A stretch of DNA of 64,000 bases from Candidatus Falkowbacteria bacterium (GTDB lineage Bacteria; Patescibacteriota; Patescibacteriia; JAACEG01): the NCBI GenBank assembly GCA_018651725.1, contig JABIDK010000019.1, forward strand, positions 3,894 to 67,893. Reading direction: 5' to 3'. Under the pieces are notes generated by a model. It did no database searches. It was not told the origin of the DNA and saw only the letters and a program-made list of their open reading frames with translations. Made by a program: the position numbers and the translations under genes. Positions 1 to 64,000 of this stretch are shown here, one piece after another; within the stretch, counting starts at the first letter, position 1, and each line of letters opens with the position of its first letter.

Positions 1-518
1 CTTTCCGTTGGACCGATTTGTTTATAAACAAATGTTCCGTCTGCTTCAATTATAAGCTTTAACATATCCCCTTCAACCAGCATTGATTTAGATGCATAAT
101 TTGAAGGGATGCTATAACGCTTTCCGTCCGGACCAATCATTTCTTCACCAGTAAAGACTCCTTCAATCTCTTTTTGTCCTTCTTTGCTTTCAGACTGCTT
201 TAACTCGCGGGACTGCTTTAAGGAAATACCTTCTTCTTTTTTTGGTAAAGGGATATCTCCTCCATCCAAATAACTTAAAAGCTGAGTAACTTGAGTTTGA
301 ATCTTTACAAGATTTCTTTTAAGATAATTTATCTTATCGCTTTCGTCATCCTTTTCTTCGTCGTCATCAACAATATCTTGTTCTTTTTCATTATCAGACT
401 CGCTATTATCTTGGTCTTTTACTTTTTTGATTAATTGATCTTCCTCGATCTTTAAGTCTTCTTCTAACTCAAGATTAAGATCTTGATCGTCGCTAAAATT
501 TTGTTTTTGTTTTTGCAT
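1..518 (-). CDS. Hypothetical protein, 3'-truncated by the window edge. The N-terminus is acidic low-complexity; the C-terminal part reads ...MIGPDGKRYSIPSNYASKSMLVEGDMLKLIIEADGTFVYKQIGP.
   Basis: ATG at 518..516 on the minus strand. The frame stays open, with no stop, to position 1, so it is missing from the ORF track. No recognisable family. Confidence 0.4.
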   Translation of the reverse strand, partial: MQKQKQNFSDDQDLNLELEEDLKIEEDQLIKKVKDQDNSESDNEKEQDIVDDDEEKDDESDKINYLKRNLVKIQTQVTQLLSYLDGGDIPLPKKEEGISLKQSRELKQSESKEGQKEIEGVFTGEEMIGPDGKRYSIPSNYASKSMLVEGDMLKLIIEADGTFVYKQIGPTE

Positions 519-571
519 AAAAATAATGTTCAAATATTTATATTACATGTTATGTATTATATATTATATGA

Positions 572-1948
572 TTAAAGGTAATCCTTTAACTTATCGATTC
601 CATCTATATCTTCTATTTTTTCCAAAGACTTAGCTTCGATTTGTCTAATTCGTTCTCTGGTTACTCCAAATTCCTGTCCAACCTCTTCCAGGGTATGTGT
701 TACACCATCGGTAAGACCAAAACGCATTTCTAAAATTTTTTGTTCTCGTGGAGATAACTCTCGAATTACATCGTAAACATAAGATTTTAAAAGTTGCAAA
801 CCCGCTGATCTGTCTGGGGCTACTGTTTTCTCGTCTTCTATAAAACTTTCCAAAGTACTTTCTTCATCGTCATCTCCAACAGAAGTTTCCAATGAAATTG
901 TTTCTTGCGATATCTTCATAATCTGTCTCACCTTATCCAAATCTTCTCCTATTTCAGCGGCCATCTCTTCCGGCAATGGTTCTCTTCCCAAGTCTTGCAC
1001 CAACTGTCTCTCTGATTGTTTGAATTTATTAATAGTTTCTACCATATGCACCGGGATTCTGATTGTTCTTGATTGATCCGCTAAGGCTCTTGTAATGGCT
1101 TGGCGAATCCACCAGGTAGCGTAAGTTGAAAATTTATAACCTTTTCGATATTCAAATTTCTGAACCGCTCGAAAAAGTCCGATATTCCCCTCTTGAATTA
1201 AATCAAGAAGAGACAGTTTCCGACCAACAAATTTTTTAGCGATTGATACAACCAGTCTTAAATTAGCTTCAAGTAACTTTTTTTCGGATGCTTTGTCCCC
1301 TTTGTCTTTTCCTTTTGCTAAAACGACTTCTTCTTCTCGATTAAGTAATGGGACTTTTCCAATCTCACGAAGATACATTTGAATAGAGTCAAATGCGATC
1401 ATTCCTAAATCAAACTTTTTTGCGTTTGAGCCTGCCCCAACACTTAAAAGAATTTTGTCTTTTTCTTCTTTATTACGCAACATTCCGCCGGATGAATCAA
1501 CGATTTTTACACTATCTTTTTCAAGTCGATCTAAAAAATCTTCGAGCAAGTCTAAATAATGCTCCATAAAAGGAAACGAATGGAATATCTCTTGCTCAGT
1601 AATAAACCCTCTGTTGCGGACCTTGTAAAATAAAGTATCCATCTCTTCTGCGTTCGGCTTTTTTATTTCCGGTTTTTCAACAGGTTTTTTAACAACAGCT
1701 TTCTTAACAACAACTTTCTTTTTTGTTTTTGGTTGAACTTTTTTTATTACCTTCTTTTTAGCTTTTGGCTGAACTTTTTTTACTACCTTCTTTTTAACGA
1801 TTGTTTTTTTCAACACAACCTTTTTGGCAATAGGTTTTACTTTTTTAATAGTCTTTTTTTTAGTTGCTTGTTTTTTTACTTTTTGTTTTTTCCCGCCTGT
1901 AACGCTAGGTGTAGCATTTCGGGCAGGTGTTTTTATTTTTTTAACCAT
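572..1948 (-). CDS. rpoD: RNA polymerase sigma-70 factor RpoD with a long lysine-rich N-terminal extension
   Basis: Region 2 motifs ([25 protein letters not shown]) and a region 4 HTH ([19 protein letters not shown]). It lies downstream of dnaG in the classic dnaG-rpoD operon. The N-terminal ~100 aa are KKVxKK repeats. Confidence 0.92.
1731..1802. repeat. Imperfect 36-bp tandem duplication (2 units) inside the rpoD 5' region, encoding a repeated [11 protein letters not shown](A/T) peptide
   Basis: ggttgaactttttttattaccttctttttagctttt is followed by ggctgaactttttttactaccttctttttaacgatt. Confidence 0.7.
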
Positions 1949-1955
1949 AACACTT

Positions 1956-1991
1956 GTTTAAATGTTTAGATGCTTAGATGTTTAAATGTTA
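1956..1991. promoter_or_regulatory. Four tandem 8-mers, GTTTAAAT GTTTAGAT GCTTAGAT GTTTAAAT, ending 7 nt upstream of the rpoD start and overlapping the dnaG stop. A near-identical array lies at 17958..17990 upstream of ybaB.
   Basis: Direct reading of the sequence. The same GTTTARAT periodic array occurs at two loci, each 7-8 nt from a start codon. Confidence 0.4.
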
Positions 1992-3785
1992 TTAAAGTTC
2001 CATTAATTTTTTATCAAGTTCAGACACTCGAAGAAGTAATTCATCTGTTATTTTATCTTCTCCGGTCTTTTCACTTTCTTGCAGCTCTTTTTCCAGTATT
2101 TTTTTTTGCTTTAAAATATATTCTTTTTTAAGATCTGTTAAGTTCTCGGTAATTTGTTGCTTAATTTCTTTTTCTGAAAAATCAAAAAAATCTTTTTCAA
2201 CTAAAAGTAAAAGAGTTTGGCAAAGATTAAATAACTGCTCGTTACTTTCTTTAAAATGACCTAAAAACAAATTAAAGTCAAAACTGCCTTGGCTATTCTT
2301 ATAAAAATTAATAAGTTCCTGATAAATCTTTACAAGCTCCTTGTTTGGCAAAACCTCCAAATGCAACTGTGCTTCAAAATAATCCAAATTTTTTGGGTAT
2401 TTTAAAAGCAAACCAATGAGCTGTTCCCCCATTTGGCTTACTCGGTCTTTCTTCTCGGTTGATGCGTTTTTTAATCTTTGGCTGACTTTCTTATCTGGAA
2501 TTTTATTATAACTTTTCTTTTTACTTTTTTCAATAGACTCTCGTAAAATATTTTCTGAAACATCCAATATTTCAGATAACTTTTTTAAATAATGATTTTG
2601 CTCTATTAAGTTAGGAATTTTTCCAATAACCGGTAGTAAAATTTTAGCGCTACTTTTCTTGTCTTCAATTTTACTTGGATCAAGCTTTTTAAATGTTTGA
2701 ACAAAATAATAGTTCAAAATTGACTGAGCGTTTTTTACAGCATTTTTCCATTTGTTAATATCACTTTTAATAAGCTCGTCCGGATCTTTATCTTCCTCCA
2801 GATCAATTATTTTAATATTCATTCCTTCTGCCAGCGCAATATCAATACCTCTTTTTACGGCATTTTGCCCGGCTACATCAGAGTCAAACGCTAAAAGCAA
2901 ATTATCGCTGTATCTTTTTAAAATTTTTACCTGTTCCAAGGTTAAGGCTGTCCCGGATGTTGCCACTGCATTTTTATCTCCGGCTTCATGAACAGAAATT
3001 AAATCCATCTGCCCCTCTACCAGTATAATCGCATTGTTTTTTCGAGACGCTTGCTTAGCCTTGTCTAGTCCGTAAAGAACTTCACTTTTATTATAAACAT
3101 CTGTTTGCGGGCTGTTAATATATTTAGCCGTATCTGTCTTTTCGAGCGCACGGGCGCTAAAACCGACTGCTTGACCGTGCAAATTATTTATTGGAAACAT
3201 CAGCCTGTTCCTGAATCGATCGTAATAACTTGCTCCACCTTTTTTCTGAACTATCAATCCGGCATCAAAAATATCTTTTTGCTTATAACCTCTCTTGAGT
3301 AAAAATCTTAATAATGTATCCCAACTGTTCGGAGCAAAGCCAAGTTCAAAATTTTCTATTGATTCAGGGCTTACCTGTCTTTTCCTTAAATAATCGTTGG
3401 CAATTTTTGCCTGAGGAGCGGTCTTTAATAAATGCGCATAAAACTTTTTTGCCAGTTCGTTGATGTCTAATAGTTTATTTTTCAAATTAGCTTGCTTTGG
3501 ATTTTCAGGAACAAGCTCCACGCCCGCTCTTTTTGCAAGCATCTTCAAAGCCTCTTTAAAATCAAGTCCTTCTATCTTCATTATAAAACTAAAAACATCT
3601 CCACCTTCGGAACATCCAAAACAGTGCCAAAACCCACGATCTTGACTTACGGAAAAAGAAGGGGTCTTTTCGTTATGAAAAGGACAAAGCCCCTTAAAAT
3701 TATGTCCAGCCTGCTCTAACTTAACATACTCCTTAATCACCTCTACAATATCCAATTTAGATTTTATTTCATCCGTATTTGTCAT
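1992..3785 (-). CDS. dnaG: DNA primase DnaG
   Basis: CHC2 zinc finger (CPFHNEKTPSF...CFGC) and a Toprim domain (ILVEGQMD, DSDVAG). Sits upstream of rpoD. Confidence 0.92.
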   Translation of the reverse strand: MTNTDEIKSKLDIVEVIKEYVKLEQAGHNFKGLCPFHNEKTPSFSVSQDRGFWHCFGCSEGGDVFSFIMKIEGLDFKEALKMLAKRAGVELVPENPKQANLKNKLLDINELAKKFYAHLLKTAPQAKIANDYLRKRQVSPESIENFELGFAPNSWDTLLRFLLKRGYKQKDIFDAGLIVQKKGGASYYDRFRNRLMFPINNLHGQAVGFSARALEKTDTAKYINSPQTDVYNKSEVLYGLDKAKQASRKNNAIILVEGQMDLISVHEAGDKNAVATSGTALTLEQVKILKRYSDNLLLAFDSDVAGQNAVKRGIDIALAEGMNIKIIDLEEDKDPDELIKSDINKWKNAVKNAQSILNYYFVQTFKKLDPSKIEDKKSSAKILLPVIGKIPNLIEQNHYLKKLSEILDVSENILRESIEKSKKKSYNKIPDKKVSQRLKNASTEKKDRVSQMGEQLIGLLLKYPKNLDYFEAQLHLEVLPNKELVKIYQELINFYKNSQGSFDFNLFLGHFKESNEQLFNLCQTLLLLVEKDFFDFSEKEIKQQITENLTDLKKEYILKQKKILEKELQESEKTGEDKITDELLLRVSELDKKLMEL

Positions 3786-3866
3786 AAAATAATTTTATTT
3801 TCAAACAATACAAAAACTATATCTGTAAAGAATTTTATCTTATTATACATTTTATACATTCCAAAA

Positions 3867-5201
3867 TTAATACTGCAATGACTCTTTTTCTGATTTGGCT
3901 TTCTCCGGTTCTCCGAAGACTATTTTTTCTATATTGAAAGTTCCGTATTTTGCGGCTTCAAAATATCCACTGATTGCTGCTTCTGCTAAAACGCCGCCTT
4001 CCAGCCAATCAAAAAGCCACTCGTTTGTGTACTCTGGATTTTCTTGCGGAATTCCAGCACCTATAATTGTCAGCCATTTTTTGTTAAATTTTTCTTGTGA
4101 TCCGATTGGTGGAGCTACAATAATTGGAACTCCTAAACCAACATAAAAGCTAAGTTCGCTTGGTTTGGTCCATAAAATATCTGTCTTGCGAAGAGCAACA
4201 TTAAACTTTTTAAAATAATCTTCTTTGTTGTCTGCAAAAATTATTTTTATTCCCTCTCCCAACTCACTGCCAAGTCCCAGCTTCTTAATATTTTCTTTAA
4301 AAAATTTATTAACATCGTTATGGATTCCAGCTATTAAATTTATTTTAATTTTTTTCTCTTTTATTTTTTCTTTTAAACTTTTTAAAATTGTCACTCCCAA
4401 TTCTCTTTGCGCCCCGGCTCCGCCAACTGCAAACATTAAAGTTAAGTCTCCGCCTTTATGGCACGGAAATTCTTTGCCCAGTTCTTTTATAATATTTTCT
4501 TTATATTTATTAACATGCCTGCGGTTTGGATCTAAATTTACCAAACGTTTGCAAAAATCATCTTTTAAGATATCCAAATTCTCTGTGCCAAGATTTTCTG
4601 TTGGCAATGGAAAACCTGTTAAAAAAATCTTATTCTCTGAGACTCCGTAAAGCTTTAATCTCTCCGCTACTCTTGTATTTGGAACCAAATATTTAATTTT
4701 ACTTAAATTAGGATTAATCGGTGCCCAAGCTCGACTGATATCGGCATCGCACACTAAAAGATAAATATCTTGATTAAACCCGTGAAGCTCTGCCATATAG
4801 GCCGGAATAAAAAAACTTGTAATAAGCGGGATATTTTCTTGCTTTAGTTTTTCTATAAAATGTTTGCCCCAACCTTTTTTAATTAAAGAAATAGAACTTA
4901 AAAGCTGTAAATTTTTCCCGGACAAATCTCTTCTGGGATAAAATTTTGGGATAGCCTGAAACTTATCAAAAAGATCAAAGGCGAACTTCCCCACCAAAGG
5001 AACATTTTTAAAACGAGAAATAAAATTATAAAATTTCTGGCTCTGTTGCCAAATTTTTGTGTCTTCTTTTGGGATGCCTTCGTATTTATTAGCATTAATT
5101 ACTGTCCCTCCAAAGGCAATATCATTAAGAGGATAGGCCGCCCGCTGATGACCATACCCCATATCAACAGCAACCACCCAAGCTTTTTTATTTTCACTCA
5201 T
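3867..5201 (-). CDS. GT-B glycosyltransferase, MGDG-synthase/UgtP-like (GT28 family)
   Basis: The N-terminal VDMGYGHQRAA matches the G-x-GH motif of MGDG_synth/UgtP N-domains. The C-terminal GGAGAQ...GVPIIV is a MurG-like C-domain. Confidence 0.5.
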   Translation of the reverse strand: MSENKKAWVVAVDMGYGHQRAAYPLNDIAFGGTVINANKYEGIPKEDTKIWQQSQKFYNFISRFKNVPLVGKFAFDLFDKFQAIPKFYPRRDLSGKNLQLLSSISLIKKGWGKHFIEKLKQENIPLITSFFIPAYMAELHGFNQDIYLLVCDADISRAWAPINPNLSKIKYLVPNTRVAERLKLYGVSENKIFLTGFPLPTENLGTENLDILKDDFCKRLVNLDPNRRHVNKYKENIIKELGKEFPCHKGGDLTLMFAVGGAGAQRELGVTILKSLKEKIKEKKIKINLIAGIHNDVNKFFKENIKKLGLGSELGEGIKIIFADNKEDYFKKFNVALRKTDILWTKPSELSFYVGLGVPIIVAPPIGSQEKFNKKWLTIIGAGIPQENPEYTNEWLFDWLEGGVLAEAAISGYFEAAKYGTFNIEKIVFGEPEKAKSEKESLQY

Positions 5202-5284
5202 ATAGTTAATAAAAATTTAATTAGTACATTACCAGCTTACCACATCCCCCACGAATTGCAATTTTTAAAATTTTAAAACTAAAG

Positions 5285-6286
5285 CTAATCAATAAACTTT
5301 AAAAAATATTGCTTTGGCACAGATTCTTGCTTCACAATTTTAGCCCACTTAGAATCAACTTCTGATAATCGTTTTAACTTTTTGTCTTCTTTAAACAAAG
5401 GATCAACCACTCTAGATTTGCAAAAAACACTAGTGTCATAATCATTTGGATTATTTATAATCTTAGTCCTATTATTCATTCGGCTAAAAAGTAATTTTAA
5501 TTTTTTGTCGTTATCTAAAAACTTTTGAATTTTATTTATAACCAATTTATCAGTTGTATAGAGATCTCTTTCTGAAATATAGTTTTTTTGTAATGCGTAT
5601 CGTAAATAATCGCCTACTGTCCTAAACATAATCGCCGATGTCAAACTAGCATAATAATCAGTGTTAAGCTTTAAGAATAATTTTGCATACTTATCAGCAC
5701 TTTCGAAGCTCTTAAAAACCCAATCATTATTTTCTACTGTTAAGTTATCTAAAATATATATTTTATCTTTGTCATTAAGCTCGCCAAAAATAACTGCTGT
5801 TTTTAACGAATAATCAATCCGATCAGCGCATAAATCAGGTAGGTTATTTTCCTGAAGCGGAAAATGACTGTCATCAATGATATAATTAAAATCAATCCCA
5901 TATTTTTTTAATATTTGTGGGACCTCTGTTTTTCTAACAAAATCCTCAGAAACATTGTCTTGATGGTTATGTTCTTTTTCAGAACCAACCTCCAACACAT
6001 AATCAATACAATGTGAAAAGGCTGAATGAGAAACATCGTGAATTAAACCGGCAATCTGCTCTTCAAGTGATGCACCGTATTTACGCAACAATAAATAAAC
6101 GCCTACGGAATGAGCAAAACGACTATGATCGTACTTACCAGTCTCAACATCGGGCTTAACCCAAAGAGGCCTATAACCGGCTTGATCTATTTCTTTTAAT
6201 CTTTGAAGAGACTTTGATTTTATAAGTTCTAAAATAACCGGCTCATCAATCTCAAATTCTCCATAGACTCTATCTATATATTTCAT
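5285..6286 (-). CDS. HD-domain phosphohydrolase, COG1078/SAMHD1-OxsA-like putative dNTP triphosphohydrolase
   Basis: LQRLKEIDQAG...HSRFAHSVGVYLL and GLIHDVSHSAFSH give the H...HD metal-binding motifs. Confidence 0.7.
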   Translation of the reverse strand: MKYIDRVYGEFEIDEPVILELIKSKSLQRLKEIDQAGYRPLWVKPDVETGKYDHSRFAHSVGVYLLLRKYGASLEEQIAGLIHDVSHSAFSHCIDYVLEVGSEKEHNHQDNVSEDFVRKTEVPQILKKYGIDFNYIIDDSHFPLQENNLPDLCADRIDYSLKTAVIFGELNDKDKIYILDNLTVENNDWVFKSFESADKYAKLFLKLNTDYYASLTSAIMFRTVGDYLRYALQKNYISERDLYTTDKLVINKIQKFLDNDKKLKLLFSRMNNRTKIINNPNDYDTSVFCKSRVVDPLFKEDKKLKRLSEVDSKWAKIVKQESVPKQYFLKFID

Positions 6287-6297
6287 ATTGATTTATT

Positions 6298-7203
6298 TTA
6301 CCTCTGACATTTAATACAAAAATGTGTGCCTCTGCCAGCGACTTTTATTTTTTGAATTTTTTCATTGCATTGCTTGCATTTTTTGTTTTGCTGACCGTAA
6401 ACTTTTAATTTTTGTTTAAAATTACCTTTTTGCCCTTCACAGTCAACAAAATCACTAAAGGTTGTGCCATTATATTTTATAGCTAATCTAATAATTCTTT
6501 TTATGGACGTAAATAATAGTTTTTGCTCTTGCCCTGTTAAAGAATTTACTAAACGCTGCGGATGAATCTTTGCGGAAAATAACGCCTCATCAACATAGAT
6601 ATTTCCCAGTCCGGAGATAATAGCCTGATTTAAAAGCGTGGCTTTAATATTTGCCCTACGAACACCCAAGGCTTTTTTAAAATTTACAAAGGTAAAATTA
6701 GGCTGTTCAGGCTCAATGCCGTACTTACTTTTTATATCTTGTAACTCATCATCAGAAACTATTTTCAAATAACCAAACTGTCGCAAATCATTAAAAAATA
6801 AACTTGATCCGTCCTGAAATTTAAAGATAATATGAGTATATTTTCCCGGCTGACAAAAATTTTCTCTATCTTTTTTTATAAATTGCACTTCTTCCTCTGA
6901 CGAATTAACATGCCCGCCAACTACAAATTTTTCCGGATCACAATACACTAACTGCCCGGTCATCTTAAGATGAATCAATAAATATTGTTTTTCAGATTGA
7001 TCGCTCTTCTTTAAAACAAAAATCAATAACTTTCCGATTCTGTCTATCTTAACAAAAGAATTCCCAATCAAAACTTTGCGAAAAAATGACTGAGAATTTT
7101 TCACTAAATTTCTTTTTTTAATACTAATCTTATTAATTTTTTTGGAAACAACCTCTCTACTCAACCCCCTACAAATAGTCTCCACCTCCGGCAGTTCAGG
7201 CAT
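6298..7203 (-). CDS. mutM: Formamidopyrimidine-DNA glycosylase (Fpg/MutM, Fpg/Nei family)
   Basis: N-terminal MPELPEVE catalytic Pro2/Glu3. C-terminal zinc finger CKQC...CIKC. Confidence 0.85.
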   Translation of the reverse strand: MPELPEVETICRGLSREVVSKKINKISIKKRNLVKNSQSFFRKVLIGNSFVKIDRIGKLLIFVLKKSDQSEKQYLLIHLKMTGQLVYCDPEKFVVGGHVNSSEEEVQFIKKDRENFCQPGKYTHIIFKFQDGSSLFFNDLRQFGYLKIVSDDELQDIKSKYGIEPEQPNFTFVNFKKALGVRRANIKATLLNQAIISGLGNIYVDEALFSAKIHPQRLVNSLTGQEQKLLFTSIKRIIRLAIKYNGTTFSDFVDCEGQKGNFKQKLKVYGQQNKKCKQCNEKIQKIKVAGRGTHFCIKCQR

Positions 7204-7207
7204 ATAG

Positions 7208-7507
7208 TTAAAACCCCGGATGAAAGTTTTTTTGAAAATCTAGATAGATATAATAATAAATTAAAACAAACGGAATCACAAAGCCAAAAAAAATAAAATA
7301 CAATTTTTCAGCCTTAGATACAAATTTAGATAACTTGTAGGGAATGATAAATAAAAATGGGGCGACAAATATGGAGTACATCCCTAAATACCAAACCCAT
7401 GACGAAGTATTACCCCCGCTACTAAGAAAAACTGCCACAACAAAAGGCAAAAGAACAAAAACCAATAAGTAAATACCTAACCATAAATAATTTTGTTTGT
7501 TTTTCAT
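7208..7507 (-). CDS. Small integral membrane protein (3 predicted TM helices), hypothetical
   Basis: The hydrophobic ORF is tightly packed between flanking genes. Confidence 0.4.
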   Translation of the reverse strand: MKNKQNYLWLGIYLLVFVLLPFVVAVFLSSGGNTSSWVWYLGMYSIFVAPFLFIIPYKLSKFVSKAEKLYFIFFGFVIPFVLIYYYIYLDFQKNFHPGF

Positions 7508-7520
7508 ATTTTTAATTTAG

Positions 7521-10190
7521 TTAATAAATTATTAAATCTTGACCTTGTAATATCTCTATATCTGCTTTGATTATACCATACCCACCATCGGTAATCCAAT
7601 GCCTTCTATGATAAAAATTTAAAGTTTTTAGCAAACTCTTGAATTTACGATCAATAATTTTTGTATAAACCTTTGTTAAATAATTATTAGTTCTATCAAA
7701 ATTAGCTTGAGCTCTTTCTTCGCATTTTTCTTGATGTTTTCGTTTTTTACAAGACTCTAATTTTTTTTCAAATCTTTTCTTATTTTTTTCAAGTCTTTTG
7801 TTATATTTTCCAACAGTTTTGTTAATTTGATTTAATTTTCTTATTAAACTGTTTTTTACAAATTTCTTTTTTATATCTCCTGTATCATGCAAGTTTTCAA
7901 TATTTAAGATCATTGATTGAATAGTAGTTTGTTTTTTTATTTTTATTATTTCTTGATTGTCTTCTTCTCTGTTTCCGGCTTTATCGGTTGAGCTGTATTT
8001 TAAATTATAAACAATTTCAGTACTTGTTGTGGGGGCTTTAAGAATAATTGGATCATTATAAATTTCCCAAGTTTCTCCGTTGTCTAAGCTGTATTCTGTT
8101 TTTAAGATTCCAGAGCCGTTTTCGTTGTCTTCGGCTATTAACTCAACCGTAACATCGTTAGTGTAATAATCATTTTCTTTTTCGCCTGTAATATTTATTG
8201 TTGTGCCTGGTTTTATAAAGTCGTCTTGCTGACCTTCGTCTAGCACAGAGCTTGGGTTTATTGAATTCTCAAATATATCATCGCCATCTTTATCTATTCG
8301 CAAAGTAATCTGCTCGTAGTCTTGTATTTCATCTTCCAACTCCATTTGAACTTTAGTGTTTATTGAATTTAATGGAACTTCATTAAAATAAGCTGTTTTT
8401 ACATATTCACTATTTTGGATTTTTTGGACTCTCATATTAAATGATCCTGTATTTGTGGCGTTGCCTTTTATTGTGTAGCTTTGTCCTTCGGGAAGAAAAG
8501 CGAATTTATTGTCGCCCAGTATATCATATACTACTCCCGGAATATTATTTTCCAAGTCTCCGTTTTCCAGTGGTCCGACGTGGTTACCAAAACTATCGTA
8601 GATGTGAAGATCTATTGGTGAGTGAAAACTAATTTGTTTTCCGCTAAAGGTGCAGAAGTTATTATCCTTGTCTGCACTTAAATTTTCATAGTTTTGGATA
8701 TTGAAATTATCAATGTTATTTTCATCTTCTAAAAGATGAACAACAAGTTGCCTTATTCCATTAACACTTGGGATATAAGCGTGTTCATGGCTATTAACGT
8801 AAACTTTTGGAGCCTCAAAACCTTCGGCACTACGGAGTGGTACTGTGCCGTCTCCGGAAATGTATCTTAATGAATATTCGTTGTTCCCTGATTTTTCTTT
8901 GTTTAGGATATAGACCCTGCCAATGGTTGGTTTGGAGCAACCTATAATATTTACTGAGTTTGAAAAAGAATAATCATCAATTGAGTTGTGGAACTCGTCA
9001 ATTTTATTTAAAATAATATTATTTCTATCTGTATTTTTCATAAACTCTAAAGATTGATCGTAATCAAGCCCATGTGTTACGCCATTATTATCCATATCAT
9101 AAATATCACTGATATAGCTTTTATAATTCTTATCTTCTTCGTCAAAATATTTTCTACTTGGAAGAAGTTGGTAAACTGCCGGCATATTTTGGGAGATGTC
9201 TTTAGCGGTATTTTGATTAAATTCAAGCCATAAAAAGTTAAAACCCATATCATCGCCAAACATTAAAGCCTTAAAAGCCTTTGGTGCGCCAAAATGCGGA
9301 GTGGCGATATCAATAAACCTATCAACCGAATCTTCACCATATTCTGTTAAATATTTTTTAACCAATAGTCCGCCCATACTGTGAGCAATGATGTCAACTT
9401 TTTCAGAGTTAGTGAAACTTTTTACTTTATCAATTTTATCTTTTAAATTCGCAATCTCGCCCTCTTCTTCCGGAACATTCCCAGCGGTCCAAGCAATATC
9501 AAGTCGCCAGTCATAGGGAAAAACAAAAAGATTTTTGTTTTCTTCGTAGCCTTTAATTTTTAGCTCTTCGATTAAACCATATAAAAAATCTTGATTTACT
9601 ATTTCACGAAAAACATCAGTTGGTCCAAGCTTATTGTCAACATATGGAACACCGTCCGGGGCCATATCTAAGATGTAAAAAGGTAAATCTTCGCCTGGCA
9701 AAGACATTCTATCCAAATTAGGCCAAACCTCTTTGTTAATTTCCGTGTTCTCCAAATAACTTGCCATAATTCCGGGAACTAAGATAACTGGTTCAAGTTC
9801 TTGTTTAGCTTCCATCGCAAAATTTACTTCAACATCAGAATACAACGGCAAATCAACTTGCTCAACTCTATTCTCTTCATATCCGTCTACATTAACGATA
9901 AGGTCTCCTATGTCGGGTGGAAAAGAAAATTGAAAAGAATAATTTCCAAATTCATCTGTAACAGTATTAGTTATATCTTCATTCCAAAAAGGTGGTGGTG
10001 GAAGTAACCCCCAATCCGCCTCAAACCTAACTTCAGCCCCTTGAATAACTTGACCGGTATCACCATCTTTCACTTGACCAAAGATATTAACATACGGAAT
10101 AAAAAAATCTCCGAGGGCAACGTTTGGCAAAATTAAATTAAGCAACATCAAAACCAACAAAATCCCTCCAAAGAATTTCCTGTTCAACAT
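7521..10190 (-). CDS. Secreted alpha/beta-hydrolase (LCAT/PGAP1-like lipase-esterase) with a C-terminal K/R-rich coiled-coil
   Basis: Signal peptide MLNRKFFGGILLVLMLLNLILPNVALG and a GxSxG nucleophile elbow (IIAHSMGGLL). The C-terminal 150 aa are a charged coiled-coil. Confidence 0.6.
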   Translation of the reverse strand: MLNRKFFGGILLVLMLLNLILPNVALGDFFIPYVNIFGQVKDGDTGQVIQGAEVRFEADWGLLPPPPFWNEDITNTVTDEFGNYSFQFSFPPDIGDLIVNVDGYEENRVEQVDLPLYSDVEVNFAMEAKQELEPVILVPGIMASYLENTEINKEVWPNLDRMSLPGEDLPFYILDMAPDGVPYVDNKLGPTDVFREIVNQDFLYGLIEELKIKGYEENKNLFVFPYDWRLDIAWTAGNVPEEEGEIANLKDKIDKVKSFTNSEKVDIIAHSMGGLLVKKYLTEYGEDSVDRFIDIATPHFGAPKAFKALMFGDDMGFNFLWLEFNQNTAKDISQNMPAVYQLLPSRKYFDEEDKNYKSYISDIYDMDNNGVTHGLDYDQSLEFMKNTDRNNIILNKIDEFHNSIDDYSFSNSVNIIGCSKPTIGRVYILNKEKSGNNEYSLRYISGDGTVPLRSAEGFEAPKVYVNSHEHAYIPSVNGIRQLVVHLLEDENNIDNFNIQNYENLSADKDNNFCTFSGKQISFHSPIDLHIYDSFGNHVGPLENGDLENNIPGVVYDILGDNKFAFLPEGQSYTIKGNATNTGSFNMRVQKIQNSEYVKTAYFNEVPLNSINTKVQMELEDEIQDYEQITLRIDKDGDDIFENSINPSSVLDEGQQDDFIKPGTTINITGEKENDYYTNDVTVELIAEDNENGSGILKTEYSLDNGETWEIYNDPIILKAPTTSTEIVYNLKYSSTDKAGNREEDNQEIIKIKKQTTIQSMILNIENLHDTGDIKKKFVKNSLIRKLNQINKTVGKYNKRLEKNKKRFEKKLESCKKRKHQEKCEERAQANFDRTNNYLTKVYTKIIDRKFKSLLKTLNFYHRRHWITDGGYGIIKADIEILQGQDLIIY

Positions 10191-10215
10191 AGTTTTAGTT
10201 TTTTGAATTATTAGA

Positions 10216-10782
10216 TTATATTAATTTATGTTTTGTAATATACTCTCCGAATTCCTTGAAAGCTTTTGCTCTTTGGGAAAAAGAATTTTTCTCTTCCAGG
10301 GACATTTCAGAAATAGTTTTTGTTTTACCTTCTGGAATAAATATTCTGTCATAAGGCATTGCATCTTTATCTTGATTATATACTTTTTCTGTAATAACTC
10401 CTTTCATAACTCCCTCAAATAAAACTGCTTCTTCACCCGGCTTACAATACGCCGCCACTGTTTTAAAATAAGCATCTCTTTTTTCATTTTCAAGCAATTT
10501 AAAAATACCCTTATAACCAAGAGTATTATATACAAACTTAGGAAGAGCGCCGGGAAAACCATCATACGCCTCAAAAAACAAACCCGTATCTTCTAGGATA
10601 ACTGGCTTATTAAGTTCATTAGCAAGTTTCTTAACAGCGTCTCTAGCAATATCTTCTATCTGATCATCATGATTTTCTTCATACTCCATATCAAGTTGCT
10701 CTAACTCAACAGGATAATCTTTCAACACATCCCGAACCTCTTGAAATTTATGTTTATTAGTTGTAACAAATACTATTTTCAT
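10216..10782 (-). CDS. Non-canonical purine NTP pyrophosphatase (Ham1/RdgB ITPase family)
   Basis: N-terminal KIVFVTTNKHKFQE. The ILEDTGL...YDGFPGA and FSQRAKAF motifs are typical of Ham1. Confidence 0.75.
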   Translation of the reverse strand: MKIVFVTTNKHKFQEVRDVLKDYPVELEQLDMEYEENHDDQIEDIARDAVKKLANELNKPVILEDTGLFFEAYDGFPGALPKFVYNTLGYKGIFKLLENEKRDAYFKTVAAYCKPGEEAVLFEGVMKGVITEKVYNQDKDAMPYDRIFIPEGKTKTISEMSLEEKNSFSQRAKAFKEFGEYITKHKLI

Positions 10783-10798
10783 GTTTATTTTTTATTTT

Positions 10799-12433
10799 TC
10801 ACTCTTCCCCGTAAACAGCGCTCCATAGTAGTAAATAGCCTATCCCAAGCGGATGGTTTAGGTAGGGGGTGAAAAAATGGATTGCTGTTAATGCGATTAC
10901 TCCGAGTATACTTCCGAGGATTATTTTGTTTTGTTGCTTTTGATGACCTTGTTTTATGATCTGGAATAGTAATAGTAAATATGCCAACAAACCAAAGAGG
11001 CCTAGTTTTAGCCAGATGTCTAAATAGCCCCATTCGAAGGCGTAGGTTGTGTAGAGTCCGTTGGGGTTGTTTTCTAGGGCGCGGGGGTCTTCGGTTTTGT
11101 AGGTAACTGTTTTGCCGAAGCCGGCTCCGAGGATGGAATTTTCTTTTACCTCTTTCCATAATGGTTTTAATAGTCCCCAGCGACTACCGATAGCAACGTC
11201 GTCTTCAGTTGCTCTTTTACTAAGTGATGAAATAAAATCAATGTCTGATCTTTCTCGAAAAGGAATCGGCGCTTCGATTAAAAACCCACTTAAACCGATT
11301 GCGGAAACAAAAATAACTAGAACAACCAAAAAACTTACAAAAATAGATTTTATTTTCTCCTTTTTAAAGACAAGATGATAAATATAATAAACAAAAAAAG
11401 TTGCAATAATTCCAACCGCAAAGCTACGGGAGAAACTTATAATGATCACACTTGCCAAAAAAATTATTAAACTTAAAAATAATTTGTTGCTTTTTATGCT
11501 TTCGGGGGCTGTTGCAAAGCACCGGTTTTGAGATAAGTTTTCAGATTTTAAGGAAATTTCTTTATCAAATTTTTTGCTTATGCACCCGCATAGGCCAAAA
11601 ATTTTAGAAAGAAATTTACTAAAATATGGAAATTTAGACGAAATCGGTGCTTGGTGACAGCCCCACCTTTGAACAAATTTTTTGTTCAAAATTGGCAGTA
11701 AAATAAAAAAAGTTAAAACTGCGTAAATATGGGACTGTAAAAATATGCGGAAAAAACCTGTTTCCATTTTGGCAATTTCCCCTACTCCTGTTATGCGAAC
11801 CCAGCGATAAATTTCAGGAGTTATTCCGATAAAATTATGTGAAAAAATAAAAAGCAAAAAGAAGGTTTTTAATATTAAGGCTGTTAAAGCGGCGAGTAAC
11901 ACAGAAAACAGTTTATTAAAGTTGTCTTTTCTTATTACTTCAAAGATAGGGAAAGCTAGGAGAAAATATAACCAACCATTGGAATCAAAGAAAACATTAG
12001 ATAGTTGATTCTTGTGCATTATTCCGGAGATGACTCCGTAGATAATGAATAAAAATAAAATCAAAAAATAGGGGAATAACTTTGACTTTAAAAAAGCTAT
12101 TTCTAATTTTTTCGTTTTAAAATATTTTAAAAATACTTTAAAAGCAAAAACTGACATTACAACAGCGAATAATCCTATTCTGATTGAAATTGCTTTTTCT
12201 CCTGCTTCAAAATAAAAAAGGTAGCCTTTACTGGCTATTATTAACTCAGATAGAATAATCAATACTCCGTAAAAAAGATTTCGCCAAGCTAAAAATAAAA
12301 CACCAAGCAAAATTAAAATAAAAAATATTTTATTTAACAACGGAAAAGCAAAAGCGTATAAACTAAAAAACTCTATTAAAATAATAGAGTAAAACGCGAT
12401 CTTAAAATACTTTTTATCCAAAGCAAAATTCAT
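10799..12433 (-). CDS. Polytopic membrane protein, O-antigen-ligase/Wzy_C-like, carrying a ~54-codon hydrophilic insert that coincides with a palindromic repeat element
   Basis: More than 10 TM helices. The SxSRS motif (ISFSRSFAVG) resembles Wzy_C. Residues ~251-316 (KKFVQRWGCHQAP...ESIKSN) are non-membrane and map onto repeat 11503..11664. Confidence 0.45.
   Translation of the reverse strand: MNFALDKKYFKIAFYSIILIEFFSLYAFAFPLLNKIFFILILLGVLFLAWRNLFYGVLIILSELIIASKGYLFYFEAGEKAISIRIGLFAVVMSVFAFKVFLKYFKTKKLEIAFLKSKLFPYFLILFLFIIYGVISGIMHKNQLSNVFFDSNGWLYFLLAFPIFEVIRKDNFNKLFSVLLAALTALILKTFFLLFIFSHNFIGITPEIYRWVRITGVGEIAKMETGFFRIFLQSHIYAVLTFFILLPILNKKFVQRWGCHQAPISSKFPYFSKFLSKIFGLCGCISKKFDKEISLKSENLSQNRCFATAPESIKSNKLFLSLIIFLASVIIISFSRSFAVGIIATFFVYYIYHLVFKKEKIKSIFVSFLVVLVIFVSAIGLSGFLIEAPIPFRERSDIDFISSLSKRATEDDVAIGSRWGLLKPLWKEVKENSILGAGFGKTVTYKTEDPRALENNPNGLYTTYAFEWGYLDIWLKLGLFGLLAYLLLLFQIIKQGHQKQQNKIILGSILGVIALTAIHFFTPYLNHPLGIGYLLLWSAVYGEE
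11503..11664. repeat. ~162-bp nested palindromic element, copy A, in-frame inside CDS 10799..12433
   Basis: Outer inverted repeat GGGGCTGTTGCAAAGCACCGG / TCGGTGCTTGGTGACAGCCCC. The ~66-bp core gaaatttctttatcaaattttttgcttatgcacccgcataggccaaaaattttagaaagaaattta is ~85% identical to 19301..19366. There is an inner TATGC-N4-GCATA stem. Confidence 0.7.
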
Positions 12434-12437
12434 ATTC

Positions 12438-13445
12438 TTACCTCATCGTTGCCAAGCTTCTTTTGTAAAGCTCTAAATTCTCCAAAGCAATACCTGTTCC
12501 TTTAGCCACGCATAAAAGAGACTCGTCTGCAACATGAGCCGGTACTCCAATGGCTTTTGAAAGAAGTTTGTCTATATTTCTAAGCAAACTTGATCCACCA
12601 GACAAAATCATACCTTTATCAATTACATCAGCTGATAATTCCGGTGGGGTTTTTTGTAAAACTGATTTGGTAGCATCTATAATTCCTTCCAGATCGTCTT
12701 GAATAGCTTCAGTAACATCGTCGGAAGTTGCCACGATAGTTTTAGGAAGACCTTTTATCATATCTCTTCCTTTAACTTTCATAGACATTTTTTTATCAAG
12801 ATACATTGCTGAGCCAATGTTAATTTTTATTTCTTCAGCTGTTCGATCCCCTATCGCCAATCCATATTTTTTTCTAATAAATTCCGAAATCGAAGTATCA
12901 AATCTATTTCCACCGATTCTAACGGAAACGGAGTTCACAATTCCACCTAAAGAAATCACCGCGATTTCCGAAGTTCCTCCGCCAATATCAATTATCATAT
13001 GCCCTGATGGCGCGCCAATCGGAATGTTAGCTCCAATCGCCGCTACAATCGGCTCTTTAATAATATAGGCTGCTTTAGCTCCGGCAGCCATGGTTGCGTC
13101 AATCACAGCTCTTTTCTCTGTTGAAGTTATACCGGCTGGAACAGCTACCATTACCTCCGGGCGAAACAAACGAATATTCCCTAAAGCTTTATTGATAAAA
13201 TATTTAAGCATTGTTTCGGTTGTTTTATAGTCAGCAATAACACCATCTTTTAGCGGACGAGATGCCACAATAGAATCAGGTGTTCGTCCAATCATTTCTT
13301 TAGCCTCCACACCCACAGCTAAAATTTTATTGTCAGTTAAGGAAATGGCAACAACAGAGGGCTCGTTTATAACGATTCCTCTTTTCGGTACATACACTAA
13401 AATATTAGTTGTCCCAAGGTCAATGCCTATTTTTTTTAGAAACAT
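12438..13445 (-). CDS. mreB: Rod-shape-determining actin homologue MreB
   Basis: IGIDLGTTNILVYV phosphate-1 motif, full-length actin fold and DIGGGTSEIAVIS. Confidence 0.9.
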   Translation of the reverse strand: MFLKKIGIDLGTTNILVYVPKRGIVINEPSVVAISLTDNKILAVGVEAKEMIGRTPDSIVASRPLKDGVIADYKTTETMLKYFINKALGNIRLFRPEVMVAVPAGITSTEKRAVIDATMAAGAKAAYIIKEPIVAAIGANIPIGAPSGHMIIDIGGGTSEIAVISLGGIVNSVSVRIGGNRFDTSISEFIRKKYGLAIGDRTAEEIKINIGSAMYLDKKMSMKVKGRDMIKGLPKTIVATSDDVTEAIQDDLEGIIDATKSVLQKTPPELSADVIDKGMILSGGSSLLRNIDKLLSKAIGVPAHVADESLLCVAKGTGIALENLELYKRSLATMR

Positions 13446-13486
13446 AATTTTGTTTATTTGAATGATAACAAGCTATATTCTTTTGG

Positions 13487-14992
13487 TCAACTTTTTGTGC
13501 CTGATTTTTTTGTTACATTAAATCCTAAATATTTTCCAAGCATAAGTCTGGTTTGGGCGTCTATTGCCGGAATTGAACCGAAAATAATCATACAATAAGG
13601 AAACAGTAGCCACTGTAAAACCATGGTAAGATACCTATGGGATCCTTTTCCTTTTGGACGAGACGGTAAAGTCATAACGCTTAAAAATGCAGAAAAAGCT
13701 AAGCCAATCATAGCAAAATTCATTAAATACCGAAGAGCTATCGGGGCGTTTTGAGCTAAAACTGTTGATTTAACACCATCATTGGCGACATAAAGTGGGA
13801 GCCAACCCATAATGAAAATAACAAGAGGCGCGGTTGCCCAAGAATAAGTCCCTTCCAATTGATTCCATATATAACGAGCTTTTTTAAATGGCTTTATTTT
13901 TTTATTCCCCCACATATTCCACATCATATAAGGAAAATTTTCTACACCATAAGCCCAACGCCTGATCTGCTTATACTGATTTTTCATACTTTCCCAAAAA
14001 TTTCCCTGATAAGCGGTATTCATAGAAACAGGGATGAACATTGGTACTACTTCGTAATCGCCGTTATAGTGAACCATTCCTTGCAAACAAATTCTAGAGT
14101 CCTCTGTGACGATATCTCTTTGCCAAAATCCAAGCTCTACCAAAGCCTTAAAACTCATACTGTGTGATGAAAAAGTAAATAATCTTTCCGGGCGAGCCAA
14201 ATCACTAAAAAGCCAAAAAGTTGTGCTATTGTGAACTACTCTGATTAAAGCCGGTGAATCCCAAATATTATTATTATAAGTTGCGATTGGTTGATAGCTG
14301 GCGCGTAAACGATTTGGGTGGTTTAAAAAAATATAAGTTAAATAAGAAAAATATTCACGATGCGGACAAGTATCAACATCAAAATTAGATACAATCACCT
14401 GATCGTATGAAATATTTTGCTCGTCGATAAATTCTTTAGCTTTCTTTCCGGCAAAGTGAGCGTTTGATCCTTTGCCTGGCAAATCTCCCGGAATATCCTT
14501 TGGATGAACAGTGATCAATAACTTTAAAAATTTATCACCAAACTCTTGCTTTATTTTCCAAGCATAATTTTTAAAATTTTCTTCATCTCTTTCTTCTCCG
14601 GCCAAAACAACAATGAGTTTTTCAAGTGGATAATTTATTTTTATTAAATTTGAAAAAGTTTCTCGAAGAACTTCGTATGGTTCCTGAAAAGTTGGGAGAA
14701 CCAACAGATGATATATACTTCCCCACTCTTCTTGTTTTTCTTGTTTTAATTTTTCCAACCAATTTATTTTTTCGTGTTTACGATATTTTAGCCAAGAAAA
14801 CATCATATGAATAATCATATACAAAATTTTTGTCAGCCAATAAACATCAAAGATAATAACAAAATAAATCGCCCAAATTGTTTTAAAAACAGCAAGCAAA
14901 ACAAGACCAATCAAAGTAGACCAGACCAAAGCGCCCGGGATAATCTCTAAAATACGATGTTTTTGTTTTTTTGATAGTTTATTTAAAATCAT
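13487..14992 (-). CDS. Processive family-2 glycosyltransferase (cellulose/chitin/hyaluronan-synthase-like), membrane-embedded
   Basis: D,D,D residues, a TED motif (VTEDSRI) and a Q-x-x-R-W motif (QIRRW), flanked by N- and C-terminal TM helices. Confidence 0.7.
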   Translation of the reverse strand: MILNKLSKKQKHRILEIIPGALVWSTLIGLVLLAVFKTIWAIYFVIIFDVYWLTKILYMIIHMMFSWLKYRKHEKINWLEKLKQEKQEEWGSIYHLLVLPTFQEPYEVLRETFSNLIKINYPLEKLIVVLAGEERDEENFKNYAWKIKQEFGDKFLKLLITVHPKDIPGDLPGKGSNAHFAGKKAKEFIDEQNISYDQVIVSNFDVDTCPHREYFSYLTYIFLNHPNRLRASYQPIATYNNNIWDSPALIRVVHNSTTFWLFSDLARPERLFTFSSHSMSFKALVELGFWQRDIVTEDSRICLQGMVHYNGDYEVVPMFIPVSMNTAYQGNFWESMKNQYKQIRRWAYGVENFPYMMWNMWGNKKIKPFKKARYIWNQLEGTYSWATAPLVIFIMGWLPLYVANDGVKSTVLAQNAPIALRYLMNFAMIGLAFSAFLSVMTLPSRPKGKGSHRYLTMVLQWLLFPYCMIIFGSIPAIDAQTRLMLGKYLGFNVTKKSGTKS

Positions 14993-16401
14993 TCTTTAAA
15001 AAACGCTTTATACGCTTCATAAGCTGAATACACATCGGCCTTAGATGAAATTTCCATTGGCGCGTGCATATTAAGAAGAGCTACTCCGCAGTCAATAGTG
15101 TCTATGTTGCGGTTGGCTAAGTACATAGCAATTGTTCCTCCGCCTCCCTCATCAATTCTACCTAATCCGGCTGTCTGCCAGCTCACTTTGTTTTTGTTTA
15201 AAATATCTCTAATTTTATAAACATACTCAGCACTTGCTTCACTGCTGCTATATTTTCCGCCACTACCGGTGTGTTTTTCAATCGCCAATCCATACCCTAG
15301 TCTGGCGCTATTTCTTGGATCATAAACCTGTTTATAGTCAGGATCAAACCCGGCTGTCACATCAGACGAAAGAGCCTCTGAACGCTCAAAAATTTTATAA
15401 ACATTTTTCAAAGAAGACTCTTTGTTTGAAACTTCCAGTAACTCCAACAACAAGCTTTCTAAAAAAACAGATTTTAGCCCGCTTACGCCCTCGCTACCGA
15501 CTTCTTCTCTGTCTGTCCAAAAACAAATTTGCGTTCTATCAGTTTCGTTGCTATCTAAAATTGCCTGAAGTGAAGTATAAGCGCAAATTCGATCGTCCTG
15601 TCCGTAACCGGCTATTAAACTTCTATCAAAACCTAAGTCTCGCGCTTTCCCGGTTGGAACCGCTTGAAGCTCGGCGCTAAAAAAATCTTCTTCAATAATT
15701 TTATATTTTTTATTAAGATGCTCCAAAATTGCAATTTTAATTTTTTCTTTTATTTTTTTATCTTGAACCGGAATACTACCTACTACGATATTTAATTCTT
15801 CTCCCTCAATAGCTTCTTTTAAAGTTTTAGTTAATTGCTTTCTGGCCAAGTGTGGCAGAAGATCAGTAATCATAAAGATCGGCTCGTCTTCTTTTTCACC
15901 GATATTTATTTCTTGTTTTCTACCGTCCTTGGTAATAATCACTCCGTGCAATGCCAAAGGAATTGTTGGCCAATGATATTTTTTAATTCCGCCATAATAA
16001 TGAGTTTTGAAAAATGCCATTGATTCTTCTTCGTAAAGAGGCCTGACTTTTAAATCAAGATGAGGAGAGTCAATATGGGAAACAATAAAATTAACTCCGT
16101 CTTTAAGTAAGTCTTTGCCTAATTTTACCAGCGCCAGATTTTTATCTTTATTGACAAAATAAATTTTATTTCCTGATTTTTTCTTTTTAAATTCATCTAT
16201 TGAAATAAATCTGTTGGCTTGAGCAATCTTTATTCCCTTTTTAACACTTTCTCTTTCTGTTTTAGCGTTACTTAAAAAATCTTTGTAACCATCACAAAAC
16301 TTAAAAGCTTTCTGCTTTTTTTTCTCATCCCATTTTTCCCAACAGGACTTTTTCTCAAATAATAATTTTTTTTCTAAATTTGATTTTTCTTCTTTAGACA
16401 T
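14989..16401 (-). CDS. M18-family aminopeptidase (aminopeptidase 1 / ApeA-like)
   Basis: VSHIDSPHLDLK (M18 His-Asp), a C-terminal HAPMEISS motif, and a length typical of M18. Confidence 0.7.
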   Translation of the reverse strand: MSKEEKSNLEKKLLFEKKSCWEKWDEKKKQKAFKFCDGYKDFLSNAKTERESVKKGIKIAQANRFISIDEFKKKKSGNKIYFVNKDKNLALVKLGKDLLKDGVNFIVSHIDSPHLDLKVRPLYEEESMAFFKTHYYGGIKKYHWPTIPLALHGVIITKDGRKQEINIGEKEDEPIFMITDLLPHLARKQLTKTLKEAIEGEELNIVVGSIPVQDKKIKEKIKIAILEHLNKKYKIIEEDFFSAELQAVPTGKARDLGFDRSLIAGYGQDDRICAYTSLQAILDSNETDRTQICFWTDREEVGSEGVSGLKSVFLESLLLELLEVSNKESSLKNVYKIFERSEALSSDVTAGFDPDYKQVYDPRNSARLGYGLAIEKHTGSGGKYSSSEASAEYVYKIRDILNKNKVSWQTAGLGRIDEGGGGTIAMYLANRNIDTIDCGVALLNMHAPMEISSKADVYSAYEAYKAFFKE

Positions 16402-16547
16402 AAATTTTAATTGTAAGTTATAAATTATGAATTATAAATTACCCGCTTGCCGTAAATATAGCATTTCGGGTAAGTAAATTAAGAATATCATCGAGTAATC
16501 AAAAAATCAAGACTTGCAGAAAATTTTAAATAAGGTAAGATAAAATT

Positions 16548-17915
16548 ATGTCAAACCAACCTTCTATTGAAAAACTTCCTCCACAGAACCTTGAAGCTGA
16601 GCAATCTTTGCTTGGCTCTCTTCTGATCGATAAAAACGCTATTATTAAAGTAGCTGATATTGTATGTGAGGATGATTTTTATGAAGACAGACATAGAATA
16701 ATTTTTTCAGTTATATCTGAGCTTTACGAGAAACGACAGCCGATTGATCTTTTAAATCTTTCCAATCGATTAAAAGAAAAAAATAAAATCAAAAATATCG
16801 GCGGTCGAACTTATCTGGTAACCTTAACCAACGCTGTACCATCGGCCAGCCATGTTATATCTTATGCTGAGATAGTTTCTAAAAAAGCTACCTTACGTAG
16901 ACTTATTAATGCCAGTACGGAGATAACCTCCATGGCTTATGACGACTCTGGGGAGGCCGATAAACTTCTTGACGAGGCCGAGCAAAAACTTTTTTCTGTT
17001 TCTCGTCAACATTTAAAGCAAAACTTTGTTCCAATTCGCGATATTTTAGATGGAGCTTTCGATAGAATCGATGATTTACATAACAACAAAGGAAAATTAA
17101 GAGGTGTTCCAAGCGGATTTATTGATTTAGATAAAAAATTAGCCGGACTCCAAAAATCTGATTTATTAATTTTAGCAGCCAGGCCTTCAATCGGTAAAAC
17201 ATCTTTAGCTCTTGATATTGCGCGAAATGTTGCCAAAGAAAAAACTCCAGTTGGATTGTTTTCTTTGGAGATGAGCAAAGAACAGCTAGTTGATCGATTA
17301 ATTTGTGCTGAAGCTAACGTTGATTTATGGAAAATGAGAACCGGACAACTTTCAACTAAGGAAGGCGATGATGATTTTGCGCGAATAAATTACGCTATGG
17401 GGGAACTGGCTGAAATTGAAATTTATATCGATGACTCTGCTTCAGCTAATATTATGGAAATTAGAACAAAAGCTCGTAGATTAAAAATGGAACACGACAT
17501 CGGACTTGTGGTTATAGACTATCTTCAACTTATGGAAGGCCGTAAAAACGATAACCGTGTTCAAGAAATTTCAGAAATTTCCCGTGCCCTGAAAGGTTTA
17601 GCGCGCGAACTGAATATTCCGGTTCTAGCTTTATCTCAGCTGTCCCGTGGGGTTGAATCCCGCACCCCGCCGATTCCGAAACTGGCTGACCTGCGAGAGT
17701 CCGGTTCAATTGAACAAGACGCCGATGTGGTAATGTTTATTTACAGAGAAGATTATTACAAAAAAGATTCATCAAAACCAAATGTTGCTGAAATTCATAT
17801 CGCCAAACATAGAAACGGTCCAACCGGTATAGTAGATCTCTATTTCGAAGCTAACCAAGCCAGCTTTAAAAGTTTGGATAAAACAAATTTAGAAGAAAAA
17901 GAACCCTTTAATTGA
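16548..17915 (+). CDS. dnaB: Replicative DNA helicase DnaB (no intein)
   Basis: N-terminal PPQNLEAEQSLLGSLL, Walker A ARPSIGKTS, Walker B VVIDYLQL. The 455-aa length argues against an intein. Confidence 0.92.
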   Translation: MSNQPSIEKLPPQNLEAEQSLLGSLLIDKNAIIKVADIVCEDDFYEDRHRIIFSVISELYEKRQPIDLLNLSNRLKEKNKIKNIGGRTYLVTLTNAVPSASHVISYAEIVSKKATLRRLINASTEITSMAYDDSGEADKLLDEAEQKLFSVSRQHLKQNFVPIRDILDGAFDRIDDLHNNKGKLRGVPSGFIDLDKKLAGLQKSDLLILAARPSIGKTSLALDIARNVAKEKTPVGLFSLEMSKEQLVDRLICAEANVDLWKMRTGQLSTKEGDDDFARINYAMGELAEIEIYIDDSASANIMEIRTKARRLKMEHDIGLVVIDYLQLMEGRKNDNRVQEISEISRALKGLARELNIPVLALSQLSRGVESRTPPIPKLADLRESGSIEQDADVVMFIYREDYYKKDSSKPNVAEIHIAKHRNGPTGIVDLYFEANQASFKSLDKTNLEEKEPFN

Positions 17916-17957
17916 TAATTTTAATTTTTAAATTTTAAATATTTGAATCTCATCCTG

Positions 17958-17990
17958 TTTAGATGTTTAGATATTTATATGTTTAAATAA
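17958..17990. promoter_or_regulatory. Tandem 8-mer array GTTTAGAT GTTTAGAT ATTTATAT GTTTAAAT ending 8 nt upstream of the ybaB ATG. Second copy of the array found upstream of rpoD.
   Basis: Direct reading. Shared with 1956..1991. Confidence 0.4.
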
Positions 17991-17995
17991 ATTTT

Positions 17996-18271
17996 ATGTT
18001 CGACAAACTAAAACAACTTAGAGAAATGCAAAAACAAGCTAAAGAAGTTCAAAAAACTTTGGCCGACGAAATTATTACCGTTCAAAAAGGAGAACTGGAA
18101 ATTAAAATCAACGGGAACATGGAAATCCAATCCATTAACATTGCTTCTATGGAAAGTAAAGAAGATTTAGAAAGAGATATAAAAGAAGGCATGAACAATG
18201 CCATTAAAGAAGCCCAACAAGTAATGGCTAAAAAGATGATGGGCGGTGGAATGAGCTTGCCGGGAATGTAA
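17996..18271 (+). CDS. ybaB: Nucleoid-associated protein YbaB/EbfC
   Basis: ~90 aa, with MFDKLKQLREMQKQAKEVQ. Conserved dnaX-ybaB-recR neighbourhood: recR follows 5 nt downstream. Confidence 0.8.
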   Translation: MFDKLKQLREMQKQAKEVQKTLADEIITVQKGELEIKINGNMEIQSINIASMESKEDLERDIKEGMNNAIKEAQQVMAKKMMGGGMSLPGM

Positions 18272-18276
18272 ATTAA

Positions 18277-18870
18277 ATGTTTCCTACTCCAATTAAAAAT
18301 CTTATAGACCACTTTACTCGCTTGCCGGGCATTGGTATGAAAACTTCGGAGAAGTTTGTTTTTTATTTACTAAAAAGGTCTCCTGCCGAGCTGGAACAGT
18401 TTGCTCGGGCAATTTTAAGTTTAAAAAGCAATATTACTATTTGTAACGAATGTTATAATTTCTCTGAAAAATCACCCTGCGGAATATGCAACGATCAAAA
18501 TCGAAATAAGGAGATAATCTGTGTAGTTGCAAAGCCACAAGATATTCACCCAATAGAAACAACCGGAAAATTCAGCGGGGTTTACCATGTTCTCGGAGGA
18601 GTTATCGATAATCTAAACGGCATCACCCCGGATAAATTAAATGTCAATCAACTAATAGACCGTTTACAAAAAAATAATATTCAAGAAATAATTTTAGCGT
18701 TTAACCCGGATATTGGCGGAGAAGAAACTACAATGTATTTAAGAAAAATTCTTGAGCCATTCAATATAAAAACAACCAGACTTGGCCGAGGCCTCCCAAT
18801 GGGCGCAGACCTAGAGTACGCCGACGAAGTAACACTGTCCAATGCGCTGGAATATAGGAACGAACTGTAA
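18277..18870 (+). CDS. recR: Recombination protein RecR
   Basis: HhH (LIDHFTRLPGIGMKTSEKF), a C4 zinc finger (CNECYNF...CGIC) and a Toprim domain. Confidence 0.92.
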   Translation: MFPTPIKNLIDHFTRLPGIGMKTSEKFVFYLLKRSPAELEQFARAILSLKSNITICNECYNFSEKSPCGICNDQNRNKEIICVVAKPQDIHPIETTGKFSGVYHVLGGVIDNLNGITPDKLNVNQLIDRLQKNNIQEIILAFNPDIGGEETTMYLRKILEPFNIKTTRLGRGLPMGADLEYADEVTLSNALEYRNEL

Positions 18871-18875
18871 AAAAT

Positions 18876-18907
18876 AAAAAAAGCGTTTTAGAAGAAACGC
18901 TTTTTTT
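18876..18907. terminator. Bidirectional rho-independent terminator between the convergent recR and rplU genes
   Basis: aaaaaGCGTTTTagaaGAAACGCttttttt: a 7-bp GC-containing stem flanked by an A-run and a T-run. Confidence 0.7.
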
Positions 18908-18917
18908 ATTGTATATT

Positions 18918-19232
18918 CTATCCAATTTTTCCAATTTTTACTTTTGTAAACGGTTGTCTGTGACCGTATACTTTTTTGTATCTTGTTTTGGCTTTGTATT
19001 TTACAACTTCTACTTTTTTGTCTCTTCCTTGCTCTAAAACTTCAGCCTCTATTTTTACATCTTTAACTAAAGGCTCGCCAATTTTTATATTTTCTCCTTT
19101 TTCATCAGAAACAAGCAAAACTTCTTCAAAGTTCACCTTTTTCCCAACTTCAGTATCGATTTTTTCAATTTTTAATTCTTGACCCTCGGCAACTTTATAC
19201 TGTTTACCGCCGGTTTTTATCACTGCTAACAT
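18918..19232 (-). CDS. rplU: 50S ribosomal protein L21
   Basis: MLAVIKTGGKQYKVAEGQ...KVVEVVKYKAKTRYKKVYGHRQPFTKVKI. The start is trimmed to the conserved M of MLAVIKTGGKQ. Confidence 0.9.
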   Translation of the reverse strand: MLAVIKTGGKQYKVAEGQELKIEKIDTEVGKKVNFEEVLLVSDEKGENIKIGEPLVKDVKIEAEVLEQGRDKKVEVVKYKAKTRYKKVYGHRQPFTKVKIGKIG

Positions 19233-19253
19233 AAATTTAAAAACTAAACCCAT

Positions 19254-19420
19254 AGACTGGTTACATAATAAGCTATGTTACGAAATTCTCAGATTTTGAG
19301 GAAATTTCTTTTAAAAATTTTTTGCTTATGCCTTAGCATAGGCCGAAAATTTTTAAAAGAAATTTACCAAAATACGGGGATTGCAGTAATAGCTTATTGT
19401 GTAACCGGTCTATTACAAAG
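19254..19420. repeat. ~161-bp nested palindromic element, copy B, in the rplU 5' leader, bounded by inverted copies of a 22-bp dyad motif
   Basis: TIR-like ends tagactGGTTACATAATAAGCTATGTTAC ... GTAATAGCTTATTGTGTAACCggtcta. The core 19301..19366 (gaaatttcttttaaaaattttttgcttatgccttagcataggccgaaaatttttaaaagaaattta) is itself a 21-bp-arm palindrome around TATGC-N4-GCATA. Confidence 0.7.
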
Positions 19421-19457
19421 GTTTAGATATCTTTATTAATAATGCTTAAATGATATA

Positions 19458-19901
19458 CTATTTTCCTTTTTCTGTCAATATCTTTACGGTCTCGCCTACT
19501 TTTATACCATATTTTTCACAAAATCCGGCGTTTACCTCTAAAACTTTGTTTGCTTTTTTACTTGGAGTATAGCTTGGAATATTTCCATTGGACGGGATCT
19601 CTGCATTTTTTGCTATCTCAACAACCGTATTATCATCTATCCAAATTATATCGATCGGGAATTTCATATCCTTCATCCAAAAAATATGTGTATCTTTTTC
19701 ATCAAACACAAAAAACAAACCACAATCCTGACACAAACTATCACGTCCGGAAAGCCCCTGTCTTCTGCCTGAAAATGTATCTACTGTTTCTATACTTATA
19801 ATTTTATCCCCTATTTTTAGTTCTGTATTTATATCCTCATTCTTAACTCCACAACCACTAAACAAAATAACAATTAAAAATAATAAAAAAGTTTTTTTCA
19901 T
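19458..19901 (-). CDS. DUF192 (COG1430) lipoprotein
   Basis: Lipobox MKKTFLLFLIVILFSGC. The DUF192 signature is GLSGR...FVFD...MKDMKFPIDIIWID. Confidence 0.65.
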   Translation of the reverse strand: MKKTFLLFLIVILFSGCGVKNEDINTELKIGDKIISIETVDTFSGRRQGLSGRDSLCQDCGLFFVFDEKDTHIFWMKDMKFPIDIIWIDDNTVVEIAKNAEIPSNGNIPSYTPSKKANKVLEVNAGFCEKYGIKVGETVKILTEKGK

Positions 19902-20953
19902 ACTAATCTTTTATTTTCTTTTTTTCTATAAATAAAATATATTCCTCCAGCGATTATTAGCATAAAAACACATAGGATTAAAAAAGACAAAAACCTGCCA
20001 AAGCTTTTAAAAAATAAACCAAAGGAGCCGAAAAGTATTGTTAAAAAATATAAAAACAATACTGCCTGTCTATGAGTAAGACCAATATCCAGAAGCTGAA
20101 AATGTAAATGTTTTTTATCGGAATAAGAAAAAGGAGATTGTCTTTTGGAAAGTCTCTTAATTATCACGAATAACAAATCAATAATTGGAATCCCCATTAC
20201 TAAAAGTGTAACTGCTATTTTTCCGTCTGTGATAATAGCTAAAACTCCAATCATAAATCCGCAGTATAAACTTCCTCCTTCTCCCAGAAAAATAGATGCT
20301 CTGTGCCAATTAAAAATTAAAAAACCAAGTAAAGCTCCAACAAAAATTATTGCCAGCATTCCAACTTCCGGTAAAATTGCCGGTCCAATAAATAAACTTA
20401 AAATAAATATAGTAATAGCGCCAATTAAAGTTATGCCGGTTGTAAGTCCATCAAGTCCGTCTAAAATTTTAGTGGTGTAGCTCATACCAAGAAGCCATAA
20501 AAAAGTAATAAGTATTGAAAGCCACTTTAAATTTTCAAAGTCTACTGTTCCACCAAAAGGGTTGGTTATATATCCAATGTTGATTCCGGAATATATTACT
20601 GCTCCAATAGCAATAATCGGCCAAATAATCTGTTTAATTGGATCAAGATTTTTTTTATCATCTAAAACTCCGCCTAAAATAATTATCCCGCTGGCGATCC
20701 AAATTCCAATCATCATTTTAAGATCAATATATTTTCCAATGATATGATCACCAAAAAAAACACTGTAGAGTGAAACTATCAAAAAACTAAAAAAAATCGC
20801 CACTCCTCCTAAGAGCGGGGTTGGTCTACTATGAATTTTCCTCCAAAAAGTCGGGCGATCAACTATTTTATATTGCCAAGCAATCCTTTTTATAAAAACA
20901 GTAAATACAATGGAAAGCAAAAAAGCGCCTCCTCCAACCAATAAATATTGCAT
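19898..20953 (-). CDS. Polyprenyl-phosphate N-acetylhexosamine-1-phosphate transferase, WecA/TagO-like (GT4, MraY superfamily)
   Basis: VDRPTFWRKIHSRPTPLLGG, a DDxxN motif, and the N-x-x-DGLDGL motif (TKILDGLDGLTTG). About 10 TM helices. Overlaps the DUF192 gene by 4 nt. Confidence 0.7.
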   Translation of the reverse strand: MQYLLVGGGAFLLSIVFTVFIKRIAWQYKIVDRPTFWRKIHSRPTPLLGGVAIFFSFLIVSLYSVFFGDHIIGKYIDLKMMIGIWIASGIIILGGVLDDKKNLDPIKQIIWPIIAIGAVIYSGINIGYITNPFGGTVDFENLKWLSILITFLWLLGMSYTTKILDGLDGLTTGITLIGAITIFILSLFIGPAILPEVGMLAIIFVGALLGFLIFNWHRASIFLGEGGSLYCGFMIGVLAIITDGKIAVTLLVMGIPIIDLLFVIIKRLSKRQSPFSYSDKKHLHFQLLDIGLTHRQAVLFLYFLTILFGSFGLFFKSFGRFLSFLILCVFMLIIAGGIYFIYRKKENKRLV

Positions 20954-20983
20954 AATAATAAATTCACTAATAAACCGGGTATT

Positions 20984-21235
20984 TTAACCTTTTTTTTCAA
21001 GAATAAATCTGTAACCAATAACCAGTGCGATTAAAAAAGCAATTACCATAAACCAGTTAATCGGCGGGATTATAAGTAAAATAATAATAAAAATCAAAGG
21101 GATTTTAATTAAAATCTTGCCTTTTTTGTCTTTGACTACTACTCTTCTTTTAAAAATTTCGTCAAAGAATTTTTTAATGAAGCCTACGGTTTTATCGGCC
21201 GTGACATCAAATTCTTTTTTGTGTTTTGTTGGCAT
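20984..21235 (-). CDS. Small membrane protein, hypothetical
   Basis: 83 aa with one TM helix. Overlaps the upstream gene by 29 nt, so it may be spurious. Confidence 0.3.
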   Translation of the reverse strand: MPTKHKKEFDVTADKTVGFIKKFFDEIFKRRVVVKDKKGKILIKIPLIFIIILLIIPPINWFMVIAFLIALVIGYRFILEKKG

Positions 21236-21851
21236 AAATTATTTTTTTATAAATTCCAAAAGGAGAAATTATTTCTCTGAAAAATAAAGTAATTATTATA
21301 GAAACAGCAGTTGCTAAGATAAAATTGTATGGCATTAAAACATAGAAACTAAAAGCGCCAAAAAAAGCAGAGCTCGCGTAGTTTGATCCATTTTTAAAGG
21401 CAAGCGGCATATCTCCCATAATAGCATCTCTTATAATCCCACCTCCAAAACCGGTTAAGACTCCTAAAAACATACAAACAATAAACGAGAGTATATAGCT
21501 ATTAAAATCTAAAAAATTAAAAACTGTTGTAACCCCGATAATAACAAAGACCGACAAACCAACAGAGTCAATAAATCTAAAAAAGGAGTACTGCTTCTTA
21601 AAAAATGTTGGGGTTAAATATATTAATACGCTTCCTAAGATAGCAACAAGTAAATAATTAACATCTTTTAAATAAAACAAAGGGACTCTTCCGATAATTA
21701 AATCCCTGATAGTTCCTCCGCCAACAGCGGTTATCACGCCTAAAAAAATCACGCCTAAAATATGCAGTTTCTCTATCTTTGCTTTATAAGCGCCGGTTAT
21801 AGCAAAGGCAAGCGTACCAATAAGGTCTAGAAAATACATAAAATTATCCAA
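21207..21851 (-). CDS. UPF0126/TRIC-like membrane protein (YadS/Gly-transporter fold)
   Basis: Two repeats of the GGG(T/I)IRD motif (GGGTIRDLIIG and GGGIIRDAIMG) and 7 TM helices. Confidence 0.6.
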   Translation of the reverse strand: MDNFMYFLDLIGTLAFAITGAYKAKIEKLHILGVIFLGVITAVGGGTIRDLIIGRVPLFYLKDVNYLLVAILGSVLIYLTPTFFKKQYSFFRFIDSVGLSVFVIIGVTTVFNFLDFNSYILSFIVCMFLGVLTGFGGGIIRDAIMGDMPLAFKNGSNYASSAFFGAFSFYVLMPYNFILATAVSIIITLFFREIISPFGIYKKIIYANKTQKRI

Positions 21852-23040
21852 ACATTACCCATTCCGGTTTTAAAATTAATAAAATTCCTAAAATTAAAAT
21901 TACAATTCCTCCGATTAAATTAGAGTAGCTACTATATTTTCCGTTTAGTCCAACGCTTTTTAGCGTTGTCATGGCAATAACAAAAATTAATAAATCATCA
22001 AGCAAGAAAATTAAAATATAAAGTAGCAAATATAGATAATATTTAAGTGGTGACAGGTCGGCCAGAACTAAAATCTGCGTATAAATTGCCGGCAGTCCGG
22101 CTGAACAAACCAGCTCAATCAAATTAACCGCAAAGGCTAAAACAATAATACCGGATAATGCCAGCCAAAATGATTTTTGTTCTGCAATCTCACGAAATTT
22201 ATCCATGATCTTTTGCTTCTGCCCAGGATTAGTAACTTTACAAGCTCCGCTTTTATTGGTATGCCATTCCTTTAAATGATACCCCCCGCTTGCAATTGCA
22301 ACCAGCCCGATAACAATTCTAACCGTTGCGATAACCCCTATAAATAAAAATAAATTCAGCCAAGCAGATAAAAATAAAAAATAAACTAAGGCCGAGGTTA
22401 CGATAAAAGAAGTTCCTAGAATCCACATTTTCTTTCTGTCTTTCATTCCCAAAAGTAAACTGATCAAGAAAAGAAGCACCCACATCGCACATGGATTAAA
22501 TCCATCTAGCGCCGCAATTACAATCGTAAGAAGTGGTAAAGAAAATGTTTTAGTGTTAACTTCTCCTAATAAAGGAAGATTGATCACATGAGCCTCTTCG
22601 TCCATTTTACAGACATCTTTCCCTGCTCCGTCGCCCTTTTTAACTTCTCCAACAAAATCATAACATCCGGTGATTTGATGTTCTTCAATTATATTTTTAA
22701 TTTTTGCACCGGTTGTTTTATCGTTCAAATAACCAACTACGGCTTCATCGCCAACGAGAAGGAAGGGCACGCCATACTCTTTAACCTCTAATTTTTTGGC
22801 GATATTTTGCAGTAGTTTCGCATTCTCTTTATTTTTATAGATCTCAAAGTATTTAATTTCTATATTAGGGAAATCATTTTGTAAATCAATTAAAAACTCT
22901 TTTTCCTTTTCACAGTGTGGACACCCGCTGCCATAAAACTGGGAAATATAAATAGTTTGATGATCCTCAGCTAAAGAAAAAGCGGGCATCAAAAAACAAC
23001 TAATAAGAAAAAATAAAATTAAAAATATTTTTTTAAACAT
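21844..23040 (-). CDS. Thiol:disulfide interchange protein: periplasmic thioredoxin domain fused to a CcdA/DsbD transmembrane domain
   Basis: Signal peptide, a CPHC active site (GSGCPHCEKEK) and a DsbD_2-like TM core with a conserved Cys (DGFNPCAMWVL). Confidence 0.65.
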   Translation of the reverse strand: MFKKIFLILFFLISCFLMPAFSLAEDHQTIYISQFYGSGCPHCEKEKEFLIDLQNDFPNIEIKYFEIYKNKENAKLLQNIAKKLEVKEYGVPFLLVGDEAVVGYLNDKTTGAKIKNIIEEHQITGCYDFVGEVKKGDGAGKDVCKMDEEAHVINLPLLGEVNTKTFSLPLLTIVIAALDGFNPCAMWVLLFLISLLLGMKDRKKMWILGTSFIVTSALVYFLFLSAWLNLFLFIGVIATVRIVIGLVAIASGGYHLKEWHTNKSGACKVTNPGQKQKIMDKFREIAEQKSFWLALSGIIVLAFAVNLIELVCSAGLPAIYTQILVLADLSPLKYYLYLLLYILIFLLDDLLIFVIAMTTLKSVGLNGKYSSYSNLIGGIVILILGILLILKPEWVMFG

Positions 23041-24391
23041 AGATTAATGCCATTAGTAACCCAACTAATCCTAAGGTTGAAAAAATCACTCTTGGATGCT
23101 GGCGTTTTATTTCAACTAAAATATTAACAAGTAAAATTATTAAAGCCAAAGAAACTAAAATCTTATAGTAACCGGAACTAATATTAAACAATGGCTTAAC
23201 ATACTCTGATTGATTATGTCTCATAAAAAAATACTGCTTCAATAAAGACGGTTTAGCCGGTACGATATTATCCCAATTTATATTTCCAATAACAGTATTA
23301 CCAAATTTATCGTAAGCAGTCACATCTCCTAAAACAACCGGGTTGAAAAGTTCCGCTTCTTCTTCGTTAAAAACTATTACTGAGCCAATCCATTTATTGC
23401 TCTCTTCCTTATCTTTTTTTAAATCCAAATGATAGTTGTTAAAATCAACAGTTACCTTTTCAGCTCCACCGCTTACATAAACTGTTGCCTCAACTTTTTT
23501 TCTGTTTTCTTTATTTTTTACAACCAAATTACTTTTTAAAGAATCAATTTTTAATGTTTCTGACTTTTTCTGAATAGTTGTTCCTAATACGCTTGGTGAG
23601 GAAAAATATTGCGCAACCAAAGTAGAATCACGTCCGTTATATTCGCCACTTATTAACCCTACCCCGATTTCATTATAACGAGGTTCAATAATATTTTTAT
23701 AATGAGTTTTGCTTTTTATCCAAGCATTAACCACATCCTCAGCACTCATAAACCCCATGGCTAAATTTTCCCCGGCAACTCGATAGTTATAGTTATTATT
23801 TTCAAGCCAGTCAGCCAGTTTTTTTTCATCCGGACCGGTATGAGCAAAATATTGATGCGCAAGCATATCTTCTGCTTTTTGTGAAGCAATCTCTTCCAGT
23901 AATTTATTTTCTCGCAAAAGATTAATATCCAGCTCCGCCCTTACTTCGTTGGTTAATTTAACTATTTTCCGACCCTGCTCTTTTAAGACATCGGGCGTAA
24001 GCCAGGCCGAAACAGGCATAATAAACAAAATCGCTATTACCACAAATTTAATAACAACCGAAGATATGGCATAAAAAAACAATCTTTTTGAATGAAGAGC
24101 TTTTGGATGATAGTTGTTGCCTTTGTGTGGTACAAAAAAATCTCTTAGCTCTCCTGGCCCTAAAGGATTTCTGCCTTTTTTTATCTCTTGCCCATCACTA
24201 ACACCATCCTTATCCGTATCAGGGTTTAAAGGATCAGTGCCGTAAATATTTACCTCTTCAAAATCATTAAGTTCATCCTGATCGCTATCCTTATTAAAAG
24301 GATCAGTGCCTAACTTCTCCTCTTCTTGATCGGTAAGACCATCAGCATCAGAGTCTTTGATATATTTTGCTTTTTTTGAAAAATTAAACAT
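23033..24391 (-). CDS. CAP/SCP/PR-1 domain protein with N-terminal TSP3-like calcium-binding repeats and two TM segments
   Basis: DSDADGLTD...DTDKDGVSDGQE repeats. The CAP domain has HTGP...NYRVAGENLA...HYKNIIEP... motifs. Heads an operon of 4-8-nt overlapping genes. Confidence 0.6.
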   Translation of the reverse strand: MFNFSKKAKYIKDSDADGLTDQEEEKLGTDPFNKDSDQDELNDFEEVNIYGTDPLNPDTDKDGVSDGQEIKKGRNPLGPGELRDFFVPHKGNNYHPKALHSKRLFFYAISSVVIKFVVIAILFIMPVSAWLTPDVLKEQGRKIVKLTNEVRAELDINLLRENKLLEEIASQKAEDMLAHQYFAHTGPDEKKLADWLENNNYNYRVAGENLAMGFMSAEDVVNAWIKSKTHYKNIIEPRYNEIGVGLISGEYNGRDSTLVAQYFSSPSVLGTTIQKKSETLKIDSLKSNLVVKNKENRKKVEATVYVSGGAEKVTVDFNNYHLDLKKDKEESNKWIGSVIVFNEEEAELFNPVVLGDVTAYDKFGNTVIGNINWDNIVPAKPSLLKQYFFMRHNQSEYVKPLFNISSGYYKILVSLALIILLVNILVEIKRQHPRVIFSTLGLVGLLMALIYV

Positions 24392-24430
24392 AAATTAAAC
24401 TAATTGATATTTATATTTTACATTTATAAT

Positions 24431-24470
24431 ACTAAAAAAGCAAATAAAAAAACAGCCTATTTAAACAAAT
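24431..24470 (-). terminator. Possible rho-independent terminator downstream of the trmH-like gene
   Basis: On the minus strand, aacagcttatttgtttaaataggctgtt forms an imperfect hairpin followed by TTTTTTT. Confidence 0.35.
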
Positions 24471-24486
24471 AAGCTGTTAAAAAATA

Positions 24487-25260
24487 TTACTTGAAAATCT
24501 TATAAAAAATTATTCCGGCTGAGGTAGCCACATTTAATGACTCTATTTTATTGCTTGTTTTTATTTTTATAAAATCATCGGAGATCTCTTGAATATTTTT
24601 ATCTACCCCGCGGGCTTCACTTCCAAGTACGATACAAAATGTTTTTTCCTTGTCCAAAGTATCAACATCTTTTCCTTTTCGAACATTAGTAGAAAAAACC
24701 TTCATTTTTTTCTTGATTTTTTTCAGCACTTTTAAATTTTCATCAAATTCGATATTTAGCTTAAAAATAGATCCCCGAGCAGCACTCAAAGTTTTATAAT
24801 TATATAAATCAACACAATTTTCATCTAAAACAATATTTTCTATGTCAAAGGCTAAGGCTGAGCGTAAAATTGTTCCCAAATTTCCAGGATCACTAATATT
24901 GTTTAAATAAACTATTGGCTTATTATAATTAATTTTTTTATCTATCTTTTTGTAAACAGCACAGATCCCGGATAAAGTATCTAAATTAGAAAAAGATTTA
25001 TTAACAATAGTGTTAATAATATAATATTTTTCAACCCCTGACTTACTCAAGATAACTTCAAATTCTTTTTGATTTTTCTCTACAAACTCTTCAGTAACAA
25101 ATAAATCTTCAAAAATAAAACCTGCTTTTACAGCGTCTTTAATAATTTTTAAATTCTCAATAAAAAATTTAGAGTATTCTTCTCGATACTTTTTTTGGTT
25201 TAATTTTTTTAAAAATTTTATTTTTTCGTTATCTTTACTAGTAATTTTAAGCTCTTTCAT
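24487..25260 (-). CDS. SpoU/TrmH-family RNA 2'-O-methyltransferase (RlmB-like)
   Basis: SPOUT motifs GNLGTILRSALAF and IVLGSEARGV plus an N-terminal substrate-binding domain. The start is trimmed to MKELKIT. Confidence 0.7.
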   Translation of the reverse strand: MKELKITSKDNEKIKFLKKLNQKKYREEYSKFFIENLKIIKDAVKAGFIFEDLFVTEEFVEKNQKEFEVILSKSGVEKYYIINTIVNKSFSNLDTLSGICAVYKKIDKKINYNKPIVYLNNISDPGNLGTILRSALAFDIENIVLDENCVDLYNYKTLSAARGSIFKLNIEFDENLKVLKKIKKKMKVFSTNVRKGKDVDTLDKEKTFCIVLGSEARGVDKNIQEISDDFIKIKTSNKIESLNVATSAGIIFYKIFK

Positions 25261-25261
25261 A

Positions 25262-25615
25262 TTATTGCGCCTTTTTAAATCTAACACTAAAAAGCGGTTC
25301 ATATTGATTTTCCTCTTGATCGATTACCTCTACTTTTTCTCCTTTTATAAGTTGATTTAAAGCCAAATCACTTAATATTTCTTTGTCTGTCTCGGCCTCT
25401 AACTTTAAATCTTCCAGTCTGGAAAATTCGGTGTTAAAATCTGCTTTAACATTTTCTTCGATTTGTTTTTTCTTTTCTTTTAGTTCTTTTAATTTTTCTG
25501 TAAGCTCGTAATATTCATGAGAATTTTGTAAAGCTTCCTTGTAAAGAACCCTGATTTTTCGTTGTTCTTTTTTCGTTTTTTGAATTCTAGTGAAAATTTC
25601 TTGTAGTTTTGGCAT
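25262..25615 (-). CDS. Hypothetical coiled-coil protein
   Basis: 117 aa, charged and heptad-like. No family recognised. Confidence 0.35.
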   Translation of the reverse strand: MPKLQEIFTRIQKTKKEQRKIRVLYKEALQNSHEYYELTEKLKELKEKKKQIEENVKADFNTEFSRLEDLKLEAETDKEILSDLALNQLIKGEKVEVIDQEENQYEPLFSVRFKKAQ

Positions 25616-25638
25616 AGTGTTTAATTGTGAATTATGAA

Positions 25639-26571
25639 TTACTTATCAAATATCTTTGTTAATTTTGGGATAACTTGTTTTTTGCGCGAAATTATCTTAT
25701 CGATATAAACTTTATTATTTTTAAGTTTGACTTTAAAGGCTTTTTCGAATCCACTAGCATCTTCAGAAGCAACTAAAAATCTAGAGCCTTCTTTTATTAT
25801 ATCTGTAATAAATAAAATTATGCTGTGATAATCTCCTGATTTTTTTAAATCATTAAGACTTTTTAGTAAATTATCCTCCAACGAGTTAAGCTCTTCCAAA
25901 TTAACGGTTTCCACTTGTCCGATTCCAAACCTCCCAACCTTAAAAACAAAATCTTTAAAATCACTTTTAATTATTTCTTTTGGAGACAAGTCACTGACAC
26001 TGGAGCGAACCTTAAAGATCTCCATTCCATATTCTTTCCAATCTTTTATTTCTGCAATTTCTGCTAGCTTTTCAATTATTTCTTTGTCTTTTTCAGTGCA
26101 AGTTGGGGACTTTGTGATAACAGTATCAACTAAAATAGCACTAAGTATAAGTCCGGCTAAATTTTTATTTATTTTAATATTATTTTTAAAATAACAATGC
26201 GCAATTATACTAGCACTTGCTCCCCACGGCAAAACCTTAAAAACAATCAGTTCACTATATTTAAAATCAACTTTATGATGATCTAAAACCTCAACGATCT
26301 CTGCACCCTCTCTCCCGTCAGCTGATTGAGAAACTTCATTGTGATCCACTAAAATAACTTTTTTATTCTTTAAATCTTTTAAAATTTTTGGTTTTTCAAA
26401 GCCAAATTTCTCCAGAACATATTCTGTCTCTTTGTTAATTATCCCAGCCACAACTGGAACATAAAAATTAACTCCTTCCAGCTTATTTTTAAATTGAGCA
26501 TAACTAATCGCTCCAGCCACACTATCTAAATCAGGTGACTTATGCCCAATAACATAAATTTTTTCTTGCAT
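25639..26571 (-). CDS. ppaC: Family II (Mn-dependent) inorganic pyrophosphatase, DHH-DHHA2
   Basis: KIYVIGHKSPDLDSVAGAISYA and DHH (VLDHHKV) motifs. About 310 aa with a DHHA2-like C-terminal domain. Confidence 0.75.
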   Translation of the reverse strand: MQEKIYVIGHKSPDLDSVAGAISYAQFKNKLEGVNFYVPVVAGIINKETEYVLEKFGFEKPKILKDLKNKKVILVDHNEVSQSADGREGAEIVEVLDHHKVDFKYSELIVFKVLPWGASASIIAHCYFKNNIKINKNLAGLILSAILVDTVITKSPTCTEKDKEIIEKLAEIAEIKDWKEYGMEIFKVRSSVSDLSPKEIIKSDFKDFVFKVGRFGIGQVETVNLEELNSLEDNLLKSLNDLKKSGDYHSIILFITDIIKEGSRFLVASEDASGFEKAFKVKLKNNKVYIDKIISRKKQVIPKLTKIFDK

Positions 26572-26830
26572 AGAATTTTTGTTATTTAAAATCTAAATTT
26601 ATAATAACTTTACTATAGCAAATCTAATAAATTTGCCAAGACATAATTTCGATATGTTGAATTTTTGAATTTATAAATAAAAAAAATCCCATTATTTTAA
26701 AACGGAAATTTTTAATAGAAAAGATACCTAACCCCTTTTCCCTTGCAATCTTCGAAACCATGCTATACTTCCTGATTTTACAGAGGAAGACCAAAAAACA
26801 CCGTAAGATCATTAAAAATGAAAGAGTTAT

Positions 26831-28012
26831 TTAATAAATACCTAATTCTATCCGACCTGTCGCCCCGCATTCACCACACGACGAGCTGCGGGCACAACAC
26901 TGGTATGGGTGTCCATACTGTCCAGTGGGGCTTACCCAACTGCCGGGGTTGCAACTTTCGGAACATGAATCTAACCATGCGATGTAGCAATTTCCTTTAC
27001 AATCGTCTATATTACACGCTCGATCCTGGAATGATGTCGGGGTCAGGGTTGTAGTATATTGGCCGCATGAATCCCCACCGACAGTGGAACCGTTGTATCG
27101 TTGCCAGTTACCTGCTTGTTGCCAACCAGAGGGGACATTTAAATTACTTCCCGTCTTCTTGCATATAGTTCCTCCACTAACCGAAACTACATTTCCATTA
27201 ATGCTGTCACAATCACATGTACTATGACTACTACCTCCAAACGTTAACGAAACCCTAGCAATACATGTTCCTTGGCAACAGTAACCAATTTCGCATTCAG
27301 AACTACCAGAACACTTAGCCCCATCAGGTTTTAACAAAGTTATACTATTCGAAGCTATCGATAAATTACTGCTCTTGCTCGTATAAGAATTAAAATCCGC
27401 ATCCGTGGTTTCATTCCAGTTCTCTATCGGATACTCTAAAGCTATTGTCTCTCCGGCTTCTATTCCACTATCTTTAGCAGAATATTTAAACCAATCCGAT
27501 CCGTGTCCGCTGGAGTGATGGGCGATTGCGGAGCTTAACTCTGTCCAAGATTCTTGGACTAGGCTGTAACCGGCAGCGGCTATTTTTTCGGTTGGGCCCA
27601 TCAGGAAGTTTGTTATCATTGTACTGAAGGATAATATTAATACTATTGTGGCTAATCCTGCATAGGAGAATACTTTAGCGTGTCTTTGGGCTTTTTTGAA
27701 TTGGGAATATGGGACAGGGCATGATATGGCTTGGTGTTGGTTGTAGAGGAGATTGAAGGCTATGGCGGGGTCGCCGAAGATGGCGATGATTTGTTCGGCG
27801 ATGTTTAAGGTGATATCAATAAAAAAAGATAAGATACCAAAGTAAAAAACTTTGAGTCTGGAAGCAGTTATCTTTAAAATCGACAAACGAATAATCCCCT
27901 TACCCTCAAGATTTTCATTTTTTAAGATTAAGCTTTGGTTGAGTAGAGCTTTTTTAATTTTTTCGTCTAACTTTAAAGAGATTGATTTTAATTTTTGGTA
28001 AAAATTAAACAT
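26831..28012 (-). CDS. Membrane-anchored extracytoplasmic cysteine-rich protein, hypothetical (no family recognised). GC is elevated.
   Basis: Two N-terminal TM helices. The C-terminal ~170 aa carry about 30 Cys (CCQGTC, CDCDS, CSESCNPG, CGECG). GC is ~45% against a ~30% background. Confidence 0.5.
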   Translation of the reverse strand: MFNFYQKLKSISLKLDEKIKKALLNQSLILKNENLEGKGIIRLSILKITASRLKVFYFGILSFFIDITLNIAEQIIAIFGDPAIAFNLLYNQHQAISCPVPYSQFKKAQRHAKVFSYAGLATIVLILSFSTMITNFLMGPTEKIAAAGYSLVQESWTELSSAIAHHSSGHGSDWFKYSAKDSGIEAGETIALEYPIENWNETTDADFNSYTSKSSNLSIASNSITLLKPDGAKCSGSSECEIGYCCQGTCIARVSLTFGGSSHSTCDCDSINGNVVSVSGGTICKKTGSNLNVPSGWQQAGNWQRYNGSTVGGDSCGQYTTTLTPTSFQDRACNIDDCKGNCYIAWLDSCSESCNPGSWVSPTGQYGHPYQCCARSSSCGECGATGRIELGIY

Positions 28013-28155
28013 ATGATAAAAATCTAATATAAATTTATATTAACACTTTTTTCTAAAAATGAAAAAGGCTAGAGTTATCCATAACATTAAAAATCTAAAC
28101 GACAAGATCCCTCGACTCTCTCCGCTCGCTCGGGATGACAACAGAGTCTGTATTA

Positions 28156-29373
28156 TCATCGTATCATTTCCTGATATTTTTTAATCTCTTTAAAAAATCT
28201 TTCTTTATTTTCTTGTTTGATTGGCTTTCCTGGTGGTAAAATTTCTCGGAGAGGATTAATTTTTGCTCCGTTTTTTACCATTTCGTAGTGCAAATGAGGG
28301 CCGGTTGAGAAGCCGGTTGAGCCTACATATCCGATTATTTGTCCTTGTTTTACCTTCTGGCCCGTTCTAACGGCTATTTTGGACTGATGAGCGTAATTTG
28401 TTGAATAAGTGGAGTTGTGTCTAATTTTCGTTAAATACCCATAACCAACGCTGCTCCAGCCGGCAAAAGCGACTGTTCCGTCTCCAACGCTCCTAATTGG
28501 CGTTCCAGTTTTGGCGGCGTAATCAATCGCCCTATGCCCGGTTGCAGTGTTAAAAGCCTCAACATAACGACTGCCGGTTGTAAATCCTGAGGAGATATAT
28601 TTAAAAGAAACCGGGGCTTTTAAAAACATCTTTTGAACAGAGTTGCCTTGTTCATCAAAATATCCTTTATTGTCTTCTGATTCTTCAAAATAATAAACCT
28701 CGAAATTAACACCATCGTTAATATATTTACCAGCCAAAACTCTACCCGGCATTACATATTCACCGTCCAAATATTTTTCTTCGTAAACAAATTTAAATTT
28801 ATCACCAACTCTTGGGTCCATGGCAAAATCAATACTCCACTGAAAAGCATTGGCAAGCTCTATAATCGCTCGCGTATCAATATTATTATTGATAGCCGCC
28901 TCGTACATTGATGACTGTACTTTACCTTCGGCTACTTTTATTTTTGTTTTATAGTCTATAGGCTTAATCTCTGCTTGCCACTCTCCGTCCTGATCTTTTC
29001 TAACGTATAGTTTTTCTTCTGTATTAACCTCATAGTCTAAGCCTTTACATTCTTCGGTCTCTTTGTCGTAAATTAACTCAATAAATCTCCCAACCCGAAT
29101 ATTAGCAAGATCATACAACTCTTGCGAAGTACTATAGATATCTTGAGCAACAGACGTGTCCAGATCAGCTTCTTTCATGAGAACCCCATAGGTAGACCCC
29201 GATTTGATTTCAATCTCCACCACTTTATCCGCTTTGGCTGGATGAGCTAATAAAGATATGGCTTCTTTTGAACCATTAAAATCATTATCAAAACCAGGAT
29301 TTGAATACCAATTAAAAAAAGAAAATCCTGCGACAATCAAAAAAATTGATATTGTATAGATATATTTCTTCAT
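28156..29373 (-). CDS. M23-family metallopeptidase (LytM-like) with an N-terminal membrane anchor
   Basis: HRAIDYAA...G...HLHYEM gives the HxxxD and HxH zinc motifs. Confidence 0.8.
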   Translation of the reverse strand: MKKYIYTISIFLIVAGFSFFNWYSNPGFDNDFNGSKEAISLLAHPAKADKVVEIEIKSGSTYGVLMKEADLDTSVAQDIYSTSQELYDLANIRVGRFIELIYDKETEECKGLDYEVNTEEKLYVRKDQDGEWQAEIKPIDYKTKIKVAEGKVQSSMYEAAINNNIDTRAIIELANAFQWSIDFAMDPRVGDKFKFVYEEKYLDGEYVMPGRVLAGKYINDGVNFEVYYFEESEDNKGYFDEQGNSVQKMFLKAPVSFKYISSGFTTGSRYVEAFNTATGHRAIDYAAKTGTPIRSVGDGTVAFAGWSSVGYGYLTKIRHNSTYSTNYAHQSKIAVRTGQKVKQGQIIGYVGSTGFSTGPHLHYEMVKNGAKINPLREILPPGKPIKQENKERFFKEIKKYQEMIR

Positions 29374-29389
29374 AAATTAAACCTGTTTT

Positions 29390-29752
29390 TTATTCTTCGT
29401 TTTCTATTTCTTCCATTCGCTCCTCTGCTTTTTGGTTTTCCTTACTTGGTCTTCCTTGTATTTTTTCTTTATGTCTACGAAGCACAACTTTCCCATGGTC
29501 TTTTGTTTTATCGATTGCCTTTAAAAGTTTCTTAGCTCCTTTTCTAATTCGTAAAATTTTGCCAGGAACCTTAATATTAGCTTCGCAAAAAAATATCTCT
29601 CCTTTTTGATGATGCTTTGAATCTACTCCAATTTCTACACGCGCCTCTATAATATTATTAAAATATCTGTCCAAACAACTTATTTTTTCATTCACATAAT
29701 CTTTAATCTGAGGGGTTAACTCAATGTTTGTAGCTTTGATGTTGATGTTCAT
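29390..29752 (-). CDS. hpf: Ribosome hibernation-promoting factor (HPF/RaiA/YfiA family), short form
   Basis: MNINIKATNIELTPQIKDYVNEKI...EARVE. The start is trimmed to MNINIK. Confidence 0.75.
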   Translation of the reverse strand: MNINIKATNIELTPQIKDYVNEKISCLDRYFNNIIEARVEIGVDSKHHQKGEIFFCEANIKVPGKILRIRKGAKKLLKAIDKTKDHGKVVLRRHKEKIQGRPSKENQKAEERMEEIENEE

Positions 29753-29762
29753 AAATTTGTTA

Positions 29763-32063
29763 TTAATTAATAATCTCAAAATCATCCCCTCCTTTAAATT
29801 TGCTAAAATCTAAGCTTTTTATCTCATCTAAATCATCTAGTTCGTTCATCATTAAAAATTGATCTGAAAAAGTATATAAAACATCATCAATATAAAGACT
29901 TCTTTTCACAAAATTTTCCTTATTATAAGGAACGCGAGAAATCATTATATCTTCCTCTAAGCTAATTCCAATCTCAGGTATTTTTGGTGTTTGAGGTAAA
30001 ATTAAATTCATATCATCTCCCTCTAAGTGTCTAATTTTCCCCTTTAACTCAAAGCCTTTTTTATTGATATTAAAAACTAATGCTCCTCTAAAATAATCGT
30101 TCCAACTTTTACCTTCTTCCCTGATTGTTGCCGGAATAACAAGTAAATTTTTGTCTTTTGAGAATAAAAATGCTTTATGGTCATTTAAAGCATAGGAACT
30201 ACTACCAGACTCTCCGATCATAAAGGTATCAATTTCTTTAGGGTCACCCATACTGGACACATCAAATAATGACAGCTTCAAGCCCTTGGTTGTAACTCTT
30301 CCAAATTCGTTCTCGTAAGTATCTTTCCCAAGACCAATTAAAGTATCTTTGTCGTAAGGATGTAGATAATTGGAAAAACCAGGGATTTTTAACTCTCCTA
30401 ATACCTTGGGTTTTGTTGGATTTTTTAAGTCTATTACAAAAAGTGGATCTGTCTGCTTAAAGGTTACCATATAGGCTCTATCCTGCATAAATCTGACAGA
30501 GTAAATTCTCTCTCCTTTGGCTAAATCTTCCACTTTTCCAACTACCTTTAAGTTTTTATCTAAAACATATAAATTATTATACGGCTCCATTCTTTCGTCT
30601 TCAAATTGAGACCAAGTTCTGCTTTTTGTGGTGGCAATACGGAAATATCCGTCATTTTCATCCATTGAAAATTGATTTAAAACATGTCCGGTAACCTCTC
30701 CAAATCTCCTATATTCTATCTTTCCTTTATTAATGGCTATTTTATGAATCACTGTTTTTTCCAACTCCTTACTTAAATCTTCATATTTTTCTTTCATTTT
30801 TTGCTCCATTTCTTCCTCAAGTATATCTTGCTCTTTTTCGGACAAAGAATAAATATAACGCTCTATTATTTGCCCAATTTTAGCCATTTTTTCATCTTGA
30901 CTCAAAATAGAGTTATCTACGGCTTCGATCTCAGCGATTCTTTCCTGGTCTTTTACGCTTAACCTTGGGAATAAAAACTCTCTCATTACCTCCATTATCA
31001 AGCGAAATTCACTTATATGTTTAGTATAAGTTATATAAATATTATCTTGCGAAACATACATATTCTGACCATAACCAAGCAAATAAGCTTCACTGTTTAT
31101 TTCCTTTTTATTGTCTTTAACATTTATAGCTGCAATATGAGTAAAGTTATAAGAGCTGTGAGGAATATCGATATAATATACATCCATAATCTTTTTTTCA
31201 TTTATTACCTGCCCACTCTCTAAGATTCTTGGCACCGGCATTTCGTCGGCTAAATAATATGCTCGCTCTGAAGTTATAAAATATACATAATCTCCGATCA
31301 TCCTAGAATTTACCAGATTTCCTTCAAAATTTAAATCCCTTACCTGCTTTGGATTAACTTTATCAGTTATATCAAAAACCTTTAAAAAAGCATAAGCTGA
31401 CCTTCGTTTAAAGTTTTTATAAAAATCTCTTTCGTAAATAGTATTATCGCGTCCATAAACTACTAGCCTATCGTCATTCAAATAAATATCCTGCGGACGA
31501 GAATCAAATTTAATTTTAGACAAAATCTGCGCACCACTAGCCGGATAAGCGTCTATAATAAATAAATCATTACCAGTTAAGGCATAGACATATTTACCAT
31601 CTGTCTTAATAATATCGGCTTCATCTACGCCCTCAACTTGAATGTTTGTGGTAGAAAAATCATCTGACCCTCCACCGGACTCATCACTTGCAATGTTTGA
31701 TTTTTGAGCAATATCACTTAACGACTCAGTTGCATCTAAACTTCTCTCCATCATCATTTCTCCGCCGAAACCCCCATAATATATCCCACCTGATTCGCTA
31801 GTATTATTCTCTAAAAATTCTTTAAGTTCATCGTAGTCTTTAAATTTTTTAATTTTAGATTGCTCAGCAAGTTCATCTTTAATATCATTGCTGATGAAAA
31901 CAATTGGTCTATCAACAGGCCTCCTAACAAGGGGTTGATTACTATCCAGAGTAAGTGCCAAATAAACAAAACTAAAAAGAATAATTGCAAAAGATACGGC
32001 AATTATTCTAATTGATGAGTCATTGAATAAATAAATTTTTTGACCAAAATTTTCCTCAGGCAT
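29763..32063 (-). CDS. Membrane-anchored secreted protein with a COG4880-type C-terminal beta-propeller domain
   Basis: N-terminal TM helix. The VQVEGVDEADIIKTDGKYVYAL motif is characteristic of the 'Beta_propel' family. Confidence 0.5.
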   Translation of the reverse strand: MPEENFGQKIYLFNDSSIRIIAVSFAIILFSFVYLALTLDSNQPLVRRPVDRPIVFISNDIKDELAEQSKIKKFKDYDELKEFLENNTSESGGIYYGGFGGEMMMERSLDATESLSDIAQKSNIASDESGGGSDDFSTTNIQVEGVDEADIIKTDGKYVYALTGNDLFIIDAYPASGAQILSKIKFDSRPQDIYLNDDRLVVYGRDNTIYERDFYKNFKRRSAYAFLKVFDITDKVNPKQVRDLNFEGNLVNSRMIGDYVYFITSERAYYLADEMPVPRILESGQVINEKKIMDVYYIDIPHSSYNFTHIAAINVKDNKKEINSEAYLLGYGQNMYVSQDNIYITYTKHISEFRLIMEVMREFLFPRLSVKDQERIAEIEAVDNSILSQDEKMAKIGQIIERYIYSLSEKEQDILEEEMEQKMKEKYEDLSKELEKTVIHKIAINKGKIEYRRFGEVTGHVLNQFSMDENDGYFRIATTKSRTWSQFEDERMEPYNNLYVLDKNLKVVGKVEDLAKGERIYSVRFMQDRAYMVTFKQTDPLFVIDLKNPTKPKVLGELKIPGFSNYLHPYDKDTLIGLGKDTYENEFGRVTTKGLKLSLFDVSSMGDPKEIDTFMIGESGSSSYALNDHKAFLFSKDKNLLVIPATIREEGKSWNDYFRGALVFNINKKGFELKGKIRHLEGDDMNLILPQTPKIPEIGISLEEDIMISRVPYNKENFVKRSLYIDDVLYTFSDQFLMMNELDDLDEIKSLDFSKFKGGDDFEIIN

Positions 32064-32118
32064 AATTTAAAAAATTAATGATTTATATAATAATTATATC
32101 ATAAATAATAAAATTATG

Positions 32119-33672
32119 CTACAAGTCTAATGCCACCCCACTTCTTCTTTTGTCTCCGGCTCCGTCAAACTTTTTGTCTTGATAGGTTGTTGTGTGAGCT
32201 CCGCCAAAAAACATATTTTTCTCAGAAAATTCTGTAATTTTGTCTTTTCTACTTATTTTTTTTATTTTTTCTATTACTTTTTTGTCAAAACCCGGCTCAA
32301 TGTTAAAACTGTTTCTCTCCCAGTGAATTCTTGGTGAATCTACGGCCTCGCTAACATGCATTTTAAAGTCGATAATATTTGAAATAACTTGCAAAATTGC
32401 GGTTCTAATCCTGTTTGACCCACCAGATCCGAGAACTGCCTCCGGACAATCATTTTTTAAGACCATAGTCGGACTCATCATGGACGAAATTCTGATATTT
32501 TCTTTCCATTTATGAAATCCAAGAGGATTTACGTCTTCCTCGCCCAACATATTGTTCATCATAACACCTGTTCCCGGGATTACATACGAAGATCCCTCAC
32601 CATTGCTAGTTGTCATAGTGGCGGCGTTTCCCTCGGCATCTATTACACTAAGATGCGTGGTACTGCCCCATTTATTAATTTCACTACTTAATATATCTTT
32701 ATACTTTTCCACATGCTTGCTTCCTAAAAATTTTTCTATAACATCTTTATTGTATAAGTTATCATCATAACTGTCTTGTCTGGCTAAATTTGTAATTCTC
32801 ATTACATCAGCCAATATTTTCAAATGTTCAAAGCTACCATGTTTTATTTTGCTAAAATCAATACTTTCCAAAAGCTCAAGTGCAAAAGCAATTAAAGCAC
32901 CTCCTGAACTTGGCGGCGGATTAGTAATAATTTCATTACCTCGATAGTTAATTTTAAGAGGGTCTCTCTCGATTACTTTATAGTTCTCTAGGTCTTCTTT
33001 AGTTAAATAGCCCCCCTTTTCTTTAGAGTCTTTAATTAACTGTGAAGCAATTTCACCTTTATAAAAAGCGTCTGTTCCCTCTCTAGATAAATAATCCAAA
33101 GTATCTGCTAACCCGGTCATTTTACAAAGTTCTTTGGCTTTTATTAAATTTCCGTTGCTTTCAAAAATCGCTTTTGTTTCTTTATCACTAGTCATAATTG
33201 GCCCTAAAAGAGTCAAACAATAGTGTTGAAAGCTATTTAACTCCAATCCTTTTTTAGCGTATTCAATTGCCGGATCAGCCACCACTTCAAAAGGTAATCG
33301 CCCTAATTTTTTATGAACATGAAAAAATCCAGCCACATTTCCCGGCACAGCCATAGACCCTAAGCCAACATGAAACTCTTGGGTCACATCGCCAAAATCA
33401 ATTTCTACCGGATAAAAATCTGGTTTTCCATTTATTTTCTTACTCCCCGGAGTCTGTGTAAAAAAATCAAACAAAGTATTCTGTTTATCTTTTGTATGCG
33501 CCAGCAAAAACCCGCCTCCACCCAAAGATGTAAGCATATACTCAGCCACACACGAAGCCAACCCCGCTCCAATCGCCGCATCAAATGCATTACCGCCTTC
33601 CTCTAAAATTAACCTCCCTGCCTCAGCGGTCTTAATATGCCCGGCCGAAACCACGCCCTTTTTATTTGCCAT
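32119..33672 (-). CDS. ggt: Gamma-glutamyltranspeptidase
   Basis: N-terminal VVSAGHIKTAEAGRLILEEGGNAFDAA. Autocatalytic threonine in GSTTHLSVID, followed by GGxxI. Confidence 0.85.
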   Translation of the reverse strand: MANKKGVVSAGHIKTAEAGRLILEEGGNAFDAAIGAGLASCVAEYMLTSLGGGGFLLAHTKDKQNTLFDFFTQTPGSKKINGKPDFYPVEIDFGDVTQEFHVGLGSMAVPGNVAGFFHVHKKLGRLPFEVVADPAIEYAKKGLELNSFQHYCLTLLGPIMTSDKETKAIFESNGNLIKAKELCKMTGLADTLDYLSREGTDAFYKGEIASQLIKDSKEKGGYLTKEDLENYKVIERDPLKINYRGNEIITNPPPSSGGALIAFALELLESIDFSKIKHGSFEHLKILADVMRITNLARQDSYDDNLYNKDVIEKFLGSKHVEKYKDILSSEINKWGSTTHLSVIDAEGNAATMTTSNGEGSSYVIPGTGVMMNNMLGEEDVNPLGFHKWKENIRISSMMSPTMVLKNDCPEAVLGSGGSNRIRTAILQVISNIIDFKMHVSEAVDSPRIHWERNSFNIEPGFDKKVIEKIKKISRKDKITEFSEKNMFFGGAHTTTYQDKKFDGAGDKRRSGVALDL

Positions 33673-33773
33673 ATATGATCTTAATAATAAATTAATAATT
33701 TTATTCTAACTCTTTAATAGTTAAAAATCAAGCTCCTTGAAGTTATAGTAATAATGACCTACAATAAATTTAT

Positions 33774-35924
33774 ATGAAAGATTTACTTAAAAAATATTTT
33801 GGGTATGATGAGTTTCGGTTGTTGCAGGAGGAGGTTATAAATAATGTCTTAGAAGGAAAAGATAGCTTTGTTTTGATGCCGACCGGGGGTGGGAAGTCGC
33901 TTTGCTATCAGTTGCCGGCTTTAAAATTTGATGGTGTTACCTTGGTTGTTTCGCCGTTAATTGCTTTAATGAAAGATCAAGTTGATTCGTTAAAGTCTTG
34001 CGGAATTGAAGCGGAGTTTATTAATTCTACTCTTTTAGGGACTCAAATTGATGATATTTACTCGCGGGCGTTGCAAAATAAAATAAAAATTCTTTACATT
34101 GCTCCGGAAAGGTTTGCCTTGCCTGGTTTCCAAAATTTTCTAGCAAAATTAAAAATAGATTTAATCGCCATTGATGAGGCGCACTGTATTTCTGAATGGG
34201 GACATGATTTTCGACCTGACTATCGTAATTTGAGTTCTTTGAAAAAACTTTTTCCGGGCATTCCTTTAATTGCCCTGACTGCCACTGCTACTAAAAAAGT
34301 ACGAAATGATATTTTAAATCAATTAAAAATAGAAAGATCGCGAACTTTTATTTCCAGCTTTAACCGAGAGAATTTAAATATCAGTGTAATAGAAAAAAAA
34401 CAGGCCTTTCCAAAACTTATTAATCTACTGCAAAAATATAAAAACGAATCTGTAATAATTTACTGTTTTTCTCGTAAAGAAACCGAAGAAATAGCTGAAA
34501 ATCTGAATTTAAACGGTTTTAAAGCGCGAGCCTATCATGCCGGACTTCCAAAAGATAAAAGAAGGCTGGCTCAAGACCTTTTTATTAAAGATGAGATAAA
34601 TATAATCGTTGCCACAATTGCCTTTGGCATGGGCATAGATAAGCCTGATGTTCGTTTGGTTGTTCATTATACTTATCCGAAAACTTTAGAGGGTTATTAT
34701 CAAGAAATCGGACGCGCCGGTAGGGACGGACTTCCAAGCGAGTGCGTAATGTTTTACACTTATGCTGATACTAGAAAACATGAGTTTTTTATCAATCAAA
34801 CAGAGGATTTAGTGCTCCAAAAACGCGCTGAGGAAAAATTAAGCGAAGTTTTAAACTATGCAGACTTAACAACTTGTCGAAAAAAATATCTGCTTAAATA
34901 TTTTGGTGAAAATCTGGAAGCGGATAATTGTCAATCTTGTGACATTTGCCTTACTGAAAAAGAAATGTTTGATGCCACTGAAATTACACAAAAAATCATC
35001 TCCGCGATTTTAAAAACCTATAATCGCTTTGGCAGAAACTATATCATTGATATTTTACTTGGGAAAAAAATTCAAAAAGTTTTAAGAAACAATCACGATC
35101 AGCTTAGCGTTTTTGGGATAGTTAAAAATTTTGACGAAGACGAGTTAAAACAAGTTATAAACCAACTGATTAATTTGGATTTTTTAATGAAAAGTGAAGG
35201 GCAGTACCCAACTCTTTCTGTGACAAAAAAAGGTATTAAATTTTTGAAAATAGAAGAAAAATTGGAGCTATCAAAACCGCGGGTAAGTATTATAACCGCT
35301 GAAAAACCTAAAAAAGATGATTTAAACTACAACTCCGAATTGTTTGAAGAACTAAGAAAATTAAGAAAAAAATTAGCTGAAGAAAAAAATGTTCCACCTT
35401 TTGTAATTTTTGGTGATACTTCACTTCAAGAAATGTCCTATTATTTTCCTAAAGATGAAAAAGAATTTTCTGAAATTATTGGAGTGGGAGCAAAAAAACT
35501 TGAGCAGTTTTCCGATATTTTTTTAAATGTAATAAATAAATTTAAAAAGAAAAATAGTATCTCTGGAAAAGATCTACCTAAAAAAGCTCCAGAAACAAAG
35601 ATTACGCCAATTAAAGTAAAAACCTCTAAACCAAAATATCATAGTCAAACAAAGATACTTTTAAGCAAAAAAGTTTCTATAGACCGAATTGCTAAAAATC
35701 AAGATTTAAAACCAAGCACAATTATAAACCACATTGAAAAACTAATCGACTCCGGCGCTACTCTTGATTTGGAATATCTAAAACTACCCTCAAATAAATA
35801 CGAGGAAATAAAAAAAGCATTCAAACTCTGTGGAGATGAATACTTAAAACCTGTTTTCGAACATCTAAACAAAAAATATTCCTACGATGAAATTAAACTG
35901 GTAAGAGTTTTAATGAGAAGTTAA
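33774..35924 (+). CDS. recQ: ATP-dependent DNA helicase RecQ, with an RQC zinc module and C-terminal HRDC-like extension
   Basis: FGYDEFRLLQEEVI, Walker A PTGGGKSLCYQ, DEAH (IDEAHCISEWGHDFR), and C...C...C..C zinc binding (CRKK...CQSCDIC). Confidence 0.9.
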   Translation: MKDLLKKYFGYDEFRLLQEEVINNVLEGKDSFVLMPTGGGKSLCYQLPALKFDGVTLVVSPLIALMKDQVDSLKSCGIEAEFINSTLLGTQIDDIYSRALQNKIKILYIAPERFALPGFQNFLAKLKIDLIAIDEAHCISEWGHDFRPDYRNLSSLKKLFPGIPLIALTATATKKVRNDILNQLKIERSRTFISSFNRENLNISVIEKKQAFPKLINLLQKYKNESVIIYCFSRKETEEIAENLNLNGFKARAYHAGLPKDKRRLAQDLFIKDEINIIVATIAFGMGIDKPDVRLVVHYTYPKTLEGYYQEIGRAGRDGLPSECVMFYTYADTRKHEFFINQTEDLVLQKRAEEKLSEVLNYADLTTCRKKYLLKYFGENLEADNCQSCDICLTEKEMFDATEITQKIISAILKTYNRFGRNYIIDILLGKKIQKVLRNNHDQLSVFGIVKNFDEDELKQVINQLINLDFLMKSEGQYPTLSVTKKGIKFLKIEEKLELSKPRVSIITAEKPKKDDLNYNSELFEELRKLRKKLAEEKNVPPFVIFGDTSLQEMSYYFPKDEKEFSEIIGVGAKKLEQFSDIFLNVINKFKKKNSISGKDLPKKAPETKITPIKVKTSKPKYHSQTKILLSKKVSIDRIAKNQDLKPSTIINHIEKLIDSGATLDLEYLKLPSNKYEEIKKAFKLCGDEYLKPVFEHLNKKYSYDEIKLVRVLMRS

Positions 35925-35928
35925 TGTG

Positions 35929-36942
35929 TTAGACTTTATTCATTTTCTTTTTATTCATTTTTTGTTTGGCTACTTTTTGTAAATCTTCGTGTTTGTCAAA
36001 TTCGTCTACTATCTCAGCGCCGATTATTTCTTCCAGTACATCTTCAATAGTTACTAAGCCGGAGACTCCGCCGAATTCGTCCAGAACAATAAAAAGATGG
36101 TGTTTTGTTTTTTTAAATTCATTTAATAAATCATCAAGATTTTTCTTATGATCAACAAAAATTACATCTTTTCTGGATAATTCATTGATTGTTTTATTTT
36201 TTGGAACAATGCCTATTAAATCTTTTACATAAAAAATTCCAATTATTGTGTCTTGATTTTTAGAGTGAACCGGAATCCGAGAGTGCCCTGAATTTAAAAT
36301 TTTTTTAACTGTTTTTGTATCTATTTTTTGATCTTCAGGTAAAGAAAACATAGCTACTCTTGGGGTCATTATATCTCGAACTGTTTTATGTGAAAAAGAC
36401 AACGCACCTTTAAGTATTCTTTCTTCATCTTCATCTATATCGCTATGTCTTGAATCTTCGTGATCTTCGATGAGTTTAACTAGTTCTTTCTTGGAATAAA
36501 CTGTTGACATTTCAGCCCCTAAAATTTTATCAAGCGCCCAAGCTAAAGGCCAAGAAAGCGGGTAAAATATAAAAATTACACCTTTTACCAACCAAATAAG
36601 TTTAGCACCTAATAGTAAGGCATAACGAGAAAAAGCAGCCTGAGGAATAATTTCACCAAAAACAACGATTAACGATGTTGCAATTAACACCGCCATAAAC
36701 CCTGAGGCAATTGAACCTAAAAATATAGAAAGCACGGAATTAACTGCTACATTGCCGATTAAAAGAGTACAAAGAAGTAAATTCCCATTTTTTCTTACAC
36801 TGTAAACTTTTTTAGCTTGCTCGTCTCCAAGTTCTGCTTTACGCTCCAAGTCATCCTTATTTAAACTGAAAAAACCCAAAGTTAAACCAGAAAAAAGCGC
36901 TGAAAAAAATACGAGAAATAATATAATAAAATATTCAATCAT
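35929..36942 (-). CDS. CNNM/DUF21 transmembrane domain plus CBS-pair protein (HlyC/CorC family, lacking the CorC C-terminal domain)
   Basis: 4 N-terminal TM helices followed by two CBS motifs. Confidence 0.65.
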   Translation of the reverse strand: MIEYFIILFLVFFSALFSGLTLGFFSLNKDDLERKAELGDEQAKKVYSVRKNGNLLLCTLLIGNVAVNSVLSIFLGSIASGFMAVLIATSLIVVFGEIIPQAAFSRYALLLGAKLIWLVKGVIFIFYPLSWPLAWALDKILGAEMSTVYSKKELVKLIEDHEDSRHSDIDEDEERILKGALSFSHKTVRDIMTPRVAMFSLPEDQKIDTKTVKKILNSGHSRIPVHSKNQDTIIGIFYVKDLIGIVPKNKTINELSRKDVIFVDHKKNLDDLLNEFKKTKHHLFIVLDEFGGVSGLVTIEDVLEEIIGAEIVDEFDKHEDLQKVAKQKMNKKKMNKV

Positions 36943-37349
36943 AAATTAATTACAAAAAACCCTGTATCTCTTAATTTAAAGCCTAATGACTCGTAAAGTT
37001 TGCGAGCTGGGATTCGCTTTGGATTACTTGTTAAAGTTATTTGTTGTATATTTTTTTCTTTAGCTACTTTGATTAACTCTTGCATAATTTTTCTACCTAA
37101 ACCTTGTCCACGATAATTTTCATAGACAACAACATCTTCAACTACACCTGTTTCTCCTTTTATTGGAGAAACATAAACTCCGAGAGTGGCTGTGCCGATT
37201 ATTTTTTTGTTATCTTCCAAAATAAGACAGTGACAATTATCGCTGCTAATTAAAAAATCAATATCTAAATCAACCTGCTTTTCAGTAAGTTGAGCAAATA
37301 AGCTTTCTACTTCTTTTTTATCTTCTTTTTGGATTTTACGGATTTGCAT
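36939..37349 (-). CDS. GNAT-family N-acetyltransferase
   Basis: Acetyl-CoA binding motif YRGQGLGRKIM. Confidence 0.75.
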   Translation of the reverse strand: MQIRKIQKEDKKEVESLFAQLTEKQVDLDIDFLISSDNCHCLILEDNKKIIGTATLGVYVSPIKGETGVVEDVVVYENYRGQGLGRKIMQELIKVAKEKNIQQITLTSNPKRIPARKLYESLGFKLRDTGFFVINL

Positions 37350-37753
37350 GTTTTCTTTTTATCTTTATCTTTTTTCTCTTTTAAATATTTTTTAACAGCT
37401 TCGTGCAAAGCGTCGGCGGCCAAGTTACTACAGTGCTGTTTAACCGGTGGAAGCCAATCAAGCTCGCTGGTTACATCTTTTTTAGTGATTTTTAAGGCTT
37501 GTTTTAAAGTCTTTCCTTTCGCCATATCAGTCACCATTGAAGAAGTAGCAATAGCTGCGCCACAACCAAGAGTTTCAAACTTTACGTTTTTAATTATCTC
37601 CTCGCCTTTTTTATTTTTTCCAATTTTAAGATAAAGACGCATGATATCCCCACAAACAGGGTTGCCAACCGTTGAAATTGAGTCAGCTTTTTTAAGCGTC
37701 CCTTGATTGTGCGGTTTTCTAAAATGTTCGATAACTTTTTTTGAGTATTTCAT
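37307..37753 (-). CDS. Fe-S cluster scaffold NifU/IscU-like with a lysine-rich C-terminal tail
   Basis: Three conserved Cys (VCGD..., FETLGCGAAIA, HCSNLAADAL). The tail KEKKDKDKKK...KKKIKKK overlaps the GNAT start by 43 nt. Confidence 0.8.
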   Translation of the reverse strand: MKYSKKVIEHFRKPHNQGTLKKADSISTVGNPVCGDIMRLYLKIGKNKKGEEIIKNVKFETLGCGAAIATSSMVTDMAKGKTLKQALKITKKDVTSELDWLPPVKQHCSNLAADALHEAVKKYLKEKKDKDKKKTCKSVKSKKKIKKK

Positions 37754-37754
37754 A

Positions 37755-38942
37755 TTATTTAAATTCTTTTAGAACATCGCCGGAAATTTTTCTTAGGCGA
37801 GTTATTATTTGTTTTAATTTATTTATTGTGTAATCAATTTCTTTTTTTGTTGTTTGTTTCCCAAGCGTTAAACGCAAACTGCCGTGCGATTGTTCTTGTT
37901 TAATACCAAGCGATAATAGCACGTGAGACGCTTGTAAAGAACCTGACGAACAAGCAGAGCCGGTTCCAACGGAAACCCCTTCCATTTGCAGCATCATTAA
38001 TAAACTCTCCCCTTCTACAGAGTCAAATCTGAAATTAGCGTTATTGGGAGACCGTTTAACTTTCGATCCATTCAAATAAGACCCAGGGATTTCCTTTAAA
38101 ATTCTCTTGATCAAATAATCCCTTAATTTTACAATATTTTTGACTTTTGAGCTTTGACTTTTGACTTGTTGTATGGCCTCCCCTAGTCCAACTATTCCGG
38201 GGACATTATGAGTCCCTGATCGCAATCCTTGCTCCTGTCCACCGCCATCCATAATAGAGCTAAGAGGGGTATTTACTTTTTTATACAATATTCCGACTCC
38301 TTTTGGTCCGTAAATTTTATGTGCCGATAAACTTAGCAAATTAACATTTAACTTTTTAACATCACAATCAAAATAATTAATTGCCTGCACGGCATCGGTA
38401 TGGAAATATATATTTTTAGCTTTTTTAACTAGTTTTCCGATTTCTTTTATTGGCTGGACTGTGCCGATTTCATTATTAACATACATTATAGAAATTAAAA
38501 TAGTATTTGATTTTATTGCTTTTTCAACGTCTTTTACTTTTACAACCCCACCACTATTAACCGGCAAATATGTCACTTCAACCATACCTTGTTTTTCTAG
38601 TGTTTTACAGCTATCCAAAACGCAATGATGCTCAAATTGCGTAGTGATAATGTGCGGTTTTTGTTTTAAAGAATGATTTTGTAAATAATATTTTTTTATA
38701 AGTCCTTTAATAGCTAAATTATTACTCTCCGTAGCTCCGGAGGTAAAGATTACCTCTCTTGAATCACAACTCAAAAAATTAGCTACTTGTGTGCGAGCTT
38801 TTTCAACTGCTTCACTCGCTTCCTGACCAAAGCTGTGAATTGTCATTGGATTGCCAAATTTCTCTTTAAAATAAGGCAACATTTTATTTAAAACTTTTTG
38901 ATCAACCGGCGTAGTAGCGGCGTAATCTAAATATATTTTCAT
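37755..38942 (-). CDS. Cysteine desulfurase (NifS/IscS class V aminotransferase)
   Basis: KIYLDYAATTP, the PLP lysine in SLSAHKIYGPKG, and the active-site Cys in GSACSSG. Confidence 0.9.
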   Translation of the reverse strand: MKIYLDYAATTPVDQKVLNKMLPYFKEKFGNPMTIHSFGQEASEAVEKARTQVANFLSCDSREVIFTSGATESNNLAIKGLIKKYYLQNHSLKQKPHIITTQFEHHCVLDSCKTLEKQGMVEVTYLPVNSGGVVKVKDVEKAIKSNTILISIMYVNNEIGTVQPIKEIGKLVKKAKNIYFHTDAVQAINYFDCDVKKLNVNLLSLSAHKIYGPKGVGILYKKVNTPLSSIMDGGGQEQGLRSGTHNVPGIVGLGEAIQQVKSQSSKVKNIVKLRDYLIKRILKEIPGSYLNGSKVKRSPNNANFRFDSVEGESLLMMLQMEGVSVGTGSACSSGSLQASHVLLSLGIKQEQSHGSLRLTLGKQTTKKEIDYTINKLKQIITRLRKISGDVLKEFK

Positions 38943-39025
38943 AGCTTTATAATACTATTTCAAAACAAAAAAAGCAAATAAAAAACTCCTAACAAAATCG
39001 TCAAGAGAATTTTTATTTTCGCCTA

Positions 39026-39484
39026 TTAAACAAAGATGTATGGAGCAAGAAAATTAATTACAGAAGAATAGAAGGAAATAAGTAGCCAAACAGCGCTCGT
39101 GGTTGAAACGTATAGTAAAATTTTCTTTACAAGTGGCATATCGTAAAAGCGTTTTAAATATAAAGAAAAAATATTAAAATGAATATAAACAAAAAATCCA
39201 GCAGTTAATAAAATTGCTATTAACATTACTAAAGTCATGTAAGGATTGCTTACGGCTGAGACAAAATTACTGTAAGGTCGTCCAGCAAAAATTGCAAAAA
39301 CAGTAAAAAGCACAAATCCTTCGGCCAAATGGAAACTAATTAATTTAATAGTATTACCAACTTCTACCTCTTCTATGTCTAATTTTTTAGAAACAAGATT
39401 AACACAAAAAACAGAAACAACTAAAGGAATAAGCAAAAATAAATACAATGCAAAAGATATTAAAATAGATACTAATACGATCAT
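39026..39484 (-). CDS. Integral membrane protein (4 TM), hypothetical
   Basis: Hydrophobic ORF with no recognisable motif. Confidence 0.35.
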   Translation of the reverse strand: MIVLVSILISFALYLFLLIPLVVSVFCVNLVSKKLDIEEVEVGNTIKLISFHLAEGFVLFTVFAIFAGRPYSNFVSAVSNPYMTLVMLIAILLTAGFFVYIHFNIFSLYLKRFYDMPLVKKILLYVSTTSAVWLLISFYSSVINFLAPYIFV

Positions 39485-39560
39485 AAATTTAAAAAATGAA
39501 ATGAGTTATCCACAAGTTGATTATATTATAACATATTTTTTAAAATGAACAAAGAGAGTT

Positions 39561-39656
39561 TTTTTATATTTGTTCGGAGGCAGGGATTTACCCTCTCGCT
39601 TCGCTTCCGGGCATAAACTTCTCATCCCTTTTTATATTTGTTCGGAGGCAGGGATT
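39561..39656. repeat. 28-bp direct repeat tttttatatttgttcggaggcagggatt (39561..39588 and 39629..39656). The second copy comprises the last 16 nt of tRNA-Gln plus 12 nt of trailer.
   Basis: Exact 28/28 match read directly. The copies are spaced 68 bp apart, and the intervening 40 bp is comparatively GC-rich. Confidence 0.75.
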
Positions 39657-39711
39657 CGAACCCCGATAGTCAGGATCAAAACCTGAAGTCCTACCATTAG
39701 ACGACCTCCGA
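39641..39711 (-). tRNA. tRNA-Gln (anticodon UUG)
   Basis: The minus strand reads TCGGAGG-TC-GTCT-AATGGTA-GGAC-T-TCAGG-TTTTGAT-CCTGA-CTAT-CGGGG-TTCGAAT-CCCTG-CCTCCGA-A. The acceptor stem is 7 bp, the anticodon stem 5 bp, and the T-loop is TTCGAAT. Anticodon TTG at positions 34-36, with U33 and A37. CCA is not encoded. Confidence 0.8.
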
Positions 39712-39852
39712 ATATTAGCTTGCTATATAAATACTTACCTGAGTAATTATCTTTGTTGAATATATCATAAATAAAAAAAATTGCAAGAATACCAGTAAAA
39801 AAAATTGCCCCGGTATTTTCTACCAAGGCAATCAATTAACAATAAACTTCTT

Positions 39853-40452
39853 TTATTTTGCAACCGTTATTCGGTTACGTCCGTTATGTTTTGATTGATA
39901 AAGAGCGTCATCTGCTCTTTTCATAAGAGTGTCTTGAGTTTGATGATAATCCCACCCGGCAACACCACCTGAAATCGTACAATTAAAACTACCTTTGATC
40001 GTACAATAAAAAGTGTGCTCTTTAATTGCCAAGCGAATGCGTTCGGCGAACAACTTGGCTCCTTTAACAAAGGTGTCTGGCAAAAGGATCAAAAATTCTT
40101 CTCCCCCATACCTGAAAGGCACATCAGCCTTCCTTATTATCTCCTTAATAAAACAAGCTACTTTTTTTAAAACCTCGTCCCCAACAAAATGTCCGTACTC
40201 GTCATTAATCTTTTTAAAGTTATCGATATCAAGCATTAAAACGCTTAATTTGTCATTTCCATTTCTTGTTACACGGCTAATTTCTCGTGCAATGATTTTA
40301 TCCATCCTTAATCGATTGTTCAGACCAGTTAACGGATCCTTGCCTCTTTCAGCTTCAAGCTCTGCGACTCTCGCTCTCAGCTGTTTAATTTCATCTTCTA
40401 ATGTGGTTTCTGTACTTTCGTCTGCCTCTGCCATTCTAAAAATGGTGTCCAT
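39853..40452 (-). CDS. GGDEF-domain diguanylate cyclase, stand-alone with an N-terminal coiled-coil
   Basis: Active site RYGGEEF. The inhibitory-site-like RxxD is absent or unclear. No sensor domain. Confidence 0.8.
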   Translation of the reverse strand: MDTIFRMAEADESTETTLEDEIKQLRARVAELEAERGKDPLTGLNNRLRMDKIIAREISRVTRNGNDKLSVLMLDIDNFKKINDEYGHFVGDEVLKKVACFIKEIIRKADVPFRYGGEEFLILLPDTFVKGAKLFAERIRLAIKEHTFYCTIKGSFNCTISGGVAGWDYHQTQDTLMKRADDALYQSKHNGRNRITVAK

Positions 40453-40551
40453 GCTATTCTCCTTATTTTTTGAATTGTAGTGTTCAATTTATTGATAAAT
40501 AAGTATACCATGCTTACACTGTTTTGTCAATACAGATTCACTAAAAATAAC

Positions 40552-40582
40552 AAAAAGGCGAGCTGAATGCTCGCCTTTTTTT
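40552..40582 (-). terminator. Rho-independent terminator downstream of the DsbA-like gene (bidirectional hairpin)
   Basis: aaaaaGGCGAGCtgaatGCTCGCCttttttt. Confidence 0.7.
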
Positions 40583-40600
40583 ATCTGCTTAATGGATTGC

Positions 40601-41710
40601 CTAGTTACAACCGCCGGTTGAGGCTGCGGCTGCTTCGCCTAATGTTTCGGAACATTCTTTTGGCTGAGTGTTAAAGGCGTTACAAATTCCTAGTTTGTAG
40701 TTTTCCGGAGCTCTGCCTCCGCTATATTTTACGCCGTTAATTACTAAGGCTGGAGAACCGGTAATACCGTATTTCTTATTTAGAGCTACTTCTTCTGCTA
40801 GCATTCCTATTGCTTCATCTTTTTGACAAGTTGCGATTTTTCCGGTATCGATACCAAGATCATCGGCTGGATTTGTCCAGCATTCTTCAATATTTTGGAT
40901 ATTACAATCTTTGTTAACTGCGTCGATATAGTCCCAAAATTTGCTTCTGTTGTATTTATAGATACAAAGCTCTCTGACGTTTTGATTCAATTCTTCGATT
41001 CCGTGCATTGAACAATATTTATCCTCTTCATCTAAACAATATTTTTCTCCACCGCCACGATAATCTGAGTAAATTACATAGTGAGGTTCAATCTCTACGC
41101 TATCACCAAGTAATCTGGCAACCGGTGAAATTCCGTCTTCGGCTTGATTACCAAATGGACAATAACTCATTGTAAATAACTCTACTTTTGGTGCATCTGC
41201 TTTTGGAACATCAGCTGCGGCAGGCGGAGGAGTGTTTTGTGCTTGTTTTTGTTCAGCTACTTTTTGTAAAATTTCTTCCATATCAATCGCGTCCGGTAAG
41301 AAAAATTTTCCGTCTTTACTTATATACAAAGTTGAAGTTGAAGTTTGATCGTTTGTGTTAGTGATAAGAGTGGTAACTGCGTAAACTCCGCTTTTTTCTT
41401 CTGTTTCCATAACCTCAATTCCTTTAACGCTTTGACCATAAGCCTCGTTAATAAAATCTGTTAATTTTTTCTGCGCTTCCTCAGCTGTTAATAACTCTTC
41501 TGTTGTTTTATCACCTCTTACAAGATCCATCATTTTACTGTTTTCAGTAACAAGCAAGGTGACGGCTATTAATAAAAAAATAACAGCAATAATCCAAAAA
41601 TAACCTGTGCTTTTTGTTTTTCTCTTTTTCGTAGAGACACGAGAAGTCTTTAATGACTTCAAAGATTTGTGTTCTGGCATAAAATAAACTAAATATAGCA
41701 AACCAATCAA
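40601..41710 (-). CDS. Membrane-anchored DsbA-like thioredoxin-fold protein
   Basis: N-terminal TM helix. CPFG redox motif (FTMSYCPFGNQ), with a DsbA-like GITGSPALVINGVKY near the C-terminus. Confidence 0.5.
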   Translation of the reverse strand: MIGLLYLVYFMPEHKSLKSLKTSRVSTKKRKTKSTGYFWIIAVIFLLIAVTLLVTENSKMMDLVRGDKTTEELLTAEEAQKKLTDFINEAYGQSVKGIEVMETEEKSGVYAVTTLITNTNDQTSTSTLYISKDGKFFLPDAIDMEEILQKVAEQKQAQNTPPPAAADVPKADAPKVELFTMSYCPFGNQAEDGISPVARLLGDSVEIEPHYVIYSDYRGGGEKYCLDEEDKYCSMHGIEELNQNVRELCIYKYNRSKFWDYIDAVNKDCNIQNIEECWTNPADDLGIDTGKIATCQKDEAIGMLAEEVALNKKYGITGSPALVINGVKYSGGRAPENYKLGICNAFNTQPKECSETLGEAAAASTGGCN

Positions 41711-41902
41711 GTCTTTAATTAGCTTGCTTATTTTTTATTAAATTATATATTTAAATTTTTTATTGTTTTAAATTATTTTAATTATATTATAATAATAAAC
41801 TAAATACAAAAACAGGTCAACACTCTTTACAAAAAATAATTATTATGGTATAAAAATATAGTTAATCTAATAATAACAATTTTTAAAAAATAATGCAAAT
41901 CT

Positions 41903-42235
41903 ATGAAAAAAGACATTCATCCAACTTACCAAGAAAAAGTAAAAATAACTTGCTCCTGCGGAGCTAGTTTTGAAGCAGGCTCAACTCAAAAAGAGCTTAA
42001 AACAGAAATTTGTTCTGCTTGCCATCCGTTTTATACCGGTAAACAAAAACTCGTTGATACCGCCGGAAACGTAAATAAATTCAAAAAGAAAATGGCTGTT
42101 AAAGATGAGCTTGCCAAAACCAGAAAAGGAAAAAAGGCAAAAAGAGCCGTACGGGCCAAAGCCAAAGCGAAAACAACTAAAACCGAAAGCAAAGCCAAAC
42201 CGGTTAAGAAAAAATCAACACCTAAAAAAAAGTAA
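41903..42235 (+). CDS. rpmE: 50S ribosomal protein L31 (Zn-ribbon form) with a ~45-aa lysine/alanine-rich C-terminal extension
   Basis: [28 protein letters not shown]...[10 protein letters not shown] gives CxC...CxxC. The tail is [17 protein letters not shown]...KKK. Confidence 0.85.
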
Positions 42236-42296
42236 AAAAATAAAAAATAATATAAAATCAAAATCGTTCTCTTAAAACCTACTCAAGGAGATAAAC

Positions 42297-42650
42297 ATGG
42301 AAATTTTTAATGATGTGAATACTTTTGAAACAGTAATAGGGGGTTTCATTGGTGTGTTATTGTTTGTGTTATGGTATATGTCACTGATCATTACCGGCAT
42401 TTATATTAAAAATGACCCATACAGCAAAAAGAGCGTTTTTCTTTTTTGTGGTGTAGCTATTTTTATGTCGATGATAGTAATCGTTCCAGTATCTTATTTT
42501 ATCGTAAGAATTGAATTTGACTGGATGACGTTTTCCTGTTTGACAACGCTTATTATTGCTATTACAATCGCCTGTTTACGATTTATTGGACAGAAAATAT
42601 CTATTATACGTTATGAACTTGAAGAATTTAGGAAATACCCATATTGGTAA
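42297..42650 (+). CDS. Small membrane protein (3 TM), hypothetical
   Basis: Preceded by a GGAG Shine-Dalgarno sequence (ctcaaggagataaacATG). Confidence 0.4.
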   Translation: MEIFNDVNTFETVIGGFIGVLLFVLWYMSLIITGIYIKNDPYSKKSVFLFCGVAIFMSMIVIVPVSYFIVRIEFDWMTFSCLTTLIIAITIACLRFIGQKISIIRYELEEFRKYPYW

Positions 42651-42676
42651 TTATATTTTCAACTATGTCTTTTTAG

Positions 42677-42705
42677 CCGCTAATATTTATATTAGCGGCA
42701 TTTTA
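42677..42705 (+). terminator. Rho-independent terminator after the rpmE / small membrane protein unit
   Basis: GCCGCTAATATttATATTAGCGGC (11-bp perfect stem) followed by aTTTTa. Confidence 0.5.
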
Positions 42706-42756
42706 ATTGTTTGTGATAATTGACCTTTTAACTGTTTTATGCTTAAATAACTTTAT

Positions 42757-43791
42757 ATGCAAGACAAAATAAAAAAGGTTAAAGAACAATATTTAAAATT
42801 AGAAAAGGATTTACAGGATCCCGGTCTTGTTAGTGATCAAAAAAAATATAAAAAAACAACTCAGGAATTCAATGAATTGCAAGAACAAATAGGAATAATT
42901 AAAAAATTCGAGAGCAACAAAGAAGCTCTTAAGGATACTCAAGAAGCATTAAAAAGCAACGACAAAGAACTTGTTGAGATGGCGAAAGAAGAATTAAAAG
43001 ACCTTGAACAAGAAGAGCAAAAAATAAAAGAAGAATTAAAAGAAGTTTTAAAGCCAAAAGATCCTTTAGATAAAAAAGATATAATTATGGAGATTAGGGC
43101 GGGAACCGGTGGAGATGAATCAGCGCTTTTTACAGCTGATTTATTTAGGATGTACAGCAAATATTCTGAAAATAAAGGTTGGAAAATAAATATTTTAAGT
43201 TCTTCTCAAATTGGAATTGGCGGATTTAAAGAAATTATATTCGAAGTTAAAGGGCAAAATGTCTATGCAGACTTAAAATTTGAGAGAGGCACTCACCGCG
43301 TACAAAGAGTTCCGGAAACAGAAAAAAGCGGAAGAATTCACACTTCCGCTGTTACAGTAGCTGTTTTACCTGAGGCCGATGAAGTTGATATAGAAATCGA
43401 CCAAAAAGATCTGAGAATAGATACTTTTTGCGCCTCCGGAAAAGGTGGACAAGGTGTAAATACTACAAAATCGGCTGTAAGAATAACCTATTTACCAACA
43501 AATATTGTTGTATCGTGTCAAGATGAAAGATCTCAACTACAAAACAAGGAAAGAGGGATGCGGATATTACGCTCCCGCGTACTTGCCTATGAAGAAGAAA
43601 AAAGGCAAAAAGAGCTTTCCGAAGAAAGAAAATCTCAAGTAGGATCAGGCGACAGAAGCGAAAAAATCAGAACTTATAACTTCCCCCAAGATAGAATTAC
43701 TGATCATAGAATCAAAAAAAGCTGGCACAATCTGCCAAAAATTTTAGAAGGAGAAATCGAAGAAATGATTGAGGAGCTAAAAAAAGCTTAA
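42757..43791 (+). CDS. prfA: Peptide chain release factor 1
   Basis: GGQ motif ([11 protein letters not shown]) and RF1-type tripeptide PET ([24 protein letters not shown] in most RF1). About 344 aa. Confidence 0.9.
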
Positions 43792-44222
43792 AATAACTCC
43801 TTTTGTCCCACTTTTTTATCAAGTGCTTCGTTCAATAGCTTATCTGCCTCCTTGTTTTGCTCTCGCCTGACATGAGTAAAGGAGATTCTTCCAAAATCCA
43901 ACATTAAATTCCATACTTCTAGGAAAAACTTTTGCAGATTTTCGTTCTCTATTTTGTACTCATGATTTAGCTGTTTAACAATTAATTCGCTATCTAAAAA
44001 ACACTCAATTTCCGCTTGCTTGGCCTTAAATTTGCCAATCAAGCTTTTTGTTTTTTTAAGAGCAAAAACAAGTGCTCGATATTCAGCTTCGTTATTGGTA
44101 GTCTCTCCAATGTACTCACCATAACCCTTATCTATCCCCGCCCCCTTAATAACCGCTCCAATCCCAGCCGGACCAGGATTTCCCCTAGCCCCTCCATCGG
44201 TATAAATAGTAATTTTTTCCAT
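43788..44222 (-). CDS. rnhA: Ribonuclease HI
   Basis: [22 protein letters not shown], with DEDD-type catalytic residues (D, E in TNNEAEY, D). Its stop codon overlaps the prfA stop (convergent). Confidence 0.75.
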
Positions 44223-44258
44223 AAGATTGAATTTTAATTATAAAATATCCTAAAAATC

Positions 44259-45950
44259 TCATATTTTTGAATGCCGTAAATCCACTACCTTTAACTGTAA
44301 CTCTCTGTTTCCGTTCCAGTGATTTTCGTCTATTTCGTAGAGTAAGTCAATTTTATCTCCTGCCTTTAAATTTTCTCGCCAGGTTTCTGCGATTCCGAAG
44401 CCGATGCAATCTTTTGAGCAATTTGAGTTTTCTAGAGATTCGTTAACAAAAATCTTTAGATGGTTTCCATTTTGCCCGACTTCTCTTTTTGATAGTAACT
44501 TTAAATTTCTAGTTAAAAATATAGGTTTGGTGTTGCCCATGCCGAACGGAGCGAATTTTATTAAATCGTTAAATAAACCCCAAGTAATATCGTTTAAATC
44601 AATTTCAGCATCAATGTTTAAAACAGATTCAAGATCATCGTTAGTTAACTTTTGATTGGCAATACTTAAAAATTGTTTTTGAAACTCAGATAATAAATCT
44701 TTACTTTTTAAGGTAAGACCACAAGCACCGGCATGTCCGCCAAAGTGGGAAAACAAATCTTTTAGTTCATTCAAAATTTCAATAAGATCAAATGAAGGAA
44801 TACTCCGACCGGACCCGATTATTTCCCCATCTTTTTCTGTTAAAACAAATGAAGGGCGTTTATAAACATCTGTCACTTTTCCAGCAATTAAACCGACTAT
44901 TCCGATTGGACATTCTTTTTGCAAAGAAAATATCACTTTATCTTTAGGATTTTCGCCTATTTCTTTTAAAATACTCTTAGTAATTTTCTCAGTAAGTTTT
45001 TGTCTTTCACTATTAGCTTCATTCAATTTTTTCACTCTCTCGTTCGCCTTATCTAAAGACTTTGACTTAAGTAAATCGTAGGCTAAACTAGCATGCCTCA
45101 TCCTACCGGCAGCGTTAATCCGAGGAGATATTCTGAATGATACGGAGCGACTGTCAATCTCTCCCATTTTTAAAGATGCTCCGTCGATAAGCGTCTGCAA
45201 GCCGATTCTTTTTGTTTTATTTAAAACTATCAAACCATATTTAGTTAAAACTCTGTTTTCTCCTATAAGAGGCATGCAATCAGCGATTGTACCGATTGCC
45301 ACCAAATCAAGCAACCACTTTTCAAAAGCTTCATTTTTATTGTTAAGTAGTGCTTGAACCAATTTAAAAGCCACACCAACGCCTGCTAAGTCTTTAAATG
45401 GGTATTTTTTATCGCTCTTAGGGTTTATAATTAAACACTTTGGAACTTTTTTTGGTGGGAAGTGATGATCGGTAATAATAATATCCATTCCTAAATTTTT
45501 TATTAACTCCACTTCTTTAAAACTGCTTATTCCGCAATCAACAGTTATAATAAGTTCAGCTCCTTTTTCTTTTATTTTTTTAATTGCCTGCTCGTTTAAG
45601 CCATACCCCTCTTTTTCTCTGTCCGGTATATAGATTGAAACTTCAGCCCCTAAATGCTTTAAGCCAATACTCAAAACTGCAGTTGAAGTTACTCCATCGG
45701 CGTCATAATCACCGTAAATTACTATTTTTTTCTTTTCTTGAATAGCTTTTTCTATTTTTTCAACTGCTTTTTTCATATCAGAAAACAAAAAAGCATCCCC
45801 TAATAAATTATAACTAGGGGATAAAAATTCATTCATTTCTTGCTCTTCAGTAATTTCTCGGTTATTCAAAAGTTGTAAAATAATTGAATTAACTTCAGGA
45901 AATTTCAGAGCAAAATCTTTATCAATTTTTTTTCTAACTTTCCATTTCAT
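44259..45950 (-). CDS. recJ: Single-stranded-DNA-specific exonuclease RecJ
   Basis: DHH motifs (IVIYGDYDADGVTS, ITDHH), a DHHA1 GGH motif (GGHAGACG), and a C-terminal OB-fold domain. Confidence 0.85.
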   Translation of the reverse strand: MKWKVRKKIDKDFALKFPEVNSIILQLLNNREITEEQEMNEFLSPSYNLLGDAFLFSDMKKAVEKIEKAIQEKKKIVIYGDYDADGVTSTAVLSIGLKHLGAEVSIYIPDREKEGYGLNEQAIKKIKEKGAELIITVDCGISSFKEVELIKNLGMDIIITDHHFPPKKVPKCLIINPKSDKKYPFKDLAGVGVAFKLVQALLNNKNEAFEKWLLDLVAIGTIADCMPLIGENRVLTKYGLIVLNKTKRIGLQTLIDGASLKMGEIDSRSVSFRISPRINAAGRMRHASLAYDLLKSKSLDKANERVKKLNEANSERQKLTEKITKSILKEIGENPKDKVIFSLQKECPIGIVGLIAGKVTDVYKRPSFVLTEKDGEIIGSGRSIPSFDLIEILNELKDLFSHFGGHAGACGLTLKSKDLLSEFQKQFLSIANQKLTNDDLESVLNIDAEIDLNDITWGLFNDLIKFAPFGMGNTKPIFLTRNLKLLSKREVGQNGNHLKIFVNESLENSNCSKDCIGFGIAETWRENLKAGDKIDLLYEIDENHWNGNRELQLKVVDLRHSKI

Positions 45951-46071
45951 ATTACAAACCTACATGAAAATAGGACCAAGTGTCCAAAAGATCAAACTCA
46001 TAGTCATAACAATAACAACTATTAACCAAACAACTTTCTGCCACTTACTTTTTTTAGATGAAAACATAATA

Positions 46072-46473
46072 TTAATTTTTATATTTATTATTAAAGTCTA
46101 CTGCATCGTTATATTTTGCAAACTCCTTATGATGAGCAGGCTCAATAAATCCAGGGTTTTCTTTATGCTTAATTCCACACCAGTAGTTCTCTGTTTCGCC
46201 AGCCATTTTAACCCAATAATTTGCCAATCCATTCGCATAACCGCAATAAACACACCCTAATTTTTGAAACCAAGTTAAATATTTTAATTTATATCGATCG
46301 AGTTTAATATATCTTCTTCTTTTAACATATGGAATTTTACACAAAGGAAAACAAATACGGTGATAAATTTCAACCCAAAAATCTAAAATAATCATAGGGA
46401 TAATTATGCTGGTAATAATCGGGATAATAATAACGCGAGTTATAAATCGAAGGTGCTTTTTAAGATAAAGCAT
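46072..46473 (-). CDS. Hypothetical small membrane protein with a CVYCG...WCG cysteine cluster
   Basis: One or two TM helices at the N-terminus. No family recognised. Confidence 0.35.
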   Translation of the reverse strand: MLYLKKHLRFITRVIIIPIITSIIIPMIILDFWVEIYHRICFPLCKIPYVKRRRYIKLDRYKLKYLTWFQKLGCVYCGYANGLANYWVKMAGETENYWCGIKHKENPGFIEPAHHKEFAKYNDAVDFNNKYKN

Positions 46474-46482
46474 AAATTTATC

Positions 46483-47478
46483 TTAACTTACTAAGCTTAC
46501 CATATCTGCCAATCTGCTAGAGTATCCCCATTCGTTGTCGTACCAGGCTACTATTTTTAGCAAATCTCCGTCCACTATTTTTGTCATTTGTAAGTCAACT
46601 ATGGTCGAATATGGGTTGCCAATAAAATCTGATGACACCAACGGCTCTTCGGTGGCGTCTAAAATTCCTTTGCACTGAGCTTGTTTTTTGGCTTGAACAA
46701 ATAATTTGTTCACTTTTTCTTCGGTGGTTTTTTTCTTTAGAAGAAAAACAAAATCACTCATTGAAACAACCGGTATCGGTACTCTAACAGAAATCCCATC
46801 AAATTTTCCCTTAAGTTTAGGTATAACTTTTTGAGTGGCAATGGCTGCCCCGGTTGTTGTTGGAACAATATTTTCTGCGGCTGATCGTGCCCGACGTAAA
46901 TCATTTTTTGGTCCATCAATCAAGTTTTGTCCGGCGGTATAGGCGTGAATTGTTGTCATCATTACCTTTTTAATGCCAATTTTATCTTCAATAATTTTAG
47001 TAATCGGTGCAATACAGTTAGTGGTGCATGATGCATTAGAGATAATCTTATCAGATTTTTTTATTTTTTGATGGTTAACCCCTAAAACATAAGTTGGGAT
47101 TTTATCGTCCTTTGCCGGAGCAGAGAGTATTACTTTTTTTGCACCGGCCTTTAAATGCTTTCCAGCTGATTCTTTAGTACGAAATAAACCGGTACACTCC
47201 AAAACAATATCAACTCCCAACTCTTTCCAAGGAAGCTTTTCAGGATCTTTTTCTGATAAAGATTTATAACTTTTACTATCAACAACAAGACTTGTTTTAG
47301 TTGCCTTTACTTTTTTATCGTACACTCCATAAACAGTATCGTACTTTAAAAGATGGGCTAAAGTATCGTTATCGGTCAAGTCATTAATAGCTACTACTTG
47401 TAAATTTTTATGCTTTTCCAGCAAGATTTTAAATGTAGCCCGACCAATCCGGCCAAAGCCGTTAATCGCAATTTTCAT
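46483..47478 (-). CDS. gap: Glyceraldehyde-3-phosphate dehydrogenase
   Basis: MKIAINGFGRIGR Rossmann motif and the active site SNASCTTNCIAP. The start is trimmed to MKIAING. Confidence 0.9.
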   Translation of the reverse strand: MKIAINGFGRIGRATFKILLEKHKNLQVVAINDLTDNDTLAHLLKYDTVYGVYDKKVKATKTSLVVDSKSYKSLSEKDPEKLPWKELGVDIVLECTGLFRTKESAGKHLKAGAKKVILSAPAKDDKIPTYVLGVNHQKIKKSDKIISNASCTTNCIAPITKIIEDKIGIKKVMMTTIHAYTAGQNLIDGPKNDLRRARSAAENIVPTTTGAAIATQKVIPKLKGKFDGISVRVPIPVVSMSDFVFLLKKKTTEEKVNKLFVQAKKQAQCKGILDATEEPLVSSDFIGNPYSTIVDLQMTKIVDGDLLKIVAWYDNEWGYSSRLADMVSLVS

Positions 47479-47527
47479 AAGAGTGAAATTTTTGTTAATA
47501 ATCTTTTCAGCCAAAGGCTGATAATTT

Positions 47528-48631
47528 TTAAATTTTTATTTCTTCTAATTTAACTTTTATTTTTTTAATTTTTCCGCTTCTTAAAACTTCTAACTCAACC
47601 TCAGTATCCGGTTTATACTCTTGAATTATCTCACTTAAATTCTTTTTTGTACCTATCTCTTCTCCTTCAATAGAAATAACAATATCTTTATATTTCAAGC
47701 CAACTTTACTTGCCGGACTGTTCTTTTCTATCGCCTCTGTACTTTTATCGCTATAAATCAAAGCTCCTTTACTTTCTGATATATTATCTGTTGTTTTATT
47801 ATCTTTAGTAAACTCTGTAAGGTCAATATAGTTTATTCCTAAAAATATTCTTTTTAGTTCCTTACCTCTTAATACTTGACCTATTGTGTCTTTAAAATCA
47901 TTTATAAAAATCGCCTTATATATTCCTCCTTCTCCGCTGCTAACAAGCCCTGTCACTTCTCCGTGCGAATTAATAAGAGGGGATCCAATATTGCTTTTCC
48001 CGTCTATAACCATCCTTCGCTCCAACTTTTCGCTGGACAGAATTAAACTATCAAAATTATTCAAACTAATCACTTTGTGCAGTAAAACACCACCAAACAA
48101 ATCCAATCCGATCAAGTCATCAAGCAAATTAAGTTTATTTGAATCTCCTAATTTTATTGCCTCTAAATTGTCATCTTCAACCTCTGCTTTCAAAAATAAA
48201 ACTCCTGTTGCTGGGTCAACTATTTTTTCTTTAAAAGAAAAAACTTGCCCGTTATTGATAACAACTAACTCACTGTTTATTTCTTTATTTAAGTTTTCAG
48301 AGAGAGTAACAACCCAACCATCGTCAGTTAAAACAAATCCATAAGCGATAATGTCTTGCGGTAAATAGTAATTATCAGTTAAATTATCAGAATCTTCTTT
48401 AGCGCGCGCAACCCCTACTACACTTTTTCGAAGATGATCCATGGAAACATCATAAAAAGTTTTCTCACTGTCTTTAAAGGTTAATTCGCCCGTACTTAAA
48501 TTATCGATATTTCCTGTGTAAGATTTTATATCTAAAATATTATCTTCCACAACTAAAGCACCTAAAATACCGGCCAAAAAACCTACCACCATTGAAATTA
48601 AAACAAGATATAAGCTATAAAATTTTTTCAT
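47528..48631 (-). CDS. HtrA/DegP-like trypsin-fold serine protease with a C-terminal PDZ domain, membrane-anchored
   Basis: N-terminal TM helix. Protease core with a degenerate GNSGGPL equivalent (KSNIGSPLINSHGEVTGL). C-terminal PDZ domain. Confidence 0.55.
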   Translation of the reverse strand: MKKFYSLYLVLISMVVGFLAGILGALVVEDNILDIKSYTGNIDNLSTGELTFKDSEKTFYDVSMDHLRKSVVGVARAKEDSDNLTDNYYLPQDIIAYGFVLTDDGWVVTLSENLNKEINSELVVINNGQVFSFKEKIVDPATGVLFLKAEVEDDNLEAIKLGDSNKLNLLDDLIGLDLFGGVLLHKVISLNNFDSLILSSEKLERRMVIDGKSNIGSPLINSHGEVTGLVSSGEGGIYKAIFINDFKDTIGQVLRGKELKRIFLGINYIDLTEFTKDNKTTDNISESKGALIYSDKSTEAIEKNSPASKVGLKYKDIVISIEGEEIGTKKNLSEIIQEYKPDTEVELEVLRSGKIKKIKVKLEEIKI

Positions 48632-48648
48632 ATTTTTTTATTAAATTT

Positions 48649-48672
48649 ATTACATAATAAGCTATGTAACAA
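48649..48672. promoter_or_regulatory. Solo copy of the 22-bp dyad motif (a)TTACATA-ATAAGC-TATGTAAC, immediately upstream of the htrA-like start
   Basis: ttacataataagctatgt is 18/18 identical to 19261..19278, the left end of repeat element B upstream of rplU. Confidence 0.45.
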
Positions 48673-48677
48673 GTTTA

Positions 48678-49544
48678 TTACACCCATCTTGCTGTGGCAA
48701 TTGCTAAAATTATAACCACACAAGATACAGTTAAATGCCTAATTATTTTTACTTTATCTAAAGTCCCTTTTACATGAAAATAAATCGTTCCAACAAGAGC
48801 ATAATACACAACCGCCAGTGTTAAACCGTTAACATAGAAACTAATCGGTAAAAACATTATTGCCCAAAAAATTTCTACAATAATAATAGTTATAATTATA
48901 TTATAAAGATAGTTGGTGTTTTTAGGGATTTGATATATGAAAAAAAGCTGAATATTGGACAAAAAAGTAAAAATAACAATAAGCGAAATAATAAATATCA
49001 CCGAAAAATTAAAAAGAGGAGAAAGTGAAAAACAAGCTGAGTAAATTAGAAATAACGAAACTAAATTTATAACCGTAAATATATTTTCTAAAAAATACTC
49101 CTTTAAGCTGCCAAATTTCTCCAAACTCTCCCTTACTTTAAGCGAGTCCGGATAAAAATAAAAAAATAAACTTTCTAAAAACAAAAAATAAAAAAAACAA
49201 AATAAAATAATCATTAAATGAATAATCCAAGGATTACTCTGTAAAAGAACAAAAGCCACACTTCCTAAAAATAAAATCAAAGGGGCAATAAAAAAAATGT
49301 AATTTTTATTCTCTGAAGATAATTTTATGATTTTTTTAAACTTATAAAAAAAAGACTTTTCTTGAGCTAACTCTTTTCTAATAGAGATACTCTTTGGTAT
49401 AATCCTCCAAACTGAGAAAAGTATAATAAGAGAGGATCCCAAAATAACACCTAAAATTAACGAGACTCTCCAAGCCAAAATCTCTAACAAAATAAATGTT
49501 AAAAAAACTGAAAAAATAAAATTAAATCGCTTGAACCAAATCAT
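48678..49544 (-). CDS. Polytopic membrane protein (about 8 TM), hypothetical
   Basis: Hydrophobic ORF that overlaps the next gene by 4 nt. Confidence 0.4.
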   Translation of the reverse strand: MIWFKRFNFIFSVFLTFILLEILAWRVSLILGVILGSSLIILFSVWRIIPKSISIRKELAQEKSFFYKFKKIIKLSSENKNYIFFIAPLILFLGSVAFVLLQSNPWIIHLMIILFCFFYFLFLESLFFYFYPDSLKVRESLEKFGSLKEYFLENIFTVINLVSLFLIYSACFSLSPLFNFSVIFIISLIVIFTFLSNIQLFFIYQIPKNTNYLYNIIITIIIVEIFWAIMFLPISFYVNGLTLAVVYYALVGTIYFHVKGTLDKVKIIRHLTVSCVVIILAIATARWV

Positions 49545-50056
49545 ATTTCATCCCACTTGCTAACAACCATACCAATCTCTTCTATACTTTGCTCTAAATT
49601 AAAAATCTTATCTTTGCTAGCAACTTCTTCATTTGTTCTATTAAGCGCAATTACCAAACTAAAATGAAAATCTTTATATTGAGCGGGTACAACCATTTCA
49701 AAAAGTTTATCTAGGGTTTCATAGCTGAATTTGGCAATTTTTTCTTTAGTGCTGTTTAGTTTAATGTCCTGATAAGAAGCTATAATATCCTCAATTTTAG
49801 ATTTATATTCTTTTTCCAGCTTTTCTTGATTAACTTTTGGAAGAGCATTCTTCTTCGGATAATTTTCTCCGAGATTATTAACAACGCTATCTTTTTCTTG
49901 TTCTTTTGTTTTACGATGAGAAATATCGTCACTATAAAGAACTAAAAAACTATAGATAAAAGAGCCAATAAAAAGAACAATAAACGCCAACCCTAAAAGT
50001 TTCCAGGCCTTCTTGGTTTCGCTATGATTTATATTTTGTTGTTCGTCTTCTAACAT
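49541..50056 (-). CDS. Hypothetical protein with one N-terminal TM helix
   Basis: ORF only. Confidence 0.35.
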   Translation of the reverse strand: MLEDEQQNINHSETKKAWKLLGLAFIVLFIGSFIYSFLVLYSDDISHRKTKEQEKDSVVNNLGENYPKKNALPKVNQEKLEKEYKSKIEDIIASYQDIKLNSTKEKIAKFSYETLDKLFEMVVPAQYKDFHFSLVIALNRTNEEVASKDKIFNLEQSIEEIGMVVSKWDEI

Positions 50057-50087
50057 ATTTTTATCCTATCATTTTAATGAAATTAAA

Positions 50088-51188
50088 TCAAATTTTTTTT
50101 ATTCGGTTTATTAAGTCTAAGTAAAACTTTAAATTATGAATACTAGCCAAACGCTGACCTAAATTTTCATTCATTTTAAATAAATGATGCAAATAACTGC
50201 GAGAATAATTTCTACACAGTTCACAATCACAACTTTCATCTACAGATTTAAAATCATTCCTAAATTTAGCATTAGTAATATTAATTACTTTATATTTATG
50301 ACTTTTGACTCCGAGGTATATCCTCCCATGCCTAGCTTCACGCGTTGGTTTAACGCAATCAAACATATCCCAGCCATAGGAAGCGCATCTGACAATATCT
50401 TCCGGGGCGCCCACTCCAAGAGCAAAACGCAGAGAATCTTCCGGAATAAAACTGGCGGTCTTTTTCAGAACTTCGCTCATAAATTTTCCTTTTTTATCAA
50501 CATGCCTAGCACCAAAGCCATAACCATGAAATCCAATTTTCACTAGCTCTTCGGCACAATACTTCCGAAGGTCAATAAATGGACCACCCTGAATTACACC
50601 AAAAATAAGAGGCTTATTTTTACCAATTAAATTTCTTTTCTTAATTTGTTTATTGTACTCTGCTTTACATCTTTTCGCCCATTCAATAGTCCTCTCAACC
50701 GCGGCTTTAATTTTCTGTTTACCACAATCGTTGGGCGGAGGATCGTCAAAACAAACCATCATATCGACTCCTAAATCAAATTGAATTTGAATTGATTTCT
50801 CCGGAGTTATATTATGCAGACTTCCGTCTAAAGGAGAACGAAAAACAACTCCATTATCTGTAATTTTCCCCATCTTGGGATTTTTATGTATCAAAGAAAA
50901 AACCTGATACCCCCCGCTATCGGAAAGTAATGGTTTATCCCAATCCATAAACTTATGAATTCCACTGACTTTTTTAATAATTTTCATCCCCGGAGCCAAA
51001 AAAAGATGGTAAGTATTAACCACCATCGGCCCCATCCCAACATCACCTAAATCCTTTTTGCTCAAAGACTTGATATATCCCCGAGTCGCATCCGGCATAA
51101 AAAACGGGGTTTGTATTACCCCGCTTTTAGTACTAAATTTAACTATTCGGGAACTATCTTTCTTTGATTTCTTTATTACTTTAAACAT
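50088..51188 (-). CDS. tgt: Queuine tRNA-ribosyltransferase
   Basis: LLSDSGGYQVFSL, Asp nucleophile region, and zinc site CDCELC...H. Confidence 0.9.
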   Translation of the reverse strand: MFKVIKKSKKDSSRIVKFSTKSGVIQTPFFMPDATRGYIKSLSKKDLGDVGMGPMVVNTYHLFLAPGMKIIKKVSGIHKFMDWDKPLLSDSGGYQVFSLIHKNPKMGKITDNGVVFRSPLDGSLHNITPEKSIQIQFDLGVDMMVCFDDPPPNDCGKQKIKAAVERTIEWAKRCKAEYNKQIKKRNLIGKNKPLIFGVIQGGPFIDLRKYCAEELVKIGFHGYGFGARHVDKKGKFMSEVLKKTASFIPEDSLRFALGVGAPEDIVRCASYGWDMFDCVKPTREARHGRIYLGVKSHKYKVINITNAKFRNDFKSVDESCDCELCRNYSRSYLHHLFKMNENLGQRLASIHNLKFYLDLINRIKKI

Positions 51189-51189
51189 A

Positions 51190-53133
51190 CTACTCCACTA
51201 ATCCTCTCCCGCTTACCGTTGGGTCGTCTTCTATGTCGGTGGTTAGGGCTTTGTGAGTGTCTGCTAGCTGGGAGCCGGTTTTACTGTCGATTGCCTTTAG
51301 ATTGGTTTTATCAAGTAGGATTAGAATTTTATTTAAATCAGTTTCTTCAGGTGTAATGCTTATTTCAAAGTCTAAAGATGCTTTTTCTCCTGAATTTTCC
51401 AGATTTTCTATTTTCCATAAAACTTCTCTACTTTCTTCATTATACTCAATTTCGCCTAAGTTAGTGTTTATTTTTTCTGTCCAACTAACGTGGTCCGGTA
51501 ATTTTGCTTTCATCTCAACATTTTTAACTAAATGTAAATTTCCACCTACGCTCCAAAAAATTCTGTAGTGAGTTGTTTCTCCTACTTTAGGAGGAATTGG
51601 GCCGGAGCCAACCGCGATATTGTCGTTGTTAAAATAACGAGCCTCTGAACTGAGTTCAAGACTTGTGTTTATGTTCGCTATTATTTCATTGCTTTTCACT
51701 TTCAGCTCTACCTCTTCTTCGCCTACTTTTCCAATTTCTATTTCCGCCCAACTTTTTATTGTTAAATCTCCTCCTTTATAGTTAATATCAGACAAGGCTA
51801 CGACCGCTTCTTTTAAATCTACAAAAAAATCAATTACACCCTCTTCATTGGCTGAGAAAGAACTCAACTTAAGAATGTCCGCGCTGGTCCATAAAATTTC
51901 ACTTTCACTTCTGTGTCCTTTATTTTCTCCTTTTAAGCTCTCCCAGTCAAAAAGATTAACTTCTTTTTCCCCAACGTAAGCTTTAAGATAAGCTCTTAAT
52001 TTAATATTTTTCAAATCATCCTCTCCTTTATTTTCATAAATTATTGAGTAACTTAAATTATCTCCAAAATTAATTGCTTGATCGTTACCGGATCCATTTA
52101 AGATTAAATTTAACTCAACTTGCTTTTCTGTTGCCTTAACACTCAAAATATCCTCGGCTATTAAACTATATTCTCCATCTTTATTCCCAACTTCAATTCT
52201 AGCTGTGATATCTTGGCTATCTTCAACTTTATCACCAAAAACTCCTTTAATTTCAAATTTTTCTTCAGATCCCTTATCAAGCTTTTGGATTGTCCAGACA
52301 CTGTACTGAAAACCAAAAGGTATATCTTTAATTTCTTGATCTTTGTCGGGTTGAGTTGAAAAATCATCTGCAGAAAAATTTTCCGGATAAACAACAACAA
52401 GGCGCATATCTTCTATATTTTCTTCAGAGTTATTTTGAACCGTTACAATATATTCTGACTCTTTGTTTGGTAAAATTTGTTCTTGCCCCTCTACCTCAAG
52501 TACAATGGCTGCTGAAGTTATATTAGTTGAACCGGTAGCAAGTTCTTGAAACTCTGATGAAAAATTCTCAGGCTCATAAGAAAGTGAGGCTAAAACAGGC
52601 TTATCCTCGCCTTCTTTGCCTATTAAACGACCAATAACTTCAAGTTCGCCCTTGCCAAAGGCTTCTACATCTTCTAAATTAAAAACATTTTTATAGTCAT
52701 TTTCCGCCTCAATACTACTGGAATCAAAAATAAATCCCGATGGATAGCTGAGTAAAAGCTGTAATTTTGTCATCTTAACTTTATCACTGTTTTCATATTT
52801 AATTTTATAAATAACTTTTTCTCCGGAAGACACACTTTTCGGGCTTTCAATGCTCAAAACAATGCTTTTTGCAGGTTTTTTCTCATCATCTACTACCGGT
52901 TTATTAAATATCACCCAACCCACGATAAAAAAAATAGCTATCAAGAAAAAACAAGAAAATAAGCTGGTTAAAAACATTTTGAATCGACCTCTTGGTTTTT
53001 TCTCCAAATGACTCATATCAACCTCTTCTCCCTCCTCCTCATCGTAAATATCTGATAAATCATCTTTAATTTCTTTACTTTGGAAGTCTAATTCTTCTTC
53101 CTCATTTTTTGATTTTTTCTTAAATTTAAACAT
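51190..53133 (-). CDS. Membrane-anchored extracellular protein with repeated beta-sandwich (CARDB/DUF11-like) modules, hypothetical
   Basis: Acidic N-terminus, then a TM helix, then about 550 aa with periodic VxVxN motifs. Confidence 0.4.
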   Translation of the reverse strand: MFKFKKKSKNEEEELDFQSKEIKDDLSDIYDEEEGEEVDMSHLEKKPRGRFKMFLTSLFSCFFLIAIFFIVGWVIFNKPVVDDEKKPAKSIVLSIESPKSVSSGEKVIYKIKYENSDKVKMTKLQLLLSYPSGFIFDSSSIEAENDYKNVFNLEDVEAFGKGELEVIGRLIGKEGEDKPVLASLSYEPENFSSEFQELATGSTNITSAAIVLEVEGQEQILPNKESEYIVTVQNNSEENIEDMRLVVVYPENFSADDFSTQPDKDQEIKDIPFGFQYSVWTIQKLDKGSEEKFEIKGVFGDKVEDSQDITARIEVGNKDGEYSLIAEDILSVKATEKQVELNLILNGSGNDQAINFGDNLSYSIIYENKGEDDLKNIKLRAYLKAYVGEKEVNLFDWESLKGENKGHRSESEILWTSADILKLSSFSANEEGVIDFFVDLKEAVVALSDINYKGGDLTIKSWAEIEIGKVGEEEVELKVKSNEIIANINTSLELSSEARYFNNDNIAVGSGPIPPKVGETTHYRIFWSVGGNLHLVKNVEMKAKLPDHVSWTEKINTNLGEIEYNEESREVLWKIENLENSGEKASLDFEISITPEETDLNKILILLDKTNLKAIDSKTGSQLADTHKALTTDIEDDPTVSGRGLVE

Positions 53134-53168
53134 AAAATATTTTTATTACTTTTTAATGACTTTATAGA

Positions 53169-56090
53169 CTATTTCAATATATATCCGAATAATTTATCTG
53201 TGTTCAGTATTCCGGAAAATTCTTTTTTGGTTTTGTTAGTCCAAATTATCTCTGAGTTATCAGCTGCTTTTAAGGTGTGGTAAAAATAAGAGTTTATTCC
53301 GGCTTGTTTTTGCGCTAAAATAGTATACATTTTCCTATCAAGTTTAAACGGTAATTTGTACTCTATTTCAATAACTTCTTCTTCTCCAACATCGATCATC
53401 GACCAATTAGCTAAAATTGTTTTTTCAAATTGATCGTAGATATAAGTGCCGGACTGATCGTGAACCTTAAAACCACCTTCAAGTCTGGCTAAATCACTAT
53501 CTATTTCTAACTCTCCTTCCGGCTTTGGAAAATATTTTCCCTCTAACTCGTCAAATCCTCTTGCGCTAAGAAGCTCTGTTCCTTTTGGCAAATAAATTCT
53601 CATCCAGTTAAGATTACGGGCTTTTTGAAAATAATCTTTTGGATCACCGTTATGTGTTCTTTTTATAGTTAAATTATTTATAACTGAACCATCTTCTTGA
53701 ACTTCAGTTTTCAGGTCTATAACCTGAGAGATTACTCCGTCTGTTTTTCCTCCGGCGATATTAGTATTTACAACCATTAAATAATCAAGTGGGGTATCTT
53801 TAATTTCTCCGCTTAAAGAATATTTTTTAATAAGTTCCTGCATTTTTTGATCAGTAAAAAACAACTGCAAGTCTTTTTCTTTTACTATTTTATCCAAAGA
53901 GCCAAAAATATTAGCAAACCCACTTGAACTTTTTAAATCACCGGAATCGCTCCACAACTTATCAAAAATCTTGACGCATAAATCAGCTAAAAACTTTTTT
54001 GGTTTGTTTTCTGCTTTATCGTACTCCAACTCAACGTTATACTCTGCTACCCACATAAAGTTTTCCACAGTTACTATTTCGTTATATTCTGTCATTTCAA
54101 TCGGACCGGTTATTTTAAGAAGTTCTATCAGCACCTCCGGAGTAATCGCGATTACACCATCCACAGTCGGCCCTCCGCTTAACTCATAAAATTGCATCAA
54201 CTTTTTAGCTGAGCTTGGAAAATCAGGCCACCAGTTAGCGTCATGAAACTGCCAAAGAGGGGAAACCAAATACATTGGCTCCGGAGCGCTAATTCTTTTT
54301 GTTAAGCCGCCTTGCAGATTGTAACTTCCATCTTCAGGAAACTCTATATTTTTTATTTTTCCTTTGTTTATATCAAAAAGAGCAAAACTGCCGATAAATC
54401 CACCGGTTGCTCGAAGTTCATAGTTATTTTGAAAAACAATTAAATATCTCTTAAAACTGTCTTTACCTAAAAACTGCAACCAAAAATCCATTATTCCATT
54501 AAAATTTTGAAGCGAAGAAATAAAAACAGGCAAAAACTCTTTAAGCTTTATAAGTTTATCTTTGTCGTTTTCAGGCAATATATCCAAATTTATTTTAGAA
54601 AGATTATTTTCAGCTTCCTGTATTTTTTTCTTGGCCTGAGAAACATTTTCTTGAACTTTATTTATTTTTTCAAAAAAATCATCTCCCAGATTGATTGCTT
54701 TTACCTCTCTATTGTTAAATGTAATCAAGTCTTGGTTAAAACCGTTTTCTTTATCTAAAATTTCCTCTAAAGCCTTGTTTAAAAATACAGCTGCCTCACT
54801 AATGTTTTCCCCAAAAGATATAAGGTTTTTTCCAGCCAAAACTCTTCCTTCGTCAAACGGTACTTCTTGCAAAATTTTCAAAACTAAAGAATTTGTTTTC
54901 TGCAACTCTTCCTTGGCTAAATGAAAATTATTAAGCGACTCGGAAAAATAATAGTTAGCTTGCTCTAAATCGTTGGATAAAACAGACTCTCCACCAAGCT
55001 TTAACTGCTCCAAAGCTGTAGTGGTTTCTCCCAGAACTTTACCTTTTTTGTGGTAATTGGCGTTGTATAAAAATATTGCCTCAAACGGCAGAACCAACAC
55101 AAAGCAAACTATTAAGAAAAAAACAAAAGACCGCTTCCACTCTAAAGGAAAAGAAAATTTAAACATCCATGGTATTTTTCCTCTAGTTAACGAAGATAAG
55201 TCAATGAAAAAATTCTCAAGCCCAACCCACAAACTGTAAACAGGGAAAAACAAAGTTCTTAAAAATCCAATTTTATTCTGAAAATGCTCCTCTGTGATAA
55301 TCTCTTCTAACTTAGCAAAATTTACTTTAACTGTTTTTGGCTTTGCTTTTTTCTCTTGTTTTGTAAATTTTAAAGACCTAAAACTATTTTTTTCAGCCAA
55401 GGACTGATCAGCCTTTGGCTGGTTCTTTTTAGGGGTAGGGGTTTTGAAAAATCTTCTTTCTTTCTTAATTAAACCTTTTATCTCGTTAGTATTTTTTTCG
55501 CGTAAATCAACTAAATGAGGGGACTTCTTAAGTCCAGAAAGATCGTATTCAATCTCTATATTTTCTTGATCATTATTTTTACTTTCTTTCAAAGGGGCAA
55601 TATCTATTTTATCTTGAACAAAATCTTCTTTGCTTTCTTCCTTAGCTATTTTTTCAATCTGACCCAGGTCACCTTCTCTTCCTCCGGAATTTATCATGCC
55701 CCTGTGGTACACCTTGTCTTTTTCAGCCCCTCCCTTAATCAAACTATCCTCACGAACAAAGAACCTTCCGGTCTTATAAACACCAAAGACATCTTTTGAT
55801 AAACTCTCAGAGATCTCTTTAAAATGTATCCAATCAGCTTTTTTAGGCTTCTTTTTAATTTTTTTATTATCAACTAAAGTGCTTACTTTCTTTTTCGGTT
55901 TTTTAATCACTGTTTTTTTAACTGTTTTCTTCTTAATTACCTGTTTCTTAGGTTTTTTGACCACGCCCTTAACAACCTTTTTTGTAACTTTTTTCAAAGA
56001 AGGTTTTTTGATGGTTTTCTTTTTTCTACCTGCTTTATTTGCGCTAACATTGCGGGCAGGTATTTTTTTATTTTTTTGTTTTACAGCCAT
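53169..56090 (-). CDS. Large membrane protein with a cytoplasmic lysine-rich N-terminus, a single TM helix and a ~650-aa extracytoplasmic domain. Tentatively DUF4012-like.
   Basis: The N-terminal 70 aa are K-rich and similar to the RpoD N-terminus (KKIPARN...). TM at ~FVFFLIVCFVLVLPF. Conserved-looking ELRATGGFIGSFAL motif. Confidence 0.5.
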   Translation of the reverse strand: MAVKQKNKKIPARNVSANKAGRKKKTIKKPSLKKVTKKVVKGVVKKPKKQVIKKKTVKKTVIKKPKKKVSTLVDNKKIKKKPKKADWIHFKEISESLSKDVFGVYKTGRFFVREDSLIKGGAEKDKVYHRGMINSGGREGDLGQIEKIAKEESKEDFVQDKIDIAPLKESKNNDQENIEIEYDLSGLKKSPHLVDLREKNTNEIKGLIKKERRFFKTPTPKKNQPKADQSLAEKNSFRSLKFTKQEKKAKPKTVKVNFAKLEEIITEEHFQNKIGFLRTLFFPVYSLWVGLENFFIDLSSLTRGKIPWMFKFSFPLEWKRSFVFFLIVCFVLVLPFEAIFLYNANYHKKGKVLGETTTALEQLKLGGESVLSNDLEQANYYFSESLNNFHLAKEELQKTNSLVLKILQEVPFDEGRVLAGKNLISFGENISEAAVFLNKALEEILDKENGFNQDLITFNNREVKAINLGDDFFEKINKVQENVSQAKKKIQEAENNLSKINLDILPENDKDKLIKLKEFLPVFISSLQNFNGIMDFWLQFLGKDSFKRYLIVFQNNYELRATGGFIGSFALFDINKGKIKNIEFPEDGSYNLQGGLTKRISAPEPMYLVSPLWQFHDANWWPDFPSSAKKLMQFYELSGGPTVDGVIAITPEVLIELLKITGPIEMTEYNEIVTVENFMWVAEYNVELEYDKAENKPKKFLADLCVKIFDKLWSDSGDLKSSSGFANIFGSLDKIVKEKDLQLFFTDQKMQELIKKYSLSGEIKDTPLDYLMVVNTNIAGGKTDGVISQVIDLKTEVQEDGSVINNLTIKRTHNGDPKDYFQKARNLNWMRIYLPKGTELLSARGFDELEGKYFPKPEGELEIDSDLARLEGGFKVHDQSGTYIYDQFEKTILANWSMIDVGEEEVIEIEYKLPFKLDRKMYTILAQKQAGINSYFYHTLKAADNSEIIWTNKTKKEFSGILNTDKLFGYILK

Positions 56091-56245
56091 GAAAATTAAT
56101 CCACTAATAAAAATTACACGGACTCGTTAACTTATTGTTATTATAGTACATTTTTAAAAATAAACAAAATCAATATTTTGTCTTATATTCTACTTATTTT
56201 ACAATTAACTAGATAATTTAACTAATTGTAAAATAAATGTTTTTT

Positions 56246-57382
56246 TTACTTCTTTCGGATAGTTGTTACCAACAATACTCCGACTATTATTGCTACTAGC
56301 CCCATGCCGACCCAGGGTAGCCAGGGTTTGTTTTCGGTTATTCTGCTTTCTTGGTTGTCGCAAGCGTCTCCGATTTGGTCGTTGTCAATGTCACTCTGGG
56401 CGGAATTTGGTTTATCAGGACAGTTGTCTTTACTGTTTATTACGCCATCCAAATCAAAATCATCGCAGGCGTCTCCTCGTTTGTTATTATTTATATCGGT
56501 TTGTTTTGGATTTGGTGTTTTAACACAATTATCAATTTCATCCGGAACTCCATCTTTGTCAATATCGGCTTTTATGTATGTTGGATTATTTTTATTGACT
56601 GGATTAATTTTTAGAACCTCCTCCGGATTTCTTAAATTTCCCGATTCACTGACTGTAATATTAGGAATTCTATCCGGGTTAAAATAAATTTTATAATCCA
56701 TACCCGGTCTTGCCAAAAATCTAAGCCCGCTGGTAATTTCTCTTTGCTTTAATACTTCTTGACGCAATTCAAGCTCGGTAATGCGAAGTGGTTGTGAGTA
56801 TTCCAAGTAAATATTCCAAGTCGAAGCAGTAGTCTTAGGAAAATACACGCGCCTACCTCTCATTTTACTCTTGGCCAGAACAATATTTTCTCTAGCACCT
56901 TCTTGTGTTGTTATTTTAATGGATGTTGGAAGCGCTACATAATTATCCAATTGAATCACGAGCGAAGACGAGGTTATAGACTTATTACCTTTTATTACAA
57001 TTTTAGTTGAACCGTTGCCGTTATCAGGCAAAGAATATTCTGTAAAAGTCTTATTGTTTTCATCGATTAAATATTGATTAATTCCTTTTTGATGATTACT
57101 AAAAATGCTAATATTTGCCAATCCTCCTATCGCTATATTCTTACTTGAATTATAAAAATAATTTGGCTGAAAGTCGTCACCTACCTCAAGAACAGCGAAA
57201 TTTTTATTCTCAAGATAATCACTGTTAAATAAAACCTCAACAACTGTTGGAATTTTTATATCCAGACCTTCAACAACTTTAAATTCTTTATAAGCTTGCA
57301 AAATATCATCATTACTTTGAGCAGAAACAGAAAAAGAAAACAAAAAAACACTAATAATTAATAATAAAAATGATTTTTTCAT
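56246..57382 (-). CDS. Secreted protein with thrombospondin type-3 calcium-binding repeats and a C-terminal TM helix plus RKK anchor
   Basis: Signal peptide MKKSFLLLIISVFLFSFSVSA. TSP3 repeats: DIDKDGVPDEIDNC, GDACDDFDLDGVINSKDNCPD, DIDNDQIGDACD. C-terminus ...PWLPWVGMGLVAIIVGVLLVTTIRKK. Confidence 0.6.
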   Translation of the reverse strand: MKKSFLLLIISVFLFSFSVSAQSNDDILQAYKEFKVVEGLDIKIPTVVEVLFNSDYLENKNFAVLEVGDDFQPNYFYNSSKNIAIGGLANISIFSNHQKGINQYLIDENNKTFTEYSLPDNGNGSTKIVIKGNKSITSSSLVIQLDNYVALPTSIKITTQEGARENIVLAKSKMRGRRVYFPKTTASTWNIYLEYSQPLRITELELRQEVLKQREITSGLRFLARPGMDYKIYFNPDRIPNITVSESGNLRNPEEVLKINPVNKNNPTYIKADIDKDGVPDEIDNCVKTPNPKQTDINNNKRGDACDDFDLDGVINSKDNCPDKPNSAQSDIDNDQIGDACDNQESRITENKPWLPWVGMGLVAIIVGVLLVTTIRKK

Positions 57383-57386
57383 AGTT

Positions 57387-59081
57387 TTAATCGCGCTTTC
57401 GCATAAAAGCGGTACTAATAAATAAGGCTCCTATCAAAAAGAAAGTGAAGATCTTTCCTGTAATATTCATTCCCCAAACTTCAACGAATAATAATCGAAT
57501 TGTCACAAGCCCGAATAATATTTCGCCTGTAATACGATATGCTGTTATATCTCTTAATTTCCCGGCAATATAAAAATAAATACCAACTATAGTATAAATC
57601 GCCAAAGATATCATAGTAGCGAAATTATAAGTTAAAATAGCGTGCAGACTAAGCCAAACAATGGCTAAGGCATAAAAGCCACAAAGAGTAAACAAGACGA
57701 TTGTTATGTTTAACTCAGGCTTTCTGCTTAATTCTTCTGATTTTCTTTTTATGTAGAAATATATTCCAAGAAACAACAAAGCAATTGACAAAATAAGAAG
57801 CACGAAAAAATCACTATGTAAGACACTGCTTTGCCACACGCGAGCAGTAAGACTTTCAATTGACAACATTATTGGAACAGCGAACAAAAGACTAACAGCT
57901 TGAGCCGATCTATAGTCTTTAGAAAGATAAGCGGTTAAATAACTTATAATTCCCACCTCGATTGTGTAGGCAATAGTAAGAGCATTTCCGGAAAGCTCAA
58001 AGGCAGTAGCAGCAGCCAACATAATTACGGAAATTCCACTATAAACATACATTGGTTCTTTTAATTTAGTTGTCTTAAAAACAATAAAAGCGCCTAAAAC
58101 GAAAAATAAAGCGATCCCAACGGTTACAAGGCTTTTCCATTCGTCTGAGACAAGATCATTAATCCATACCAAAAGCAATAATCCGCTTGCTCCGATAACT
58201 ATTAAATCTGATTTTGTTGATTCTTTAGTAGAAATAATAGTTGCCAAGCTAACAGCATAATAAAGCAAAGTGTAAAGAAGAACAAAAAACAGTGCTATCA
58301 TTACATTTTCAACTCCACCCATTAAGTACGGGAAACTATAAACAGCTACCAAGCCAAGTGAAATTGGCGACAAAACTCTCCAGCCAGTAGCACCAACTAC
58401 CCACAGAGTACCGGCTGAAAGTAAAAATAAATAAGAAAACAATCCAAACGCGTCCGGACTTGAATTAGTAAGAAGCGGAGCTATACCACCGAGCGCAACA
58501 CTTAAAATTGCTAAAGGTAAACTTTTATTTTTAATACTTGAAATCGCTATAAAAACAACCACCATCGCCATTAATAAAAGAGCTGTAAGCGGAGTAAAAA
58601 AATCATAAATTTCTCGAGCCGCAAAAACAGTTAGCAAAATAACAGCTGAACCAAGAGCTAAAAACACGCTTCCTTGATTTTTAAATGATTTTATTCTCCA
58701 TTCGCCCAGCAAAAGAATTCCAAGTCCGGCTACAAGTCCAAGAGTAATTCTACCCTTCGGTCCGATCCAGTTATTCATAAAAGCATAACTTACCAGCCAA
58801 CCAAATCCAAGCAATATCAAAAATGCTCCCAACTTCATCGGCCAATCAGTTACAATCCAAGAAACAAAAGCCGATGGCTTTTGTTCTTCCAAAGGAATAG
58901 CTATCTCTTCCTGAACATTATCTGCCTGAAGATCATCCAAATCCAGTGATTTTATAGCTTTTGACTTAATAGCAGAAGGAATAACTTTTTCTTCTCCCTT
59001 TAATAATTTCTCTAAACGAGAAACCTTTTGGGCCAGTATAATACAAAAAATAATAGCCCCAATCGACAAAAAAATACTCAT
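57387..59081 (-). CDS. Polytopic integral membrane protein (about 14 TM) of unknown function, 4 nt downstream of the TSP3 protein gene
   Basis: Hydrophobicity pattern only. No catalytic motif recognised. Confidence 0.4.
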   Translation of the reverse strand: MSIFLSIGAIIFCIILAQKVSRLEKLLKGEEKVIPSAIKSKAIKSLDLDDLQADNVQEEIAIPLEEQKPSAFVSWIVTDWPMKLGAFLILLGFGWLVSYAFMNNWIGPKGRITLGLVAGLGILLLGEWRIKSFKNQGSVFLALGSAVILLTVFAAREIYDFFTPLTALLLMAMVVVFIAISSIKNKSLPLAILSVALGGIAPLLTNSSPDAFGLFSYLFLLSAGTLWVVGATGWRVLSPISLGLVAVYSFPYLMGGVENVMIALFFVLLYTLLYYAVSLATIISTKESTKSDLIVIGASGLLLLVWINDLVSDEWKSLVTVGIALFFVLGAFIVFKTTKLKEPMYVYSGISVIMLAAATAFELSGNALTIAYTIEVGIISYLTAYLSKDYRSAQAVSLLFAVPIMLSIESLTARVWQSSVLHSDFFVLLILSIALLFLGIYFYIKRKSEELSRKPELNITIVLFTLCGFYALAIVWLSLHAILTYNFATMISLAIYTIVGIYFYIAGKLRDITAYRITGEILFGLVTIRLLFVEVWGMNITGKIFTFFLIGALFISTAFMRKRD

Positions 59082-59130
59082 AGGTTTTGTATGGTTAAAT
59101 TAAGTTATTTGCTTTAATAATATCATATTT

Positions 59131-59856
59131 TCAATGATTAACAAAATTGTCTTTTATTCTATCTTTTAAAACCAGCCAAGAAAAAACAACAACCGCTGTT
59201 AAAATTCTCTTTATTCTCTTCGGCTCTTGGATTAAGCGCCAAAGCCACTCTATGCCTAAAATCCTCATTATTTTGGGGGCACGCTTGATTTTTCCTGTTA
59301 GAAAATCAAAGCTGCCACCTACTCCCATAGCTACTTTTACAGACGATATTTTAGCTAGATTATGATAAATAAATTTCTCTTGTCTTGGCGCACCGAGTGC
59401 TACCAAAAGAATTTGGGCATCAGTTTGCCGAGTTTGTCGAGGTTCAACCTCGCTAAATACGTTGAATTTTAAATTTGGATATTTTTTTTCTAAAACAAAC
59501 CTTATTTCTTCATTACTGGAAAATTGCTTTTCGTGGTTTAAAATACAAACTTTATAACTCTCTTTTTCAGCTAAACGTAAAATATCTTTGGTTAAATCAG
59601 CTCCGCTGATACGATTTTTAATAATCGGGGGAAACAAAAAAGAAGCCAATTTTACACCAAAACCATCCGTTAAAGATAAATCAGCCTTATTTAAAATATG
59701 AAAAAATTCCTCATTATTTTGGGCCTTAACCAAAAACTCCGGATTAACAGTTGTAATGTAATGTTGTTTACTAGAAATTAAAAACTCTTTAATCTTTTCT
59801 AAGACTTTTTCTTTTGACAGATTATCGATTTTTACGCCTAAAATTTTAATTGACAT
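59131..59856 (-). CDS. WecB/TagA/CpsF-family glycosyltransferase (GT26; N-acetylmannosaminyltransferase-like)
   Basis: N-terminal ILGVKIDNLS...HYITTVNPEF, a central LLVALGAPRQEKFI motif, and the family length. Confidence 0.8.
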   Translation of the reverse strand: MSIKILGVKIDNLSKEKVLEKIKEFLISSKQHYITTVNPEFLVKAQNNEEFFHILNKADLSLTDGFGVKLASFLFPPIIKNRISGADLTKDILRLAEKESYKVCILNHEKQFSSNEEIRFVLEKKYPNLKFNVFSEVEPRQTRQTDAQILLVALGAPRQEKFIYHNLAKISSVKVAMGVGGSFDFLTGKIKRAPKIMRILGIEWLWRLIQEPKRIKRILTAVVVFSWLVLKDRIKDNFVNH

Positions 59857-59895
59857 ATGTAGTATTCTAACATATTAACAGTTATGTTTGCAAAC

Positions 59896-59925
59896 AAAAG
59901 AGCCCGTCTTAGACGGGCTCTTTTT
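59896..59925 (-). terminator. Rho-independent terminator downstream of the 1350-aa surface-protein gene
   Basis: aaaaGAGCCCGTCttaGACGGGCTCttttt: 9-bp GC-rich stem plus a T-run on both strands. Confidence 0.75.
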
Positions 59926-59943
59926 ATTATAACTCTTTATTTT

Positions 59944-62900
59944 CTATTGTCTAAAATTAGTTTGTCCTTCGTTGGAATCTGTTGGTTTTTCGTTCTTTCC
60001 TCTTAAGCGATAATTTTCATAGGCGAAGTAACCTGTTACTAAAAGAAGTAAAACTATTAACCACCACCAATTTTGCCAACAACCGCAGGTGCTACAGGTG
60101 CTTGAAGCATTACATTCATCCGTATAACAAACTTTATCGTTTTTTGTTTCTTTATCCCCTTGATCTTCTTCGCCAGCTTTCACCTGTTCTCCTAACACTT
60201 CTCCATCGACTGCTTGGACACCTGAACCAATAGCCCCTTCTTCTTGAGCTACTGCTTGCAGATCACCTTCCTGTTGCTCTTCACCATTTGAATTTGTAGA
60301 CCCTTCGATCTCTTGAGAAGAAGTTGATTGCCCTTCTTGTTCTTCTACTTCTTCTATTGCACAAGTAGAGCTACAGCCATCTCCGCTTAATATGTTTTGA
60401 TCGTCACACTCTTCAGCACCCTCTAAAACACCGTCTCCGCATAGAGTTTCAGTTTCTATTTTATAAAGACATACTTTTTGAATATCAACACTATTTGGTA
60501 GTGTTTCCGGTGGACATTGAGTAGCAGTATCCATTATAATCGTATTTTCACCTTTGTAGAAAATAAAGTCTCCGGTAAGTTGAGTTCGCATTTCTTCGTC
60601 ACCAGGTCTGTCAAAGATAATGTCGCTTTGTTTTCCGTTTATACTAAAGGTAAAATTTTCAGCTGGTTGAGTTTCTTCCAGACCGCTTCTGTGAACTTCA
60701 GCGTAAACATTGTATAAACCGGTTTCAAGAATAGAAACGATTTCTGTGTCTTGATTTTGGTAAACTGTCCAACCTGATAATTGGCAGTTTTCACCGATAA
60801 CCTTTAAAGTTGTGTCAAAGATATAATCTGCTCCAGCACAACCTTCAGTTTTACATTCACTATCGCATCCGTCACCAGAGATATTATTACCATCGTCACA
60901 GTCTTCTTCCGCGTCTACTGTTCCGTCTCCGCAAACAGGTGTACAAGAGTTGGTAGTGAAAAACACTTCATCACTAAATACCTCGCTGCTATAAGTGGAA
61001 ATCGCTCGACAGTAGTATCCTGTGGATTGGTTTAATCCGGTTACATTTACGCTATGAAAAGTTACTTGACTCAAATCTTTTTCCGTTGAAAAATCATAAC
61101 CAAGATCCGGCCAAGCACCAAGTGGGTCTGACGGACTTAGTCCGCAAACAACTCGACTGGTAGCGTTTCTATTTGTGTGCCAAGTAATAGTGGCGTTATC
61201 ACATCCCGGAGCAGCTGCTTCAGAATGAATATAAAGAGATACAGGGCCTCCGCCGCCTCCGCCACCTCCGCCGCCGCCACCACAATCGGTGGTTTTATTG
61301 GCGTCGTTATCATCACAGTCAACTGGTCCACAGTCACCACCCTCTTGGGCGTAACCATCACCATCGTTATCGGTACAAGTTGGACCGGGGCAAGAATCAT
61401 CGTAACCATCACAATCCTCATCTATTTCATTGCCACAAATTTCTTCTTGAGGTTCGATTGCACCTTCACACTCTCCCCATGCTCCAAGTGAACAAATTTG
61501 AGTTCCAAACTCACAAGCGCCAACATCGGTTGAACCGCATTGTCTGGTCTCTCCTTCCTCACACTCTTCAATCTCTGTAAAATAATTTCCAAAGTTAACT
61601 ATTTTATTATCTCCATTAACACTAACTTGAATAGGATTCCCGGTTGTGTTGGTCCAATTTTCCTTTAGAATCTCCGCAACCGTGTAATCTCCAGTTGATA
61701 GTCCGTAAAAACAATATCCGTTTTCTCCGGTTATCTCTGAAGTGTCTTCTTCACCTGGGTTTAAATGAATTGTCCAGTCTGTTAAGTTATCTTCTCCGTC
61801 ATCCCAAATACCATCTTGGTCCAAATCTTCAAACTTATTACCACAGATACTTCCTAAGCACTCTTCCAATAAAGCAGAAGAATAATCTGTATAATATCCA
61901 TCGTCAGCCACATTAACGGTTAACCAAAAATGAGAGTAGTTATCTGCACCATCAAGCCAAACTTCATCGTCTCCGGCACTATTCTTTGTGCCATCGTTAT
62001 CATTATAACCTCCAACCTCTGAGTCTTGCTCTAAAGTATTGTTTCCTGAATTATCGTTTCGCAAGTGAGTAGGGGAAGCGTTATAAAATTCAATATAACC
62101 GTCTAAATGTTCAAGATCTGCTCCGGTTGGATTGGTGCCGTGTAAAACAACACGAACACTACCGTTTAACCTTTGAACAGCCAAACCAGGGACATTTTCA
62201 TATCCTAAAATATCGGTATCTTCAATATAAATACCGTTCTCAACAAGAGGAAACCATTCACCAGACTCATAGATATTATCCGGAGAACCAACATAAATTT
62301 GATTTGTAGAGGTAGCATTTCCTTCGCTTGAATAGTTATCCACAACTACTCTAGCCATTATTAAATCACAATTTTCTTGTTCACAAGTCGCATTACAACC
62401 ATCACCGTTTTCTGTATTTCCGTCATCACACTCTTCGTTGTCGTCAACTACTTCATCTCCACAATAAGATGAAACTTGCTCGAAAAAAGCACATATCGGC
62501 TCTAAACTATTAGGATTAGTATAGTCAGGATAAAACGCATGGTTAGCAATCACTTCATTAACATCACCACTAACAACCAATAAATTATTAACAACATTAA
62601 TCTCTGAAGCATAAATAACATTATCTTCTAAATCATCTGTTATTCCTGACTTTGCTACAAACTGACTATTATTTTGCAATATAACTTCATATTGTTCATT
62701 TGGCTGAAAACTAGTTACCCTTGTTGGTTTACCATCAAAAGCAGCTAATGTAACTTTATAGTTACCTGCTGGGATAAAAGAATTTACTAACTCTTGATAT
62801 TCATCATCTCTACTTGAAAATATTTTTTCAGTAAAATCAACAACATATGATTCTCCTTCAACTGCAATAAATGGACAATCTATTCTGGTAATTTCACACT

Positions 62901-63996
62901 CACTACTACACCCATCACCATCTTCTGTATTACCGTCGTCACATTCCTCATCTCCCTCTAAAATTCCGTTTCCGCACCCCGGAAGTTCAATGACACAGTT
63001 AGCACTACATCCGTCGCCATCTGTTTGATTACCGTCGTCACACTCTTCGGGCCCGTTAGTAATATAGTCACCGCAATATTCTTCAGGGATACATTCTCCC
63101 CAAGCACAATCAGTACAAACTTTATGACCATTGTATCCGGTATATCCGTCACCGGTTACACACGATTCCGCGCAAGAACAATCACATTCTTCGCCATCTT
63201 CTACAATGTAGTTACCGCAAATAGGTTCTTCGATAGTACAGTTAGCGCTACAACCATCACCGTCTATTTGATTACCATCATCACACTCTTCATCTCCTTC
63301 AACAGCTCCATCACCGCAAACCGGGCCGCAATCACCGCAAGTGCACTGATTTTCAGCTCCCGGAGTACCAAATTCCACTGCTCCAGAATCCCAATTTACT
63401 TGAGCCGAAGCTGTACACCAATTATCTGCTAAAGCACCGTTACCTGGATCTTGAAGTCTGGACATTGCTTTTTTCGGACTAACGTTATCGCCTTCAAAAG
63501 GAACACCGCCATCACCGGCTGTATCGATTAAAATACCGCTGTCGTCCCAATCTCCATTACAATATAATTTTACCTGAAGTTGAGTATTTAATAAATTAAC
63601 TGCTGTATTAACTAAATCAGGAGTGATTCCAATTTTTGAACTAGCTTCATCGTAATTCGCAATTAAAAAGAAATCATTTGCTCCTATTATTTTAGAAGCG
63701 GGAATTTCAAGCATCAAAACTTCACTACCCGACATTCTTGTTAATTGACAACCATCCAAATTAAGTGCTTCTCCGGTTGTGTTTCTAAGTTCAATCCACT
63801 CATCAGCCATAGAAGATGAGCTCCCCGACCACATTAACTCATTTATTACAACCTCGCCAACAGTAGGTGTTGCTATTTCGCTGGCACTGGCTGAACTGGC
63901 GATTATTAAATTAAATGGAAAAGCTATGAGTATCATTAGAAAATAATACAAGGCTTTTTTTGTTGTCCCTCCATTTTTTAGTGTTGTGTGTTTCAT
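59944..63996 (-). CDS. Giant (1350 aa) secreted protein with an N-terminal lamin-tail domain (LTD), at least 5 Myxococcus-type cysteine-rich repeats, a Gly12 linker and a C-terminal Cys/Trp motif plus TM plus basic tail
   Basis: Signal peptide. LTD (VVINELMWSGSSSSMADEWIELRN). Repeats of form CGDGxVEGDEECDDGNxxDGDGCSxxC. GGGGGGGGGGGG run. C-terminus ...CSTCGCWQNWWWLIVLLLLVTGYFAYENYRLRGK. GC is ~42%. Confidence 0.6.
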   Translation of the reverse strand: MKHTTLKNGGTTKKALYYFLMILIAFPFNLIIASSASASEIATPTVGEVVINELMWSGSSSSMADEWIELRNTTGEALNLDGCQLTRMSGSEVLMLEIPASKIIGANDFFLIANYDEASSKIGITPDLVNTAVNLLNTQLQVKLYCNGDWDDSGILIDTAGDGGVPFEGDNVSPKKAMSRLQDPGNGALADNWCTASAQVNWDSGAVEFGTPGAENQCTCGDCGPVCGDGAVEGDEECDDGNQIDGDGCSANCTIEEPICGNYIVEDGEECDCSCAESCVTGDGYTGYNGHKVCTDCAWGECIPEEYCGDYITNGPEECDDGNQTDGDGCSANCVIELPGCGNGILEGDEECDDGNTEDGDGCSSECEITRIDCPFIAVEGESYVVDFTEKIFSSRDDEYQELVNSFIPAGNYKVTLAAFDGKPTRVTSFQPNEQYEVILQNNSQFVAKSGITDDLEDNVIYASEINVVNNLLVVSGDVNEVIANHAFYPDYTNPNSLEPICAFFEQVSSYCGDEVVDDNEECDDGNTENGDGCNATCEQENCDLIMARVVVDNYSSEGNATSTNQIYVGSPDNIYESGEWFPLVENGIYIEDTDILGYENVPGLAVQRLNGSVRVVLHGTNPTGADLEHLDGYIEFYNASPTHLRNDNSGNNTLEQDSEVGGYNDNDGTKNSAGDDEVWLDGADNYSHFWLTVNVADDGYYTDYSSALLEECLGSICGNKFEDLDQDGIWDDGEDNLTDWTIHLNPGEEDTSEITGENGYCFYGLSTGDYTVAEILKENWTNTTGNPIQVSVNGDNKIVNFGNYFTEIEECEEGETRQCGSTDVGACEFGTQICSLGAWGECEGAIEPQEEICGNEIDEDCDGYDDSCPGPTCTDNDGDGYAQEGGDCGPVDCDDNDANKTTDCGGGGGGGGGGGGPVSLYIHSEAAAPGCDNATITWHTNRNATSRVVCGLSPSDPLGAWPDLGYDFSTEKDLSQVTFHSVNVTGLNQSTGYYCRAISTYSSEVFSDEVFFTTNSCTPVCGDGTVDAEEDCDDGNNISGDGCDSECKTEGCAGADYIFDTTLKVIGENCQLSGWTVYQNQDTEIVSILETGLYNVYAEVHRSGLEETQPAENFTFSINGKQSDIIFDRPGDEEMRTQLTGDFIFYKGENTIIMDTATQCPPETLPNSVDIQKVCLYKIETETLCGDGVLEGAEECDDQNILSGDGCSSTCAIEEVEEQEGQSTSSQEIEGSTNSNGEEQQEGDLQAVAQEEGAIGSGVQAVDGEVLGEQVKAGEEDQGDKETKNDKVCYTDECNASSTCSTCGCWQNWWWLIVLLLLVTGYFAYENYRLRGKNEKPTDSNEGQTNFRQ
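61246..61283. repeat. Imperfect (GGN)12 trinucleotide repeat encoding a Gly12 run within the giant surface-protein gene
   Basis: The plus strand is cctccgccgcctccgccacctccgccgccgccaccaca. Confidence 0.8.
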
Positions 63997-64000
63997 ATGT

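Follow-up and report, generated by a model that had tools for sequence, protein, structure and literature searches.

A gene for a polytopic membrane protein of a Candidatus Falkowbacteria bacterium contains a long palindrome that leaves its reading frame open, which raises the question of what this segment is and how it came to lie inside a coding sequence. The gene belongs to a stretch of 64,000 nucleotides, referred to here as the window. The initial annotation of this stretch had left the choice between a structured RNA and a MITE. The segment is probably a copy of a non-coding interspersed repeat, ~160 bp long and palindromic throughout, whose family is MITE-like in build and functionally comparable to the Rickettsia palindromic elements (RPEs). 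The repeat family is found in Candidatus Falkowbacteria as well as in further Parcubacteria. Its two copies in the window, and the genes around them, are listed in Table 1.

Table 1. Positions in the window of the two repeat copies, their parts and the adjoining genes.
Feature	Position	Strand	Remarks
Host gene, Wzy_C / O-antigen-ligase-family polytopic membrane protein, 544 aa	10799..12433	-	Pfam PF04932, residues 323-486
Insert peptide, 55 codons, aa 256-310, RWGCHQAP…CFATAP	11504..11668	-	ortholog alignment
Copy 1, ~160-nt hairpin repeat, subfamily A	11505..11664	+	+ strand is the well-folding strand
Copy 1, 5' outer arm GGGGCTGTTGCAAAGCACCGG	11505..11525	+	subfamily-A terminus
Copy 1, 3' outer arm TCGGTGCTTGGTGACAGCCCC	11644..11664	+	pairs with 5' arm, including G·U pairs
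Copy 1, apical stem-loop GCTTATGC-ACCC-GCATAGGC	11576..11595	+	contains family-conserved U·G wobble
rplU, ribosomal protein L21	18918..19253	-	Pfam PF00829, residues 8-110; probable start Met8 at 19232
Copy 2, subfamily B, ends TAGAC…GTCTA	~19252..19413	+	DUF192-rplU spacer; orientation as copy 1
Promoter-like site TTGACA-17-TATCAT	19450..19478	-	just upstream (gene sense) of copy 2; pattern match, 11/12
DUF192 gene, upstream neighbor of copy 2	19458..19901	-	Pfam PF02643

The palindrome and its host gene

Copy 1 folds into a single near-perfect hairpin across all of its 160 nt, which bears out both the long palindrome first noticed inside the coding sequence and its central apical stem. The + strand folds at -80.4 kcal/mol (z = -11.2), a value matched by none of 200 shuffles, against -54.2 kcal/mol for the - strand. 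Core patterns of the element occur in the window only at the sites of copies 1 and 2, where 0.00 are expected by chance; together with z-scores of -11 and -15 for the two copies, this rules out a chance palindrome. An assembly artifact is unlikely because copy 1 is carried by five independent assemblies and copy 2 by at least ten (10 of the 10 examined), and the identical sequence across so many assemblies rules out a chimera.

The host protein has 798 homologs, and none of the 14 that were aligned (485–517 aa long, 47–61% identity) contains residues 256–310, a stretch of 53–55 codons. About two residues stand in the orthologs where the 55 insert codons sit. Since all 14 lack the segment, comparison of the sequences shows that copy 1 is inserted into a pre-existing Wzy_C gene, and a native, conserved part of the protein is ruled out. 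The in-frame insertion of 54 codons proposed in the initial annotation thus stands, as does the Wzy_C-like, polytopic character of the protein, which is backed by the Pfam match. A hydrophilic, Cys-containing loop had been placed at residues ~251–316; the loop is real, with its inserted residues corrected to the range given above.

The insert is read in frame with its host, contains no stop codon and adds a Lys-rich loop of ~54 residues with four cysteines. The host frame is the only one of the six frames of copy 1 that is open, and ~2% of shuffled versions of the segment are open. Copy 1 is inserted into a short basic loop that joins two transmembrane helices and immediately precedes the Wzy_C domain. 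AlphaFold2 modeling of the host protein gives pLDDT values below 50 for residues 251–315 only, with confident helices on either side, and the best reading of this model is that the extra peptide would be tolerated in a loop of the protein. The insert-bearing protein may nevertheless be dispensable or decaying, because two of five assemblies carry a nonsense allele at codon 168 (AGA to TGA). This separate stop codon also causes some assemblies to split the Wzy_C gene into two gene calls. Profile searches with the peptides encoded by the element in either orientation recovered only 4+1 tiny ORFs and no second protein with an in-frame copy.

A family of dispersed copies

Copy 2 lies 21 nt upstream of the probable rplU start and folds at -81.8 kcal/mol on its + strand (z = -15.3) and at -61.3 kcal/mol on its - strand. 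The family profile matches copy 1 at 11506–11663 (E = 8e-36) and copy 2 at 19254–19411 (E = 7e-44). Homology between the two had been seen in a core of ~66 bp; it holds, and its extent is greater, reaching 100 ungapped nt at 83% identity and ~158 nt by profile search. The description of copy 2 as an rplU leader, on the other hand, gives way to an ordinary intergenic insertion that is not syntenic elsewhere. A leader of the L21 gene is ruled out, since Rfam gives no hit, the rplU gene of L021 has no copy upstream and the copy of L021 is located elsewhere. A chance palindrome, an assembly chimera, a native part of the protein and an L21 leader, in whose favor stands nothing but the AT-rich, repeat-prone composition of the genome, can thus be practically dismissed. 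If the promoter-like site upstream of copy 2 is functional, copy 2 would lie in the 5' UTR of rplU. This site is the sole notable result when copy 1, copy 2 and L021 were scanned for promoters and terminators, a scan in which counts were within shuffle expectation and no site was conserved.

About 15 further copies are present in other Parcubacteria assemblies and in one Saccharibacteria-labeled assembly (L001, L002, three in L004, L008, L015–L018 and L021–L027, with L003 more distant). Their sites are unrelated to one another and are mostly intergenic spacers. Contexts include the 3' end of a prepilin peptidase gene, the hydrolase|FtsH and AbiEi|AbiEii spacers, uvrA|porB, the region upstream of a wzx operon and the fusA|tuf|rpsJ|rplC spacers. 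Of ~17 copies, copy 1 alone is in frame within a coding sequence, and another overlaps the 3' end of a gene. Glycan-gene neighbors are found for copy 1 (within Wzy_C), copy 2 (by GT4-DUF192), L018 (by Bac_transf) and L021/L022 (upstream of wzx); an association with glycan-synthesis genes is not claimed, because these are 4 of ~14 loci and the remaining contexts are heterogeneous. With the exception of the host frame of copy 1, no copy has a fully open frame, and stops occur in all frames. The element generates spurious ORFs of 41–91 aa.

Two subfamilies share a common core and differ in their ends, which are conserved across genomes within each: GGGGCTGTTG…CGACAGCCCC in subfamily A and TAGACYTGTTGC…GTCTA in subfamily B. 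The terminus of copy 1 recurs at L004b, L004c, L015 and L003. The outer stems of the two window copies had been described as diverged yet complementary; they are complementary, and the difference between them reflects the two sets of conserved ends and not free covariation. Nested mini-hairpins are each unique in the DNA examined and reveal no second repeat family. Decay products comprise a truncated copy (L027) and nested insertions in L015, L022 and L025. No presence/absence polymorphism within the species was seen across the assemblies compared.

Like MITEs, which measure about 50–800 bp, the elements are small, with a strikingly constant length of 160–163 nt, and have no transposase ORF and conserved terminal inverted repeats (TIRs), and they occur as dispersed copies at non-homologous sites. 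Of the 11 subfamily-B copies, 9 are flanked by TA on either side, as are L004b and L004c, whereas copy 1 and L015 lack it; since TA is itself palindromic, it could be part of the terminus as well as a putative target-site duplication. No longer element sharing either terminus was found in the window, where the single extra match (32112–32129) is dismissed as chance because it falls at the end of a gene and is not surrounded by an element. In ~79 kb of this genome, a sample extended past both window ends, neither a transposase partner nor a longer element with the same ends was found, and the extension yielded no further copy.

The evidence favors a once-mobile interspersed repeat whose hairpin is constrained on one strand, because several copies occur per genome, one is truncated, others carry nested insertions and one lies in a coding sequence. 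A counterpoint is that copy number is low where measurable (2 in 79 kb) and that the family is rare in public data, with four genomes in a scan of species-representative genomes, four metagenome contigs by exact core match and four small ORFs among 5.8 billion proteins.

Searches for a known identity were negative. At gathering thresholds, the one Rfam match in the window is a tRNA; in E-value mode, generic matches to miRNA hairpins, which fall far short of their thresholds, and an IS605-orfB match (E-value 6.5) were rejected. Phage and plasmid collections gave no blastn match. Of two patterns run against viral contigs, one gave nothing and the other eight matches, which are taken as chance matches because they are limited to the searched 19-mer. 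A retron msr/msd was dropped, as no reverse-transcriptase gene is nearby, and so was an integron attC site, in which the base is conserved and the apex variable, the opposite of the situation here, and of which the R'/R'' boxes are missing.

One shared fold and one favored strand

The copies have one fold in common, with strong covariation. None of the three outcomes that the initial annotation had named as refuting it (no further copies, a segment conserved in all orthologs, unrelated folds) was therefore observed. In the family alignment, 92.7% of cells are paired over the full element length, and 38 of 61 pairs carry changes on both sides, a level reached in none of 500 shuffles, with 13–20 such pairs in slid controls. 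Conserved non-canonical features include U·G wobbles, of which the apical pair (alignment columns 100–115) is present in 14 of 15 copies, and a GA/UA internal loop. In all 11 copies tested, the same relative strand folds better, by 10–25 kcal/mol. The alignment holds 63 G·U against 10 A·C cells, or 39 against 10 without the two conserved wobble pairs (p = 4e-5). Replication-strand mutation bias is rejected as the source of this excess, because a single operon of L004 contains copies of opposite orientation, and every one of them has its better fold on its own + strand. The earlier suggestion of selection on a hairpin is strengthened by the covariation and the one-strand folding bias, which support constraint, and the covariation is also expected of a mobile palindrome that must fold. 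The well-folding strand is antisense to co-directional flanking genes in 9 of 11 copies (p = 0.065), and in 11 of 13 when copies with one defined neighbor are included (p = 0.022).

Strong covariation, conserved wobbles, strand-specific folding and the constant 160–163 nt would also suit independent structured sRNA genes (6S/Y-like), kept as paralogs A and B in each genome with one of them overlapping a coding sequence antisense; the window genome does have one A and one B copy in ~79 kb. This reading is very unlikely. The copies show no synteny, no conserved promoter or terminator and no Rfam match, and the SRP167671_co2_162 assembly holds four in 16 kb, two A and two B; three occupy successive spacers of a ribosomal-protein operon, and both orientations are represented. 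Truncated and insertion-interrupted copies exist, and copy 1 is inserted in a gene whose frame remains open and whose 14 aligned orthologs do without it. A 6S or Y RNA was likewise dropped for want of a central bubble and of synteny, and because the element is multi-copy.

A second proposal concerns the form that moves. Mobilization may involve a single-stranded hairpin and not a DDE MITE with duplex TIRs, either as ssDNA, via an HUH/Y1- or recombinase-type enzyme at replication forks (as for IS200/IS605-derived PATEs or for REP sequences with their RAYT transposases), or as RNA copied back into DNA. Several features point in this direction: the folding bias of every copy and the G·U excess outside the conserved wobbles, pairing that spans the whole length beyond the termini, the conserved U·G wobbles and internal loop, the orientation bias toward flanking genes and the uniformly negative GC skew of the + strand of the window. 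Transposition via ssDNA, as by IS608 and ISDra2, characteristically shows a bias with respect to the direction of replication. Against it, IS200/IS605 elements have subterminal hairpins and no TIRs, whereas the present element is a complete inverted repeat, and no Y1/HUH, reverse-transcriptase, TnpB, TnpA(Y1) or RAYT gene adjoins any copy. The orientation bias is only marginally significant, and an equally good explanation of it would be selection against strong hairpins in mRNA or in the template of the lagging strand; the TA flanks, in turn, fit IS630/Tc1-type DDE transposition. Single-stranded mobilization is therefore possible, though doubtful.

The third proposal places selection at the level of the host. 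Copies would be exapted cis-acting RNA structures, such as mRNA stabilizers, RNase III sites or translation modulators, which persist because the host selects for them and for which mobility is the origin only. The orthologous L021/L022 copy is 95.6% identical, whereas third codon positions of the adjacent wzx gene show 76.5% identity (p = 3e-11), and identity reaches 100% in the 60 nt preceding the copy. Copy 2 and the copies of L021/L022, L017, L008, L027, L004a and L002 end 2–40 nt from a start codon, and copy 2 has the promoter-like site just upstream. Correia and ERIC elements provide a precedent, as RNase III and RNase E are known to process them (PMC10969869). However, the mRNA has the weaker strand with A·C mismatches in 9 of 11 cases, so the strand that selection apparently favors usually differs from the one that is co-transcribed with the genes. 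Contexts are heterogeneous as well, and the conservation comes from one orthologous pair, in which a recent recombination tract could mimic it. As a general account of the copies, exaptation is unlikely.

The once-mobile repeat with a hairpin constrained on one strand remains the preferred reading, and between the earlier alternatives of structured RNA and MITE the evidence favors the MITE-like element, with the strand constraint retained. A purely selfish duplex-DNA MITE fits poorly, because neither the one-strand folding bias nor the L021/L022 conservation would be expected of it. We infer that the family spread by transposition catalyzed in trans and that propagation or persistence is limited to elements able to form the full hairpin on their + polarity strand, a requirement that would explain why pairs covary, why G·U is in excess and why the wobble pairs are conserved. 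These same three features favor a single-stranded hairpin (ssDNA or RNA), over two duplex TIRs, as the form that would be recognized. Surviving copies would be enriched in the orientation in which the weaker hairpin ends up in host mRNA and on the lagging-strand template. After settling, copies would join host transcripts in 5' UTRs, operon spacers and one coding sequence, and at least one of them may now be under purifying selection.

Relation to known elements and significance

RPEs are palindromic interspersed repeats of 100–150 bp in several families, found between genes and in frame within them; they add a fold-compatible peptide, their hosts are host-dependent with reduced genomes, and their mobilizing enzyme is unknown (PMC10969869; PMC1779305). 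The present family resembles RPE-1 to RPE-10 in having one in-frame copy, here in a low-confidence inter-helix loop, and the RPE/MITE analogy drawn in the initial annotation holds functionally in that an in-frame insertion sits at a tolerated position. The comparison is one of mode of action, and membership is not claimed for a repeat hosted by Candidatus Falkowbacteria (Patescibacteria). One of ~17 copies is in frame within a coding sequence, whereas in some RPE families nearly half are, and copy number appears to be much lower here. RPEs each have a conserved ORF, unlike the other copies of this family, which have no intrinsically open frame.

YPAL, a 167-bp repeat of Yersinia, is a full-length palindrome comparable to ERIC. 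The 127-bp ERIC is palindromic throughout, occupies intergenic regions and operon spacers, and is co-transcribed into RNA hairpins with orientation-dependent effects on mRNA (PMC10969869). Similar size, a palindrome over the whole length and a location in spacers connect the present element to ERIC and YPAL; it differs in its lack of Rfam and phage/plasmid blastn hits, in its host clade and in having two subfamilies with a shared core and different termini.

RUP and Nezha are IS630-linked MITEs, in which TA provides the link with IS630. The Correia elements (CREE/NEMIS) of Neisseria, which like RUP and Nezha have TA at both ends, are short, non-autonomous and near genes, and their folded transcripts are cut by RNase III (PMC10969869). 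The present element is likewise short, non-autonomous and close to genes, with TA flanking most subfamily-B copies. It is paired along its entire length, unlike Correia elements with their 26-bp TIRs and unpaired core, and differs from the IS630-linked MITEs in that no IS630-like partner was found in ~79 kb of this genome and that copy 1 lacks the TA. PATEs (IS200/IS605-derived) and REP/BIME-RAYT systems show hairpin-dependent, strand-specific recognition and orientations biased with respect to replication and transcription. The strand-specific hairpin and the orientation bias are shared features, but PATEs and REPs have hairpins of 20–40 nt and no TIRs, in contrast to the single 160-nt hairpin here, near whose copies no TnpA(Y1) or RAYT gene lies.

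Literature searches found no published description of the ~160-bp family and no report of MITE-like or RPE-like elements in CPR/Patescibacteria, in agreement with the earlier statement that such insertions were unreported there. A more far-reaching proposal, quite unlikely on the present evidence, is that the family represents a new class of hairpin mobile element in CPR. It would spread as single-stranded nucleic acid of one polarity, with the whole ~160-nt hairpin recognized and with interchangeable A and B end modules on one core, and the host would put resident copies to use in regulating cell-envelope and translation operons, either as antisense elements or from the 5' UTR.

The genomes of CPR/Patescibacteria are generally regarded as streamlined, with few repeats. 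The present family indicates that selfish palindromic repeats do colonize them. Such repeats can remodel CPR proteins in frame, as in Rickettsia, which is likewise host-dependent with a reduced genome, and can enter highly expressed operons, including the str/S10 ribosomal-protein operon, rplU and the wzx operon. The element breaks or confuses gene calls, through spurious ORFs and its position in the middle of Wzy_C, and is therefore worth masking in CPR annotation. Its strand-specific folding, together with the slowly evolving L021/L022 copy, hints at a single-stranded intermediate or an acquired regulatory role.

Insertion of a palindromic repeat into a Wzy_C gene

Copy 1 lies within a membrane-protein gene and has nested inner arms that close at GCTTATGC-ACCC-GCATAGGC. 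Re-reading of the sequence bears out the palindrome described in the initial annotation, which folds as a single 160-nt hairpin with a + strand energy of -80.4 kcal/mol (z = -11.2; 0/200 shuffles equally stable). Read in the host frame, it corresponds to residues 256-310. A search with the 544-aa host protein returned 798 homologues, 14 of which (485-517 aa, 47-61% identity) were aligned. All 14 join …NKKFVQK directly to KEKIKNN…, where the window protein carries 55 additional residues, RWGCHQAP…CFATAP; copy 1 is thus shown to be an insertion into a pre-existing gene, in frame as had been claimed. A close Wzy_C orthologue, P0010, is labelled 'Xanthomonadaceae bacterium'.

An AlphaFold2 model built from the orthologue alignment is confident overall (pTM 0.76); pLDDT falls below 50 at residues 251-315, which are flanked by helices 234-250 and 311-332. 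The insert thus occupies an interhelical loop that is normally very short and Lys-rich. Only one of the six frames of copy 1 is open, and it is the host's own; among shuffled versions of the segment about 2% are open, which argues for selection on translation through the element. No other repeat copy has a fully open frame in any of the frames checked.

Copy 1 recurs in L019, L020, L038 and L039, four further, independent assemblies of the window's organism, which rules out an assembly artefact. The full 544-aa gene is intact in the window, L038 and L039. In L019 and L020 (independent assemblies, DNA 99.95% identical), codon 168 (gene nt 502) changes from AGA to TGA and the gene is called as two, of 167 and 367 aa, so part of the population may be losing the host gene or able to do without it. 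L038 also shows a short stretch that does not match the window in the dnaG region (about 2733-2749; ORF of 621 aa versus 597).

A rare, dispersed family with two sets of termini

Core patterns of the element occur at only two places in the window (chance expectation 0.00). The claimed second copy near rplU is real, matching copy 1 at 83% over 100 nt without gaps and over 158 nt by profile, and its folding energy is -81.8 kcal/mol (z = -15.3). A promoter-like pattern match, TTGACA-17-TATCAT, lies directly upstream of copy 2 in the gene sense; this candidate promoter would place copy 2 in the rplU 5' UTR.

Beyond this Candidatus Falkowbacteria assembly, scanning one genome per species for exact pattern matches recovered true homologues in L002 and L008, which are 'Candidatus Parcubacteria' assemblies, and in L001 and L004, two contigs with CPR-like composition from an assembly labelled Gammaproteobacteria. 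It also picked up L003, a more distantly related hairpin of 160 nt from an assembly labelled Saccharibacteria. A metagenome scan added L015-L018. A translated-peptide search of 5.8 billion proteins found only four small spurious ORFs, which led to L021-L027; a reverse-frame peptide search gave essentially no matches. The family is real but rare, and the further copies that the initial annotation proposed to look for do exist in other assemblies. L001 and L004 (record CAYNJS01…) have 31-34% GC and CPR-type genes alongside the repeat and are labelled 'uncultured Gammaproteobacteria'; their labels, and that of P0010, probably reflect mistakes in binning or labelling.

Full copies are 160-163 nt long and share an inner part of ~110 nt, …TTTTCAGATTTTGAGGAAATTT…GCTTATGC-N4-GCATAGGC…AAATTTACCAAAATATGGAAATT…, while the outer arms of ~25 nt define two subfamilies, A and B, each with its own termini. 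The window genome carries both, as does the L001/L004 assembly. The outer stems of copies 1 and 2 had been described as different but still complementary. The difference is real; it is a contrast between subfamilies rather than free covariation between two copies.

Locations of repeat copies and associated features
Feature	Position	Strand	Details
Copy 1	window 11505-11664	+	outer arms of 21 nt, GGGGCTGTTGCAAAGCACCGG / TCGGTGCTTGGTGACAGCCCC
Host ORF of copy 1	window 10799..12433	-	544 aa; Pfam Wzy_C, residues 323-486
Copy 2	window about 19252-19413		DUF192 / rplU spacer, both genes on minus strand
Subfamily A			ends (TA)AGGGGCTGTTG…CGACAGCCCC; copy 1, L004b, L004c, L015; L003 loosely
Subfamily B			ends TAGACYTGTTGCRTAATAAG…GTCTA; copy 2, L001, L002, L004a, L008, L016-L018, L021, L022, L025
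Orthologous copies upstream of wzx operon	L021 10098-10257; L022 1999-2179		one pair compared
Copy at prepilin peptidase (Peptidase_A24) 3' end	L001 7645-7804		overlaps last 14 nt of ORF
Copy between AbiEi antitoxin and AbiEii toxin	L017 1071-1229		fills whole spacer, gaps of 4 and 6 nt
Three L004 copies	2286-2444; 3722-3881; 4378-4535	-; -; +	consecutive spacers, one assembly
Nested mini-hairpins	L015 2286-2308; L022 2139-2158 (also L023, L024); L025 211-249 (also L026)		e.g. CCCCGTTGTTCAACGGG
Tandem 8-nt units	window 1955-1992 (rpoD/dnaG); 17956-17990 (dnaB/ybaB)		TGTTTAGA, TGTTTAAA, TGCTTAGA; four units; intergenic
Diverged 93-nt repeats	window 60349-63318		5-7 units, 60-73% identity, Cys-codon-rich
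ORF containing 93-nt repeats	window 59944..63996	-	1350 aa; no Pfam match on record

The contexts of the copies are mutually unrelated. The L001 copy supplies the C-terminal residues and stop codon of a prepilin peptidase, and the L017 copy splits a toxin-antitoxin operon. Other copies lie in a hydrolase/FtsH spacer, between uvrA and porB, and downstream of a gene for a PALP enzyme; further ones precede a sugar-transferase gene (Bac_transf) or, at a distance of 10-11 nt, a wzx-GT1-GT2-…-Wzy_C operon. The L004 trio comprises one subfamily-B and two subfamily-A copies in both orientations, flanked by ORFs that we take, by eye, to be EF-G, EF-Tu, S10 and L3. The L027 copy is truncated, and short G+C-rich hairpins are nested in one arm of the L015, L022-24 and L025/26 copies; each occurs once in the DNA examined, with no evidence of a second repeat family. 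Several copies per genome, non-syntenic sites, decay products and insertion into a coding sequence together indicate an interspersed, once-mobile repeat. Among other repeats in the window, the 8-nt arrays of two spacers may represent a common regulatory or binding-site array.

A hairpin constrained on one strand

An alignment of 15 copies yields one consensus hairpin of 61 pairs (92.7% of cells paired), the common fold that the initial annotation had envisaged. Both sides have changed in 38 of the 61 pairs, compared with 19.9 ± 2.3 in shuffles (0/500 reach the observed value) and 13-20 in slid controls. In every copy tested, the same relative strand (+) folds better, by 10-25 kcal/mol. G·U cells outnumber A·C cells 63 to 10, and still 39 to 10 (p = 4e-5) when two conserved wobble pairs, found in 14/15 and 10/15 copies, are removed. 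Replication-strand mutation bias as the cause of the G·U excess is excluded by the L004 copies, which lie in both orientations in one operon and each fold better on their own + strand. The constraint on the hairpin thus acts on one strand of fixed polarity, as RNA or as ssDNA, and the proposed selection on hairpin structure is backed by both covariation and strand bias.

The + strand is antisense to co-directional flanking genes at 9/11 loci (p = 0.065), or at 11/13 (p = 0.022) when loci with one defined neighbour are counted. GC skew of the window's + strand is negative throughout 1-64000 (-0.10 to -0.24). Host mRNAs and, given this skew, the lagging-strand template therefore usually carry the weaker hairpin. 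Nearly all window genes lie on the minus strand, which is probably the leading strand of the single replichore to which the window would belong.

In the L021/L022 pair, identity is 95.6% for the element and 76.5% at the third positions of wzx codons (p = 3e-11), and this copy, at least, appears from that comparison to evolve more slowly than neutral. The 60 nt directly upstream in the gene sense are 100% identical, marking a conserved 5' region upstream of the wzx operon.

Propagation and relation to known elements

The family is inferred to have spread by transposition catalysed in trans, with folding of the + strand needed for propagation or persistence; such a requirement leads us to lean toward recognition of the hairpin as a single strand. 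An IS630/Tc1-like DDE route is an open alternative. It fits the TA found at both ends of 9/11 subfamily-B copies, a candidate duplication; TA is itself palindromic, so the flank is indistinguishable from a terminus, and copy 1 has no TA flanks. No partner enzyme was found in ~79 kb of this genome or around the copies elsewhere. The one-strand folding, orientation and conservation signals leave room for a more novel reading, a family mobilised as a single strand or serving in regulation, to which we assign a rather low probability. Copy 1 probably survived because the loop it entered is permissive and its sequence, free of stop codons, kept the phase, and resident copies would join host transcripts, where some may be exapted.

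Rickettsia palindromic elements (RPEs) are palindromic interspersed repeats of 100-150 bp, plentiful both between genes and within protein-coding sequence, frequently in frame (PMC10969869; PMC1779305). By description, they are the nearest functional analogue in mode of action. ERIC and YPAL, MITEs palindromic over their whole length, are nearest in shape, and the TA-flanked Correia and RUP elements are nearest only if TA is a duplication. By sequence the element is no member of ERIC, YPAL, Correia or RUP, and its likeness to RPEs is one of mode of action; it matches no Rfam family and no phage, plasmid or viral contig. No report of a MITE or palindromic element in CPR/Patescibacteria was found in the literature, in keeping with the initial annotation. 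The in-frame insertion, dispersed family and common hairpin support its RPE-like or MITE-like interpretation, and such a palindromic repeat is now found in CPR bacteria. Such an element comes as no surprise in principle; what stands out is its clade, its in-frame event, its one-strand folding, and its orientation and conservation signals.

Follow-up and report, generated by a model that had tools for sequence, protein, structure and literature searches.

Positions 19252–19413 of the window (the whole 64,000-nt stretch of Falkowbacteria DNA analyzed here) most probably represent one copy of a family of palindromic insertion elements of about 160 nt. [quoted passage not shown] Comparison of the copies shows that the family is a dispersed insertion element of uniform length with a conserved core of about 100 nt. 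The copy in question is located upstream of rplU, the gene for ribosomal protein L21. The first-pass annotation had proposed a mobile or repeat element that is either tolerated or co-opted, and this proposal agrees with the finding of copies in several genomes at roughly ten loci that are unrelated to one another. Since copies reside in a protein-coding gene and in an RNase P RNA gene, the element belongs to a known kind and is not a regulator of L21.

Palindrome in the rplU Leader

The rplU gene (18918–19232; 104 aa, PF00829) and its upstream neighbor, a DUF192 gene (19458–19901), are both encoded on the minus strand, so that the leader of rplU runs from right to left in the window. The inverted-repeat unit of about 161 bp that had been annotated between these two genes was recovered as an imperfect palindrome of 162 nt at 19252–19413 (copy 2), of which the plus strand is the better-folding orientation. 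The minus-strand rplU mRNA thus holds the reverse complement of this "plus" orientation. One end of the element adjoins an alternative upstream ATG of rplU (19253). The outer arms of the hairpin (19252–19276 and 19389–19413) are 25 nt long and 92% complementary (23/25), and the inner arms (19278–19331 and 19336–19389) are 54 nt long and 74% complementary. The apex is formed by the stem GCTTATGC (19324–19331), the loop CTTA, and GCATAGGC (19336–19343). The left terminal inverted repeat, TAGACTGGTTACATAATAAGCTATGTTAC, occupies 19252–19281, and the right one, which ends in GCAGTAATAGCTTATTGTGTAACCGGTCTA, occupies 19384–19413. The left arm had been annotated correctly, but the right arm had been placed at 19393–19420, 7 nt too far to the right; it is found at 19386–19413, and the unit ends at 19413. 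Similarly, the inner palindrome previously called "perfect-ish" does exist, but it is not perfect, as its arm ends in GAAATTTA and 20/21 positions match.

When folded as RNA, the plus strand of 19252–19413 forms a single hairpin of −81.2 kcal/mol (z −14.3 relative to shuffled sequence), and the minus strand reaches about −69 kcal/mol (z −11.8). The values obtained for DNA are −47.3 kcal/mol for the plus strand and −39.1 kcal/mol for the minus strand. The number of chance matches expected in the window for the 23-nt end motif is 0. These results confirm that the inverted-repeat architecture of 19252–19413 is real and far beyond chance.

A promoter-like sequence, TTGACA-17-TATCAT (19450–19478, minus strand; 11/12 match), is located upstream of the element, and transcription of rplU would start near 19443. 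Because this promoter-like site is kept in L028 (loci outside the window are referred to by L numbers), the element is assigned to the 5' UTR of rplU; counted from the inferred start, it spans about +31 to +192. The element is flanked by the two arms of a pre-existing leader hairpin: the 5' arm UCUAAACC (19419–19426, minus strand) pairs with 19244–19251, and the 3' arm GGGUUUAG, followed by a U5 tract, is found just upstream of the rplU ATG (19239–19251, minus strand). At the other end of rplU, between this gene and the convergent recR, the window has a terminator-like hairpin (18873–18910) with A/T runs on both sides, which is probably a bidirectional terminator.

The first-pass annotation had suggested a search for relatives devoid of the element at this site, and two syntenic ones were found. 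L018 shares the DnaB-YbaB-RecR/L21 arrangement (64% identity for DnaB and 55% for L21) and has no element upstream of rplU. The same is true of L028, the closest syntenic relative found (57% identity for the DUF192 protein), whose genes follow one another as Glycos_transf_4, DUF192, one additional gene, L21, and RecR; on a longer contig that encodes the same DUF192 protein, YbaB and DnaB come next. L028 and the window have in common the promoter-like TTGACA-17-TAT(C/T)AT together with the ~25 nt that follow. In L028, the leader hairpin (about 2087–2112) reads UCUAAAUUC-UAAG-GAAUUUAGA-UUUUU, and the hairpin of the window, which likewise ends in UUUUU, differs from it by a compensatory change (CC/GG vs. 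UU/AA). When the element (19252–19413) is removed, its flanks fold as a 9-bp hairpin with a 3-nt loop; when it is present, the predicted fold retains the pairing of the flanks and leaves the start-codon region unpaired. These comparisons show that in the window the element was inserted at the tip of a small hairpin that the leader already possessed.

The alternative offered by the first-pass annotation was an autoregulatory leader. The hairpin would then be a cis-acting RNA to which L21 (or L27) binds and which regulates rplU. This explanation draws on the position of the element between the promoter-like site and rplU and on its strong structure, and the small hairpin with the U-tract of the same leader, kept in a relative, could itself be regulatory. 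However, the same element occurs in a coding sequence, in RNase P RNA, in lgt, and in front of a flippase gene, an abortive-infection-type gene, and other genes, while it is missing from L018 and L028, two relatives in which the neighborhood is shared. The better structure is formed by the antisense strand, and none of the Rfam ribosomal leader families is matched, even at E-values up to 10. In Rfam searches of the window at the gathering threshold and of the element at E-values up to 10, only chance-level matches to plant and animal microRNA-precursor hairpins were obtained. A conserved L21 leader had been expected to be recognizable by the same 161 bp being kept at this locus in related genomes, with no copies elsewhere; the opposite was observed. 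An autoregulatory L21 leader is therefore scarcely tenable, and the large hairpin in front of rplU is a false lead as a new ribosomal-protein leader. The native regulatory feature may be the small conserved leader hairpin, possibly an attenuator, and not the big element.

According to the proposed scenario, the insertion element would be co-transcribed as a self-contained extension of the leader hairpin, leaving the start codon unpaired. It would be tolerated at rplU because it only lengthens an existing hairpin, and it thus appears to be a tolerated insertion and not a sensor of L21. The copies in RNase P RNA and in the ligase gene described below likewise occupy sites at which an extra helix or loop would be largely harmless.

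Within the species, the element was present in 8/8 of the contigs shown (out of 22), seven of which match the window exactly across the element, and no empty sites were seen among the same-species contigs shown. In the low-coverage same-species contig L025, three of the five differences from the window fall inside the element (19312, 19313, and 19375), which may reflect assembly errors in the hairpin or faster change.

Distribution and Insertion Sites of the Family

In total, 13 copies of the element were identified in about eight Parcubacteria/Falkowbacteria-type genomes, with nhmmer E-values ranging from 1e-24 to 4e-44 (for copy 2, the match covers 19253–19413 with an E-value of 2e-42). Exact-pattern scans with the apical stem-loop, performed on 185,579 species genomes and on metagenome contigs, yielded three genomes (L001, L002, and L003) and four metagenome contigs (L007–L010), the other matches being due to chance. 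Three further carriers were revealed by an exhaustive HMMER search in which the 54-aa insert of copy 1 (see below) was used as a query, and their contigs contributed four copies: L015A, L015B, L016 (the same as L017), and L018. A chimeric query composed of four reading frames of the element retrieved only the same-species protein from 5.8 billion proteins, and scans of viral contigs for the element gave nothing or a chance match.

Eleven of the 13 copies are 160–162 nt long, and the remaining two each carry a nested GC-rich hairpin of 20–22 nt. These nested CCCGT...ACGGG hairpins are found at different positions within the element (L007 2288–2306 and L016 2141–2156) and may be inserted hairpins of another kind that is smaller still. 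The part conserved among the copies is the central ~100 nt, which in copy 2 corresponds to 19283–19382 and includes the apical stem-loop (19324–19343), while the ends differ between copies and co-vary arm against arm. The family end sequence, located at the termini of the element, is TAGACYTGTTGC. Copies of subtype A have the terminal inverted-repeat consensus TAGACYTGTTGCRTAATAAGTT at both ends, and they begin and end with TA; the TA is itself part of the palindrome and could belong to the repeat just as well as to a target-site duplication. In subtype B (copy 1, L007, and L015A), the ends are GGGGC...GCCCC, also inverted, without TA. The MITE-like terminal inverted repeats of the first-pass annotation are thus present, together with TA termini, but the combination of variable ends and a conserved core is the reverse of a textbook MITE. 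This pattern is opposite to the prediction for a transposase that binds terminal repeats and counts against one.

The copy number is low: the exact-pattern scans returned only the three genomes and four metagenome contigs named above, the window contains two copies and a solo arm, and three copies (L001, L015A, and L015B) belong to MAG CAYNJS01. Together with the fixation within the species, the low copy number counts against mobility. The contigs of the latter MAG (L001 and L015; CAYNJS010000001.1 and CAYNJS010000051.1) are labeled "uncultured Gammaproteobacteria bacterium" and have a GC content of 31–33%. This label may be wrong, as the element is otherwise found only in Parcubacteria/Falkowbacteria-type contigs. 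The solo arm of the window (48642–48670, plus strand) agrees with copy 2's left inverted repeat at 24/29 positions, with an exact core of 18 nt, has no partner arm, and is situated 11 nt upstream of the ATG of a PDZ-protease-like gene (47528–48631, minus strand). The motif is itself a small dyad, TTACATA-N6-TATGTAA. The solo arm may be what remains of a lost copy, or it may have arisen by recombination. As the end motif has TTATGTAA-like half sites and occurs alone again at 48648, a dif-like site for the resolution of chromosome dimers was considered and rejected: there is no switch of GC skew in the window, and the motif is not conserved in the other copies.

No reading frame is open in all copies of the element, and no start codon is conserved. 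A small protein gene was rejected as well, since the ATG and the frame of the plus-strand ORF at 19275–19439, which is also present in L010, are not kept in other copies. The cognate transposase that the first-pass annotation had hoped to find did not come to light: none of the 53 ORFs of the 64-kb window encodes a transposase, an integrase, or an HUH/Y1 protein. In the fetched loci, there was no longer element with these ends and there were no further inverted repeats.

Copy 1 (11504–11665, minus strand; hairpin 11505–11664) is a 54-codon in-frame insertion in a gene of the O-antigen ligase family (10799–12433, minus strand), whose product is a protein of 544 aa (Wzy_C). Its core (11535–11634) is 83% identical to 19283–19382, which substantiates the earlier statement that a copy lies inside an unrelated coding sequence. 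The basal stem is of a different sequence than that of copy 2 and is still self-complementary. In the alignment of the ligase with its ten closest homologues (54–61% identity, 493–517 aa), a block of 53 columns, corresponding to the element read as 54 codons, is missing from all ten. The 54 residues would be added to a lysine-rich hydrophilic stretch of this membrane protein, which is short in all homologues. The intact 544-aa product is encoded on 15 contigs of the same organism. In two others (L013 and L014, 99.95% identical), T replaces the minus-strand A at window position 11932, and the resulting change of AGA to TGA truncates the gene 89 codons upstream of the insertion.

A second host gene is that of RNase P RNA. 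The element of L010 (3265–3425) lies within this gene (L010 3230–3756, minus strand), which is matched end to end by the full RF00010 model (bacterial class A) with a score of 144.7 bits, and it forms an insertion of ~160 nt between the 3' strands of P2 and P4. In some bacteria, the optional helix P19 is found in this P2–P4 linker. Unexplained large helix extensions have been noted in the RNase P RNAs of CPR bacteria (PMC8172020), and the element is the concrete origin of one helix extension in the RNase P RNA of these bacteria.

The third gene to be entered is lgt (L015 979–2023), which is split by a frameshift: its N-terminal part reads through L015A to a TGA, and the rest is in the +1 frame. 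The divergent second copy of this contig, L015B (2021–2182), is found at the end of lgt, between convergent genes. The other copies are located next to genes. That of L003 lies upstream of a membrane protein gene, that of L001 separates a prepilin peptidase gene from the gene that follows, and that of L009 fills the gap between two co-directional genes. The copies of L016 and L018 occupy the same locus, upstream of a polysaccharide flippase gene, in genomes that are 88% identical, and other leader copies are found upstream of abortive-infection-type and further genes. Adjacent to the element of L007, the region 1–2240 has almost no ORF of at least 60 aa (table 11) and no Rfam or tRNA match; it could be a decayed region, a region with an unusual genetic code, or a non-coding feature. 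At three loci (ligase, RNase P RNA, and rplU), the homologous sites are empty in relatives.

Selection on the Hairpin and Strand Asymmetry

The consensus hairpin derived from the alignment of the 13 copies has 66 pairs, and compensatory double changes are observed in 36 of them, which indicates that the hairpin itself is under selection. In total, 92.5% of the cells at paired positions are able to pair, compared to 81.8% in shuffled alignments, and none of the 500 shuffles reached the observed value by any of five measures. In slid registers, pairing falls to 35–56%. The copies that were found by the protein search have the apical stem GCTTATAT/ATATAGGC, unlike those found by pattern scans. 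Thus, the apex co-varies too, and its invariance among the pattern-found copies is an artefact of the search.

A feature that goes beyond the first-pass annotation is the strand asymmetry of the hairpin. All 13 copies fold better in the orientation of the window plus strand, by 3–25 kcal/mol. The alignment has 59 G-U cells on the plus strand versus 15 that are G-U solely on the opposite strand, and it includes two near-invariant U-G pairs; the alignment and the structure were derived from the plus strand, which leans these counts that way, while the energies calculated for each strand are free of such bias. In 10 of the 11 unambiguous cases, it is the weaker version of the hairpin that is present in the host transcript (two-sided binomial p about 0.01), the exception being L007. 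The hairpin is more stable antisense to the transcripts because G-T/G-U pairs of one strand become C-A mismatches on the other. The GC skew of the loci divides the copies in the same way as transcription does, and L007 is the exception in both respects, so that orientation relative to replication and orientation relative to transcription are inseparable. In the window, the minus strand is the G-rich one, and the GC skew is negative throughout, with no switch. A C-to-T bias on the G-rich minus strand would give the opposite pattern; hence, the usual mutational skew does not explain the strand asymmetry.

Such an asymmetry might also be expected if the family consisted of small RNA genes read from the plus strand of the window, antisense to the host genes. 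The hairpin would then be either a mature RNA or a precursor that is cleaved by a double-strand-specific RNase. The greater stability of the plus-strand hairpin in all 13 copies, the two near-invariant U-G pairs, and the fact that the core sequence and its unpaired nucleotides are kept between genomes with only 64% identical DnaB are in line with this explanation. Nevertheless, neither a conserved promoter upstream of the copies nor a terminator or U-tract after them is present, the internal TTGCTT-17-AAAAAT is a weak promoter match, and the element behaves as an insertion, with copies inside a coding sequence and an RNA gene, where an independent antisense origin is unlikely. Small RNA genes are consequently considered very unlikely.

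Another explanation, compatible with a mobile origin, is that the element has been co-opted as a cis-acting module that aids expression as a 5' stabilizing hairpin, a Correia-like outward promoter, or a processing site. Seven insertions end 0–45 nt upstream of a start codon and are in one orientation. The −10-like hexamers located directly before the element in L002, L003, L016, and L018 suggest that transcripts may start at the foot of the hairpin, and a TATTAT/TATTAC motif is found ~12 nt inside the downstream end. On the other hand, the intergenic spacers are very short, and closeness to start codons is therefore expected, while the copies in the coding sequence and in RNase P RNA are incapable of such action. 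An outward promoter was rejected as the cause of the orientation bias, since TATTAY is present in both arms and the motif is symmetric. Co-option of this kind is regarded as rather improbable.

For the preferred explanation, a non-autonomous insertion element, the following mechanism may be proposed. The element would be recognized or moved as a folded single strand of plus polarity by an enzyme supplied in trans, and the moving strand would most likely be DNA, because no promoter or terminator for a plus-strand RNA is conserved around the copies. Insertions would survive mainly when they are oriented such that both the transcript and the G-rich strand bear the weaker hairpin, with the tolerance of transcripts or of the exposed DNA strand acting as the filter on orientation. 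A more specific version, that of a structure-guided module, is unlikely, though less so than the alternatives discussed above: a recombinase would recognize the conserved core of ~100 nt in the form of a folded single strand of DNA, always of the same polarity, and would insert the element preferentially at the tips of existing hairpins. If true, the unexplained helix extensions in the structural RNAs of CPR bacteria (RNase P RNA and perhaps also rRNA), as well as loop insertions in their proteins, would have a general source in such modules, whose orientation would be locked to replication or transcription.

Comparison with Known Palindromic Elements

The Rfam L21 leader of Firmicutes resembles the element by its position upstream of rplU, but its covariance model gives no match, and the element is neither specific for this locus nor kept at it. 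Strand-specific folds in which G-T pairs are tolerated on one strand are characteristic of the ends of IS200/IS605 elements, of REP/RAYT systems, of integron attC sites, and of the attachment hairpin of the CTX phage. The likeness of the element to these single-stranded hairpin substrates, which is an analogy only, lies in the strand-specific fold, in the structure kept through sequence change, and in the orientation tied to a strand. However, the known substrates are shorter, or asymmetric with distinct ends, and have defined core motifs, which were not seen here. In particular, IS200/IS605- and REP-type elements have distinct ends with subterminal hairpins, whereas the element described here is a palindrome over its whole length with equivalent ends.

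Inverted repeats, termini of TA, a high AT content, and transcripts that form long stem-loops are typical of bacterial MITEs (PMC2229807; PMC10969869). These elements are defined by a size below ~300 bp, a lack of coding capacity, terminal inverted repeats, and dispersed copies with filled and empty sites (PMC2229807), and all of these features were observed in the present family. The Correia/NEMIS, RUP, and ERIC elements are 100–200 bp long, AT-rich, non-coding, have TA termini, and are often found just upstream of genes; the Correia elements of Neisseria contain promoters and undergo cleavage by RNase III (PMC2229807; PMC10969869). The family shares with this group the size, the AT-richness, the lack of coding capacity, the terminal inverted repeats, the TA termini (in subtype A), the long stem-loop, and the location before genes. 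However, elements of the Correia/RUP type have conserved terminal repeats that match a known IS transposase (IS630 for RUP) and documented TA duplications, whereas the present family has variable, co-varying ends, a conserved core, and no known partner transposon. The targets of the YPAL/RU-2 elements of Yersinia span or adjoin dyad symmetry (PMC2229807), and some insertion sequences target palindromes. Copy 2, located at the apex of a pre-existing leader hairpin, is similar in this respect, as a single well-resolved case.

RPEs are palindromes of 105–146 bp with long stem-loops and terminal inverted repeats, and the mechanism of their mobility is unknown; they are found in intergenic regions, in frame in genes for conserved proteins, and in the genes for tmRNA and RNase P (M1) RNA (PMC2229807; PMC10969869). 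The present family, with one in-frame copy in a coding sequence, one copy in RNase P RNA, and several intergenic copies, is similar to them. This likeness, by description, would be one of kind and not of family, as the host belongs to the CPR and not to Rickettsia. The copy number is also much lower (two copies and a solo arm in 64 kb), and one of the insertions into coding sequences (lgt) disrupts the frame. A conserved peptide is said to be encoded by RPEs, whereas the present family has no conserved reading frame. The strand asymmetry and the orientation bias were not found described for RPEs in PMC2229807 and PMC10969869.

A literature search revealed no description of MITE-like or other such palindromic elements in CPR genomes. 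A family of palindromic insertion elements is now documented in these bacteria, the kind being already known and the host group new, and the behavior of the Rickettsia elements is thereby repeated in another lineage with reduced genomes. This supports the idea that self-folding palindromes are the insertions that compact genomes tolerate, since their only effect is an additional helix in an RNA or an additional loop in a protein. The strand asymmetry and the orientation bias provide a testable handle on the movement of such elements.

Follow-up and report, generated by a model that had tools for sequence, protein, structure and literature searches.

A conserved two-gene membrane module of a DUF2339 protein and an anchored partner in Patescibacteria

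The window analyzed here is a stretch of 64,000 nucleotides from Candidatus Falkowbacteria bacterium (GCA_018651725.1 JABIDK010000019.1:3894-67893); about 69 kb of the source genome was covered. Four open reading frames (ORFs) that had been predicted in its last part from the sequence alone were verified at their coordinates, all on the minus strand. These ORFs and their features are as follows:

57387..59081, minus strand: DUF2339 / Arc3A-family polytopic membrane protein, 564 aa (PF10101), first gene of the pair
56246..57382, minus strand: partner (TSP3) protein, 378 aa, type I membrane-anchored, second gene of the pair
56675..57295, minus strand: partner ectodomain, residues ~30-236, CBM32 / F5-8 type C (galactose-binding-like) beta-sandwich (AlphaFold and Foldseek)
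56348..56590, minus strand: thrombospondin type 3 (TSP3) repeats of the partner, Ca2+-binding, Asp-rich, residues ~265-345 (Pfam TSP_3)
56252..56350, minus strand: partner juxtamembrane motif 'ESRITE..W[LI]PW.G', C-terminal transmembrane (TM) helix (355-377) and RKK end (alignment and model)
59131..59856, minus strand: WecG/TagA/CpsF-family glycosyltransferase, 241 aa (Pfam, TIGR00696), neighbor only
59944..63996, minus strand: giant surface protein, 1350 aa, with LTD and Cys-rich repeats, neighbor only
60019-60069, minus strand: C-terminal TM helix of the giant protein, residues ~1310-1326

The original prediction treated these genes as a surface-protein sorting module in which two exported proteins with similar C-terminal tails flank a membrane-bound processing enzyme. 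The two C-terminal sequences quoted for it are letter-exact and both hydrophobic tails are real. The domain calls were upheld by Pfam and NCBIfam scores: TSP_3 at 58 bits in the partner, Glyco_tran_WecG at 136 bits and TIGR00696 at 119 bits in the TagA-family enzyme, and LTD at 44.5 bits with six DUF4215/TIGR02232 cysteine-rich repeats at 164 bits in the giant protein. By inspection, both exported proteins have Sec-type signal peptides ('SVSA-QS' and 'ASA-SE'), and only these 2 of the 53 window ORFs have a signal-peptide-like N-terminus together with one TM helix at the C-terminus. In a crude scan, 5 of 707 ORFs of at least 150 aa that flank the module in other Patescibacteria had a signal peptide as well as a TM helix at the C-terminus. 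At this base rate of ~0.7%, one extra such protein among ~50 genes is statistically unremarkable.

Comparison across genomes separates the TSP3 protein from the other neighbors. In the window, the partner starts 4 nt past the stop codon of the DUF2339 gene. Among 80 genomes from distinct species, 76 of which gave informative loci, the partner lies directly downstream of DUF2339 in 71 and is fused to it in 3, for a total of 74 of 76, with a median intergenic gap of 3 nt. No third conserved neighbor of the pair was found, the best flanking family occurring at 10 of 80 loci in scattered positions. The giant protein adjoins DUF2339 in 0 of 80 other genomes, and none of them encodes a TagA homolog within 10 kb on either side of DUF2339. 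The predicted co-occurrence of the membrane protein with tailed proteins therefore stands for the TSP3 partner, for which fusions add to the evidence, and fails for the giant protein. Fusions of DUF2339 and the partner occur in at least three lineages, one fused clade having diverged to 70-80% identity, and lengths of 926-988 aa are found in 6 of the best 150 partner clusters. The fusion proteins P0043 and P0089 are collinear with the two genes and retain the signal-peptide-like segment and the tail. By inspection, the DUF2339 C-terminus (RKRD) and the partner N-terminus (MKK) are both cytoplasmic, so fusion is topologically consistent. The conserved unit across Patescibacteria is thus a two-gene membrane module, consisting of DUF2339 and its anchored partner, and the pairing at 74 of 76 loci and the natural fusions support a functional coupling of the two proteins.

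The 564-aa protein is a member of the DUF2339, or Arc3A, family. It matches PF10101 in two stretches at 146.4 bits (cutoff 33.6 bits, E 1.8e-42), and the same family was present in 120 of 120 among the DUF2339 homologs listed. We found 453 homologs of this protein, nearly all of them in Patescibacteria. A profile of these homologs (A1) aligned with Arc3A of Burkholderia arboris at E 1.6e-20, residues 80-446 of the Patescibacteria protein corresponding to Arc3A 394-767 and residues 497-563 to Arc3A 1229-1296. The B. arboris protein itself scores 602 bits to PF10101, and a DUF3999 gene directly follows its gene. The AlphaFold model of the 564-aa protein (pLDDT 81) is all-helical, with one N-terminal TM helix and a core of ~18 membrane-length helices, or ~19 in total; a hydropathy scan gave 16 TM segments. 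The 14 TM helices counted originally were too few. Such a high number and density of TM helices is in keeping with the Arc3A family. Residues ~31-68 form a disordered cytoplasmic linker, and the C-terminus is inside.

None of these properties identifies the DUF2339 protein as a sortase-, exosortase-, rhombosortase- or CPBP-like processing enzyme, the role for which its position had suggested it. A Foldseek search of the model against the PDB gave no fold match (best E 0.07, TM <= 0.34), so that the model matches neither rhomboid, Rce1/CPBP and sortase nor any other solved peptidase. There is no conserved Cys column among 38 aligned DUF2339 sequences, and the alignment of the Patescibacteria proteins with B. 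arboris Arc3A contains no polar nucleophile or nucleophile motif common to both; at least R156 of the Patescibacteria protein is not conserved in B. arboris Arc3A. A CPBP identity was rejected on the lack of a Pfam CPBP match, of an EExxxR-type motif (by inspection) and of an Rce1 fold. An exosortase, archaeosortase or rhombosortase identity was rejected in the same way, there being no Pfam or NCBIfam match to these families, no conserved Cys and no rhomboid fold match. Among the window's membrane proteins, none was identified as a CPBP protein, sortase, rhomboid or exosortase.

The partner is represented by 717 full-length homologs in Patescibacteria. Across very diverse classes of this group it is unusually uniform, at 43-56% identity and 370-430 aa. 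Its AlphaFold model (pLDDT 85) has a high-confidence helix at residues 355-377. When the ectodomain was searched against the PDB with Foldseek, it matched CBM32 and F5/8C domains at E 2e-6, with ~135 aligned residues and an rmsd of ~3-3.7 A. The D/N/C columns of the TSP3 repeats are invariant in the partner alignment (A2), and a match of the protein to NF047638 (MtsC) covers the TSP3 repeats only, at 71 bits against a cutoff of 350 bits. DUF3999 proteins, which take the corresponding gene position in B. arboris, match the same type of domain: 8 of 26 match F5_F8_type_C (PF00754; best E 1.2e-5) and 10 of 26 match F5_F8_type_C_2 (PF22633). In B. arboris, this protein also begins with a signal peptide, and a basic end follows its C-terminal TM helix. 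The partner ectodomain and DUF3999 belong to the same fold class, which does not in itself prove common descent. Homology between the two was not detected at the sequence level, as PF13163 (DUF3999) matched 0 of 35 partner homologs at E <= 1, and hhalign of partner alignments A2 or A3 against the DUF3999 alignment A4 gave probabilities of 0.6% and 0.1%. What supports the parallel with the DUF3999 protein Arc3B is therefore limited to the position of the gene, the architecture and the fold class.

The tail of the partner is conserved in a manner that suggests an anchor rather than a signal. Residues E345, R347, E350, W354, P356, W357 and G359 are invariant or nearly so in A2, and the juxtamembrane motif is kept in 117 of 120 homologs. 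In the window, its flank and the 80 loci, an HMM of the tail matched no proteins other than partner orthologs. That this tail motif is private to the partner family, that the TM segment carries nearly invariant G359 and L370, and that the segment after the TM helix varies from 0 to 40 aa across homologs, with acidic distal tails, all argue for an anchor. Conservation of the motif and of parts of the helix beyond the need of a generic anchor suggests specific helix packing with DUF2339. The LPXTG anchor model TIGR01167 scored 15.3 bits on the tail, below its cutoff of 15.9 bits. Only profile positions 9-33 aligned, which correspond to the TM helix and basic part and leave the LPXTG positions outside, and position 4 of the partner 'LPWxG' is V, A, L or I, with Thr in 3 of 117 homologs. 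A sortase signal of the LPXTG type was rejected on this evidence.

One could still propose that the pair is dedicated to sorting a single substrate, with DUF2339 as a new intramembrane enzyme that cleaves or transfers the partner at 'ESRxTE..W[LI]PW.G'. The strict co-occurrence resembles that of an enzyme and its substrate, a short conserved motif lies right before the TM helix with K/R after it, the TIGR01167 score comes close to its cutoff, and polar residues S182, S317, H422, E362 and E375 of DUF2339 are conserved within Patescibacteria. However, DUF2339 has neither a conserved Cys nor a nucleophile motif in common with B. arboris Arc3A, its model matches no rhomboid, Rce1/CPBP, sortase or other solved structure, and the authors who described Arc3A likewise saw no residues pointing to enzymatic activity (PMC8926400). 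The near match to TIGR01167 excludes the LPXTG part and Thr is rare at position 4, post-TM tails of up to 40 aa with acidic ends are unlike known sorting signals, and stable fusions of the supposed enzyme and its substrate have outlasted sequence divergence. We therefore regard a dedicated sorting pair as very improbable.

The tail of the giant protein has a different character. This protein consists of a signal peptide, an LTD, six Cys-rich acidic repeats, an SdrD_B/prealbumin-like domain, an FN3-like domain, a poly-Gly run, an acidic stalk, the C-terminal TM helix and a 24-aa cytoplasmic end. The partner-tail HMM had no match in its tail even at E <= 10, which is contrary to the proposed shared signature; what the two tails share is limited to a TM helix, a W-rich interface and K/R residues. 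A resemblance to MYXO-CTERM had also been proposed, but neither tail scored above cutoff for this or any other NCBIfam sorting-signal model. For the giant tail, no NCBIfam sorting-signal model gave a match at E <= 10, the MYXO-CTERM, JDVT, Synerg and CGP models included, assuming that release 20.0 contains these and bearing in mind that HMMER filters may hide very weak matches. The RLRGK cluster is followed by 16 residues, instead of the ~20 non-basic residues described previously, and a MYXO-CTERM-type signal was rejected on these two grounds.

A true sorting signal in the giant tail (CSTCGC, TM helix, RLRGK), processed independently of DUF2339 by an enzyme, CPBP/myxosortase-like or not, whose gene lies elsewhere in the genome, is an unlikely alternative that has some points in its favor. 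The tail is tripartite with Cys just before the helix, as in the general pattern of Cys-containing signals (bioRxiv 10.1101/2023.06.07.544157; PMC11980579), and another protein with DUF4215 repeats (L087/L088) ends in a sortase-like 'TPETG', followed by a TM helix and RKR. Against this alternative, known signals end at the Arg cluster and genomes with these systems carry many such tails (PMC11980579), whereas residues continue beyond the cluster here and one such tail was seen. In addition, no sorting model matched, none of the enzymes listed above is present among the window membrane proteins, and no ortholog of the giant protein with the same tail was found. Given that the giant protein is not a neighbor of DUF2339 elsewhere and that its tail is unrelated to that of the partner, it does not belong to the module. 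The giant LTD/Cys-repeat protein and TagA are better explained as chance neighbors that adjoin the pair in this lineage only. The former would be an independent membrane-anchored surface protein, and TagA probably a general enzyme of envelope glycopolymers.

A lateral origin had been suggested on the basis of a GC content of ~42-48% for the block against a background of ~30%. Three of the four genes are at background level (TSP3 protein 0.344, DUF2339 0.356 and TagA 0.321, compared to 0.343 +/- 0.028 for 30 other window genes and 0.337 for the whole window). The giant gene alone exceeds this level (0.399) and reaches a local maximum of 0.488 in a 500-bp stretch over the poly-Gly run. Its GC3 of 0.257 is at or below the background of 0.281, so the excess is confined to codon positions 1 and 2 and does not support transfer. 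This excess reflects the Gly-, Asp-, Glu- and Cys-rich composition of the protein. In this locus, neither lateral transfer nor a new system of protein sorting is backed by evidence, and both were false leads.

On balance, it is somewhat more probable than not that the pair represents, in Patescibacteria, a variant of an envelope complex like Arc3A/Arc3B whose C-terminal anchor is permanent. The unit would be the two-gene cassette at 56246-59081 on the minus strand, with translational coupling of the partner. The ectodomain of the partner would be outside the cell, as a CBM32/F5-8C-like sandwich followed by Ca-binding TSP3 repeats, and the juxtamembrane motif and C-terminal TM helix would keep the protein in the membrane. 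The natural fusions suggest that DUF2339 and the partner most likely form a stable membrane complex, in which the C-terminal helix would be a permanent stop-transfer anchor, probably packed on DUF2339, and not a cleaved sorting signal. By analogy to Arc3A/Arc3B, the complex probably acts at the outer leaflet of the cytoplasmic membrane, where its task may be, for example, limiting phospholipase or lysophospholipid damage or handling such lipids. In Pseudomonas, Arc3A prevents lysophospholipid accumulation and is required for protection against phospholipase toxins, namely the lipase effectors Tle3, TseL and Tle1; the experimental evidence comes from this genus only (PMC8926400; bioRxiv 10.1101/2024.10.26.620397).

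The fold of the partner also fits a different role. One could envision a host-attachment or receptor complex in which the CBM32-like domain and TSP3 repeats bind a glycan or a host or environmental surface, DUF2339 serves as platform or transducer, and lipid defense plays no part. Glycans are the usual ligands of CBM32-like domains, and such binding fits adhesion or reception no less than it fits lipid handling. Patescibacteria live largely as episymbionts and make contact with their hosts through surface proteins, and the pair is as tightly conserved as the Arc3-like reading would have it. However, F5/8C domains also bind phospholipid head groups, and the partner is uniform in length and sequence, while host-specific adhesins usually diversify. 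The only experimental data on DUF2339 concern defense against lipid toxins (PMC8926400; bioRxiv 10.1101/2024.10.26.620397). We consider an attachment role somewhat unlikely, though with a real chance of being correct.

The Arc3-like reading bears on a wider question, as Arc3A/DUF2339 is among the most widespread bacterial membrane-protein families with a mechanism still to be found. Patescibacteria reportedly rely on external sources of membrane lipids, and the pair is a conserved, putative candidate for envelope lipid handling in this group. In these bacteria, a minimal DUF2339 is tightly coupled to a partner of another kind, in some cases as a fusion. The layout and fold class that this partner has in common with Arc3B suggest that the DUF2339 family in general could require a single-pass partner with a lectin-like ectodomain. 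We speculate, while considering it rather doubtful, that a streamlined Arc3-type machine, made of a half-size DUF2339 and a lineage-specific replacement of Arc3B, may be core to coping with or exploiting host lysophospholipids or lipases. Such a machine would serve lipid-auxotrophic episymbionts at their single membrane, and its small size and natural single-chain fusions would make it the most tractable system for the mechanism of the Arc3A family. The fusions could in any case provide small constructs for structural work. A more novel variant, in which DUF2339 proteins would be intramembrane enzymes of a new class with the conserved juxtamembrane motif of the partner as their target, is less likely.

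Among known systems, the closest to the pair is Arc3A/Arc3B of Pseudomonas aeruginosa (PA5114/PA5113; DUF2339 and DUF3999), whose products co-immunoprecipitate in both directions (Ting et al. 2022, eLife, PMC8926400). In both cases, the upstream gene encodes a homologous DUF2339 polytopic protein. The downstream gene follows it immediately, in the same orientation, and encodes a protein with an N-terminal export signal, a beta-rich F5/8C-type ectodomain, one C-terminal TM helix and a basic end. Both are self-contained cassettes in variable genomic contexts. They differ in that the Patescibacteria DUF2339 is minimal, with ~19 TM helices in 564 aa compared to ~35 in Arc3A, and lacks a central block of ~460 residues relative to the B. 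arboris ORF of ~1316 aa, whose start is approximate. The Patescibacteria partner carries TSP3 Ca-binding repeats and the private 'ESRxTE..W[LI]PW.G' motif. Arc3B is a predicted outer-membrane lipoprotein, with relatives reported as confined to Gram-negative phyla (PMC8926400), while the partner has no such destination, as Patescibacteria lack an outer membrane. Full two-gene fusions are found in Patescibacteria, unlike in the Arc3A/Arc3B system.

Resemblance to sorting systems is more superficial. Like LPXTG/sortase substrates (TIGR01167), the partner is an exported protein with an 'LP..G' motif, a hydrophobic helix and a K/R end, in an organism with a Gram-positive-like envelope. Unlike them, it scores below cutoff without aligned LPXTG positions, lacks the scissile-position Thr in 114 of 117 homologs, and has a motif that is not set apart from the TM helix but serves as its N-cap. 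Its tail is also private to one family, with a cytoplasmic end that can be long and acidic, and there is no sortase among the scanned window proteins. The giant protein shares Myxococcota-type Cys-rich acidic repeats (TIGR02232), Cys residues just before the C-terminal TM helix and subsequent basic residues with substrates of CPBP-type myxosortases that bear MYXO-CTERM and other Cys-containing signals (Haft 2023, bioRxiv 10.1101/2023.06.07.544157; Guo, Haft & Wall 2025, PMC11980579). It differs from them in matching no NCBIfam sorting model, in the extra residues after the basic cluster, in being a single instance here rather than one of dozens, and in having DUF2339 as the adjacent membrane protein, with no CPBP protease nearby. 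The source organism also lacks both an outer membrane and a type II secretion route. Ordinary type I membrane proteins offer a simpler comparison, as both tails obey the positive-inside rule and have a Trp belt at the outer interface. Compared to such ordinary anchors, the juxtamembrane motif and parts of the helix of the partner are far more conserved.

Four same-strand ORFs occupy positions 56246-63996 of the minus strand, and the coordinates and C-terminal sequences quoted for them in the original prediction are correct.

56246-57382 (-), 378-aa protein with TSP_3 repeats (the TSP3 or partner protein)
57387-59081 (-), 564-aa membrane protein, Pfam DUF2339 (146 bits against a 33.6-bit cutoff)
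59131-59856 (-), 241-aa WecG/TagA/CpsF glycosyltransferase (TagA)
59944-63996 (-), 1350-aa giant protein carrying an LTD domain along with six DUF4215/TIGR02232 acidic Cys-rich repeats; SdrD_B and FN3-like domains match more weakly

The 564-aa protein, described previously as being of unknown function, therefore belongs to a known family. It had been proposed that the two large exported proteins are substrates of a surface-protein sorting system in which this membrane protein is the candidate processing enzyme. The observation is confirmed in part. Most of the interpretation is unsupported, although the membrane protein and the TSP3 protein are indeed linked.

Homologs of the DUF2339 protein (453 at E < 1e-5) and of the TSP3 protein (717 at E <= 1e-3) form full-length families that are found across many Patescibacteria lineages, often on shared contigs, and the module locus itself was seen again in many samples, on contigs up to 275 kb. 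A search of one genome per species yielded 80 loci, in which ORFs were called and compared with phmmer and hmmsearch. The TSP3 protein is encoded directly downstream of DUF2339 on the same strand at 71 of these and is fused to it in frame at three, and four contigs stop before the partner position; the sole informative loci at which it is absent are L032, where a convergent 1158-aa gene follows DUF2339, and L046, where parA/parB-like genes follow. The intergenic gap has a median of 3 nt and is 4 nt in the window. Co-occurrence thus establishes that the link between the two genes is real. When all flanking ORFs of the 80 loci were clustered, no third conserved gene was found at a fixed position, the best family being present, scattered, at 10 of the 80. 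Directly downstream of the module are genes for a 973-aa DUF4012 protein (53169-56090, minus strand) and for a protein of 647 aa that has a single transmembrane (TM) helix at its N-terminus (51190-53133, minus strand). The same two genes adjoin the DUF2339 pair in a Magasanikbacteria genome (L072), but upstream, and the 647-aa family is also present in L048; this may be a lineage-specific linkage.

The fusion proteins P0043 (960 aa) and P0089 (968 aa) consist of DUF2339 followed collinearly by the whole partner, and they still contain the tail and what was once the signal-peptide segment. Among the best 150 partner clusters (50% identity), six are 926-988 aa long. The fusions span at least three lineages, and identity within one fused clade has fallen to 70-80%, indicating that the fused state is stable. 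The predicted topology is consistent with fusion, as judged by inspection: the even number of core helices leaves the DUF2339 C-terminus (RKRD) in the cytoplasm, and the partner starts with an in-to-out helix. Two further proteins, P0163 (532 aa) and P0169 (518 aa), carry TSP_3 and DUF2339 annotations at intermediate lengths, and P0488 (595 aa) carries DUF3999 and DUF2339; these three could reflect partial fusions, gene calls that overlap, or contigs that are truncated.

The proposal that the C-terminal tails of the TSP3 and giant proteins represent one sorting signal is contradicted by several results. All that the tails have in common is an interface rich in Trp, a hydrophobic helix, and cytoplasmic-side K/R, which is simply the positive-inside rule of a type I anchor. 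Scanning both tails against NCBIfam (E <= 10) reported no sorting-signal model (MYXO-CTERM, PEP-CTERM, GlyGly-CTERM, or other Cys-containing signals) for either, assuming that release 20.0 includes them. The nearest match, TIGR01167 (LPXTG_anchor) on the TSP3 protein, scored 15.3 bits, below the 15.9-bit cutoff, and aligned over profile positions 9-33, the TM and basic part, leaving LPXTG uncovered; the remaining matches were irrelevant. An HMM of the TSP3 tail, run with every filter off, matched the TSP3 protein alone within the window and its flank, and did not match the giant protein's tail at E <= 10. The tail does recur, with 78 matches in ~1.3 Mb of other Patescibacteria DNA, but all are orthologs of the TSP3 protein. 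In a crude scan, a signal peptide together with a C-terminal TM helix was found in five of 707 flanking ORFs of at least 150 aa, and one extra protein of this kind among ~50 genes is unremarkable. A second surface protein with Ca repeats that ends in the membrane is encoded in the window (452 aa; 23033-24391, minus strand). In it, a CAP (cysteine-rich secretory protein) domain and bacterial TSP3 repeats precede two hydrophobic stretches at the very C-terminus; the tail HMM did not find the partner's motif in this protein. Elsewhere in the window, a 369-aa protein (40601-41710, minus strand) has an unusual combination of a weak EndoU-nuclease-like match and a thioredoxin/DsbA-like domain, with one N-terminal TM helix.

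Neither the giant protein nor TagA travels with the pair, as homologs of either were found within 10 kb on each side of DUF2339 at none of the 80 loci. A metagenome scan with the last 170 aa of the giant protein matched only the DUF4215 repeat and recovered no ortholog with its Cys-containing tail. The most plausible reading of the giant protein is that of a type I anchored surface protein in its own right. TagA belongs with the window's other envelope-glycan genes, which encode a Wzy_C-like protein, GT4, and GT2. Just beyond the window's high end, upstream of the giant gene and on the opposite strand (L001, positions 1-4556), are three more genes. One encodes a UDP-glucose/GDP-mannose dehydrogenase, the next a 919-aa protein in which GT2 and LysM domains are joined to a NosD/beta-helix domain, and the third another beta-helix protein; this is an envelope-polysaccharide neighborhood. 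In other metagenomes (L087 1-3540 and L088 808-7023), a DUF4215-repeat protein of more than 2000 aa ends in ...KTPETGPGGIIIVIALSGMAASAFRKRMK..., a layout of an LPXTG-like (xPETG) motif, TM helix, and basic cluster. Judging from such sequences, related repeat proteins appear to use sortase-type tails elsewhere.

Lateral origin of the block had also been suggested from a raised GC content, and we find no compositional sign of it. The TSP3 (0.344), DUF2339 (0.356), and TagA (0.321) genes are at the background of 30 other window genes (0.343 +/- 0.028). The giant gene has a GC of 0.399 and a GC3 of 0.257, compared to a background GC3 of 0.281, so its excess is confined to codon positions 1 and 2 and results from the amino acid composition of the protein (11% Gly, 9% Asp, 10% Glu, and 5% Cys). 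Within this gene, at ~61100-61600, 12 successive Gly codons and the surrounding Cys/Gly-rich segment form a local GC peak of 0.488, which probably prompted the earlier idea. A promoter and terminator scan, to which we give no weight as evidence, yielded consensus-level matches only, among them one 11/12 promoter-like site between the giant gene and TagA, and no minus-strand terminator.

In the AlphaFold model of the DUF2339 protein (pLDDT 81, pTM 0.69), a disordered linker (residues 31-68) connects one N-terminal helix to ~18 membrane-length helices. Foldseek found no significant match in the PDB (best E 0.07, TM <= 0.34); the nearest shapes, themselves non-significant, were designed helical barrels or toroids and TPR solenoids, and rhomboid, Rce1/CPBP, sortase, transporter, and GT-C folds were not among the matches. 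Polar residues conserved within Patescibacteria are R111, R129, R156, S182, S317, E362, E375, and H422, whereas the alignment of 38 homologs has no conserved Cys column. The protein also has an invariant loop, YAF.NNWIGP.GR, on its outer face.

In the partner model (pLDDT 85), the signal peptide is followed by a beta-sandwich (~30-236), Asp-rich TSP3 loops (~265-345), short helices, and finally a confidently modelled TM helix at 355-377. The sandwich resembles CBM32 and F5/8 type C domains (E 2e-6, ~135 residues, rmsd ~3-3.7 A). In the partner alignment, E345, R347, E350, P356, and W357 are invariant and W354, G359, and L370 nearly so, and the juxtamembrane motif ESRxTE..W[LI]PW.G is found in 117 of 120 homologs. 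Position 4 of its "LPWxG" portion is V, A, L, or I, with Thr in just three of the 117, and the stretch beyond the helix varies from 0 to 40 aa and is acidic where long. All this is more in keeping with a packed anchor helix under conservation than with a sorting signal that is discarded. What is left of the enzyme-substrate idea is a variant of low probability, limited to the DUF2339-partner pair.

A known system offers a closer parallel. In Pseudomonas, the DUF2339 protein Arc3A prevents build-up of lysophosphatidylethanolamine and monolysocardiolipin, is without residues indicative of enzymatic activity, and co-immunoprecipitates with the neighbor-encoded Arc3B (PA5113, DUF3999), which carries a lipoprotein signal at its N-terminus and a TM helix at its C-terminus and whose relatives were reported to be confined to Gram-negative phyla (PMC8926400). 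A later study confirmed that the family protects against TseL and Tle1 (bioRxiv 10.1101/2024.10.26.620397). If P0488 is real, Arc3A-Arc3B fusions would exist in Proteobacteria too. The sole mention of the family in Patescibacteria that we found in the literature is a 32-TM DUF2339 protein, with function unassigned, in a Gracilibacterium (PMC6851277). The window also encodes an 889-aa exported protein (7521-10190, minus strand) with CarboxypepD_reg-like and LCAT/lipase-type alpha/beta hydrolase domains (LCAT E 1.3e-25); a secreted lipase or acyltransferase that shares a genome with an Arc3A-like module may be relevant to lipid scavenging or self-protection.

As a comparator we used a genuine Arc3A/Arc3B locus on a Burkholderia arboris chromid (NZ_CP101525.1; L086 4795-10100), obtained as the one weak match (E 0.3) in a tblastn search of DUF2339 against a plasmid collection. 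There, the DUF2339 gene (602 bits) is directly followed by a DUF3999 gene (355 bits), whose product has a signal peptide and ends in ...RRYVLWGALVVAVGVLGTIAWRLAKGG...; this stretch has no annotated feature in the collection's table, and an SLT lytic transglycosylase gene is just downstream. The Patescibacteria DUF2339 profile aligns with B. arboris Arc3A at E 1.6e-20 (residues 80-446 with 394-767, and 497-563 with 1229-1296), which makes the Patescibacteria protein a minimal Arc3A without the central block of ~460 residues. Shared positions are mainly Gly, aromatics, and a few Arg, with no shared nucleophile in the alignment.

No homology of the partner to Arc3B was detected: hhalign against a DUF3999 alignment from Burkholderia and Paraburkholderia gave probabilities of 0.6% and 0.1% for two partner profiles. 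No PF13163 match was found among 35 partner members by Pfam, or among the best 150 of the 593 clusters from an ectodomain profile search of 1.84 billion representatives; all 150 had the same architecture or were fusions. Matches to F5_F8_type_C and F5_F8_type_C_2 are present in eight and 10 of 26 DUF3999 proteins, respectively.

By analogy, our analysis supports the presence in Patescibacteria of a conserved DUF2339-partner membrane module that would work like Arc3A/Arc3B. From the fusions, the conservation, and the Pseudomonas data, we infer that the two proteins may form a complex, that the anchor is probably retained, and that the role could be lipid related. The Patescibacteria pair is best seen as a variant of this known system. 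Although common ancestry with Arc3B is undemonstrated by sequence, profile-profile comparison being negative, the partner is like Arc3B in gene position, membrane topology, and ectodomain fold class.
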